NCBI GenBank assembly: GCA_964488435.1 | Contig: CAZAVR010000002.1 | Span: 1 to 36,347 of the forward strand | Reading direction: 5' to 3' | Length of the DNA: 36,347 bases | Origin: an uncultured Cytophagales bacterium | GTDB taxonomy: Bacteria > Bacteroidota > Bacteroidia > Cytophagales > Spirosomataceae | Part shown: one piece after another, positions 1 through 36,347 of the stretch | Position numbering within the stretch: position 1 is the first letter of the stretch | Layout of the letters: the number at the start of each line of letters is the position of its first letter | Made by a program: the position numbers and the translations under genes | The notes under the pieces: model-generated | The model's database searches: none | Told to the model about the DNA's origin: nothing | The model's input: the letters and a program-made list of their open reading frames with translations, nothing else

Positions 1-441
1 GGCCTGGGTGTGCTGTGAGGTGGCATCCGAGCCTGCCTCGGGTTCAGAAAGGCAGAAAGCTCCGATGACTTCCCCTTTTGCCAGCGGAAGCAAGTACTTC
101 TGCTTTTGTGATTCGGAGCCATACTTTTCAAGTCCCCAGCATACCAGAGAGTTATTGACGGACATCATCACCGAGGCCGAAGCGTCAATTTTCGAGATTT
201 CCTCTATGGCCAGCACATAAGAAACGGTGTCCATACCGGCACCACCATATTCGGGAGACACCATCATCCCCAGGAAGCCGGCTTCGCCCATTTCTTTTAC
301 AAGGGACGGGTCGAACTTCTGTGCATCGTCTCTCTGAAGGACACCTGGCAAAAGACGGTTGCGAGCAAAGTCGCGGGCGGCTTCCCTTACAGATTCCTGT
401 TCCGGGGAAAGGTTAAAATTTAAACCAATATTGGGTTTCAT
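1..441 (-). CDS. acyl-CoA dehydrogenase, N-terminal part (gene runs off the left edge of the window)
   Basis: Absent from the ORF track because its stop lies outside the window. My reverse-strand translation from the ATG at 441..439 reads MKPNIGLNFNLSPEQESVREAARDFARNRLLPGVLQRDDAQKFDPSLVKEMGEAGFLGMMVSPEYGGAGMDTVSYVLAIEEISKIDASASVMMSVNNSLVCWGLEKYGSESQKQKYLLPLAKGEVIGAFCLSEPEAGSDA. This matches typical ACAD N-terminal and middle-domain motifs (EYGG.G, CLSEP.AGSD). Confidence 0.85.
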   Translation of the reverse strand, partial: MKPNIGLNFNLSPEQESVREAARDFARNRLLPGVLQRDDAQKFDPSLVKEMGEAGFLGMMVSPEYGGAGMDTVSYVLAIEEISKIDASASVMMSVNNSLVCWGLEKYGSESQKQKYLLPLAKGEVIGAFCLSEPEAGSDATSQHTQA

Positions 442-589
442 ATAATCATGGTTTGTTTTGTGATGAAGGCCAAAATTATTTTTATTCATAATAGTATGCA
501 AGCATAACAGCAATCTTTATGGCAAATTATGTTGTAAATTTCGCAGGCGAAGGTAGTTTTGCAGCAAAAAGATATAAAAATGTCCCACT

Positions 590-1792
590 ATGAATGAAAT
601 TCTTCCCAAAGCTTCAATATCCCTTGTCTATCATCGAATATGCTATTGGATTTCCAGTCATCTTGAAGGACGTTTTTGGCTTTGGAAGCTTGTTATCATT
701 TGCGCAGGCATCTCTTTTTTTCTGGCAGTACCTGCTTTCTCCGTTATAAAGGATGCGGACGCGTGGGTTTACATCAAACTCCAGGCGGAAGACATGCTCA
801 AAGTGTATGATCTGGGTCATTACATTCGCAGGGAAAATATGGTTTACAGGTTGTTTTTACCTGTATTGGCTATGTTAACCGGCAAAAGCATTTTGGTGAT
901 CCTGGCCATTCAGTACCTGCTTGCTCTGGTTTTTCTGTATATTTTCTCCAGAGAAATATTCCGCCAAACCCAGGACAAAGCCCTCACGGCTTTTTTTGCG
1001 TTGGCCGTGGCCAACATGTTTTTCTTCTCCTGGTTCTTCATAGATGTGGTAGGCTACGGAGATGCATTTGCTTACTTTTTCATGCTTCTGGCTCTACTAT
1101 ACAAAAACCCGTTAGCCGTTTTTCTATCGTTGATGTGCGTTTTCTTTACGGATGAGCGGGGCGTGGTGGCGGGAGGATACCTTTTATTGGGTTGGTTGCT
1201 TTATGCTGTCTTGGAGAAGTATCCCTCCAGAAATTCTATACCGGATCTTTTCAAAACCGTTTTTTCGCTTTCAAATACCTGGGTACTGATCGCAGCCTGG
1301 ATGGTATACTATGGGTTGAGGACATATCTGGGGAAAACCTATTTCCCGCATCATTATTACAGTACTATTGAGGGGCCTGTGCTTTTTAACGATGCACATC
1401 GGGGAGGGCTGGGACATAGCCTTTGGTCGGCATTTGAGGGATCGTGGCTGTTGCTGGGCGTTGCTGCCTATTCGTTGTGGATGGCCGGAAGATATTGGCT
1501 GTTGCTGGGACTTTTTGCAGGGTTTATCGTATTGATCATCACTGGTTTGCACGTACACGATGTCGACAGGGCTTTTGGTTACGGATTTCCTTTTTTCCTT
1601 ATGGCCAGTCTCATTCTTTCAAAGTATCTGGCATTACATGAATACCGCAAAATTGCTTTTATTGTAGCGATTGTATGCGTTTTGCACCCTATGCTTTATA
1701 CACTGGGGTATAACCGGGTCATTTGGGCGGAGCCCTTGCCGCTGAAAGCGATGATGTATTTTGATCGTGTGATCGGGCTCGGATGGTTTTGA
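590..1792 (+). CDS. polytopic integral membrane protein, function unknown
   Basis: 400-aa ORF that is very hydrophobic with at least 9 predicted TM stretches. It is the first of three same-strand membrane-protein genes. I recognise no catalytic motif. Confidence 0.6.
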   Translation: MNEILPKASISLVYHRICYWISSHLEGRFWLWKLVIICAGISFFLAVPAFSVIKDADAWVYIKLQAEDMLKVYDLGHYIRRENMVYRLFLPVLAMLTGKSILVILAIQYLLALVFLYIFSREIFRQTQDKALTAFFALAVANMFFFSWFFIDVVGYGDAFAYFFMLLALLYKNPLAVFLSLMCVFFTDERGVVAGGYLLLGWLLYAVLEKYPSRNSIPDLFKTVFSLSNTWVLIAAWMVYYGLRTYLGKTYFPHHYYSTIEGPVLFNDAHRGGLGHSLWSAFEGSWLLLGVAAYSLWMAGRYWLLLGLFAGFIVLIITGLHVHDVDRAFGYGFPFFLMASLILSKYLALHEYRKIAFIVAIVCVLHPMLYTLGYNRVIWAEPLPLKAMMYFDRVIGLGWF

Positions 1793-1826
1793 TGAAGGGG
1801 TATGCGATGTTAAATTAGTGTAGTTT

Positions 1827-3128
1827 ATGTCGATTCTGAACGTATTTTATATAAAACTCCTACTAAGTGCCCTCTTTACCCTCGGAGGTCTTGTTCTGAT
1901 AAGCAGAAGGGAACAGATGGTGGGATTGCAAAAGGGAAACAGCGACCGTAAGGTACTCGCCCTGTTTTTCCTGGTATTCCGGGTGCTTCCTTATATAGGT
2001 ATTTATATCATACTTAATCAGGAACCAAGGAGTGATTTGCCTTTTTTCTATTCCAAGGCAGAGTCAGCTTTTAAGGGGCTATTTGTTTACAGGGATTTTT
2101 TGTCATTTCATGCACCTCTCTTTTCCTATATTATAAGTTTTCCTCTTCACCTCTGGTATAATCCCCGGGCCATCGTCCTTCTGATGGTATTGATGGAGGG
2201 GATAACTGTAGTTTTGACTTACTCCAGCTATAAAAGGCTTCGACCTGATGCTTTATTGCTGAGCTGCCTGTACTGGACTTTGCCGGCTTCTTTTGTTTTT
2301 GTGCTGTTGAACGGCCAGGAGGAAATATGGTTCTGGCTGATTACACTTCTTATATGGAGGCACATCCTGAGACGGCCGAAGGATTATGAAGTGGGGATAG
2401 GTCTTCTTTTCGCTTTAGGGCTTATAACGATTAAGGTAACTTATATTTTCTTTTTGTTTCCGCTTCTTATTCTTGTAAGGAACAAGTTTAAAATGCTTGC
2501 AGTGATGGCGTCTGCCGGGGTTGTCGTTCTCGGGGTGCTCTACTATTACGTCGGTGACAAATTCCTGATGCCGATACAGCATACCTCCGTGCTGCTCACA
2601 CCCAATTTGTTTTCGGTTCTTCGTCCCGTATTGGAAACCTTTGTGCATATCCCCGAGACGCAGTTTACAGCAGTTAACTGGATAGGGCTACTGCTTACTC
2701 TGGGCACCACGACCGGGTTTGCTTATCAGGCAAGGCATCAGGATTTGCGTGAAGCACTTCCTCCTCTTTTTGTGATGTCTTTTGTAGCCATGATGATTTT
2801 CCTGCCCAGTTCGCCGGGCGCTTATGCAACCTCTTATTTGCTGGTGATGCTTTACACAGTCATAAACGTAGAGGATAAGAAACGGCTTGCTTTTTTTTAT
2901 TTTTTCAACTGGCTTACAGTTGTCCAGCCCTTTGTTTATGTTTATATAGGCCTGCCATCGTATACAGCCTGGAGTATGTTGTCGGAGCCGGTTTTCTTAT
3001 TAGAGTATATGCTGCAGGTGCTGAATGTGCTGGCCTATATCTGGATATTTCTTGAAGCAGGGAGGCAGTTAAATTCGCCGGCCGGTTTCCGGCATTTGTT
3101 GGCAAAGGAATATGTAAAAACCAGTTGA
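1827..3128 (+). CDS. polytopic membrane protein, GT-C-fold (DUF2029/GT87-like) glycosyltransferase candidate, paralog A
   Basis: 433-aa ORF with many TM helices. The N-terminal loop FVYRDFLSFHAPLFSYIISFPL followed by IVLLMVLMEGITVV aligns with the next gene (VVYRDFLCTYSPFYPYLLGFSL ... MVLLMVLMEGLALV). The Y-x-D-F ... Y/H-x-P loop resembles the first periplasmic loop of DUF2029/PimE-type GT-C enzymes. Confidence 0.55.
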   Translation: MSILNVFYIKLLLSALFTLGGLVLISRREQMVGLQKGNSDRKVLALFFLVFRVLPYIGIYIILNQEPRSDLPFFYSKAESAFKGLFVYRDFLSFHAPLFSYIISFPLHLWYNPRAIVLLMVLMEGITVVLTYSSYKRLRPDALLLSCLYWTLPASFVFVLLNGQEEIWFWLITLLIWRHILRRPKDYEVGIGLLFALGLITIKVTYIFFLFPLLILVRNKFKMLAVMASAGVVVLGVLYYYVGDKFLMPIQHTSVLLTPNLFSVLRPVLETFVHIPETQFTAVNWIGLLLTLGTTTGFAYQARHQDLREALPPLFVMSFVAMMIFLPSSPGAYATSYLLVMLYTVINVEDKKRLAFFYFFNWLTVVQPFVYVYIGLPSYTAWSMLSEPVFLLEYMLQVLNVLAYIWIFLEAGRQLNSPAGFRHLLAKEYVKTS

Positions 3129-3129
3129 T

Positions 3130-4395
3130 ATGGAGGTAATAATAGTGAAGGCTTTTTTGGGGGTGGTTTTCGGAGGCTTTGTACTGGCTTTTCTGCAATA
3201 CGGAACGTTCTCTGCGCGCCTGACAGTTAAGCCGCGTTTTCTGGTGATGGGATGGGTTGGCGTGCGGCTGCTGCCGTTTGGACTGGTATATCTTTTGCTG
3301 GGCTATTTTCCGCAATCCGATATCAACGGATTTTTTTTATTGGCCGATGCTGCCCGTAAAGGAGAGGTAGTTTATCGTGATTTTCTTTGCACTTATTCTC
3401 CGTTCTATCCGTATCTGTTGGGATTCTCTCTCGGATTTTGGGACAATACGCGTTCCATGGTGTTGCTCATGGTTCTTATGGAGGGTCTTGCGCTGGTTAC
3501 TTCGTGGTATTTTTACCGTTCAAAGTTTTCGGAAGCGGAGCTGTCTAAGCGTATCTGGATTTATCTGCTGTTGCCGGCACCTCTGGTTTTTTGTGTATTG
3601 GGCACGCAGGAAGACGTGTGGATATGGCTTTTTGTTGCATTGGCGGCTTATGGATGGGAGCGGAAGCAGAATTATATTGTGTTCGGATCTATACTGTTGC
3701 TGGGGATGCTGACGACGAAGGCGATTTTTGTGCTTGTCGTACCCGCGATCCTCGTACTTTTGCCGGATCCTTATCGCCTGGGGGCTGTGATGGCAATTGG
3801 CGGCACGATCGTACTTTCTGTGCTTTGCTATCTGGTTGGTCTGGAATTTCTGCAACCCGTGCAGGAAGCCAATACGCTAAGGGCACCTAACATTCCGTCG
3901 GTCCTGAACCCATGGTTTTTCGATAGCATAGGTGTGGGAGAAAAAATATGGAATTGGGCAGGACTGGTCGTTTCGGTAGGAGGCGGCTGCCTCGCTGCTT
4001 TGCAATTGAGACACCTGTCTTTCGTGAGTGCGCTTTCCCGTGTTTTTGTCGTTGTGTATGCGACGATGATGATCGTCCAACAGAGTGCTTACAGCAATTA
4101 TCTTTTTATTTTTGCAATTCCATTGGTTTTGGAGGTGATTGACTGGAATAATAAGCGACAGGTTATATGGTTTCTGGTCTATAATATTCTGTGTGTAGTA
4201 CATCCTTCGTATTGGTGGCGTGAAGGACGGCCTATGTATAATTCACCCGGAGATATATTCGCCGGACCTGCTACGATACTGGATTATGCGATGCAGGTAT
4301 CTGTGATTCTGCTCACTATTTTTTTTATAAGGCTGAGTTTCAGAAGCAAGGCACCTGTCCCTTATGCAGGCAGATCTTTGTTTGGAAAGCAGTAA
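3130..4395 (+). CDS. polytopic membrane protein, GT-C-fold (DUF2029/GT87-like) glycosyltransferase candidate, paralog B
   Basis: 421-aa ORF starting 1 nt after the stop of the previous gene. It is clearly paralogous to 1827..3128 (shared VYRDF, LLMVLMEG and QE(E/D)(I/V)W(F/I)WL motifs). Confidence 0.55.
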   Translation: MEVIIVKAFLGVVFGGFVLAFLQYGTFSARLTVKPRFLVMGWVGVRLLPFGLVYLLLGYFPQSDINGFFLLADAARKGEVVYRDFLCTYSPFYPYLLGFSLGFWDNTRSMVLLMVLMEGLALVTSWYFYRSKFSEAELSKRIWIYLLLPAPLVFCVLGTQEDVWIWLFVALAAYGWERKQNYIVFGSILLLGMLTTKAIFVLVVPAILVLLPDPYRLGAVMAIGGTIVLSVLCYLVGLEFLQPVQEANTLRAPNIPSVLNPWFFDSIGVGEKIWNWAGLVVSVGGGCLAALQLRHLSFVSALSRVFVVVYATMMIVQQSAYSNYLFIFAIPLVLEVIDWNNKRQVIWFLVYNILCVVHPSYWWREGRPMYNSPGDIFAGPATILDYAMQVSVILLTIFFIRLSFRSKAPVPYAGRSLFGKQ

Positions 4396-4524
4396 CCAGG
4401 CCTTTGACAGTGAGGGACAGGTTATGTAGGAAATGGGACCAGGCGAAGTCGGGCAGATAAGATACAGAATCGGCTGTTATGTATTTGGAATTTTAATAAA
4501 GAATAATAAATCACTAATAAACGC

Positions 4525-5610
4525 ATGAAGACAATTCCATTACACGATATACATGTAGGTTTGGGCGCAAAGATCGTACCCTTTGCCGGATTTGAAATGC
4601 CCGTGCGATATACTTCTGATCTGGAGGAGCACCATGTGGTGAGAAATGGAGTGGGGGTGTTTGATGTTTCGCACATGGGCGAATTCTTCGTGAGCGGGGC
4701 AGGTGCCCTGGATTTGATCCAGAAAGTTTCTGCAAATGACGCCGCTGTTCTCGAAGATGGTAAAATTCAGTACAGCTACCTTCCAAATGACAAGGGCGGA
4801 GCCGTGGACGATTTGCTTGTTTACCGGATGAGTGCTACACGGTATATGCTGGTTGTAAACGCTTCGAATATCGAAAAAGACTGGGATTGGATTTCTCGTT
4901 TTAATACGGAGGGCGTGCAGATGAAAAATGTTTCTGATGAACTTTGTCTTTTTGCTGTCCAGGGACCGGATGCCATTCGTACCCTGCAGAAACTGACGGA
5001 TCTGGATTTATCGGCCATCGGCTATTACACCTTTAAAGTGGGCAATCTGGCCGGAGAGAAGGATATTATCATTTCGGCCACGGGATATACCGGAGAGAAA
5101 GGCTTTGAAATCTACGTTGAAAAAGGAGTAGCTAAGTCGGTCTGGGCCTCCATTTTCGAGGCAGGTGCGGAATTCGGTATCAAGCCTATTGGCTTGGGGG
5201 CCAGGGATACTTTAAGGCTTGAAATGGGTTACTGCCTGTATGGAAATGATATAGACGATCATACTTCTCCAATCGAAGCCGGCCTGGGATGGGTAACTAA
5301 ATTCACGAAGGATTTTGTAAATGCTCCGGAACTGAAGGCTCAGAAGGAGAACGGAATACGTAGAAAACTCGTCGGATTTGAGTTGATTGACAGAGGAATC
5401 CCACGTAGCCATTACGAAATCACGGACGGGCAGGGTAACAAAATCGGAGAGGTTACCTCAGGTTCTCAGTCGCCGACCTTACAGAAGGGGATCGGTCTCG
5501 GTTATGTTCCTGCCGAATTCAGCAAGCCGGGAACGGAGGTATTTGTGAAGGTGCGGGACCGTTTGTTAAAGGCGGTAGTGATAAAGCTGCCGTTTGTAAA
5601 GAAGGGTTGA
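4525..5610 (+). CDS. gcvT: glycine cleavage system aminomethyltransferase (T protein)
   Basis: 361 aa. MKTIPLHDIHVGLGAKIVPFAGFEMPVRYTSDLEEHHVVRNGVGVFDVSHMGEF and GARDTLRLEMGYCLYGNDID are canonical GcvT signatures. Confidence 0.95.
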   Translation: MKTIPLHDIHVGLGAKIVPFAGFEMPVRYTSDLEEHHVVRNGVGVFDVSHMGEFFVSGAGALDLIQKVSANDAAVLEDGKIQYSYLPNDKGGAVDDLLVYRMSATRYMLVVNASNIEKDWDWISRFNTEGVQMKNVSDELCLFAVQGPDAIRTLQKLTDLDLSAIGYYTFKVGNLAGEKDIIISATGYTGEKGFEIYVEKGVAKSVWASIFEAGAEFGIKPIGLGARDTLRLEMGYCLYGNDIDDHTSPIEAGLGWVTKFTKDFVNAPELKAQKENGIRRKLVGFELIDRGIPRSHYEITDGQGNKIGEVTSGSQSPTLQKGIGLGYVPAEFSKPGTEVFVKVRDRLLKAVVIKLPFVKKG

Positions 5611-5616
5611 TCGCGC

Positions 5617-6783
5617 TTATAGCGGTCCTGATCCGGTAATTTTCTGTAAGAATCCGTCGCGGGGAATCAGTTCGAGCCATGAACACATGATAATGACGAG
5701 GGCGTGCCATCTGATCTCTCTGAATGAAATGCTTTCGGACATGATCATCATAAGTCCCTGAACCATCAGAAAGGTAAAAGGAGACAGAAGCCGGTAGCCT
5801 GGCGGGTCGAATGGACTGAAGAGGCGCAGTGTAAACAGGAAAAGAAGATAGGACAAAGCCATGACCGCGTACAGGGTGGGCGGCCCCTTGGTGCGGTTTA
5901 TACTAAAATGAGGTCTGAATTTCTGCCACAGAAACCACGAAACGGACAGCTGGACAAAAAGCCCGATGAGAAACAATGTGTGGTGACCATCCGGATGAAA
6001 GTCACGCATCACTAAAAATTCATTCAATATACCCCTGCCAAACATCAAAACCACATTGCCCGCGAGATCCCGTTCCTGAAACCTTGGACCACCATAATAC
6101 TCTCCTCCCTGGAAGTAATTAAGGGTTATGTAAGCGCCGGCTCCGGCGCCCCATAACAGTAAAGGCCACCAGAATTTTCCGGCATCACATGTCTTTCTCC
6201 TGAAAAAACAGCAGGCGACGGATACTATGGCCGGAAGCAGGATGAAGATGCCGGCGTATCTGACAAGCATGAGGGCAATTCCGGAGCCTATAAGTGGGTA
6301 GATGGCCTTATTTTTTGAGCTAAATAATCTGGCCCATACGCAAAGCAGCAGGAGGAAAAGCGGTTCAGACCAGGTGTGCGCCCATAGTTTCAGAAAAGGT
6401 CCTGTCAGTAACAGACAGCTGAAGAATATGGCTTTTTGAGCTCCATACCATCTGCAAAATAATCCGATCAGTACCGCGGATGAAATTAGATTCACAAGTT
6501 TGGAGGCCCATAAAACGGGTATGCCCGTCATCCGGGAGACCAGGGCAATTAAGACAGGATAGCCTGGAGGAAAGGTGCTGTTCCAATTCAAATGACCATT
6601 TTCAAGCATTGTGTATCCATTTCCATCCAGGAGATTCCTGGCGGATTCAAGGTAATATGCGGAGTCGATGGTGGTATAATGATTGGGGTTAATAAAGACC
6701 AGCCCCAGAATCATCACTGCATGGGCTACCCAGATGAACAGATTCACGTATCTATAAGACGCCAAAGAGCCGGTAGCTGCCAT
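5617..6783 (-). CDS. polytopic membrane protein, ArnT/PMT-like (GT-C) glycosyltransferase candidate
   Basis: 388-aa hydrophobic ORF. The N-terminal loop TIDSAYYLESARNLLDGNGY is typical of the first extracytoplasmic loop of ArnT/GT39/GT83-type enzymes. It is convergent with gcvT, with 6 nt between the stop codons. Confidence 0.55.
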   Translation of the reverse strand: MAATGSLASYRYVNLFIWVAHAVMILGLVFINPNHYTTIDSAYYLESARNLLDGNGYTMLENGHLNWNSTFPPGYPVLIALVSRMTGIPVLWASKLVNLISSAVLIGLFCRWYGAQKAIFFSCLLLTGPFLKLWAHTWSEPLFLLLLCVWARLFSSKNKAIYPLIGSGIALMLVRYAGIFILLPAIVSVACCFFRRKTCDAGKFWWPLLLWGAGAGAYITLNYFQGGEYYGGPRFQERDLAGNVVLMFGRGILNEFLVMRDFHPDGHHTLFLIGLFVQLSVSWFLWQKFRPHFSINRTKGPPTLYAVMALSYLLFLFTLRLFSPFDPPGYRLLSPFTFLMVQGLMMIMSESISFREIRWHALVIIMCSWLELIPRDGFLQKITGSGPL

Positions 6784-6840
6784 TATCTGTGAGAAATGAT
6801 GGTCAGTTGCTGCTGAAATAATAATCAGCGGGCAGTAATT

Positions 6841-7650
6841 CTAAAAAGAGGTCGATTCTGCAATAAGCTCCGCCAAATCGAGCACCTTCACTGTATGTTC
6901 TTTCTCTTTGCTTTTGACGCCGTCGTTCATCATCACCATGCAGAACGGACATGCAACAGCGATGGTATCTGCTCCTGTGGTCAGTGCTTCTTCAACACGT
7001 TCTATATTGATATCCTTTTTGCCCTTTTCGGGTTCTTTGAACATTTGTGCCCCACCGGCTCCGCAGCACAAGCCTTTGGTACGGCATCGTTTCATCTCCA
7101 CCAATTCAGCATCCAGACTTTCCAGCACAGCCCGAGGCGCCTCATAAATGTCGTTAGCGCGACCGAGATAACAGGAATCGTGAAATGTGATCTTACGTCC
7201 TTTGAAGGAACCGCCGCCTTCGATGGCTATTTTCCCATCGTGGATGAGCTGTTGCAAAAACTCAGAATGGTGAATTACTTCGTAGTTTCCCCCAAGCACA
7301 GGATACTCATTCTTAAGTGTATTAAAACAATGCGGACAGGCTGTGACGATTTTTTTTACACCGTACATGTCTAACAGCTGGATATTGGTCATGGCCTGCA
7401 TCTGGAAAAGGAATTCATTTCCAGCTCTCCGGGCGGGATCGCCTGTACATGATTCTTCAGTGCCTAATACAGCAAAGTTAATTTTGGCTTTGTTGAGGAT
7501 CTTTGCAAACGCGACAGTTACTTTTTTGTATCGGTCGTCAAAAGATCCGGCACAGCCTACCCAGAAAAGTACTTCAGGGGTTTGACCTGCAGCAGCCATA
7601 TCGGCCATCGTGGGGACATTGTAGTTAGTTGCTGACATCTTGTTCGTCAT
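6841..7650 (-). CDS. CCG-domain (heterodisulfide reductase B/D-like) Fe-S oxidoreductase subunit
   Basis: 269 aa with two cysteine-rich CCG-type modules (WVGCAGS...ESCTGD...ACPHC and SCYLGR...LCCGAGG...ACPFC). Confidence 0.85.
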   Translation of the reverse strand: MTNKMSATNYNVPTMADMAAAGQTPEVLFWVGCAGSFDDRYKKVTVAFAKILNKAKINFAVLGTEESCTGDPARRAGNEFLFQMQAMTNIQLLDMYGVKKIVTACPHCFNTLKNEYPVLGGNYEVIHHSEFLQQLIHDGKIAIEGGGSFKGRKITFHDSCYLGRANDIYEAPRAVLESLDAELVEMKRCRTKGLCCGAGGAQMFKEPEKGKKDINIERVEEALTTGADTIAVACPFCMVMMNDGVKSKEKEHTVKVLDLAELIAESTSF

Positions 7651-7664
7651 TTTTCTGGAATCTC

Positions 7665-8993
7665 TCAGGGATTCAATTTTTCAGCCCAATTAAACCGATC
7701 TCCGGGGGAAAATTTCCATGGAGATTGACTTGTTTCCAGGTTTTGAAACATCATATTCCACGATTGAGGAGCCTGGGCTTCGTCCATAATCTTATATCGG
7801 CGCAGTTGCAAAATGATGTCCAGTGGGTTGATCAGAATGGGACATTCCTGTACACATGCGTTACAAGTGGTACATGCCCATATTTCTTCTTCAGAAATAT
7901 AGTCGCCCAGCAGACTTTTTCCGTTGCTTTCGAATGCGTTTCCGGAGATTGGAAGCCTTTTCCCGATATCCTCAAGCCGGTCTCGTGTATCCATCATGAT
8001 TTTTCGCGGTGAAAGCTGTTTTCCCGTCAGGTTTGCGGGACAGGCTGATGTGCAGCGCCCGCATTCGGTACAGGAATAAGCGTCCAGGAGATTTTTCCAA
8101 CTCAAGTCGCTGACATCCTTTGCTCCGAAGCGTTCCGGTACCGCAGCCTCCGTTTCTTCGGCAGGTAGACCCAGCATCAGTTTTACCTCTTTGGTTATTT
8201 CCGGCATATTTTTCATTTCGCCTTTGGGTGCGAGCCTGGCGAAATAGGTGTTCGGAAAAGCGAGTACGATATGCAAATGCTTGGAATATGTGACATACAC
8301 ACCGAAAGCAAATATACCCAGCAGGTGTATCCACCAGGCGACTCTTTCATAAACAAGCAAAGAAGCCTCACTCCAGTTTTCAAACCATGGCTTCAGAAAC
8401 TGACTGAGCATAAAATCCCCGGTGACAGGGTAGTGGGCAGTACCCCTGTCCTGAAGTACAAGATCCGTGGCATTCATCGTCAATATGGCTGCCATGAGCA
8501 CGATTTCGAGACATAGAATGATGGTGGCGTCCAGGGACGGCCATCCCTTCAGTTCCCTGTGAGCAGCCGGCTGAAGCCTTTCCGTGTGCACCAGGTGTCT
8601 CCGGATAAGAAAAACAGTGCACGCCAAAATTACCCCGAAGGCGAGAACCTCAAAAAATCCGATCATCACGGGATAAAACGATCCCATGAATGTAGAAAAC
8701 AGCCGATGCCGCCCGGTCATCCCGTCCAGGATAATTTCCAGAACTTCAAGATTAATGAGCACAAAGCCAGCATATACAAGAAAATGAAGCAGCCCGACAA
8801 GGGGACGGTCAAACATTTTTTTCTGACCGAAAGCGATTCGCAGTACCAGGCCCCACCTCTCAGCCGGTCTGTCTTTCAGGTATTCCTTTCTGCCGAGATT
8901 TATAGTCCGGCTTATAACGCGTATGCGTCTGAAAACCGCCCAACCGGTTAGGGTTAGCATCAGGAGGAAAAGAAATTGTTGTGCTATGGCCAT
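7665..8993 (-). CDS. membrane-anchored 2x[4Fe-4S] ferredoxin-domain protein (HdrD/DsrMK-like partner)
   Basis: 442 aa. The N-terminal ~250 aa carry about 5-6 TM helices. The C-terminal part has two ferredoxin motifs, CTECGRCTSACP and CTTCNACVQECP. It lies 14 nt upstream of the CCG-domain gene on the same strand. Confidence 0.85.
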   Translation of the reverse strand: MAIAQQFLFLLMLTLTGWAVFRRIRVISRTINLGRKEYLKDRPAERWGLVLRIAFGQKKMFDRPLVGLLHFLVYAGFVLINLEVLEIILDGMTGRHRLFSTFMGSFYPVMIGFFEVLAFGVILACTVFLIRRHLVHTERLQPAAHRELKGWPSLDATIILCLEIVLMAAILTMNATDLVLQDRGTAHYPVTGDFMLSQFLKPWFENWSEASLLVYERVAWWIHLLGIFAFGVYVTYSKHLHIVLAFPNTYFARLAPKGEMKNMPEITKEVKLMLGLPAEETEAAVPERFGAKDVSDLSWKNLLDAYSCTECGRCTSACPANLTGKQLSPRKIMMDTRDRLEDIGKRLPISGNAFESNGKSLLGDYISEEEIWACTTCNACVQECPILINPLDIILQLRRYKIMDEAQAPQSWNMMFQNLETSQSPWKFSPGDRFNWAEKLNP

Positions 8994-9248
8994 AGGAGAA
9001 ATTTGGAATTAACTGGGTGCTGCTTCATTGTACCCAATAATGTTATGCTAGCATACTATGCAAATATCTGTAATGATGCTACAAATTGTTTTATTTTGCG
9101 CTTAATTTATACTGATAACAAACAACAGGATAAGGCCTGACTTTGGGCGACGCGATCACTTATTTTATGGCGCCGGGATGTGCGGAAATTTTCGGATATT
9201 TGAGCGCAGGCTGGTATTGCAACACAAGTCCACAGATTTTATTTATAT

Positions 9249-10397
9249 ATGAAGCGATATTATTGGTTTCTGGCAGTGTCCGTAATTCTTTTTTCGGGGA
9301 TTTCGGGGTGTAAGTCGGCAAAAAAATCCCTGAAGAAGGGAAATTTTGATGAGGCGGTTTTTCTGGCCGTAGAAAAACTTGCCGATAGCCCGACGCATTC
9401 AGGGTCGCTTGCAACTCTCAAAGAGGCTTACCCCAATGCGCTGAACATGCATTTGGACGAGATCAAGAGACATCATTTATCAGCCTCCCCTTATAAGTAT
9501 GAATTTCTGGTGCACGAATACAAGGCACTTAATGCGCTCTTCGAGGCGATAAATAAGTGCGGCGTATGTGCGCGACAGGTAGATGCGCGGCCTTTTCGCA
9601 CGGAGGAAAATGAGGCAAGGACGCAGGCAGCAGACGCGAGGTATTTTGAGGGAGAGAGCTTTCTTGCAGCCGGGGGGCGGGTAAATGCGAGGAAGGCATT
9701 TGACAGCTTCGAGAAAGTAAAGGAGTTTGTTCCGGCTTACAGGGATATAGAGCGAAAGCTGGATATGTCTTATGAGGACGCTACTTTTAAGGTAGTGGTG
9801 GAACAGGTGCTGGTGACCTCCAAGCTCTATCAGCTCAGCAATGAGTACTTTCAGAGCAGGATCAACGAATTCCTTCGTACCAATAAGCGGCTTAATAAGT
9901 TTGTTCAGTTTTATACACCTGAAGAAGCTGTCGCTCAGAGCCTCCGGCCGGATCATGTGGTGGTCCTGCAGTTTGATGATTTCGTAGTCGGCCAGACATT
10001 GCTGGAGAAGAATACAGAGACCGTGACAAGTAAAGACAGTGTGAAAGTAGGTGAGACGACGGTAAATAAAGTAAAAGTGCCGGTTTATAATCGGGTAACT
10101 GCCAAGCTTACCATTAGCCGAAAAACAGTTCATTCCGGTGGGCTGCTTGATATGCGCATCGAAGATTTTGCTACGAGAAACAGAGTAAGCCAGGAGAAGT
10201 TTACAGGAGAATATAACTGGGTTTGTGAATGGGGTAATTTTAATGGAGATGAACGGGCGCTTACTCCTGCACAGTTGCGTATTTGCAGGGTACGCGAGCA
10301 GTCTCCGCCACCCCCTCAGCAATTATTCGTGGAGTTCAACAAGCCGTTGTACGATCGGGTAACGAGTCGTCTTCGCGCGTTTTACGCAAGCTACTAG
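9249..10397 (+). CDS. lipoprotein of unknown function
   Basis: 382 aa. The N-terminus MKRYYWFLAVSVILFSGISGCKS is a type II signal peptide with a lipobox-like ISGC. The remainder is hydrophilic with no motif I recognise. Confidence 0.7.
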   Translation: MKRYYWFLAVSVILFSGISGCKSAKKSLKKGNFDEAVFLAVEKLADSPTHSGSLATLKEAYPNALNMHLDEIKRHHLSASPYKYEFLVHEYKALNALFEAINKCGVCARQVDARPFRTEENEARTQAADARYFEGESFLAAGGRVNARKAFDSFEKVKEFVPAYRDIERKLDMSYEDATFKVVVEQVLVTSKLYQLSNEYFQSRINEFLRTNKRLNKFVQFYTPEEAVAQSLRPDHVVVLQFDDFVVGQTLLEKNTETVTSKDSVKVGETTVNKVKVPVYNRVTAKLTISRKTVHSGGLLDMRIEDFATRNRVSQEKFTGEYNWVCEWGNFNGDERALTPAQLRICRVREQSPPPPQQLFVEFNKPLYDRVTSRLRAFYASY

Positions 10398-10505
10398 GCT
10401 CTTGATAGCGTCCCCGGCTCAAATTTCATGTTTTGGGCATGGTCTGCTCGGGAAAATTTCCGTACTTTCGCTTGATTTTTAGTTTTAAACAATAAATGGG
10501 TAATT

Positions 10506-10700
10506 ATGTCTGACCATTCAACTGCACGTCCTGCTGAGCTGCCGATTTGGGTAAATGTCGGGATTTATATTCTATTGCTTGCTGTATTGGCTGTTTTCGG
10601 AGACCTGTTCGTTTTTATAGTAGGTTTTCTTGCGGTGACGATTTCTTTTGTCGCTTATTTTAACGCCAGAAGCAGCGCGCACCATGACGAGCATCACTGA
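10506..10700 (+). CDS. small two-TM membrane protein with His-rich tail (hypothetical)
   Basis: 64-aa ORF with two hydrophobic helices (IWVNVGIYILLLAVLAVFG, FVFIVGFLAVTISFVAYF) and a C-terminal SAHHDEHH. A hairpin plus T-tract follows it. Confidence 0.45.
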   Translation: MSDHSTARPAELPIWVNVGIYILLLAVLAVFGDLFVFIVGFLAVTISFVAYFNARSSAHHDEHH

Positions 10701-10722
10701 TGCGCTTTTTGCGTGAAATATG

Positions 10723-10763
10723 ATGCCGCGATAGCCCTCTCTGTCTGCGGCATTTTTGTCTTT
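10723..10763 (+). terminator. candidate rho-independent terminator
   Basis: 7-bp stem ATGCCGC (10723..10729) / GCGGCAT (10747..10753) with a 17-nt loop, followed by TTTTGTCTTT. The loop is large, so confidence is only moderate. Confidence 0.4.
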
Positions 10764-12000
10764 ACGTCATCAGGGAATTTTCAAGGAGGGGATCTTTGAA
10801 CAGCAATTTCCACTCCATGAGGCCCTGTTCCGGCGTGCACACCCACTGTTCCTCAAGTACTTTCCGGTCTTCCAGATCCCTGTATTCTGCGATCAGCCGG
10901 TTATTATCCAGCCGGAGTAACGCGAAGCCATTGTAGCCAATATTGTGGCGCCCTATGCGCTTGCGAATCCGGTTATCGGAGGAATATATTTTATTCAGTT
11001 CGGTGACAGATCGCGGGAGCTCTGTTTCTACAGGCATACCACCGTGCCCGATGCAGCGGCCATAAACCCCGGGGCCCACCGGGTCTTCCGTCATATTATA
11101 AAGTACAAGGCGGTGCTCGTGGCCCCAAAACCAGATCACAGGCCGGTTGGCATCACCCAGTAGTTCGCGTATTTGTTTTCCTGCTTTTGGAAATGACTTG
11201 CCAAAGGCTGAAGTATAGGGGTGATGACTAAGTAGTACGATGCCCCTTTTGTCGTCCGGATCCCCGATTTTTACAATATCCCGGAGCCAGTCTACCTGTT
11301 CCTTTCTGAGATGGCCATCGGGGGGGAAAAGTACCTCCAGAAAGGGCCTACCCACGGAGGTATATCCGGTATCCAGGCCCACGATTTTCCAGTGTGCATT
11401 TTCGAGGCAGAAAAAACTGGCCTGCTGGCTTTTTTTCACGCCGTCCTGTACCACAAACATGGCGGGGAGCAGGTGATTGAAAAAGGCATTTCCATTTGAA
11501 TACATCTCGTGGTTACCTGGTAGTGCCAGGCTGCCCATGGCCCCATAGTGCCAAGAGGCATGTGGAGCTGTGAAATTTTCCGCTACTTCGGCGGGGGTAC
11601 CGACAAAATAGATGTCACCGAGGTGTATGGTATAGTCGGGATTGTACCGGGTGACCAGGTGTGCAACTTTGTCAGCCTCTTCTGTGTCGCTCGCCCAGTC
11701 TGAAAGCAGCGCAATGCTGATTTTCCCGCCGGAGTCCTTTGCAGGATAGAGCTGGTAAACCCCGCAGTCGCCATGAACAGGATACGCCTGGTATTTATGA
11801 CGTTTTCCAAATCGGCTTCTTACGTAATGATAGCAAAATGCGAAAAGGTTGGTTTTAAAAAACTCAGAAATAATCCGGGTAACAGAAGACGTATTGGCGA
11901 CGTGTTCTTCATAGAGCTTTTGTTGCGTTCTCGCGTGATTCTCGAGCTCTGTATGGCCTGTATCCAGGTATTTTTTTAATTTTTCGTCAGGTGAGCTCAT
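10762..12000 (-). CDS. calcineurin-like metallophosphoesterase
   Basis: 412 aa with the ordered motifs LSDW..D, HLGDIYFVG, LPGNHEMY, LLSHHP and WGHEHR, typical of the metallophosphoesterase superfamily. Confidence 0.85.
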   Translation of the reverse strand: MSSPDEKLKKYLDTGHTELENHARTQQKLYEEHVANTSSVTRIISEFFKTNLFAFCYHYVRSRFGKRHKYQAYPVHGDCGVYQLYPAKDSGGKISIALLSDWASDTEEADKVAHLVTRYNPDYTIHLGDIYFVGTPAEVAENFTAPHASWHYGAMGSLALPGNHEMYSNGNAFFNHLLPAMFVVQDGVKKSQQASFFCLENAHWKIVGLDTGYTSVGRPFLEVLFPPDGHLRKEQVDWLRDIVKIGDPDDKRGIVLLSHHPYTSAFGKSFPKAGKQIRELLGDANRPVIWFWGHEHRLVLYNMTEDPVGPGVYGRCIGHGGMPVETELPRSVTELNKIYSSDNRIRKRIGRHNIGYNGFALLRLDNNRLIAEYRDLEDRKVLEEQWVCTPEQGLMEWKLLFKDPLLENSLMT

Positions 12001-12015
12001 CGGGGCAGGGACAGT

Positions 12016-13575
12016 TTATTTTATCCTGGCCAGTACGATCCCATTTTTCTCAAAAAGGAGTTCGTGGTTCGGGTAATCTTTCAGGTTAGTCATTCTGGCC
12101 AGCACGATCTCTCCGCGGGCAGGTTTTCTCTCCTCGGCAAACAATCCGGAATAGAAATAGAAGCTGGGCAGGTAATGATCGAACACCACGAGGCCACTCA
12201 GTTTATTGTCGCGGGCGAAAATAGCCGCGTCTTTAACAGGTTGCTGAAGCAGATCACCCACACGGGGCATAATCAGTCCGTTCACTGTTGCCAGCAATAC
12301 GAGTCCGGAGATCCATACTTTTATCTCTTTGGGCCATTTTTTGAATAACAAAATTGTGCAAAGCACGACGATCAGTGCGCCTGTCTGCAGCAGGTAAGTA
12401 GTATCAAATGCTATAGTGGCGGCGCGAAGCACTTCGGCAGCGTAAGGATCGTTGACCGATGCGGAGATCTTGTCAATCAGAAACGGAAAAAGGAACAGAA
12501 TGGCCAGAAATAGCAAAGAAGGAAAAACAAGCGGAAGCGAAGTTTTGTAATGGACATACCAGCCAGCCATCACAAATAGGGGTGTATAGCCATAAATGAT
12601 GTAATGATGCAGCTTGGTGCCTGAAAGCGAAAAGAATATAAATACGAAAGTAAACCACAGTAACATAAATGAATACCACCTGTCATACCACAGGTAGCGA
12701 AGCTTCCCGAACATCGCAAATATGACACCTGTAAACGGTAATACACCCAGGATCAGCACAGGAACAAAGTACAAAATGCCCCCGTAATGGCCTTCGAAGG
12801 CCGTCTGGAAGCGGTTCATGTTATGATTGAAAAAGAACCCCTGTATGAAGAGATCTCCCATTTTGCTGAACTGCAACCCATACCAGGGAAGTGCGATGAT
12901 TAGAAAAAGAAGGATACCCGGCAGGTAAAAAATTCGCAGAAGATTTCTCCATAGATTCCACCTCAGAAGGTAGATCAGGGTCACGGCGCCCGGCACCATA
13001 ATGGCGATGGGGCCTTTGCATAGGAAGCCGAAGCCGGTCAAAGCATAAAACCCAAGAAGGAAAGCTCTTTTGCCTTTATTCAGTACCTCATACAGACAAA
13101 ACATTGCTCCCGCCAGGCATGCATTCAGGAGTGCATCCGCGATGGCGGCCTTGCCGATGATCGTGATCTGTAATGAACATGCAGCCATGAGGGCGGCATA
13201 AAAAGCGGTCGCCTCTCCGGATTTTCGTCTGACAAACAGGTAAATAAATATCATCCAGAGTGTGGCAGCGGCGGCAGAGGGGAACCGAAAGGCGAATTCA
13301 TTCCAGCCGAAAATTTCAGCGGAGATGTACTGAAGCCAATTGGTAAGGGGAGGCTTGTCGAATCTGGCCTCTTTATTGACGTAGGTGGAAACGAAATCGT
13401 TGTTGAGAGCCATTTCCCTTGTCCCTTCCGCAAAGAAGCCCTCGTCTTCATCAAAAAGAGGCGCCCCTCCCAGATTCCAGAAGAAACTGAAGGCAACAGA
13501 TAATATTAGTATCCAGCGCCTGAGCTGAGCCGGATGTATGGTTTGTAAATTCACTTCTGTTGATTTAATGGCCAA
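12016..13575 (-). CDS. ArnT-like phospholipid-carrier-dependent glycosyltransferase (GT39/GT83, GT-C fold)
   Basis: 519 aa and polytopic. The N-terminal PLFDEDEGFFAEGTREM...RFDKPPLTNW is the signature first-loop region of ArnT/PMT family enzymes. Confidence 0.8.
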   Translation of the reverse strand: MAIKSTEVNLQTIHPAQLRRWILILSVAFSFFWNLGGAPLFDEDEGFFAEGTREMALNNDFVSTYVNKEARFDKPPLTNWLQYISAEIFGWNEFAFRFPSAAAATLWMIFIYLFVRRKSGEATAFYAALMAACSLQITIIGKAAIADALLNACLAGAMFCLYEVLNKGKRAFLLGFYALTGFGFLCKGPIAIMVPGAVTLIYLLRWNLWRNLLRIFYLPGILLFLIIALPWYGLQFSKMGDLFIQGFFFNHNMNRFQTAFEGHYGGILYFVPVLILGVLPFTGVIFAMFGKLRYLWYDRWYSFMLLWFTFVFIFFSLSGTKLHHYIIYGYTPLFVMAGWYVHYKTSLPLVFPSLLFLAILFLFPFLIDKISASVNDPYAAEVLRAATIAFDTTYLLQTGALIVVLCTILLFKKWPKEIKVWISGLVLLATVNGLIMPRVGDLLQQPVKDAAIFARDNKLSGLVVFDHYLPSFYFYSGLFAEERKPARGEIVLARMTNLKDYPNHELLFEKNGIVLARIK

Positions 13576-14210
13576 TATTTGTCAAAAATTACCTGACAAA
13601 TCAAAGCAGCAAATATACCCAGAATTGCCCCTGTGTGGACATCGCGCAGAAAATGCTGCAGCAAATACACTCTGGAGAAGCCGGCCAGGCAGGCTGTGAG
13701 CAGGCACAGGAGTGCAAGCGTCCTGGAGCGGCTCATGATGGCCAGTGTCGTAAAAAGAGCAAAGGCGGAAGTGGTATGACCGGAAGGGAAACTGTTGTTG
13801 CCAAAAAAATGGACCCCGTCCACCTTATGCAGATCCTCAAAAATATCAGCCAATGCCTTCATCGGACGTGGCCTGTCCATAAAGATAAATTTTTTGGAAA
13901 GTTGTACAAATGCGCCGGATAGCAAGTATCCTGTCACAACAATGGCAGCCTGCTTCTTGCTGAAAAAGAAGATGAGTACTGCTACTGCTATGACAAATAC
14001 CCCATTTCCCAAAGCAGTGACTACCCAGAAAAAATAATCAGATACGGGCGTATGGAGGGCGTTGACAAATAAAATGATTTCCCGCTGTGAGAAAAACGTC
14101 TGTACCGTGCTCACCGCTATCCAGATGATCCAGAAGAAGGTGAAAAATACCCTGTTCCGATACATCAGGTAGGTAAGCCGTCCGGTAAAATTATCTTGTA
14201 ATAACAACAT
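13551..14210 (-). CDS. PAP2-family membrane phosphatase (lipid phosphate / lipid A phosphatase-like)
   Basis: 219 aa with the tripartite PAP2 motifs KKFIFMDRPRP, SFPSGHT and SRVYLLQHFLRDV. The 3' end overlaps the ArnT-like start by 25 nt. Confidence 0.85.
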   Translation of the reverse strand: MLLLQDNFTGRLTYLMYRNRVFFTFFWIIWIAVSTVQTFFSQREIILFVNALHTPVSDYFFWVVTALGNGVFVIAVAVLIFFFSKKQAAIVVTGYLLSGAFVQLSKKFIFMDRPRPMKALADIFEDLHKVDGVHFFGNNSFPSGHTTSAFALFTTLAIMSRSRTLALLCLLTACLAGFSRVYLLQHFLRDVHTGAILGIFAALICQVIFDKYWPLNQQK

Positions 14211-14598
14211 CCGCTTAAAATAGTAGTGAATGGATCAGAGCGGAGCAGTGAACGCAAAGCGCCCGCTTTTGCAACCGTAAAAATTAATAGTAAATGATGT
14301 GACGTTGAGATGGTTAACTCCGTCTAAACAGAAAGGGGTAACATGACGAAACAAGTCCCTGTTGATTCGCAAAAGAAAAACAGGGGAAAAAAAGCTACAG
14401 TCTCCTCCTCAAATTGTCAACCTGAATACAATATTAATAAAGTAAACCAATATGGAAGGCGTGGAATGATATTTACAATTGTCTTTTACAACCAAACAGG
14501 TCAAAAGCTGATCTTTTTAAAACAGGTATTTTTACGCTAAAATAAACGCCTTATACGAGATAAATTTGTAAAACATTTCCACAAACCATAAAATCGCC

Positions 14599-14763
14599 AT
14601 GAAAACTACAACCAGAAATCTGAATTATCCTGTAGGATCCGGTAAAAAAAGCTACGGCTGGTTTGATACATCCCATCTGATGTTGGGAATTACCGTTTTT
14701 ATTTTCTTCTATCTGATTTTCAGATTTGTTTATCCTATACTATCCGAGGGCATTCTCTGGTAA
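14599..14763 (+). CDS. possible small membrane protein (54 aa), hypothetical
   Basis: My own translation (below the track's length cutoff): MKTTTRNLNYPVGSGKKSYGWFDTSHLMLGITVFIFFYLIFRFVYPILSEGILW. It has one clear TM helix and lies 53 nt upstream of the FUSC gene on the same strand. Confidence 0.25.
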   Translation: MKTTTRNLNYPVGSGKKSYGWFDTSHLMLGITVFIFFYLIFRFVYPILSEGILW

Positions 14764-14816
14764 ATACCGGCAATTTTTGCTAGTATTGTGCGGAATACCA
14801 GGGTCGTCAGGTTGGC

Positions 14817-17084
14817 ATGAATTACATTGATGAATTCCGGAAGTTTATTTCGGGTCAGTACCTTTATACCGGTGTCAGACTGACACTCGCCGCCCTAATC
14901 CCTTGTCTTCTTTTTCAGCATTTCGGCGTATTGGCCGAGATGATTGTATTTCCGCTCGGAACATTGCTTATCGGGGGAATAGACAATCCCGGCCCGCCTC
15001 ACAGGCGACGAAATACATTGGTTATTGCGATTGCCACCTGTTTTCTGGTCATCTGTCTGACCGGATTTCTCCATCAGTCCCCCGTTATTGTTTTTTTTGA
15101 ATTGCTCGTGTTCGGGATGTTCTTTTCATTCATCGGCGTATACGGGAACCGGGCTAACAGCATAGGTACCATTGCACTGCTGGTGCTTGTGTTCAATACG
15201 GACGATCACCTTACCGACGGGAGAGCACTGGAAAGTGCACTTATATTCACGGCAGGCGGACTGTGGTACTTCCTGCTGTATCTCATCCTTAATGAACTCA
15301 GGCCGTACACGCTTATTCAACAGCTCCTTGGGGAGAATTTCATAGAATTGGGTAAATTGTTGTCTGTGAAGTCGAAGTATTATTTCCCGAAGCCGGATTA
15401 CGAGGATCTTTTCAGTCAATTGATTTACCGGCAGGTGATACTGAACGAAAACCACGAGCATCTCCGGGAAATACTTTTCAAGACACGGGAGCTCTTTACG
15501 GAGTCAACCAAAAAAAGCCGGAACCTTATGCTCATGTTCCTGGACAGCGTGGATCTGTATGAGCAAATTTTGAATTCCCAGCAGGACTACCGTTATCTGA
15601 ATAAGGCATTTGGTGACACTAAAATATTGCGGCTTTTTGGTATATATATCAACTGGCTGGCTACAGAGGTTCAGCAGATAGGTCTGGCCATACAGACAGG
15701 TACAGCCTCCCGGCCCCGCCACGATCTCGACGAATCATTTCATAAATGTGAAGCCGCTTATTTTAATCTGAGAGAGCGGAAGCTTACGCATGAGAATGTG
15801 GAAGATTTTATCATGCTCAGGCAGATACTGAACGCACTCAGAGATGTTACCATCCGTGTAAAAAAACTTCATAGGGCAACTTCCTATGACGTTGAACCCG
15901 GGAAACAATCACTGAAAGATTTTGAATACGAGGGATTTGCGCCTCAGCAGGACTACCACCCCAGGCTTCTGTTAGACAACCTGTCCTTCAAATCCGGTCA
16001 TTTCAGGCATTCGGTCCGGCTTACCTTTGCGCTGCTTACAGGCTATCTTATATCCAATTTTCTGGATGTGGGTCACAGTTACTGGATCCTTCTGACCATC
16101 GTTACCATACTCAAGCCTGCTTTCAGTATCACCAAGCAGCGGAATCTTTACCGGCTGGCGGGAACTTTTATAGGAGCGCTTTGCGGATTTTGTGTTCTTT
16201 ACTTTATAAAGGACAATACCGTTCTGTTTGTAGTGATGATGTTCGCCATGATTTTTGCTTTTAGTTTTCTCAAGACCAACTATTTCGTAGCCACATTAGG
16301 TATCACGGTTTATGTATTGTTGTCGTTTCATTTCATCACGCCGCAACACATCTCGGATGTGCTCACCGAGAGGGTGTTGGATACAGCCATAGGGTCAGTG
16401 ATTGCTTATCTGGTGGCATCATTCGTGCTGCCTGTCTGGGAGCACTCGCAAATCAACCAGTATATACACGATGCCCTGGAGACGAACCGCAAGTACTTCA
16501 ATAGAGTGACCAATACCTTCACAGGAGGGGTGTTGGACCTTGGTGAGCTGAAACTGGCCAGAAAAGAAGCCATTATTGCTTTGAGCAACCTTTCGGATAA
16601 CTTCCAGCGCATGCTTTCAGAGCCGAAGAAACGGCAGTTGAATATGAAAGAGTACCATCAGTTTGTCGCGACCAGTCACATGCTTACATCTTATGTGGCC
16701 TCACTTTCCACGTATGCACAGACAGACGGTGCGGGCTATCAGTCGCCGGAGTTTACACCCATCGCAGCCCAGATCGACAGCCAGTTTGGTATTGCGATAG
16801 ATCTGCTTGACGGTAAGATTCCCGAAACACAGGATTTGACCGGAAACCCGGTATTGCCGAGAAATGAGAAGCTGATCGGTCTTCTGGCTGAGCGTAAGAG
16901 AGAAATTGCGGAAAGAGGTAACGCTCCCTCGGGCAATGATCAGATCCAGAAGTCGCTTTCGGATCTTACGTCTATCAACGGCTTATTCGAACTGATTCAT
17001 TCCCTTACTATTGACGAAATAAAAATCCTGCGGAAAGTAGTGTTCCAGTCGAAACCCAAATACAAATCTTTCCTGCCTATCTGA
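14817..17084 (+). CDS. FUSC/YccS-family integral membrane protein
   Basis: 755 aa with two hydrophobic blocks separated and followed by long helical soluble regions. HSYWILLTIVTILKPAFSITKQRNLYRLAGTFIGA is the typical FUSC/YccS core motif. Confidence 0.8.
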   Translation: MNYIDEFRKFISGQYLYTGVRLTLAALIPCLLFQHFGVLAEMIVFPLGTLLIGGIDNPGPPHRRRNTLVIAIATCFLVICLTGFLHQSPVIVFFELLVFGMFFSFIGVYGNRANSIGTIALLVLVFNTDDHLTDGRALESALIFTAGGLWYFLLYLILNELRPYTLIQQLLGENFIELGKLLSVKSKYYFPKPDYEDLFSQLIYRQVILNENHEHLREILFKTRELFTESTKKSRNLMLMFLDSVDLYEQILNSQQDYRYLNKAFGDTKILRLFGIYINWLATEVQQIGLAIQTGTASRPRHDLDESFHKCEAAYFNLRERKLTHENVEDFIMLRQILNALRDVTIRVKKLHRATSYDVEPGKQSLKDFEYEGFAPQQDYHPRLLLDNLSFKSGHFRHSVRLTFALLTGYLISNFLDVGHSYWILLTIVTILKPAFSITKQRNLYRLAGTFIGALCGFCVLYFIKDNTVLFVVMMFAMIFAFSFLKTNYFVATLGITVYVLLSFHFITPQHISDVLTERVLDTAIGSVIAYLVASFVLPVWEHSQINQYIHDALETNRKYFNRVTNTFTGGVLDLGELKLARKEAIIALSNLSDNFQRMLSEPKKRQLNMKEYHQFVATSHMLTSYVASLSTYAQTDGAGYQSPEFTPIAAQIDSQFGIAIDLLDGKIPETQDLTGNPVLPRNEKLIGLLAERKREIAERGNAPSGNDQIQKSLSDLTSINGLFELIHSLTIDEIKILRKVVFQSKPKYKSFLPI

Positions 17085-19265
17085 TCAGCTAAGCAATTGG
17101 TAGGCTATAAATGCCGAAACGTAGGCGAGTACCATGGTGTAAGCCAACTGGATCATGGGCCATTTCCATCCATGTGTCTCGCGGTACACCGTTGCCAGTG
17201 TGCTCATACACATCATAGCAAACGCATAAAACAACATGAGGGACACAGCCACTGCCGTGGTATAAACCGGCTGTCCTGTAACCGGGTTTTTCTCCGACCG
17301 GAGTTTTTCTTTTACGGTCATTTCATCCTCACTTGCTTCCGCTCCGAGACTGTAAATGGTAGCCATCGTTCCTACGAACACTTCACGGGCAGCAAAGGAT
17401 GCGATGAGGGCAATCCCGATTTTCCAATCGTATCCCAGAGGTTTGATCGCCGGTTCGATCGCCCGGCCGAATGTGCCTGCATAAGAGTTTTCCAGACGAG
17501 CCGAAGCGACGGCCGCCTCCTGCTCTTCAGGGGTAGCATTTACCATCTCTGTTTTTACCTTTTCCTCTGCTTTTTCCATATTTTCGCCTGGCCCGTAAGA
17601 GGCCAGAACCCAAAGTATGATGGTAATGGCTACAATTACTTTCCCCGCTTCCACCACGAAAGTTTTTACACTATCATAAACCATGATGGCGACATTGTTC
17701 CATCTGGGCATCTTGTAAGTCGGCATTTCCAATACAAAATAGCTTCTTTCCTTTCTTTTAATGAACAGTGAGATAAGCCATGCTGAGAAAACCGCTCCTA
17801 CGACACCCAGCAAGTAAAGTCCGAGAAGAAGCAGTCCCTGGACATTCAGTATACCGAGTACTTTGGTCTCGGGTACAACCAGTGCAATCAGTATGGTATA
17901 AATAGGAAGCCGGGCAGAGCATGCCATCAGGGGGGTGACAAGAATAGTAAGGAGTCTCTCGTAACGGTTATTGATACTGCGGGTAGCCATGATGGCAGGT
18001 ACAGCGCAGGCGACGCCGGAAATCAGCGGGACTACGCTTCTTCCGTTCAGGTTGAACTTCCTCATGAGTTTATCCATGATCACCATGACTCTTGCCATAT
18101 AGCCGGACTCTTCAAGTAAGCCCACCAGCAGAAACAGAAAAGCAATTTGTGGAATGAAGATAATGACTCCGCCTATGCCTGCCATGATACCCTGGGTGAT
18201 GAGATCGTTCAGCAATCCCTGAGGCAATGTATTTTTTACCCATTCAATGGATGCCGCCGTAGCCTCGTCGATCAGGTCAGCCGGGTAGGATGCCCACGAA
18301 AAAATCGCCTGAAAAATGACCAGAAGTACCAGCATGAACAACACGTATCCCCAAAACGGATGCAACAATATCTGGTCAAGCCGTTGTGTCCATTGGTGGG
18401 GCTGGGTTTTGTCCGCGTTAAGCTTTATGGCTTTTTGAATGACGGGACTAAGCCGGTCGTATCGGGTGATGGTTTCTTCCGACTGGAATTTGTGCTGGTC
18501 GAAATCGTGCTTTACTATAAGTTCGTCCAGCTTTTCTCTTTTGGCGGTGTCGAGGAAGGAGAAATTGTCGTGCTGGCATACATACTGAAGTGCTAGGTAA
18601 TTATTGGGAAGGTTGTAAGTTTGCCTGACATCATCTATGAGCGCCGGAACAGTCTCGGCAGGGTCAAGGAAGTAGGAGAAAGTTTTTTGCGGTTGGTAAA
18701 TGGTGTTATGAACGGCTGTACGCAGATGTTCGAGGCCTTCTCCTGTCCGCGCGTTGATGTTTACCACCGGCACATTCAAAAGCCTGGCAAGCTGGACCGC
18801 ACTTACGTCCATTTTCATTCCTGAAGCAATATCGAGCATGTTAAGCGCGAGTATTACGGGCAGGTTCAGATCGGCAATTTCAGTAAAGAGCAGCAGGTTT
18901 CGTTGCAGGTTTGACGCATCCACGACCACGATGATCGCATCAGGATAGTCCGGATGTGCTGAATGAGCCAGGATATCCATGACGATCTTTTCGTCTTCTG
19001 ATTTGGGGTAGATGCTATATATACCGGGAAGGTCGACGAGGGTAACCTCTTCTTTTTCATTTTGCCCGCCTATCGTAAAAGAGCCGGACTTCTTGTCTAC
19101 GGTGACGCCGGGAAAATTCCCGGTTTTCTGTCGCAATCCGGTTAACTGATTAAACAAGGATGATTTCCCGCTGTTGGGGTTCCCTAACAGGGCTACAATT
19201 TTCTTTTTCAATGAGTTATTAATTAAAAGAACCCCGGAGGCAGGCTTGGGGCTGCGATAATTCAA
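17085..19265 (-). CDS. feoB: ferrous iron transporter FeoB
   Basis: 726 aa. It has an N-terminal G-domain (GNPNSGKSSLFNQLTG, DLPGIYS, NMLD) followed by a polytopic gate domain. No in-frame ATG is available near the N-terminus. The start is TTG at 19265, or more conventionally TTG at 19211 (giving MKKKIVALLGNPNSGKS). Confidence 0.93.
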   Translation of the reverse strand: MNYRSPKPASGVLLINNSLKKKIVALLGNPNSGKSSLFNQLTGLRQKTGNFPGVTVDKKSGSFTIGGQNEKEEVTLVDLPGIYSIYPKSEDEKIVMDILAHSAHPDYPDAIIVVVDASNLQRNLLLFTEIADLNLPVILALNMLDIASGMKMDVSAVQLARLLNVPVVNINARTGEGLEHLRTAVHNTIYQPQKTFSYFLDPAETVPALIDDVRQTYNLPNNYLALQYVCQHDNFSFLDTAKREKLDELIVKHDFDQHKFQSEETITRYDRLSPVIQKAIKLNADKTQPHQWTQRLDQILLHPFWGYVLFMLVLLVIFQAIFSWASYPADLIDEATAASIEWVKNTLPQGLLNDLITQGIMAGIGGVIIFIPQIAFLFLLVGLLEESGYMARVMVIMDKLMRKFNLNGRSVVPLISGVACAVPAIMATRSINNRYERLLTILVTPLMACSARLPIYTILIALVVPETKVLGILNVQGLLLLGLYLLGVVGAVFSAWLISLFIKRKERSYFVLEMPTYKMPRWNNVAIMVYDSVKTFVVEAGKVIVAITIILWVLASYGPGENMEKAEEKVKTEMVNATPEEQEAAVASARLENSYAGTFGRAIEPAIKPLGYDWKIGIALIASFAAREVFVGTMATIYSLGAEASEDEMTVKEKLRSEKNPVTGQPVYTTAVAVSLMLFYAFAMMCMSTLATVYRETHGWKWPMIQLAYTMVLAYVSAFIAYQLLS

Positions 19266-19305
19266 ATTTTAATAAAGGCGGTACCGGTTATCTTTGGAAA
19301 GCAGA

Positions 19306-19533
19306 TCAGTCAATCTCTATGCTCGCTGCTTCTGAGAGACGGAGGGCGAGCTGGTGAGAACCTTCCACGTGAATGCACACCGGACCACCAAAAGGTGCAG
19401 CAGCCTGCACACGCACCTTTCTTCCGGGAAGGCATCCCATTTCCAGTAATTTCAATGATATGGTCTGATCAAAAACAGCCTTTATCACGGCGGTTTCCCC
19501 CATCTTCAAATCAGCAACCGTCCTTTTGACCAT
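19306..19533 (-). CDS. feoA: FeoA-family iron transport protein
   Basis: Small SH3-like FeoA sequence (MVKRTVADLKMGETAVIKAV...LEMGCLPGRKVRV). The track ORF extends to a TTG at 19545, but I prefer the ATG at 19533. It sits directly upstream of feoB. Confidence 0.85.
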   Translation of the reverse strand: MVKRTVADLKMGETAVIKAVFDQTISLKLLEMGCLPGRKVRVQAAAPFGGPVCIHVEGSHQLALRLSEAASIEID

Positions 19534-19726
19534 GAAGAATCGCAATTTAGAATTGATTTAATTATGTGCAAATTAAAGGCTCTGATCCGATATAAGCAAA
19601 TAATTCACGGGCTATAGATGAGGGGCTTATTCGTGAAGCCTTTAAAAAGGTCAGCACATTTGTCCAGGCTACGTTTTTATAGAGTAATTTTGCGGGAAAA
19701 TCAAGCAGCAGGCCAAAATTTAGGAA

Positions 19727-20389
19727 TTGAAAAAGCTTAGCACCCTCATACAAAAAGAGGTCTCTCTGGAGTGGCGGCAAAGGTACGCGCTGAACGGGAT
19801 GCTGCTTTACATTGTCAGCACCATTTTCATCTGCTATCTGAATTTTAATCTCCGGCAGAACGTGCTTACGCCTCTGGTCTGGAACACGCTTTTTTGGATT
19901 ATCCTGATGTTCACTGCCGTCAATACCATCGGTAAGAGTTTTGCGCAGGAGAGACATGGCAGGCTGCTGTATTTCTACTCCCTGATGAGTCCTGGCCAGA
20001 TCATTCTTTCGAAGATCATTTACAATTCCTTCCTGATGCTGATCCTTTCCCTGACGGGTTTCGGTTTCTATATCTTCATAATGGGGAACCCTGTGGGTAA
20101 TGTGGCACTTTTTCTGGTGGCAATTGTTTTAGGTAGTATAGGGTTTGCGTCTACGCTGACTATCGTTTCTGCCATAGCAGCCAAGGCCGACGGCAACGCG
20201 GCACTGATGGCGATACTCAGTTTTCCTTTGATCATTCCCATGTTGCTTATGGTCATCAAGCTGGCGAAGAATGCCATGGACGACCTGGATGTTTCTGTCA
20301 GTAATGATGAGATACTTGTACTGCTGTCTATTGATGCGATAGTAATTGCTTTGTCACTTGTCCTTTTTCCATATATATGGAGATCATAA
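19727..20389 (+). CDS. ccmB: heme exporter permease CcmB
   Basis: 220 aa with 6 TM helices. The N-terminal LIQKEVSLEWRQRYALNGMLLY is the conserved CcmB start region, which forces use of the TTG at 19727. It is the first gene of the ccm operon. Confidence 0.8.
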   Translation: MKKLSTLIQKEVSLEWRQRYALNGMLLYIVSTIFICYLNFNLRQNVLTPLVWNTLFWIILMFTAVNTIGKSFAQERHGRLLYFYSLMSPGQIILSKIIYNSFLMLILSLTGFGFYIFIMGNPVGNVALFLVAIVLGSIGFASTLTIVSAIAAKADGNAALMAILSFPLIIPMLLMVIKLAKNAMDDLDVSVSNDEILVLLSIDAIVIALSLVLFPYIWRS

Positions 20390-20461
20390 GTAAAGGGGAG
20401 GGAAGGTGAGCCTGTTTTTAATGAAGTTGAATCGATTATTTAACCATAGCAAGAAGAAAAA

Positions 20462-21133
20462 TTGAAAGCGCTGAATTTGTCCTGGTGGAAACTTTTGACA
20501 TTGGTTATACTGGTTTATGTGTTGATCATGGGGCTTACAGGCGAGGTGCCGCGTCAGGCCATTCTTAATGAAACGGTAAGGAACCTATATTTCCATGTAA
20601 CCATGTGGTTCGGGATGGTGATTTTCCTTCTTATTTCACTGGTTTACGCCATTCGCTATTTGTCGACAAGTGATATTACTTTTGACGATAAGTCTGCGGA
20701 GTTTGTAAACATGGGCGTGCTTTTTGGCATCATCGGGTTTGTCACCGGCTCCTTGTGGGGAAATTATACATGGGGATCACCATTGCCTAAGGATCCCAAA
20801 ATACTGAGTGCAGCCATAGCGATGCTGGCTTATTTTGCCTACCTGGTTTTGCGGGGGGCATTCGAAGATGAACAGAAACGTGCGAGAATAACCAGCGTCT
20901 ATAACATTTTTGCTTTTGTAATTTTCAACGTGCTCATCTTCATATTGCCGCGGATGACGGATACGCTCCATCCCGGTCAGGGAGGAAACCCCGGATTCAG
21001 CATCTATGATAATGACAATATTATGAAGCCTGTTTTCTATCCGGCGGTTATAGGCTGGACGTTGCTGGGTGTTTGGATTACGACACTCCGGATAAGGTTA
21101 AAGATTGTTAACAGAGCCATAACGAATCATTGA
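20462..21133 (+). CDS. ccmC: heme exporter / heme-handling protein CcmC
   Basis: 223 aa. It has RNLYFHVTMWF (conserved His region) and a Trp-rich loop, SLWGNYTWGSPLPKDPK. The start is TTG at 20462. Confidence 0.8.
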   Translation: MKALNLSWWKLLTLVILVYVLIMGLTGEVPRQAILNETVRNLYFHVTMWFGMVIFLLISLVYAIRYLSTSDITFDDKSAEFVNMGVLFGIIGFVTGSLWGNYTWGSPLPKDPKILSAAIAMLAYFAYLVLRGAFEDEQKRARITSVYNIFAFVIFNVLIFILPRMTDTLHPGQGGNPGFSIYDNDNIMKPVFYPAVIGWTLLGVWITTLRIRLKIVNRAITNH

Positions 21134-21188
21134 AATCATTAATTTCGCCCGCTGAATGCGGTTTTTATACAGCAATTCAAGTAAAACG

Positions 21189-21416
21189 ATGCTTTTAAAT
21201 AAAATTCTCCGCAAATCGGTTGCATTGGCAGCCACGTTGCTTCTGACGGTTTCTGAATTGTTTGCCCAATCCGACATAGAAATGGCCGACCGACTCAGAG
21301 AAGATGGAAAGATATGGGTAGTGGTGGGAGTTATCGTATTGATTTTTTTGGGACTGGCTTTTTACCTGATTCGCCTGGATAGTAAGATCAGCGCCATCGA
21401 GAAGAAAATCAAGTAA
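21189..21416 (+). CDS. CcmD-like small membrane protein (Bacteroidetes-type)
   Basis: Sits in the ccmD position between ccmC and ccmE. It has a single TM helix (IWVVVGVIVLIFLGLAFYLI) followed by a charged tail (RLDSKISAIEKKIK). An alternative upstream ATG lies at 21156. Confidence 0.55.
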   Translation: MLLNKILRKSVALAATLLLTVSELFAQSDIEMADRLREDGKIWVVVGVIVLIFLGLAFYLIRLDSKISAIEKKIK

Positions 21417-21545
21417 GGCTTTCCGGATCTCGCTGCGCTGATTGATGGTTCGTGTTGTTGAGTTTCGGGCAAAATGGGGGCATCCGGCTTTAAGTGTCCG
21501 GGTACACGTCATCTGACTTTAGAGACATTTTTAGAAAAATACAGT

Positions 21546-21983
21546 ATGAAAAAGATCCATATTCTTCTCCTTGTGGTTATCGCGATAGCGGCGGGGATTA
21601 TTGTTTCAACGGCAGGAGATGCCAGTACGTACGTTACATTCTCCGAAGCCGAGCAGTTGAGAAAAGACGGCAGCCATGATGATATCCACGTGGTGGGAGA
21701 GTTAAAAAAGGGCCCGTCGGGAGAGATTCTCGGGATGAGCTATCAGCCTGAGATTGATCCTAACTATTTTACCTTTACACTTCTGGATAACAATCAGTTT
21801 GAGCAAAAAGTAGTATTCCAGAGCCCCAAGCCTCAGGATTTTGACAAATCAGAAAAGGTGGTGGTTATAGGTCACATGGAGAACGACGTGTTTCTGGCAA
21901 CAAAAATTCTTCTGAAATGTCCGTCGAAATACGAAAACGGAGAACTTGAAACTACTGAGCATAAAGCAACAACATCGAAATGA
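21546..21983 (+). CDS. ccmE: cytochrome c maturation heme chaperone CcmE (CxxxY variant)
   Basis: An N-terminal TM anchor (MKKIHILLLVVIAIAAGIIV) is followed by an OB-fold-like domain. The C-terminal KILLKCPSKYE aligns with the E. coli LAKHDENY heme-binding motif but has Cys in place of His. I chose the ATG at 21546, internal to the track ORF that starts at 21474. Confidence 0.85.
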   Translation: MKKIHILLLVVIAIAAGIIVSTAGDASTYVTFSEAEQLRKDGSHDDIHVVGELKKGPSGEILGMSYQPEIDPNYFTFTLLDNNQFEQKVVFQSPKPQDFDKSEKVVVIGHMENDVFLATKILLKCPSKYENGELETTEHKATTSK

Positions 21984-22031
21984 GTTAGCCGCGGGGTAAG
22001 GCTTTCTCTCCTCTCAAATTATTAACCGGAT

Positions 22032-24638
22032 ATGTATCATACAGCGATAGGAAATTTTGGCCATTTATTTGTGATCATAGCGTTCGTGACGGCGTTAATG
22101 GCTACCTACTCCTATATCAGGGCCGGAATAGCTGCGGAGCTTTCTCCCGCGCATTCGACATGGAGGAATTTTGCCAGATGGACGTTTTATACCCATTCTG
22201 CTGCGGTTTTGGGTATCGTGTTTTGCCTCTACTGGATCATAATGAACCATTACTTCGAGTATCATTATGCCTGGGATAATTCGTCGTTATCGCTCCCTAC
22301 CGGTTATATCATTTCGAGTTTCTGGCAGGACCAGGAAGGAAGTTTCCTCCTGTGGATTTTCTGGAATGTGGTACTTGGACTTGTACTGATCGTTACCAAT
22401 AAGTCCTGGGAATCACCTGTGATGGCCGTTTTTGCGCTGGTACAGGCTTTTCTGGCTTCCATGATTCTGGGTGTAGTCATACCCGGTCTGGACCTCAAGA
22501 TCGGATCTACGCCGTTTTTGTTGCTGAGAGAATCCATGCCTGATTTGCCGGTTTGGAAGATGGATCCGAATTTCATACCCAAAGACGGAAATGGGCTGAA
22601 CCCGCTCCTGCAAAATTACTGGATGGTCATTCACCCCCCGACTTTGTTTCTGGGTTTTGCGACGACATTGATCCCCTTTTCGTTTGCCATTGCCGGCTTA
22701 TGGCTTAGAAAATCGCATGACTGGATCCGTCCGGCATTGCCCTGGGCCTTGTTTTCTGCGCTTGTGCTGGGTGTTGGAATACTTATGGGGGCGTATTGGG
22801 CTTATGAAACCCTGAATTTCGGTGGATACTGGAACTGGGATCCTGTAGAGAATTCGTCATTCGTGCCCTGGCTCGTACTTATCGCAGCCATTCATACGAT
22901 GATCATCTCCAGGAGAAATGCTACAGCCCTTAAGACATCTTTTATACTCACTATAGCAAGTTTCCTTCTTATCCTCTACTCCACATTCATGACCAGAAGT
23001 GGAATATTGGGTAATGCATCTGTACACTCATTTACAGACTTGGGGCTTTCGGGGCAGTTGCTTATTTACTTGCTGACGTTTACCATCGCAGCCATTGCGT
23101 TGCTCGTTTTCAGGTGGAAGGATTTGCCGGATGATAAAGAAGAAGTGTCGAGCTACTCGCAGGAGTTCTGGATCTTTATAGGTGCTGTGGTGTTATGTCT
23201 TTCCGGGTTTCAGATATTGTTCACCACCTCTTTCCCGGTATATAATAAGATCGCCGAATTGTTCGGATTCATTCTCAACCTGGCGCTACCGACAGATCAG
23301 ATCGCACACTATAATAAGTTCCAGCTCTGGTTTTTTGTACTGGTAGTCATTCTTACAGGCGTAGGGCAGTTTTTCTGGTGGAAAAGGATAGGGAAGAGCA
23401 ATTTTAACGCGCTCTATCCTCCCTTGTTGATTACACTCATCCTGAGTTCCGCAGTGATTGTTTTGTGTGAGATCAAGACTTTTTCCTACATGATGTTGCT
23501 TACAGCGTCCATTTTCGCGGTTGTGGCCAATGGAACCATCATGTTCGGGATTTTCAAGGGAAACTACAAGCTTTCGGGAGGTGCCGTTACACATATAGGT
23601 GTGGCATTGATGTTGATCGGCGTACTGTTTTCGTCCGGGTACAGCAAAGTGGTTTCCATCAATAATTCCGGCCTGATGATTTCCAGGTCAGATGAATTTA
23701 CAGCCAACGACAATAAGGAGAATAAGGAGAATGTGACGCTTTGGCTCAATAAGCCTGAGAAAATGGGGGATCTTCTGCTTACCTGGCGCGATGTATACGT
23801 AGAGCCGCGCCATATCCCGGAGTATATACCCAAAAGCTGGGTAGAGCATATCGAAAAGGATTTCAGGGCGGTGGCATTAAGGGATATCACTGTTAAAGAG
23901 AAGACCTACTATAAAAAGGGTGATACACTTGAACTGTACCCGGAAAATTTCTACTACGAAATTGAGTACAGAGAACCTTCAGGCAAAGTATTTACACTGT
24001 TTCCACGGGCGCAGATCAACGACAGGATGGGACTGGTTTCCTCACCGGATATCCGTCGCATGGCCGAAAAGGATTTGTATACCTATGTAAGTATGTCAAC
24101 CAATCCGACTGCAGAAACACAGTGGGGGCCGACGGAAGACTTTAAGGTGTCGATGAAAGATACCTTCTTCGTCAACGACTATGTGGCGATTTTGGATAAT
24201 GTGGTCAGGACAGAAACCGTTGACGGTGTCACGCTGAACGAAGGAGATGCGGCTGTAAAAGCGATTATTCGGATTCTGGATAACGAGAAAGAATATATTG
24301 TTACTCCTTCATTCATCATCCGGAACAGCACGATTGGCCGGAAAGCGGAAATAAGTAAGGAGCTGGGTCTTAGAGTTCAATTCAAAGAAATAGATCCCAA
24401 TACGGGCACCTTTACTTTCTCTGTCAATGCTACTCAAAGGGATTTCATTGTCTTGAAGGCAATAGAAAAGCCACTGATTAATATCTTGTGGCTGGGTACT
24501 TTTGTACTTATTATAGGATTCACCATGGCCACCACCAGGCGATTCAGAGAATTCGTGAAGGGAAGGGACAGAGATATTCTGGCAGGCAACACCAAAGCTG
24601 GCGGATCAAAAGCAAAGCAGGTCGTCTCCGCCAAGTAG
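22032..24638 (+). CDS. ccmF: cytochrome c heme lyase / heme-handling protein CcmF (intact copy)
   Basis: 868 aa and polytopic, with the WWD motif FGGYWNWDPVENSSFVPW and a long hydrophilic C-terminal domain ending in a final TM helix. Codons 140-868 are repeated at 26294..28485. Confidence 0.9.
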   Translation: MYHTAIGNFGHLFVIIAFVTALMATYSYIRAGIAAELSPAHSTWRNFARWTFYTHSAAVLGIVFCLYWIIMNHYFEYHYAWDNSSLSLPTGYIISSFWQDQEGSFLLWIFWNVVLGLVLIVTNKSWESPVMAVFALVQAFLASMILGVVIPGLDLKIGSTPFLLLRESMPDLPVWKMDPNFIPKDGNGLNPLLQNYWMVIHPPTLFLGFATTLIPFSFAIAGLWLRKSHDWIRPALPWALFSALVLGVGILMGAYWAYETLNFGGYWNWDPVENSSFVPWLVLIAAIHTMIISRRNATALKTSFILTIASFLLILYSTFMTRSGILGNASVHSFTDLGLSGQLLIYLLTFTIAAIALLVFRWKDLPDDKEEVSSYSQEFWIFIGAVVLCLSGFQILFTTSFPVYNKIAELFGFILNLALPTDQIAHYNKFQLWFFVLVVILTGVGQFFWWKRIGKSNFNALYPPLLITLILSSAVIVLCEIKTFSYMMLLTASIFAVVANGTIMFGIFKGNYKLSGGAVTHIGVALMLIGVLFSSGYSKVVSINNSGLMISRSDEFTANDNKENKENVTLWLNKPEKMGDLLLTWRDVYVEPRHIPEYIPKSWVEHIEKDFRAVALRDITVKEKTYYKKGDTLELYPENFYYEIEYREPSGKVFTLFPRAQINDRMGLVSSPDIRRMAEKDLYTYVSMSTNPTAETQWGPTEDFKVSMKDTFFVNDYVAILDNVVRTETVDGVTLNEGDAAVKAIIRILDNEKEYIVTPSFIIRNSTIGRKAEISKELGLRVQFKEIDPNTGTFTFSVNATQRDFIVLKAIEKPLINILWLGTFVLIIGFTMATTRRFREFVKGRDRDILAGNTKAGGSKAKQVVSAK

Positions 24639-26293
24639 GAGTTAGTGACTACAGTGGAACACTGTCCTGCTTAGCCTGTCGAAGCACGGGGGGGCATGTC
24701 GTCGACCGAAGCGGAGACAAGTCCTTCGACCGTGCGACGGACCGCAAACTCAGTCCTTCGATAAACTCAGTCCTTCGATAAACTCAGTCCTTCGATAAAC
24801 TCAGGATGGCATGAAATATGTGGTAGAAAAATAACACCCATGAAGGGCAAGGCACCTACGGTTAGTGACTACAGTGGAACACTGTCCTGCTGAGCCTGTC
24901 GAAGCACGGGGGGGCATGTCGACCCTCCTATTTGTGCATAAGTAATAGCAGATCTCACGCAGACGGCTAGTCCAAGCGGACTGAAGGAGGCTTTAGTCGA
25001 GATGAGCAACCCTGCTATATAAGGGCATATCTAAGAAAGATACGCATTATTTCTGAGAATTCCAAGAAAAACGGTTTGAAATAATTTCAGTCCGGATAAA
25101 GTCAGTCAGCTTATCTTCCGGCAGGCCGCACTGTCAGTACCACTCCAGGATTCCCTGGTTGAGAATTCCGGTGCTTCTGCCTTTGAGGCTGCGTCCTAAA
25201 AACGGCGAATTGACAGATTTGGATTCGCTGCGGTCAAATACCCATTCTTCTTCGGGATCAAAGAAAGTAAGATTCGCTTCTGCTCCTTCTTCAATGGAAA
25301 GTGAGGTCAGGCCGAGAATTCTTCTGGGCTGAGAGGTGAACTTTTCAAGAAGGTCTTCCAAAGGCAATTTCGCATATTGTAATGCCACCGAGAATGCGGT
25401 CTCTAACCCGGTGATACCGAATTCTGCCAGGTCAAATTCCAGATTCTTACTTTCTTCCGCATGCGGACTGTGATCGGACACAATAGCATCTATGGTGCCC
25501 TCCTGTAAACCCTTTCTCAATGCTTTGACATCTTGCTCCGACCTGAAGGGAGGACTTACTTTCAGGTTGGTATCGAAAGAGATCAGTGCCGAGTCATCGA
25601 AAGCGAGCTGATGGGCAGCAATATCACATGTTACCGGAAGCCCTTTCTGTTTGGCGGCCTTGATAAGTCTGACCGATCCGGACGAAGATATAAGCGAGAA
25701 GTGAAGCAGTGGCGGGTGCGATCCTTTATGATTACTTGTTTCCAGGGAGTATTCCAGCAGCATGAGATCACGGGTGATCATCATCTCCTCTGACAGTGAC
25801 GGAATGCCCTTAAAGCCGAGGAGCGTGCTGGTGCGTCCTTCGTGCATTTGTCCAAAAGCCGACAGTTGCCGGTCGTCCGGTCGGTTGATGAGCAAGCCGT
25901 TAAAAGGGCGGAGATAAAGAAGCGATTTGAGAAGGATATCGGCATTCGAAATAGGATTTTCTCCGTCAGTAAATGCTACCGCACCGGTATGGTGCATATC
26001 TATCATTTCTGTAAAATCCACGCCCTTCGCCATTTTTGTTACAGACGAAGTAGGGAGTAGTGTGACCGGGCTGTCCTGTCCGGCTGATAGTATGTATTTT
26101 AGCGTGTCTTTGGAATCGACTACAGGATGCGTATTCGGAAGTAGAAGAATTCCGGTAAATCCTCCCCGGGCAGCGGCTTTTTGCAGAGAGCTGATGTCCT
26201 CAACAAGCTCGTGTCCGGGGTCCCTGAGTGCCACCCTCATATCAAGCCAGCCCGGAGACACAGACATCCCTTTTTTTTCGATTATCTCAATTC
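22447..26293. repeat. tandem segmental duplication, copy 1 (3847-bp unit)
   Basis: Matches 26294..30140 at a constant offset of 3847. Six track ORF pairs have identical translations at that offset. The 495-bp intergenic stretch and both ends were compared by eye and are identical. Confidence 0.93.
24641..24924. repeat. composite intergenic repeat element: two ~64-bp direct repeats flanking a 17-bp x 3.5 tandem array
   Basis: GTTAGTGACTACAGTGGAACACTGTCCTGCT(T/G)AGCCTGTCGAAGCACGGGGGGGCATGTCG(TCG)ACC occurs at 24641..24707 and 24861..24924, with one mismatch and one 3-nt indel. Between them, AAACTCAGTCCTTCGAT is repeated head-to-tail at 24746, 24763 and 24780, with a partial fourth unit ending at 24804. 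Confidence 0.9.
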
Positions 26294-26297
26294 CTTT
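25134..26297 (-). pseudogene. 5'-truncated copy of the dihydroorotase-like gene (codons 42-428 only)
   Basis: Identical to 28981..30144. The upstream 41 codons and promoter are replaced at the junction by antisense ccmF sequence. The track's 431-aa ORF (25134..26429) is therefore a chimera with 44 foreign N-terminal residues. Confidence 0.85.
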
Positions 26298-28485
26298 TCT
26301 GGCTTCCATGATTCTGGGTGTAGTCATACCCGGTCTGGACCTCAAGATCGGATCTACGCCGTTTTTGTTGCTGAGAGAATCCATGCCTGATTTGCCGGTT
26401 TGGAAGATGGATCCGAATTTCATACCCAAAGACGGAAATGGGCTGAACCCGCTCCTGCAAAATTACTGGATGGTCATTCACCCCCCGACTTTGTTTCTGG
26501 GTTTTGCGACGACATTGATCCCCTTTTCGTTTGCCATTGCCGGCTTATGGCTTAGAAAATCGCATGACTGGATCCGTCCGGCATTGCCCTGGGCCTTGTT
26601 TTCTGCGCTTGTGCTGGGTGTTGGAATACTTATGGGGGCGTATTGGGCTTATGAAACCCTGAATTTCGGTGGATACTGGAACTGGGATCCTGTAGAGAAT
26701 TCGTCATTCGTGCCCTGGCTCGTACTTATCGCAGCCATTCATACGATGATCATCTCCAGGAGAAATGCTACAGCCCTTAAGACATCTTTTATACTCACTA
26801 TAGCAAGTTTCCTTCTTATCCTCTACTCCACATTCATGACCAGAAGTGGAATATTGGGTAATGCATCTGTACACTCATTTACAGACTTGGGGCTTTCGGG
26901 GCAGTTGCTTATTTACTTGCTGACGTTTACCATCGCAGCCATTGCGTTGCTCGTTTTCAGGTGGAAGGATTTGCCGGATGATAAAGAAGAAGTGTCGAGC
27001 TACTCGCAGGAGTTCTGGATCTTTATAGGTGCTGTGGTGTTATGTCTTTCCGGGTTTCAGATATTGTTCACCACCTCTTTCCCGGTATATAATAAGATCG
27101 CCGAATTGTTCGGATTCATTCTCAACCTGGCGCTACCGACAGATCAGATCGCACACTATAATAAGTTCCAGCTCTGGTTTTTTGTACTGGTAGTCATTCT
27201 TACAGGCGTAGGGCAGTTTTTCTGGTGGAAAAGGATAGGGAAGAGCAATTTTAACGCGCTCTATCCTCCCTTGTTGATTACACTCATCCTGAGTTCCGCA
27301 GTGATTGTTTTGTGTGAGATCAAGACTTTTTCCTACATGATGTTGCTTACAGCGTCCATTTTCGCGGTTGTGGCCAATGGAACCATCATGTTCGGGATTT
27401 TCAAGGGAAACTACAAGCTTTCGGGAGGTGCCGTTACACATATAGGTGTGGCATTGATGTTGATCGGCGTACTGTTTTCGTCCGGGTACAGCAAAGTGGT
27501 TTCCATCAATAATTCCGGCCTGATGATTTCCAGGTCAGATGAATTTACAGCCAACGACAATAAGGAGAATAAGGAGAATGTGACGCTTTGGCTCAATAAG
27601 CCTGAGAAAATGGGGGATCTTCTGCTTACCTGGCGCGATGTATACGTAGAGCCGCGCCATATCCCGGAGTATATACCCAAAAGCTGGGTAGAGCATATCG
27701 AAAAGGATTTCAGGGCGGTGGCATTAAGGGATATCACTGTTAAAGAGAAGACCTACTATAAAAAGGGTGATACACTTGAACTGTACCCGGAAAATTTCTA
27801 CTACGAAATTGAGTACAGAGAACCTTCAGGCAAAGTATTTACACTGTTTCCACGGGCGCAGATCAACGACAGGATGGGACTGGTTTCCTCACCGGATATC
27901 CGTCGCATGGCCGAAAAGGATTTGTATACCTATGTAAGTATGTCAACCAATCCGACTGCAGAAACACAGTGGGGGCCGACGGAAGACTTTAAGGTGTCGA
28001 TGAAAGATACCTTCTTCGTCAACGACTATGTGGCGATTTTGGATAATGTGGTCAGGACAGAAACCGTTGACGGTGTCACGCTGAACGAAGGAGATGCGGC
28101 TGTAAAAGCGATTATTCGGATTCTGGATAACGAGAAAGAATATATTGTTACTCCTTCATTCATCATCCGGAACAGCACGATTGGCCGGAAAGCGGAAATA
28201 AGTAAGGAGCTGGGTCTTAGAGTTCAATTCAAAGAAATAGATCCCAATACGGGCACCTTTACTTTCTCTGTCAATGCTACTCAAAGGGATTTCATTGTCT
28301 TGAAGGCAATAGAAAAGCCACTGATTAATATCTTGTGGCTGGGTACTTTTGTACTTATTATAGGATTCACCATGGCCACCACCAGGCGATTCAGAGAATT
28401 CGTGAAGGGAAGGGACAGAGATATTCTGGCAGGCAACACCAAAGCTGGCGGATCAAAAGCAAAGCAGGTCGTCTCCGCCAAGTAG
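26294..28485 (+). pseudogene. 5'-truncated copy of ccmF (codons 140-868 only)
   Basis: Identical to 22447..24638. It lacks the first 139 codons (the N-terminal TM helices) and the operon context. The track's 852-aa ORF (25927..28485) gets its first ~123 residues from the antisense strand of the dihydroorotase-like fragment. Confidence 0.85.
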
Positions 28486-28487
28486 GA

Positions 28488-28771
28488 GTTAGTGACTACA
28501 GTGGAACACTGTCCTGCTTAGCCTGTCGAAGCACGGGGGGGCATGTCGTCGACCGAAGCGGAGACAAGTCCTTCGACCGTGCGACGGACCGCAAACTCAG
28601 TCCTTCGATAAACTCAGTCCTTCGATAAACTCAGTCCTTCGATAAACTCAGGATGGCATGAAATATGTGGTAGAAAAATAACACCCATGAAGGGCAAGGC
28701 ACCTACGGTTAGTGACTACAGTGGAACACTGTCCTGCTGAGCCTGTCGAAGCACGGGGGGGCATGTCGACC
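28488..28771. repeat. second copy of the composite intergenic repeat element (within duplication copy 2)
   Basis: Identical to 24641..24924 at offset 3847. The 17-mer array is at 28593..28651. Confidence 0.9.
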
Positions 28772-28980
28772 CTCCTATTTGTGCATAAGTAATAGCAGAT
28801 CTCACGCAGACGGCTAGTCCAAGCGGACTGAAGGAGGCTTTAGTCGAGATGAGCAACCCTGCTATATAAGGGCATATCTAAGAAAGATACGCATTATTTC
28901 TGAGAATTCCAAGAAAAACGGTTTGAAATAATTTCAGTCCGGATAAAGTCAGTCAGCTTATCTTCCGGCAGGCCGCACTG

Positions 28981-30267
28981 TCAGTACCACTCCAGGATTC
29001 CCTGGTTGAGAATTCCGGTGCTTCTGCCTTTGAGGCTGCGTCCTAAAAACGGCGAATTGACAGATTTGGATTCGCTGCGGTCAAATACCCATTCTTCTTC
29101 GGGATCAAAGAAAGTAAGATTCGCTTCTGCTCCTTCTTCAATGGAAAGTGAGGTCAGGCCGAGAATTCTTCTGGGCTGAGAGGTGAACTTTTCAAGAAGG
29201 TCTTCCAAAGGCAATTTCGCATATTGTAATGCCACCGAGAATGCGGTCTCTAACCCGGTGATACCGAATTCTGCCAGGTCAAATTCCAGATTCTTACTTT
29301 CTTCCGCATGCGGACTGTGATCGGACACAATAGCATCTATGGTGCCCTCCTGTAAACCCTTTCTCAATGCTTTGACATCTTGCTCCGACCTGAAGGGAGG
29401 ACTTACTTTCAGGTTGGTATCGAAAGAGATCAGTGCCGAGTCATCGAAAGCGAGCTGATGGGCAGCAATATCACATGTTACCGGAAGCCCTTTCTGTTTG
29501 GCGGCCTTGATAAGTCTGACCGATCCGGACGAAGATATAAGCGAGAAGTGAAGCAGTGGCGGGTGCGATCCTTTATGATTACTTGTTTCCAGGGAGTATT
29601 CCAGCAGCATGAGATCACGGGTGATCATCATCTCCTCTGACAGTGACGGAATGCCCTTAAAGCCGAGGAGCGTGCTGGTGCGTCCTTCGTGCATTTGTCC
29701 AAAAGCCGACAGTTGCCGGTCGTCCGGTCGGTTGATGAGCAAGCCGTTAAAAGGGCGGAGATAAAGAAGCGATTTGAGAAGGATATCGGCATTCGAAATA
29801 GGATTTTCTCCGTCAGTAAATGCTACCGCACCGGTATGGTGCATATCTATCATTTCTGTAAAATCCACGCCCTTCGCCATTTTTGTTACAGACGAAGTAG
29901 GGAGTAGTGTGACCGGGCTGTCCTGTCCGGCTGATAGTATGTATTTTAGCGTGTCTTTGGAATCGACTACAGGATGCGTATTCGGAAGTAGAAGAATTCC
30001 GGTAAATCCTCCCCGGGCAGCGGCTTTTTGCAGAGAGCTGATGTCCTCAACAAGCTCGTGTCCGGGGTCCCTGAGTGCCACCCTCATATCAAGCCAGCCC
30101 GGAGACACAGACATCCCTTTTTTTTCGATTATCTCAATTCCTTTTTCGGCGGGAATTGCCGGTGCGATACGGGAAATTTTTCCGTTTTCGACGAGGAGAT
30201 CGACCACTTTGTTGTGGTGGGCAGATGGTTTATCGATGATCCTAACCGAACGAATCAGAATACGCAT
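28981..30267 (-). CDS. dihydroorotase-like amidohydrolase (intact copy), probably a non-catalytic PyrC'-type
   Basis: 428 aa, collinear with class I dihydroorotases (SPGWLD..., AAARGGFTGILLLPNTHPV, AFTDGE, VTCDIAAHQL, IVSDHSPH). The metal-binding DxHxH is replaced by DMRVALRDPG. Confidence 0.8.
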   Translation of the reverse strand: MRILIRSVRIIDKPSAHHNKVVDLLVENGKISRIAPAIPAEKGIEIIEKKGMSVSPGWLDMRVALRDPGHELVEDISSLQKAAARGGFTGILLLPNTHPVVDSKDTLKYILSAGQDSPVTLLPTSSVTKMAKGVDFTEMIDMHHTGAVAFTDGENPISNADILLKSLLYLRPFNGLLINRPDDRQLSAFGQMHEGRTSTLLGFKGIPSLSEEMMITRDLMLLEYSLETSNHKGSHPPLLHFSLISSSGSVRLIKAAKQKGLPVTCDIAAHQLAFDDSALISFDTNLKVSPPFRSEQDVKALRKGLQEGTIDAIVSDHSPHAEESKNLEFDLAEFGITGLETAFSVALQYAKLPLEDLLEKFTSQPRRILGLTSLSIEEGAEANLTFFDPEEEWVFDRSESKSVNSPFLGRSLKGRSTGILNQGILEWY

Positions 30268-30342
30268 AACTAGGGAATATAACGGTCACTTAAAACACGG
30301 TCTATAAATGAGCTGATTATGAGACCGGCGGGTAATAACGAC

Positions 30343-30366
30343 AAAAAAAAAGCCCCTTCCGGAGCT
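30343..30366 (-). terminator. rho-independent terminator of gcvH
   Basis: On the minus strand: AGCTCC-GGAA-GGGGCT (6-bp stem including one G-U pair, with a GGAA tetraloop) immediately followed by T9. It lies 8 nt downstream of the gcvH stop. Confidence 0.65.
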
Positions 30367-30373
30367 AACCTGC

Positions 30374-30754
30374 TTATTGTCCGATAAGCTTTTTATAATC
30401 CCCGGCTGAAAGCAGGTTCTCGTAAGCAGTTACGTCAGACACTTTTACTTTCACCATCCAGCCTTTATGATAAGGATCGCTATTGACAAGTTCCGGTGCT
30501 CCGTCCAGTTCAGGATTGATCTCGAGGATCTCACCCGCCATCGGAAGAAAGAGATCTGAAACCGTTTTTACCGCTTCCACCGACCCGAAAACATCTCCCT
30601 CCTCCAGTGTTTCTCCTATGGTTGGAATATCTATATAGACGATGTCTCCCAGTTCATTTTGGGCGTGTTCAGTGATTCCAACCACAGCTATATCGCCTTC
30701 CAAGCGCACCCATTCGTGGTCTTCTGTATATTTTAGTTCTTCAGGAAATGACAT
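30374..30754 (-). CDS. gcvH: glycine cleavage system H protein (lipoyl carrier)
   Basis: 126 aa. LKYTEDHEWVRLEGDIAVVGITEHAQNELGDIVY and the lipoyl-lysine motif SVEAVKTVSD are canonical GcvH. Confidence 0.95.
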   Translation of the reverse strand: MSFPEELKYTEDHEWVRLEGDIAVVGITEHAQNELGDIVYIDIPTIGETLEEGDVFGSVEAVKTVSDLFLPMAGEILEINPELDGAPELVNSDPYHKGWMVKVKVSDVTAYENLLSAGDYKKLIGQ

Positions 30755-31027
30755 ATAGATTTGGAATGAAGAATTTCGGGTTATGATTCAATGGCGCAAT
30801 GTTATATAAGATTAGCGAACTTTCCAAACGAAATACGAATATGATTTCGGGCGGAGGTAACTGTCCTGCCGGAGATGGCGAGCGTGGAGATCAGAGGATT
30901 TGGGGGGCTTCATTGAACTCCCGTTTCGGTAGGTTTCACTGTGGTTTATAATCAGTAAAGTGTGAAAACAAACTTGGTGATCTCAAATTCCGTATCTTTG
31001 TATTTTACAAGAATTACAGCGATTGTT

Positions 31028-32101
31028 ATGTTAGATAAGTTAGAGTCCATCAAGGAGCGTTTCGGGGAAGTAGAGCAGCAGATTATGCAACCGGAAGTTG
31101 TATCCGACTCTAAACGGTTTTCGAAGTTGAGCAAGGAGTACAAGGATCTGGGTCGTATAGTGGAACAGTATCAACAGTATCAGAAGGTTCTGAATAATAT
31201 AGCAGATGCAAAGGCGATCATTGCTGAAGAAAGCGATGAGGAGCTGCGCGAAATGGCGAAGGAAGAACTTAACGAACTGGTACCACGCCAGACGGAAATG
31301 GAGCAGGTGATCAAAGAGCTTTTGATCCCTAAAGATCCGAACGACAGCAGAAATATCATACTCGAAGTCAGGGCAGGTACCGGTGGGGATGAGGCGGCTA
31401 TTTTTGCCGGCGATCTGTTTCGAATGTATCAGCGTTTTATAGAGCGCACGGGCTTGAGGCTGTCAGTGTTGGATTTCACGGAAGGCTCTACCGGCGGATA
31501 CAAGGAAATTGTGTGTAAGGTGGAAGGCGAAGATGTGTATGCCAAACTCAAGTTCGAGTCAGGGGTGCACAGAGTGCAGCGGGTACCGGTGACCGAGTCA
31601 CAGGGAAGGGTTCATACCTCTGCTGCAACTGTGGCTGTATTGCCCGAGGCAGAGGAAGTGGATGTGGATGTAAGTTGGAATGACATCCGGATTGACACCT
31701 TTAACTCATCGGGTGCAGGTGGACAGTCCGTAAACACAACCTACTCAGCGGTGAGGCTCACACATATTCCTTCGGGGCTGGTGGTCAGTTGCCAGGACGA
31801 GCGTTCACAGCTGAAAAACAAGGAACGGGCGATGTCTGTGCTTCGTTCTCGTTTGTTCGAGATTGAGCGGCAGAAGCAGCATGATGCAATCAGTTCTCAG
31901 CGAAAGTCGATGGTGGGCTCCGGAGACAGATCTGATAAAATCCGCACGTATAATTATCCTCAAAGCCGTGTGACGGATCATCGTATCGGTTATACTGTTT
32001 ATAATTTGCCGGCGGTAATGGACGGAGAGATTGGCGATTTCATAGAGAATCTAAGGATTGCTGAAACAGCAGAAAGGATGCAGGAGGGAGAGATGGTGTA
32101 A
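31028..32101 (+). CDS. prfA: peptide chain release factor 1
   Basis: The RF1 tripeptide region RVPVTESQGRVHTS and the GGQ motif SSGAGGQSVNTT are present. I chose the ATG at 31028 (MLDKLESIKERF), internal to the track ORF that starts at 30962. Confidence 0.93.
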   Translation: MLDKLESIKERFGEVEQQIMQPEVVSDSKRFSKLSKEYKDLGRIVEQYQQYQKVLNNIADAKAIIAEESDEELREMAKEELNELVPRQTEMEQVIKELLIPKDPNDSRNIILEVRAGTGGDEAAIFAGDLFRMYQRFIERTGLRLSVLDFTEGSTGGYKEIVCKVEGEDVYAKLKFESGVHRVQRVPVTESQGRVHTSAATVAVLPEAEEVDVDVSWNDIRIDTFNSSGAGGQSVNTTYSAVRLTHIPSGLVVSCQDERSQLKNKERAMSVLRSRLFEIERQKQHDAISSQRKSMVGSGDRSDKIRTYNYPQSRVTDHRIGYTVYNLPAVMDGEIGDFIENLRIAETAERMQEGEMV

Positions 32102-32143
32102 AACTTCGTGTCTTAATATTTCGATTGGTCAAAAGCTTTAATA

Positions 32144-32428
32144 ATGTCCTTAACTGAATCAACTCTTTTTAAACTTTCCGATCAGCAGATTTCTTCTGAT
32201 CTTGCCGGAGAAAAAGTTATTCTGAACCATGATAAAGGCGCCTACTATGCGCTGGATGAGGTGGGTGCGCTTGTGTGGAGCGAGCTGGAGAAGGGTACAG
32301 CAAGCCTGGGCACACTCAAGGACCGGATTATGGAATACTATGAGATAGATCCAGAAACACTGCACGCTGATCTGACGGAACTCCTGAGAGAGCTCGTGGA
32401 AGAGAAGCTCGTGGAGAAAGTCGTGTAG
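32144..32428 (+). CDS. PqqD-family RiPP recognition element (lasso peptide B1-like chaperone)
   Basis: 94 aa with the length and pattern of PqqD/RRE proteins (ILNHDKGAYYALDEVGALVWSELEKG...LKDRIMEYYEIDPETLHADLTELLRELVEEKLV). It is directly followed by a B2-like gene after a 3-nt gap. Confidence 0.8.
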   Translation: MSLTESTLFKLSDQQISSDLAGEKVILNHDKGAYYALDEVGALVWSELEKGTASLGTLKDRIMEYYEIDPETLHADLTELLRELVEEKLVEKVV

Positions 32429-32431
32429 CTT

Positions 32432-32869
32432 ATGGTTTCACTCAGGGCGAATTACCGTAGATGGAAGACACTGACAGGAGATCAGAAAAGGGCTTTTCTG
32501 CGTGCCTCGGTGTTGTTGTCTGTGATAGGCCTTGGATTAAGGATTCTGCCTTTTTCACGTTTCAGGAAGTGGTATCATCGCCTGGCTTCGTCTTCAGTAA
32601 GCAGGGAGACAGAGGCCGAGGAGCTGGAGCGGGTATCCTGGGCGGTGCGTACCGCCGCTCATCATCTTCCCTTTACACTTTTGTGCCTTCCGCAGGCGCT
32701 GACACTAAAGTATATGCTTAGGCATGAGGCCGGTTTGAATTTGCATATCGGTGTTCAGAAAGATGCAGTGCAGGGTTTTATGGCGCACGCCTGGGTTGAA
32801 AAAGACAGTAGGACCATTATAGGAGATTTGCCTGAAATGAACTTTCAGCCTTTGTGGATATGGAATTAG
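32432..32869 (+). CDS. transglutaminase-like cysteine protease (lasso peptide B2-like leader peptidase)
   Basis: 145 aa. TLLCLPQALTLKYMLRHEAGLNLHIGV...FMAHAWVEKDSRTIIGD carries the Cys / His / Asp arrangement of McjB-C-terminal/B2 proteins. Confidence 0.8.
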   Translation: MVSLRANYRRWKTLTGDQKRAFLRASVLLSVIGLGLRILPFSRFRKWYHRLASSSVSRETEAEELERVSWAVRTAAHHLPFTLLCLPQALTLKYMLRHEAGLNLHIGVQKDAVQGFMAHAWVEKDSRTIIGDLPEMNFQPLWIWN

Positions 32870-32926
32870 GACTGTTTGGGAACACTTCGACTCGTCTGAC
32901 AATATTTAGATAGAACCGCTTTATCA

Positions 32927-33853
32927 ATGCATCATTACACGGCTTATGGGTTAAACTTTGCTTCTGATATCGAACTTGTCGAATGTGTACGCACGGATGC
33001 TGCACAGACAGACTTCGTGATCAGATCAGGTACGTTTCCCATCCCTGAACTTACACCGGTTAATATCAGAAGGCGCGGTGGGCAGGCCGCCTGCGCGATC
33101 GGGCCTGACGGAGCCTGCTATATACATTGGGAGGGCGTTGCGACTTTCAGGGCAGTGGAAGGGCGTCTGCTGGAAGTGCAGGCTTACACGAACCATGGAG
33201 ATGTACTAAGCCTTTTTACCGTTTGCGAGGCATTGGGATTGATTCTTTTTCAGCGACAATATTTCCTTCTCCATGCCAGTGCTGTACAGGTAGGCCATGA
33301 AGCGTGGGTATTTATTGCCAATCCGGGCACAGGTAAATCAACAACGTCGGCAGCATTTGTTAAGGCAGGCTGTCCTTTGTTAAGCGACGATCTGACTGCG
33401 ATTGTTTTCGATGACACGCAATCAGCCTACGTACAGCCGGGTTACCCTCAGCTGAAAATCTGGGAGTCTGCGGTTTCGGGGCTGGGCTATGATCCTGATC
33501 GTCTGCCCCTGGTTACAGAAGGTGTCCGGAAATATGCGTTGTATCCCAGTGAAAATTTTCCTTCGTCTCCGGTTAGATTGACAAAGATTTTCTTCCTGGA
33601 GCCTACCGGTGGCCCCACCGTTCCGGAGGAGATGAGTCCGGGGATTTTCCCTGTAGAATGCCTGAAACACTTTTCTCTTTCCAACTTCTTTATCAAGGCG
33701 GAGCATCAGGTAAGGTTTTTCAAACAGAGCGTGATGTGTGCCCGCTCGAGTACCATTTTCCGTCTATCCAGGCCGGACGGTTTCGCTGCGCTGGAGCAAT
33801 GGGTAGAGCGGTGTATTGAGGAGGCTTATTCTTCTGAAAAAACGGATAAGTAA
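32927..33853 (+). CDS. HPr-kinase-like (HprK-related) serine kinase
   Basis: 308 aa. LLHASAVQVGHEAWVFIANPGTGKSTTSAAFVKAGCPLLSDDLTAIV matches the P-loop plus (L/V)xxDD core of the HPr kinase C-terminal fold, as seen in lasso-peptide kinases. Confidence 0.75.
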   Translation: MHHYTAYGLNFASDIELVECVRTDAAQTDFVIRSGTFPIPELTPVNIRRRGGQAACAIGPDGACYIHWEGVATFRAVEGRLLEVQAYTNHGDVLSLFTVCEALGLILFQRQYFLLHASAVQVGHEAWVFIANPGTGKSTTSAAFVKAGCPLLSDDLTAIVFDDTQSAYVQPGYPQLKIWESAVSGLGYDPDRLPLVTEGVRKYALYPSENFPSSPVRLTKIFFLEPTGGPTVPEEMSPGIFPVECLKHFSLSNFFIKAEHQVRFFKQSVMCARSSTIFRLSRPDGFAALEQWVERCIEEAYSSEKTDK

Positions 33854-33858
33854 TTTTC

Positions 33859-34959
33859 ATGACCGATCTGAATATTTCTCCCGAACTTTCTTTGCTGCTT
33901 TCTGCCTGTCTGGCTGAGAAGCCTGCCCCGCCACCTGTAGCGGCTGTGGACTGGGAGGTATTCATACAACTCTCCAGGCAAAACGGGGTACTGGCTTTGG
34001 TAGCAGACCGCCTGGGAGATCTCGCTCCGGGCGAAATAGCGAGACGGATAACCAATGAGGCCGTTCTTCAGGCGATGCATAATCTCATGGCGATGCGGAG
34101 AATGCTGGAAGTGAAGAAGTGTTTGTCTGAGGCCGGTGTTCGTGCTTTTCCGATGAAAGGTCCGCTTTGGGGGTGGCTTTATTATAATAATACAGGATTG
34201 CGCAGTTTCGGGGATCTCGACTTTTTTATAGAGACGGGTGATCTGGTCAAAGGCGTGGACGCTTTGAAAACACTGGGATTCAGAATAGATGATTACAGAA
34301 CATATCTCCTGAGCGGCCATAATTTGTTCGAGGCGTACGTGAGGACTGACTATCAACTTGCGTTGACACCTGAAAAAGAGGGGGACGTCAAACTGATTGA
34401 GCTGCAATGGCGGAATACCTATCCAAGGTTCGGACGGTTTTATACATATACAGAACTGATGGATCGCCCTTCTGCGTATCTGATCAATGGTGAAGAGGTT
34501 TTGATTCCGCGTCGGGAGTATCAATTCCTGATGATAATCATCCATCATGGGCTTATCGAACAATGGGCACGCCTGAAGTATCTTGCTGATCTGGTCTTTT
34601 TTCTTCGTAAAGAGTCAGCGGATTTAGACTGGGATTTTATATGGTCTGAATCTCAGAAGAAAGGACTGCGGAAAATGTTGCTGTTAGGCTTGTATCTGGC
34701 CGAGAGATTTTCCGGACAATCCTACACACACGCTCCTGTTTCTTTCGAAACCCTTAAAGGATATCCGTTCTCCGCCTTGCTGAAGGCCTGGGAGGAAGGA
34801 GAATCCAAAAGTACTACGAAGTCAGCCAGGATTTTCAGCTATAGCTTTAGATATAAACAGGGTTTGCGCCATAAAGCAGCGCTTTTGTCTGCACACTTCA
34901 GCTACCTGACGGAATGGAAGCTTCTTTGGCATAAGGCCAGGTGGTACAGCAGGAAATAG
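33859..34959 (+). CDS. nucleotidyltransferase-fold protein (NTP_transf_5 / 'uncharacterised nucleotidyltransferase' type)
   Basis: 366 aa. AFPMKGPLWGWLYYNNTGLRSFGDLDFFI is the characteristic K-G...R-x-F-x-D-(L/I)-D motif of this family. It starts 5 nt after the kinase gene. Confidence 0.7.
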   Translation: MTDLNISPELSLLLSACLAEKPAPPPVAAVDWEVFIQLSRQNGVLALVADRLGDLAPGEIARRITNEAVLQAMHNLMAMRRMLEVKKCLSEAGVRAFPMKGPLWGWLYYNNTGLRSFGDLDFFIETGDLVKGVDALKTLGFRIDDYRTYLLSGHNLFEAYVRTDYQLALTPEKEGDVKLIELQWRNTYPRFGRFYTYTELMDRPSAYLINGEEVLIPRREYQFLMIIIHHGLIEQWARLKYLADLVFFLRKESADLDWDFIWSESQKKGLRKMLLLGLYLAERFSGQSYTHAPVSFETLKGYPFSALLKAWEEGESKSTTKSARIFSYSFRYKQGLRHKAALLSAHFSYLTEWKLLWHKARWYSRK

Positions 34960-35344
34960 GGGCATGTTTATCTGTGCTTGATCAGCGATCTTTCCGTGAC
35001 AGTTGTATTTAATAAAGGTTCATTCAGCGTAACGCTACGTTTATTGGGCACAAGGGAGACCTTTGCGCCAGCGGATTTATTGGGTACAAGTCCTCCTAGG
35101 TTAGCGGTCGTGGGGTCATGCCGACCACGGCGGAGTCATCTCCTGTTTAAACGGAAGGGGTGTATTTTTTTGAATGTCCATCGGGTGGAAGTGGGCTGAT
35201 CGAGATGGTAATTGGTAAAAGAACCCGTGCCAAACGCAAACCGGCTAACAAGGAGACCTGAAACTGATAAAGACGCGCGGCCTGGTGCATACCTCTGTTC
35301 CGTGGCCCGTGTCCCACGGGACTTTACTGGACAATGCTGGAGCT

Positions 35345-35380
35345 AGGTGTAGTTTGGAACTACACCTTTTTATTTTTTTG
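35345..35380 (+). terminator. strong rho-independent terminator
   Basis: A perfect 10-bp stem AGGTGTAGTT (35345..35354) / AACTACACCT (35358..35367) with a 3-nt loop, followed by TTTTATTTTTTTG. It is functional only in the + orientation. Confidence 0.75.
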
Positions 35381-35569
35381 GAGCTTGCAGTTCGTTTTTG
35401 AGAGTTCGATTCGCTACGGGATGTTGCCTGTGCCGGTTGTAGTTTGCGACTATGCCTTTCTATTTCTTAAAACTACACCCGGTCCCGGTAAGGATAGCAG
35501 ACCGGAACCGGATATGTTGGAAAAATGTTATATTCGTAGCTATATTGGTACTAAAAGTCAGATAAGGGC

Positions 35570-35845
35570 ATGACACATACGTTAACCATAGAAACAAGTA
35601 ATTCTACTTACTTTGAGCAATTCAAAAGACTTGCCCGGAAGTTAGGTGTAACTGCTATTGAGAAGCACGAAGATACTACTGCTTCGTCTATTGCCGGAAA
35701 AGAGATAGGACCCGAATCAGCCGATGAGAAAGAAGAGCTTTTTTATAGCCTGTTTGGTAGTTGGGAAGGTGATGAAACCGGAGATGAACTTGTTAGACAA
35801 ATATATTCGGCCAGGGTAAGCAATACGCGCGATATTGAATTATGA
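35570..35845 (+). CDS. putative type II antitoxin partnered with the PIN-domain toxin
   Basis: 91 aa and acidic. The C-terminal LFGSWEGDETGDELVRQIYSARVSN resembles antitoxins found upstream of Bacteroidetes PIN toxins. Its stop overlaps the downstream start in an ATGA. Confidence 0.6.
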   Translation: MTHTLTIETSNSTYFEQFKRLARKLGVTAIEKHEDTTASSIAGKEIGPESADEKEELFYSLFGSWEGDETGDELVRQIYSARVSNTRDIEL

Positions 35846-36261
35846 GCAAGTATCTCTTGGATACAAATATCTGTATTCATATCATCAAGGGCGAATTCAA
35901 CCTTAAGGCTAAAATTCAAAAAATTCGCTTTCAATCCTGCTATATATCAGAGATCACGGTTGCAGAGCTTTTGTATGGAGTTGCCAATAGTGTTCCTGAT
36001 AGAAAAGCTATCAACCTTCAAAGAGTATTAGACTTAAGAACCTCGTTTTCTGAACAGACAATTTCAATAAGTGAATGTTTGGAGGAATATGGCCAACAGA
36101 AAGCCCGGCTACGAAGTATTGGCAGAAGGGTAGAGGATTTAGATATTTTTATTGGCAGTACGGCGATCGTAAAGGGATTGACACTTGTAACCAGAAATAC
36201 AAAGGATTTCATCAATATGGCTGGTATCAATTTGGAAAACTGGATTGATGAACCATCATAA
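35842..36261 (+). CDS. vapC: PIN-domain ribonuclease toxin, VapC-like
   Basis: 139 aa. The N-terminal YLLDTNICIHIIKG (first acidic PIN residue), an internal acidic residue region, and the C-terminal LTLVTRNTKDF are typical of VapC. Confidence 0.8.
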   Translation: MSKYLLDTNICIHIIKGEFNLKAKIQKIRFQSCYISEITVAELLYGVANSVPDRKAINLQRVLDLRTSFSEQTISISECLEEYGQQKARLRSIGRRVEDLDIFIGSTAIVKGLTLVTRNTKDFINMAGINLENWIDEPS

Positions 36262-36347
36262 TATTAAACTTCCTATTTTTTGAATCCGCTCCTTCTAGTG
36301 TCTAATTGCTAAAGTTTACTATATTATTTTTCAATTGACTTCCTTTT

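What the first reader, a model, noticed from the sequence alone, without database searches (positions are those of the whole stretch)
22447..30145. Apparently base-perfect 3847-bp tandem duplication spanning the ccmF 3' part, an intergenic repeat element and most of a dihydroorotase-like gene
Sequence 22447..26298 recurs at 26294..30145 at a constant offset of 3847. The support has three parts. First, six ORF pairs in the track have identical translations at that offset (23286/27133, 23564/27411, 24434/28281, 24488/28335, 25533/29380, 25842/29689). Second, I read the whole intergenic stretch 24639..25133 against 28486..28980 and found no difference. Third, both ends match. The left breakpoint is in ccmF codon 139/140 and the right breakpoint is in codon 41/42 of the minus-strand dihydroorotase-like gene. 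The junction reads ...AATTC-CTTTT-CTGGC..., and CTTTT is present at both parental sites (22447..22451 and 30141..30145). This is the signature of microhomology-mediated illegitimate recombination or slippage. As expected for a tandem duplication, an intact ccmF (left) and an intact pyrC-like gene (right) are preserved. Truncated copies of both lie between them. The duplicated unit contains no complete gene. Only the intergenic repeat element is fully doubled, so simple gene-dosage selection is an unlikely driver. Zero divergence points to a very recent or unstable population-level event, or to an assembly artefact.
Basis: seen in the sequence. Interest (0 to 1): 0.8.

Follow-up and report, generated by a model that had tools for sequence, protein, structure and literature searches.

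The report
Perfect 3.8-kb tandem duplication, unverified
A 3,847-base stretch of this bacterial contig is repeated head-to-tail without a single difference, joined at a 5-base overlap. It looks like an ordinary, recent replication or recombination accident with no sign of selection, and without the raw reads an assembly error cannot be ruled out.

Summary
Bases 22447-26298 equal 26294-30145 at offset 3847, with 3852 identical bases and one CTTTT kept at the junction. The window is a complete 36,347-bp NCBI contig of an unnamed Spirosomataceae bacterium (Cytophagales), and the duplication is in the deposited record. The unit holds ccmF codons 139-868, a 495-bp orphan intergenic insert, and codons 42-428 of a dihydroorotase-like gene. 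That gene lacks the HxH zinc ligands. Intact ccmF and the intact pyrC-like gene remain at the outer edges. No complete gene is doubled. The two nearest relatives have a single copy and no intergenic insert.

- **For a real DNA event:** a 5-bp microhomology arises at a blunt join only 0.56% of the time, and there is no flanking homology, N-gap or contig end.
- **Against fixation:** a Logan assembly of run SRR9107545 carries the same strain at 100% identity. Its contig crosses the right boundary without a branch, although it breaks exactly at a 31-mer repeat 1.4 kb away. No other sequence in the databases carries the junction.

My estimate is about 0.57 for a real, recent, probably neutral and unstable microhomology-mediated duplication. 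An assembly or library artefact gets about 0.33. Interest is low.

The parts
22447..26293 (.). Copy 1 of the 3847-bp duplicated unit
   Evidence: Perfect identity to 26294-30140
26294..30140 (.). Copy 2 of the 3847-bp duplicated unit
22447..22451 (+). CTTTT microhomology at the left parental breakpoint (ccmF codons 139-140)
26294..26298 (+). CTTTT at the novel junction. The diagnostic sequence is TCGATTATCTCAATTCCTTTTCTGGCTTCCATG at 26278-26310.
30141..30145 (+). CTTTT microhomology at the right parental breakpoint (codons 41-42 of the minus-strand DHOase-like gene)
22032..24638 (+). Intact ccmF (868 aa), last gene of a ccmB-C-D-E-F System I cluster at 19727-24638
   Evidence: Pfam Cytochrom_C_asm and CcmF_C, NCBIfam CcmF/NrfE. 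It is 91% identical to the CcmF of L002 and L133.
24639..25133 (.). Intergenic insert, copy 1. It holds two 61-nt direct repeats (24641-24701 and 24861-24921, 1 mismatch) and a 17-bp x 3.5 tandem array (24746-24804).
   Evidence: It is absent from relatives, where the ccmF and pyrC-like stops lie 0-6 bp apart. No Rfam match.
25134..26298 (-). 5'-truncated DHOase-like copy (codons 42-428). The ORF continues across the junction to 26429. It was called as a 416-aa protein (25134-26384, P0124) whose first 29 residues are antisense-ccmF sequence.
26294..28485 (+). 5'-truncated ccmF copy (codons 139/140-868). The frame is open upstream to 25927. It was called as a 692-aa protein (26407-28485, P0006, equal to CcmF 177-868).
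28486..28980 (.). Intergenic insert, copy 2 (61-nt repeats at 28488-28548 and 28708-28768, 17-bp array at 28593-28651)
28981..30267 (-). Intact dihydroorotase-like gene (428 aa) downstream of gcvH (30374-30754, minus strand). The HxH zinc ligands are replaced by RxA.
   Evidence: NCBIfam and Pfam. Alignment to Aquifex DHOase 3d6n: DIHVHLRDPG versus DMRVALRDPG. The same change is seen in all orthologues examined.

Best explanation
This is a genuine, very recent tandem duplication of 3,847 bp in the chromosome of an uncultured or unnamed Spirosomataceae bacterium. It most likely arose by RecA-independent, microhomology-mediated illegitimate recombination. One route is template switching or strand slippage at a replication fork. 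The other is unequal sister-chromatid joining. Either would act between two CTTTT pentamers 3,847 bp apart, one in ccmF codons 139-140 and one in codons 41-42 of the convergent DHOase-like gene.

The product is A-B-B-C. Intact ccmF and the intact DHOase-like gene sit at the outer edges. Two 5'-truncated, promoterless copies lie back to back at the junction. Because no complete gene is doubled, the event is probably neutral or slightly costly. With 3.8 kb of perfect homology it should be lost readily by homologous recombination, so it is most likely a polymorphic, transient variant captured by the assembly rather than a fixed trait.

**Shown:** the sequence structure, the microhomology, the lack of flanking homology and the single-copy state in relatives.

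**Inferred:** that the junction exists in the DNA, the mechanism, the neutrality and the instability.
For: - **Structure.** Exact head-to-tail repeat with one retained CTTTT.
- **Microhomology.** A total junction microhomology of 5 bp or more occurs in only 0.56% of 291,071 simulated blunt duplications of the de-duplicated window. This argues against blunt concatenation of overlapping contigs.
- **No other trigger.** There is no extended similarity around the two parental sites, no IS or integrase in the window, no N run and no contig end nearby.
- **Deposited record.** The truncated and chimeric ORFs P0006 and P0124 are on record from an NCBI contig of 36,347 bp, the length of the window.
- **Ancestral state.** Relatives L002 (Telluribacter MAG) and L133 (Logan SRR30535860) have ccmBCDEF followed by the convergent pyrC-like gene and gcvH, all in single copy.
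- **Literature.** Microhomology or no-homology junctions on 7-13 kb bacterial amplifications, and the instability of tandem repeats, are well documented (PMC11721125; PMC3411829; bioRxiv 10.64898/2026.05.22.727201).
- **My own knowledge of assemblers.** Overlap and de Bruijn assemblers join only through overlaps far longer than 5 bp. A 5-bp junction in a contig therefore normally means that reads or k-mers spanned it.
Against: - No read-level evidence is available.
- Logan contig L001 (run SRR9107545, 100% identical to 28709-30775) runs through the right boundary at 30145/30146 without breaking. The same contig ends exactly where a 31-mer shared by the two 61-nt repeats starts (28708-28738), so graph branches do break contigs there (Logan method, PMC12424806). 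The junction was therefore absent or pruned in that run.
- Only three proteins of the window also occur in Logan, all from that run. SRR9107545 may therefore be the very data the contig came from.
- No other database entry carries the junction.
- A neutral 3.8-kb perfect duplication should rarely be the consensus of an environmental population.
Confidence: 0.57

Rival explanations
1. The duplication is an assembly or library artefact and the organism has a single copy. Three routes are possible. An assembler may have traversed a loop in the graph once too often. Its repeat resolver may have mis-estimated copy number at low coverage. Or the junction may come from chimeric molecules made in vitro, such as template switching during MDA or PCR, which also uses microhomology.
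For: - The independent Logan assembly of a run with the identical strain shows no branch at the right boundary.
- That run has low, patchy coverage. Its contigs are about 2 kb, and a 324-bp gap separates L001 from L134. Coverage-based loop counting would be unreliable under these conditions.
- The junction is found nowhere else.
- Perfect identity of the copies is what graph-based assembly produces regardless of biology.
- The duplication has no evident selective value.
Against: - Blunt mis-joins would show 5 bp or more of microhomology only 0.56% of the time.
- The junction is in the contig interior, with no Ns.
- Individual chimeric reads are rare and random. They normally do not survive k-mer abundance filters unless the template was amplified from very few molecules (my own knowledge).
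- At low coverage the Logan pipeline could have lost a real junction, because it drops k-mers seen once and clips short tips.
Confidence: 0.33
2. The duplication is real and is kept by selection. One possibility is selection for a doubled dose of the lineage-specific 495-bp intergenic element, as an sRNA, a terminator or a binding-site array. Another is selection for a product of one of the chimeric ORFs at the junction.
For: - The intergenic insert is the only feature doubled completely, and it is unique to this lineage.
- Both junction ORFs stay open and were called as genes.
Against: - The insert has no Rfam match and its fold is not clearly better than shuffles (z = -2.0 on the + strand and -1.1 on the - strand).
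- It has no homologue in 134 related loci or in viral contigs.
- The truncated genes face away from each other without their native promoters.
- The truncated CcmF lacks its first 139-176 residues, and the DHOase-like protein lacks catalytic ligands in any case.
- The junction is absent from the Logan run.
Confidence: 0.05
3. Junction reads exist but come from a different structure. Candidates are an excised 3,847-bp circle of the unit, or a higher-copy amplification in a minority of cells. The assembler then rendered this as exactly two copies.
For: A head-to-tail junction sequence is identical for a circle, a duplication and an n-fold amplification. Copy-number heterogeneity is typical of bacterial amplifications (PMC11721125).
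Against: The unit has no replication or recombinase gene. There is no evidence either way on copy number.
Confidence: 0.05

Closest known systems
RecA-independent, microhomology or short-junction tandem duplications of bacterial chromosomes (Salmonella, E. coli, S. aureus and Pseudomonas amplification literature: PMC3411829, PMC11721125, bioRxiv 10.64898/2026.05.22.727201)
   Same: Both are head-to-tail repeats of a few kb. Both have a few bases of identity at the two parental sites with one copy kept at the junction, and neither has an IS or rrn flank. Intact genes remain at the edges and truncated copies lie inside. Instability is expected.
   Different: The cases in the literature were found under selection for a gene inside the unit, or by deep population sequencing. 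Here no complete gene is inside the unit, the setting is an environmental draft or MAG contig, and the junction has not been verified physically. Five bp lies at the lower edge of the 5-25 bp range quoted for MMEJ.
False duplications in genome assemblies (loop over-traversal, uncollapsed overlaps)
   Same: The copies are perfectly identical, no biological rationale is apparent, and an independent assembly does not reproduce the junction.
   Different: The junction has a non-random microhomology, lies in the contig interior and has no gap. Uncollapsed overlaps usually sit at contig or scaffold ends, or join bluntly (my own knowledge).
Bacteroidota System I cytochrome c maturation cluster (ccmB, ccmC, CcmD_alt, ccmE, ccmF)
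   Same: Gene order and Pfam or NCBIfam matches agree. CcmF of 860-870 aa is typical of Spirosomataceae.
   Different: Nothing unusual apart from the duplicated 3' part.
Inactive dihydroorotase-like proteins (PyrC'-type pseudo-DHOases)
   Same: It has a full-length type I DHOase fold by sequence (E = 1.6e-72 to Aquifex DHOase 3d6n), but the HxH zinc ligands are replaced. This replacement is conserved across the family's orthologues.
   Different: No partner, such as ATCase, and no function was tested here. The gene sits after gcvH, not in a pyr operon.

Membership tests
Microhomology-mediated (non-HR) tandem duplication | Direct head-to-tail repeat at a constant offset with no intervening sequence | tested here: met
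   3852 identical bases at offset 3847
Microhomology-mediated (non-HR) tandem duplication | A short identity at both parental breakpoints, retained once at the junction and longer than chance | tested here: met
   CTTTT at 22447, 26294 and 30141. P(5 bp or more) = 0.0056 for blunt joins.
Microhomology-mediated (non-HR) tandem duplication | No extended flanking repeat (IS, rrn, REP; 35 bp or more at 92% identity or more) that could drive RecA recombination | tested here: met
   No similarity beyond the pentamer within 40 bp either side. No other long repeat in the window. No transposase.
Microhomology-mediated (non-HR) tandem duplication | Single-copy ancestral arrangement in relatives | tested here: met
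   L002 and L133 carry one ccmF and one pyrC-like gene, convergent
Microhomology-mediated (non-HR) tandem duplication | The junction physically exists in the DNA (spanning reads, about 2x depth, PCR) | not testable with these tools
   No reads are available. Indirect evidence is negative or inconclusive: Logan contig L001 is unbranched at 30145/6, and there is no junction-bearing protein fragment elsewhere.
Assembly false duplication | Located at a contig or scaffold end, next to a gap, or joined bluntly | tested here: not met
   Interior of the contig (22.4 kb and 6.2 kb from the ends), no N, 5-bp microhomology
Assembly false duplication | The junction is not reproduced by an independent assembly of the same organism | tested here: inconclusive
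   The Logan SRR9107545 contig crosses the right boundary unbranched. However, that run is low-coverage, and Logan drops singleton k-mers and clips tips.
Assembly false duplication | Read depth over the two copies is half that of the flanks | not testable with these tools
   No reads
CcmF/NrfE heme lyase (System I) | Cytochrom_C_asm core plus the CcmF C-terminal region, in a ccm operon | tested here: met
   PF01578 at 99.5 bits. PF16327 at 27.7 bits, just under its 28.7 cutoff, for the intact copy. TIGR00353 E = 5e-53, below its trusted cutoff. ccmB, C, D and E lie upstream.
Catalytically active type I dihydroorotase (PyrC) | HxH zinc-binding motif (DxHVHxRxPG) and downstream His ligands | tested here: not met
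   DMRVALRDPG aligns to DIHVHLRDPG of 3d6n, and HIQHVS aligns to HFSLIS. The same holds in orthologues. TIGR00857 is passed (304.7 against 279), but every equivalog model falls below its cutoff.

The most novel reading that the evidence does not exclude
The duplication is real, fixed in this population and maintained by selection. It would be maintained because it doubles a lineage-specific 495-bp non-coding element, which has 61-nt direct repeats and a 17-bp tandem array and was inserted between two convergent genes. That element would then act as a dosage-sensitive RNA or binding-site array, or as a recombination or slippage hotspot that itself promotes local rearrangements.
Probability: 0.04. 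Interest if true: 0.45.

Novelty: new member of a known kind. Interest (0 to 1): 0.2.

Why it matters
If real, this is one more natural example of a microhomology-mediated tandem duplication, caught at zero divergence in an environmental Cytophagales genome. It would show that such neutral, unstable variants can reach assembly-level frequency outside the laboratory. That is a modest point and opens no new question.

If it is an artefact, it matters only for data hygiene. The public record then carries two spurious gene calls: a 692-aa CcmF fragment and a 416-aa chimeric 'dihydroorotase'. Both are already propagated into protein databases as cluster representatives (P0006 and P0124).

Tried and rejected
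- **Exact look-ups of intact CcmF, GcvH, the chimeric 416-aa protein and P0001 in the contig index.** None is on record. The NCBI contig itself is not retrievable, so its title, assembler and coverage stay unknown.
- **Search for protein fragments spanning the left breakpoint (CcmF residues 80-200).** Only fragments of 89% identity or less from other species were found.
- **Search with the chimeric N-terminus.** One unrelated partial hit.
- **JGI metagenome scan with CcmF.** No conspecific contig; the best hit is about 80% aa identity. The GTDB scan gave 74% at best for the pyrC-like protein.
- **SRR9107545 in the literature.** No paper mentions it.
- **The intergenic insert as a known RNA or mobile element.** No Rfam hit at gathering score or at E up to 1. 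There are no terminal inverted repeats of note, no copies elsewhere in the window, in 134 loci or in viral contigs, and no plausible ORF.
- **Homologous-recombination origin.** Rejected: there is no flanking repeat.
- **Blunt concatenation of overlapping contigs.** Unlikely, P = 0.0056.
- **A planted or synthetic duplication in the window.** Rejected, because the truncated ORFs are on record from the NCBI contig.
- **Papers on tandem-duplication misassembly in MAGs.** None in the library.
Full report
**1. The observation**

A base-by-base comparison of the window with itself at offset 3847 gives one run of identities, 22447-26298 = 26294-30145. It is 3852 nt long with no mismatch, and the window has no N. 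The repeat finder returns the same register.

The three relevant sequences are:
- left parental site: GGTACAGG-CTTTT-CTGGC
- right parental site: CAATTC-CTTTT-TCGGC
- junction: CAATTC-CTTTT-CTGGC

The unit is therefore 3847 bp, with a 5-bp microhomology kept once at the junction.

**2. What the window is**

- **Gene content.** ORFs with Pfam and NCBIfam matches give a System I cytochrome c maturation cluster. It comprises ccmB (19727-20389), ccmC (20462-21133), CcmD_alt (21156-21416), ccmE (21474-21983) and ccmF (22032-24638, 868 aa).
- **Convergent genes.** On the minus strand lie gcvH (30374-30754) and a dihydroorotase-like gene (28981-30267, 428 aa). prfA follows on the plus strand. The rest of the window is ordinary chromosomal content: gcvT, FeoB, a FUSC protein, a PqqD/transglutaminase-like cluster and a PIN toxin. 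There are no transposases or integrases.
- **Source.** The protein database holds the 868-aa CcmF from an NCBI contig whose length is exactly 36,347 bp. The window is therefore a complete deposited contig. The same contig contributes P0006 (692 aa, equal to CcmF 177-868) and P0124 (416 aa, a chimeric N-terminus plus DHOase-like residues 42-428). The duplication is thus in the public record and was not introduced later.
- **Organism.** It is an unnamed member of Spirosomataceae (Cytophagales). The closest sequences are a Telluribacter MAG contig (L002, JBEBSO010000043) and a Logan contig (L133, SRR30535860). Both are about 77% identical in DNA, 91% in CcmF and 74-75% in the DHOase-like protein.

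**3. Anatomy of the duplication**

The layout is A-B-B-C. B contains ccmF codons 139-868, a 495-bp intergenic stretch and codons 42-428 of the DHOase-like gene. Read from left to right, the duplicated region holds:
- intact ccmF
- intergenic copy 1
- the truncated DHOase-like copy (minus strand)
- the junction
- the truncated ccmF copy (plus strand)
- intergenic copy 2
- the intact DHOase-like gene

The two truncated copies are back to back, each cut off from its own promoter. By chance both frames stay open across the junction, giving ORFs at 25134-26429 and 25927-28485. No complete gene is doubled.

**4. Ancestral state**

L002 and L133 have the same synteny (ccmBCDEF, then the convergent pyrC-like gene and gcvH, then prfA), each gene once. 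In both, the two stop codons are 0-6 bp apart. The duplication is therefore derived. So is the 495-bp intergenic insert. The ccmF/pyrC-like adjacency is confined to this small clade.

**5. Real event or artefact**

*For a DNA-level event*
- In 291,071 simulated blunt duplications of the de-duplicated window, only 0.56% had a total junction microhomology of 5 bp or more. Simple concatenation of overlapping contigs is therefore unlikely.
- There is no extended homology at the breakpoints, no gap and no contig end.
- From my own knowledge of assemblers, none joins sequences through a 5-bp overlap. The junction must have been covered by reads or k-mers.

*Against, or at least against fixation*
- Logan run SRR9107545 contains the same strain. 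L001 equals 28709-30775 and L134 equals 31100-33415, both at 100% identity.
- Logan uses k = 31, discards k-mers seen once, simplifies the graph with Minia3 and keeps every 31-mer only once (PMC12424806).
- L001 ends at 28709. That is exactly where the 31-mer shared by the two 61-nt repeats (28708-28738) would force a branch. Yet it passes 30145/30146 without a break. A retained junction path would have split it there.
- The weight of this evidence is limited. The run is thinly covered: contigs are about 2 kb, 324 bp are missing between L001 and L134, and only three of the window's proteins occur in Logan at all. A real junction could therefore have dropped out. I take the result as roughly 3:1 against the junction being present at full frequency in that run. 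That ratio is my own rough estimate, not a computed value.
- No other database sequence carries the junction.

*On zero divergence.* The perfect identity of the copies is uninformative if the contig came from a de Bruijn graph, because both copies are then read from the same edge.

**6. Mechanism and consequences**

Taken as real, the event belongs to the well-described class of RecA-independent, microhomology-mediated tandem duplications.
- Junctions with microhomology or no homology occur on 7-13 kb amplifications (PMC11721125).
- Short direct repeats were found at all confirmed spontaneous duplications in Salmonella (PMC3411829).
- In the classification of bioRxiv 10.64898/2026.05.22.727201, this case is 'no HR signature, MH = 5 bp'.
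- The literature stresses that such repeats are unstable.

Nothing in the unit suggests a benefit. The intergenic insert has no Rfam match, no significant fold, no coding potential and no homologue. The truncated genes lack their promoters. The most likely status is a neutral, transient variant.

**7. Verdict**

The structure and microhomology are right. The choice between a real event and an artefact stays open, and the zero-divergence argument is weaker than stated.
- Probabilities: real microhomology-mediated duplication about 0.57, assembly or library artefact about 0.33, selected amplification about 0.05, other junction-bearing structure about 0.05.
- This is an ordinary instance of a known kind of event and interest is low.
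- The decisive test is trivial once the reads are in hand: junction k-mer counts and depth.

Noticed in passing
window 24639-25133 (and its copy at 28486-28980): A 495-bp non-coding insert lies between the convergent stops of ccmF and the pyrC-like gene. It is absent from both close relatives, where the stops are 0-6 bp apart. It contains two 61-nt direct repeats 220 bp apart (1 mismatch) and a perfect 17-bp x 3.5 tandem array (AAACTCAGTCCTTCGAT). It has no Rfam, viral or related-locus match. Its origin and function are unknown.
   Followed up: partly
window 28981-30267 (- strand); orthologues in L002-L081 and L133: The 'dihydroorotase' has the zinc-binding HxH replaced (DMRVALRDPG against DIHVHLRDPG in Aquifex DHOase) and a further His ligand lost. 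The same substitution is present in every Spirosomataceae orthologue checked. The gene always follows gcvH. It looks like a conserved pseudo-DHOase of unknown role.
   Followed up: partly
window 25134-26384 (-) and 26407-28485 (+): The public protein collection holds the two junction products as separate entries, both from this contig only. They are P0124 (416 aa, a chimeric DHOase-like protein that is the representative of its 90% cluster) and P0006 (692 aa, a CcmF fragment). If the duplication is an artefact, these are spurious database proteins.
   Followed up: yes
window 32144-34959 (+): A four-gene cluster comprises PqqD-like (94 aa), transglutaminase-like Transglut_core3 (145 aa), a 308-aa protein with no Pfam hit, and NTP_transf_5 (366 aa). 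It is conserved in L002 and L133. It resembles the leader-recognition and protease parts of lasso-peptide or other RiPP clusters, but no cyclase or precursor was looked for.
   Followed up: no
window 590-4395 (+): Three consecutive ORFs of 400, 433 and 421 aa have no Pfam match. The second and third are paralogues (34% identity over 381 aa) with hydrophobic N-termini.
   Followed up: partly
window 35570-36261 (+): A 91-aa ORF overlaps by 4 bp with a 139-aa PIN-domain ORF at the contig end. It is probably a VapBC-type toxin-antitoxin pair.
   Followed up: no
window 22032-24638; L002; L133: CcmF is 91% identical to that of the two nearest relatives, whereas the adjacent DHOase-like protein is only 74-75% identical. 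The two neighbouring genes show markedly different evolutionary rates.
   Followed up: no

Follow-up and report, generated by a model that had tools for sequence, protein, structure and literature searches.

A four-gene cassette of lasso peptide maturation enzymes without a linked cyclase is conserved in Spirosomataceae

Introduction

Genome mining for lasso peptides with RODEO or antiSMASH demands a cyclase beside the peptidase, and cassettes consisting only of the two parts of a split B protein (B1 and B2), a kinase (K) and a nucleotidyltransferase (N) are therefore invisible to such searches or discarded as false positives. An ABC exporter or an isopeptidase is accessory in lasso clusters and not universal.

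The kinase BsfK, together with BsfB1 and BsfB2, phosphorylates and cleaves its precursor in vitro without a cyclase, and the B1 protein speeds up the kinase (PMC10368454). The nucleotidyltransferase of the pseudomycoidin (psm) cluster adds hexoses to the phosphorylated peptide at the phosphoserine; its gene adjoins B2 and is fused to B2 in some clusters (PMC8498205). With RRE-Finder, about half of the matches to the 'discrete lasso RRE' model (RRE, RiPP recognition element) were found without cyclase and peptidase (PMC7470986).

Here we describe a B1-B2-K-N cassette on a complete contig of 36,347 nt (referred to as the window) from a Telluribacter-like member of the Spirosomataceae and compare it with its relatives within and outside the family.

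Results and discussion

The cassette spans positions 32144-34959 of the window and consists of four plus-strand genes, B1 (32144-32428), B2 (32432-32869), K (32927-33853) and N (33859-34959), which are separated in the ORF list by only 3, 57 and 5 nt, exactly as given in the initial annotation. The housekeeping gene prfA is located upstream (30962-32101, plus strand). The GGQ and P-V-T motifs of release factor 1 (RF1) are present in its translation, and it shows 90% identity to its Telluribacter homologue, which is also located directly 5' of the cassette. No terminator-like site was found in the 42-nt gap between prfA and B1, in line with what had been noted from the sequence. The two units are probably co-transcribed in the lineage of the window, to judge by this arrangement, and since no terminator intervenes over the 42 nt, the cassette is probably expressed constitutively with the housekeeping gene.

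Downstream of N, a 610-nt spacer (34960-35569) is followed by a 91-aa ORF which overlaps a PIN-domain ORF by 4 nt, the toxin-antitoxin pair described there initially. An intrinsic-terminator-like hairpin with a T-run (35345-35377, plus strand; 10-bp stem, 3-nt loop, tail TTTTATTTTT) is predicted within the spacer, starting 385 nt past the stop codon of N, and is probably the 3' end of a prfA-B1-B2-K-N transcript. The part of the spacer between N and the hairpin gave no match in an Rfam search, was no richer in predicted structure than expected (z −0.57) and was not conserved in the closest relative. PADLOC defence-system models did not match any of the four cassette proteins or either of the toxin-antitoxin ORFs at E ≤ 0.01.

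B1 (94 aa) is a PqqD-family RRE, predicted to bind a leader peptide. Its match to PqqD (PF05402; E 1.8e-16) reaches 60.6 bits and is well over the cutoff of 23.4, as for the RRE of a lasso cluster, and it scores 61.6 bits with the NCBIfam model lasso_PqqD_Bac, which is under the cutoff of 80. Eight residues (E23, V25, L27, G32, Y34, G41, W45 and D76) are invariant in 57 Spirosomataceae orthologues, and the same eight are the majority residues in the B1 proteins of precursor-linked clusters. The dN/dS ratio of B1 is 0.04-0.10. B2 (145 aa) is a transglutaminase-like Cys protease of the type that acts as leader peptidase in lasso clusters. It matches Transglut_core3 (PF13471) with an E value of 1.7e-20 and the NCBIfam model lasso_biosyn_B2 (NF033537) with 92.1 bits (cutoff 33), and every one of the 83 B2 sequences in the comparison has Cys85 and His119; its dN/dS is 0.04-0.16. 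Profile searches thus placed both small proteins in the families that had been proposed for them.

The assignment of K (308 aa) required structural comparison, since a search of the local Pfam copy gave no match, although some close homologues carry Hpr_kinase_C (PF07475). The AlphaFold (AF2) model of K has a pLDDT of 94, and Foldseek matched it to PEP carboxykinases (E 3e-8) and to the C-terminal domains of HPr kinase/phosphorylase (1ko7, 1kkl, 3tqf and 2qmh; E 4e-6 to 5e-5, probability 1.0). The predicted structure therefore has the PEPCK-like fold, and its Walker A P-loop (G134-x-G136-K137-S138) and acidic pair (D154-D155), together with H116, K177 and K202, are invariant in 109 K homologues. 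K also shares 33% identity with the characterised lasso precursor kinase BsfK over the 112 aa of the catalytic core (E 3e-14), and homologues of K at 28-40% identity are encoded directly 3' of leader-bearing precursors and near cyclases. By homology and genomic association, K belongs with the Ser kinases of the PadeK/ThcoK/BsfK type and is predicted to have their activity, which agrees with its initial description as an HPr-kinase-like enzyme. A K-specific insertion with invariant R49-R50-G51...A54 is found in Spirosomataceae and has no counterpart in canonical kinases.

The 'HPr-rel-A system' named in the initial annotation does exist as TIGR04352 (HprK-related kinase A) and likewise combines an HprK-related P-loop kinase with a PqqD-family neighbour. 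TIGR04352 is the sole NCBIfam match of K, but the match is a local one over the P-loop alone (residues 110-162) and, with 37.7 bits, falls far short of the cutoff of 200; B1 matches lasso-type PqqD models only and not the HPr-rel-A PqqD model. K and B1 are thus not members of this system.

N (366 aa) is a nucleotidyltransferase-fold enzyme of the NTP_transf_5 family, as proposed initially (PF14907; E 6.8e-43, 147.5 bits, cutoff 31.2). All 68 N sequences in the comparison share K100-G101, R115, D119-x-D121 and D244, and G118 is invariant within Spirosomataceae, so that the nucleotidyltransferase motif G-[SD]-x-D is kept as G118-D119-x-D121. Elsewhere, too, NTP_transf_5 genes are located 3' of K, both in canonical clusters and in those that lack a cyclase, and N is swapped for divergent alleles among close relatives.

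Three components of a lasso cluster were missing from the window, as had been stated before. Neither an Asn_synthase-type cyclase nor an ABC_membrane/ABC_tran exporter nor a leader-bearing small ORF was found across the 36.3-kb contig. A tblastn search with two cyclases covered the window and about 32 loci of the family with 10-kb flanks and gave no match, except for one locus (L036), in which a distant Asn_synthase-domain gene lies 7.5 kb upstream of the cassette. The lone match in the exporter search of the Dyadobacter loci was a stand-alone ATPase, which lies downstream of N at a distance of about 6.6 kb and is separated from it by housekeeping genes. A lasso precursor has a leader with a conserved Tyr-Pro-Leu pattern and a core with Asp/Glu at positions 7-9. 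The motif of such leaders, YxxPxLxxxGxxxxx[T/I/V/S]x, was not found, and nothing recurred, in the window and 987 kb of family loci, each read as the cassette with about 20 kb of surroundings; the identical scan detected precursors beside K in 33 of 53 loci outside the family. Apart from B1, no small ORF was common to the different genomic contexts. With no linked cyclase, substrate peptide or exporter, the cassette probably processes a peptide encoded elsewhere.

Comparison of B1-B2-K-N neighbourhoods in related Bacteroidota, suggested at the outset, showed that the cyclase-less arrangement is kept across the Spirosomataceae. The exact gene order was found in about 60 loci of these soil bacteria, most of them in Dyadobacter, and always without a linked precursor. 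At least four genomic contexts of the cassette were distinguished (prfA; ALDH/FtsH; TPR/RadA-like; C25 peptidases), where unrelated housekeeping genes flank it so tightly that there is no space for a further gene. In the approximately 32 loci that extend 10 kb to either side of the cassette, housekeeping genes, often convergent, follow right after N, and in the closest relative (L001) a convergent gene is located directly 3' of N. Purifying selection on each of the four genes is strong, with dN/dS of 0.03-0.16. The cassette has been passed on vertically within the family.

In the K tree, the sister clade of the Spirosomataceae proteins consists of kinases from canonical lasso operons. The nearest kin outside the family, the metagenomic operon L069 and its relatives L064-L066 (K at 39-40% identity), have the order C-A-X-B1-B2-K-N, in which the order and spacing of B1-B2-K-N are identical to those of the cassette. 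These operons additionally encode a cyclase (C), a 49-aa precursor (A) with a YxxPxVxxxGxxxxxTx leader and an upstream 354-aa gene, all of which the Spirosomataceae cassette lacks. Since the closest outside relatives are ordinary operons, the cassette is the retained 3' half of such an operon.

A separate monophyletic clade of the K tree comprises loci with the order B1-B2-A-K-N (L031/L072 from Tepidisphaeraceae, L098, L099, L110/L113, L112 and L114), some of which lie on short contigs that show only part of the order. These compact clusters contain the same four enzyme families and are likewise cyclase-less within 5 to 10 kb: no cyclase was found in the flanks of L031/L072 (5.4 kb and 10 kb) or L110/L113 (10 kb and 6-10 kb). 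Unlike the Spirosomataceae cassette, they keep one or two precursor genes beside K, with His-rich core peptides that start with His, such as HDHKPHHHGDGPESELS. The kinases of this clade have 31-36% identity to that of the window and branch in a different place, so the cyclase was lost independently. This clade suggests that the enzyme set can stand alone without a cyclase; we found no published description of such clusters.

Our preferred reading, whose chances we would put a little short of even, is that the four genes form a working module for peptide maturation, inherited vertically, which descended from a phosphorylated-lasso operon of the C-A-X-B1-B2-K-N type and now operates with no lasso cyclase linked to it and probably with none at all. 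In such a module, B1 would bind the leader of a ribosomal precursor whose gene lies at another place in the genome, and K, aided by B1, would use ATP to phosphorylate the hydroxyl of a core-peptide Ser. N could then move a nucleotide-activated group, either hexose or nucleotidyl, onto the Ser phosphate, and the Cys-His protease B2, guided by B1, would cut off the leader. The peptide released in this way would be linear, carrying a phospho or glyco-phospho group, and not a threaded lasso. Of the two possibilities raised initially, action in trans on a distant lasso locus and a distinct linear-peptide system, the evidence leans toward the latter. We also propose, more tentatively, that the lasso-derived RRE, Cys protease, HprK-like kinase and NTP_transf_5 enzyme make up a self-sufficient cyclase-free pathway to a linear phospho-, glyco- or nucleotidyl-peptide in Spirosomataceae and, independently, in some Planctomycetota and further soil bacteria whose precursors are His-rich.

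A dispersed lasso pathway, in which the cassette acts in trans on a distant precursor and Asn-synthase-like cyclase to give a threaded phosphorylated lasso, seems rather unlikely but has several observations in its favour. Runella slithyformis has a cyclase, two precursor ORFs and a kinase (C-A-A'-K; one precursor reads YHAPQLKKYGPVANITR followed by ADSGTNLDSLGGDISA) with no B1 or B2 within 10 kb. This arrangement requires trans-acting B1 and B2, and split lasso pathways thus exist in the Spirosomataceae. At least three cassette-bearing genomes, L012, Persicitalea jodogahamensis and Arundinibacter, have a lasso-cyclase-like gene elsewhere, whose product has an N-terminal MSGI and no Cys2. In the first two, this gene lies on the same chromosome or contig as the cassette, at a distance of 3.9 Mb and 0.33 Mb, respectively. 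The Asn_synthase-domain gene of L036 points in the same direction, and B1, which has kept the canonical lasso RRE residues, fits a normal lasso leader equally well. However, these unlinked cyclase-like genes are either the last gene of a curli-like operon or follow a gene for a T9SS-tail protein. No leader-bearing ORF was found beside them, and in these settings they may do something else. One would expect the partner of a family-wide cassette to be distributed as widely as the cassette itself, but orthologues of the cyclase lineage P0175 are confined to the Persicitalea, Salmonirosea and Arundinibacter group, beyond which the identity drops from 53% to 37% within the best 120 matches. There is no Dyadobacter protein among these 120, whereas the K matches include more than 20 named Dyadobacter species. 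Moreover, the genes welded to B1-B2 are those for the tailoring enzymes K and N and not for the core cyclase.

It is improbable, though conceivable, that the enzymes were co-opted for a substrate other than a RiPP, such as a segment (e.g. terminal) of a cellular or secreted protein or a small molecule, with no dedicated precursor gene. Vertical inheritance throughout the family and attachment to housekeeping operons (prfA, ALDH) are unusual for secondary-metabolite clusters and would fit such a role, as would the family-specific insertion in K, the exchange of divergent N alleles between close relatives and the absence of a precursor near the cassette and near the orphan cyclases in the loci searched. 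On the other hand, the RRE residues of B1 are the same as in canonical B1 proteins, and in none of its contexts does the cassette have a linked gene for a candidate protein substrate. To our knowledge, RRE domains and B2 peptidases occur solely alongside leader-bearing peptides.

The suggestion that the contig end truncates an ordinary lasso cluster, or that the locus is such a cluster in decay, is very improbable and largely refuted: only 1.4 kb does separate the cassette from the right end of the contig, a metagenome-assembled one, and the spacer with the toxin-antitoxin pair resembles an insertion, but the relatives with 10-kb flanks continue after N with housekeeping genes (a convergent one in L001) and no cyclase or exporter, and strong purifying selection together with intact catalytic motifs rules out a remnant.

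One cyclase-less set of lasso maturation genes is thus conserved, selected and inherited throughout a bacterial family. Taken together with the independent clade that combines the same enzymes with His-rich precursors, it points either to linear phospho- or glyco-peptides of a class that has gone unrecognised or to RiPP genes scattered over megabases, and either outcome would alter the strategy by which such clusters should be searched for. If the more tentative proposal of a self-sufficient cyclase-free pathway is true, the module would be a family-wide constitutive trait of Spirosomataceae acting on an unlinked substrate, and lasso machinery would have given rise to a new RiPP class whose role is physiological and not that of an antibiotic. 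The orphan cassette can be tested in culturable Dyadobacter and Persicitalea strains, and the five-gene B1-B2-A-K-N clusters from metagenomes lend themselves to heterologous expression.

Among the described systems, the paeninodin, ThcoK and Bradymonas bsf clusters resemble the cassette in that they likewise combine a split B1 (PqqD-family RRE) and B2 (transglutaminase-like protease) with a homologous P-loop kinase. These clusters have their own precursor, cyclase and ABC exporter genes (A, C and D), whereas the window and about 60 orthologous loci have none of them, and the Spirosomataceae cassette differs further in being family-wide and attached to housekeeping genes. The psm cluster of Bacillus pseudomycoides shares the pairing of K with N, the likeness lying in this pairing, Pfam family aside; it possesses A, C and D, which are lacking at the locus described here.

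Results

Gene content and flanks of the cassette

The four open reading frames proposed in the initial annotation were recovered at the same coordinates, all on the + strand: B1 (32144-32428), B2 (32432-32869), K (32927-33853; 308 aa) and N (33859-34959), with intergenic gaps of 3, 57 and 5 nt. Profile searches matched the families proposed for B1, B2 and N: B1 is a PqqD/RRE protein (PF05402, E 1.8e-16), B2 a lasso leader peptidase (Transglut_core3, E 1.7e-20; NCBIfam equivalog domain lasso_biosyn_B2, 92.1 bits against a cutoff of 33) and N a nucleotidyltransferase (NTP_transf_5, PF14907, E 6.8e-43). K matched nothing in the local Pfam copy, and its sole NCBIfam match, local to the P-loop, was to TIGR04352 (HprK_rel_A) with 37.7 bits versus a cutoff of 200. 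On this score, membership of K in the 'HPr-rel-A system' as an 'HprK-related kinase A' was rejected. The HPr-kinase-like character ascribed to K was upheld by its AlphaFold2 model (built on 28 homologues; mean pLDDT 94). A Foldseek search of the PDB with this model returned ATP-dependent PEP carboxykinases (E 3e-8, probability 1.0) and C-terminal domains of HPr kinase/phosphorylase (1ko7, 1kkl, 3tqf, 2qmh; probability 1.0), and the predicted fold is that of a PEPCK/HprK P-loop kinase. K also aligned with BsfK, the characterised kinase of the Bradymonas bsf lasso pathway (sequence translated from PMC10368454), at 33% identity across 112 catalytic-core residues (E 3e-14). The identities of the four genes and the modelled fold of K can be considered firm. 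Sequence searches of the PDB with K, N and B2 gave nothing useful, and a PADLOC search of the cassette gave no defence-system match. Since PF27840, which is absent from the local Pfam copy, is precomputed on many close K homologues, a recent Pfam family may already cover the K clade; PF07475 (Hpr_kinase_C) is also found on a few of these homologues.

The flanks of the cassette proved to be as initially described. The stop codon of the RF1 gene, which carries the GGQ and P-V-T motifs, lies 42 nt before B1, and no terminator-like site was found in this gap. N is followed by a 610-nt spacer and then by a 91-aa ORF overlapping a PIN-domain ORF; a good intrinsic terminator (35345-35377) is situated 385 nt past N. 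In the closest relative the spacer is not preserved; a fold z-score of -0.57 was obtained for it, and a search of Rfam, both at the gathering threshold and at E <= 1, brought up only a chance miRNA hit. A 44-aa TTG-initiated ORF ending in Ser at the terminator was rejected as a precursor for want of a leader motif and of conservation. The only database record of K is a contig of 36347 bases, the whole of which is taken up by the window; look-ups of N and the PIN-domain protein by exact sequence gave no match. By Pfam, the large ORFs of the contig are housekeeping genes (gcvT, gcvH, FeoB, cytochrome c maturation, PAP2, PMT_2, FUSC), and neither Asn_synthase nor an ABC exporter was detected among all of them, in agreement with the reported lack of a cyclase and an exporter in the window.

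Toxin-antitoxin modules adjoin the cassette twice, in contexts unrelated to each other. The module of the window (34960-36261) consists of the 91-aa ORF and the PIN-domain (VapC-like) ORF after the non-conserved spacer; in the compared locus L002 (8448-8976), a ParE-like pair has been inserted ahead of B1 and is missing from the close relative L005. The edges of the cassette resemble hot spots for insertion. Elsewhere in the window, the segment 22447-26298 is repeated in direct tandem at 26294-30145 (period 3847 nt; 100% identity). The duplication takes in the greater part of a CcmF-like gene, a 61-nt repeat in four copies and, on the minus strand, the greater part of a dihydroorotase-like gene. 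Either it took place very recently or it is an artefact that arose when the MAG contig was assembled.

Conservation and origin of the cassette

A genome scan with K (one genome per species) and a metagenome scan with the K alignment provided 114 loci for comparison. In about 60 of them K is 44-64% identical to the window K, and all of these close loci keep the cyclase-less B1-B2-K-N layout noted in the initial annotation, with the gene order unchanged. Their named members are Spirosomataceae (Telluribacter, Dyadobacter, Persicitalea, Arundinibacter and Rhabdobacter). The cassette is tightly packed amid unrelated genes. In Dyadobacter, Persicitalea and Arundinibacter, genes for saccharopine dehydrogenase and aldehyde dehydrogenase and a gap of ~60 nt precede B1, and a convergent aldose epimerase or FtsH gene lies downstream of N; the prfA context of the window is common to Telluribacter only (prfA 90% identical), and two more genomic contexts were found beyond these types. 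The four genes thus travel together and are retained together. Two ORFs of 512 and 603 aa upstream in Dyadobacter, considered as cyclases, turned out to be aldehyde dehydrogenase and UvrC. A 358-aa Cys-rich ORF without a Pfam match, located between B2 and K in Arundinibacter roseus (L027, 8881-9957), is confined to this locus.

Pairwise dN/dS for unsaturated species pairs was 0.04-0.10 for B1, 0.04-0.16 for B2, 0.05-0.12 for K and 0.03-0.15 for N, and the conservation of the cassette under selection throughout the family is firmly shown. The active sites are intact: B2 Cys85 and His119, K G134-x-G136-K137-S138 (Walker A), H116, D154-D155, K177 and K202, and N K100-G101, R115, D119-x-D121 and D244 are invariant in family members and canonical-cluster homologues alike. 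Two closely related Persicitalea loci (L018 and L025) differ in B1, B2 and K by dN 0.04-0.09, but in N (at about 10905-12037) by dN 0.79, and N falls across the family into classes ~26-30% and ~36-40% identical to the window N. Judged by this divergence, N appears to have been replaced by divergent alleles, a hint that the transferred group has diversified.

The K proteins of the family form a monophyletic clade in a neighbour-joining tree (109 K proteins), with canonical lasso clusters as its sister groups (L066/L069 and L064/L065; K identity 39-40%). The operon L069 comprises, in this order, a 664-aa cyclase, a 49-aa precursor, a 354-aa gene without assigned function, B1, B2, K and N. Descent of the cassette from a lasso operon is firmly established, and the window cassette is the 3' half kept from an operon of the L069 type.

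Search for a linked cyclase and precursor

Two bona fide cyclases, taken from L033 and L034, had no tblastn match in the window or the family loci. A wider later run gave one weak match, in L036, a locus of the same K sub-clade as the window. The match is an Asn_synthase-domain gene (3-1757), cut off by the start of the locus, with 25-28% identity to lasso cyclases; the B1-B2-K-N cassette lies 7.5 kb downstream of it, beyond two oppositely oriented genes for gingipain-like C25 peptidases.

As a positive control for the precursor scan, the canonical lasso leader motif YxxPxLxxxGxxxxxTx was applied to the 53 K loci outside the family; a precursor ORF, mostly directly upstream of K, turned up in 33 of them. 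The cyclase-linked cores of these loci are often Ser-terminated, with Asp/Glu at positions 7-9 (e.g. QGGPAFRVDVPFGTPLGPNGITDITS). The scan of 987 kb of family sequence, in which Ile, Val or Ser was also permitted at position -2 as suggested by PMC10368454, yielded merely 7 chance hits, none of them recurrent. Strict and relaxed scans of the window, all family loci and the orphan-cyclase loci likewise gave chance hits only. When all 18-110-aa ORFs were compared across genomic contexts irrespective of motif, only B1 and antisense shadows of K were common, and no conserved ORF was found in the larger upstream gaps of L002-L005, L035, L038 and L036. These scans bear out the initial failure to find a plausible precursor in the flanking spacers, and it is firmly shown that the cassette has no linked cyclase, precursor or exporter.

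Cyclase-less clusters with His-rich precursors

A separate monophyletic K clade comprises L031/L072 (Tepidisphaeraceae MAG; 5209-10566), L110/L113 (8920-12032), L112, L114, L099 and L098. Its layout is a compact B1-B2-A-K-N (A, precursor), or as much of it as short contigs permit; L031 shows A-K-N-x-x plus convergent B1-B2-A. No cyclase was found within flanks of 5.4 kb and 10 kb in L031/L072 or of 10 kb and 6-10 kb in L110/L113. Two large ORFs, L031_453 and L031_373, were dismissed as antisense artefacts of high G+C. The precursors have canonical lasso leaders and His-rich cores with His as the first residue (e.g. HDHKPHHHGDGPESELS, HGHDHGHGHHKDDCPGSTLFDFRGESN, HGGPRSVGSGIFDHGWDDGHDHGLHKGNH and HDSSGGHSGLDCSPMGTHHRHRWWEHLF). 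These clusters are candidates for a so far undescribed RiPP family, whose products would be linear, phosphorylated and possibly able to bind metal.

Unlinked cyclase-like genes

The L069 cyclase used as a protein query found Runella proteins (37-38% identity), a 'Spirosomaceae' MAG protein and P0175, which is encoded on the 6.19-Mb chromosome of the family locus L012, 3.9 Mb from the cassette. Among the matches listed, P0175 orthologues (53-72% identity) occur only in Persicitalea, Salmonirosea, Arundinibacter and ~17 other contigs, and identity falls to 37% in the next matches. Dyadobacter, represented by >20 named species among the K matches, is missing from the best 120 P0175 matches. In P. 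jodogahamensis, the P0175 orthologue and the cassette lie on one contig, 0.33 Mb apart. The genes of the P0175 group (L115, 10001-11965; L118, L119 and L120, 6001-~7965), found in Persicitalea, Arundinibacter, Salmonirosea and a Cytophagales MAG chromosome, encode proteins 35-37% identical to annotated lasso cyclases. Since their N-terminus is MSGI, they are without Cys2, like lasso cyclases. Each gene closes a curli-like operon (giant curlin-repeat protein, small curlin-like protein, CsgE, CsgF, CsgG, CarboxypepD_reg/Tricorn protein), 13 nt after the preceding gene, so that a cyclase-type enzyme is associated with amyloid secretion genes in these organisms. No leader-bearing ORF, B1 or B2 was found nearby.

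The cyclase-like gene follows a Por_Secre_tail protein gene in Runella salmonicolor and adjoins an acyl-CoA dehydrogenase gene in one MAG. In Runella slithyformis (CP002859; L117, 10001-13703), a cyclase gene is accompanied by a 49-aa precursor (leader/core YHAPQLKKYGPVANITR|ADSGTNLDSLGGDISA, the core being ADSGTNLDSLGGDISA), a second precursor that has degenerated and an HprK-like kinase distantly paralogous to K (25-28% identity). As there is no B1, B2 or N within 10 kb, this locus must use a leader peptidase encoded elsewhere. Lasso genes are scattered in Spirosomataceae, and no cyclase lineage found matches the distribution of the cassette.

Discussion

The initial interpretation is supported and sharpened by these data: the window locus is a conserved cyclase-less cassette, an orphan RiPP-processing module that would represent either a new linear-peptide class or a lasso pathway scattered over megabases. 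We infer that it acts on an unlinked leader-bearing peptide. B1 would bind the leader, K would then phosphorylate a core Ser, N would decorate the phosphate and B2 would finally cut off the leader. In vitro, BsfK phosphorylates its precursor, and BsfB1, the RRE protein of that pathway, speeds this reaction and aids leader removal by the peptidase BsfB2 (PMC10368454). In the pseudomycoidin pathway, the nucleotidyltransferase puts hexose on the phosphorylated peptide, and N is fused to B2 in some clusters (PMC8498205). By analogy, this agrees with the notion that phosphorylation, hexose addition and leader removal would not need a cyclase. Roughly half of the proteins retrieved by the RRE-Finder discrete lasso RRE model are without a co-occurring peptidase and cyclase (PMC7470986). 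In the literature, we found no paper on cyclase-less B1-B2-K-N cassettes or His-rich B1-B2-A-K-N clusters and nothing useful on Dyadobacter lasso peptides.

A cyclase-independent function with a linear product is the reading we favour, if tentatively, because B1 and B2 stay welded to two tailoring enzymes and not to a cyclase, because no lineage of cyclases follows the cassette in its distribution and because the independent His-rich clade has the same enzyme set alone with a precursor. A lasso pathway split between distant loci is the less probable yet serious alternative. The Runella arrangement, the orphan cyclases co-resident with the cassette and the Asn_synthase-domain gene of L036 point to it, whereas the distribution of the cassette, shared by no cyclase lineage, speaks against it. 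Co-option of the cassette for a non-RiPP substrate seems improbable; B1 retains E23, V25, L27, G32, Y34, G41, W45 and D76, the consensus of precursor-adjacent B1 proteins, and this sequence conservation argues that a leader-like ligand still exists. Truncation or decay is essentially refuted; the low dN/dS (0.03-0.16), the invariant catalytic residues and the B1 consensus just named speak against the 'remnant' cluster of the initial annotation.

The window locus departs from the definition of a lasso cluster in two defining features, the cyclase and the precursor. In its mode of action it would resemble the segment made up of B1, B2, K and N in the paeninodin, pseudomycoidin and bsf pathways.
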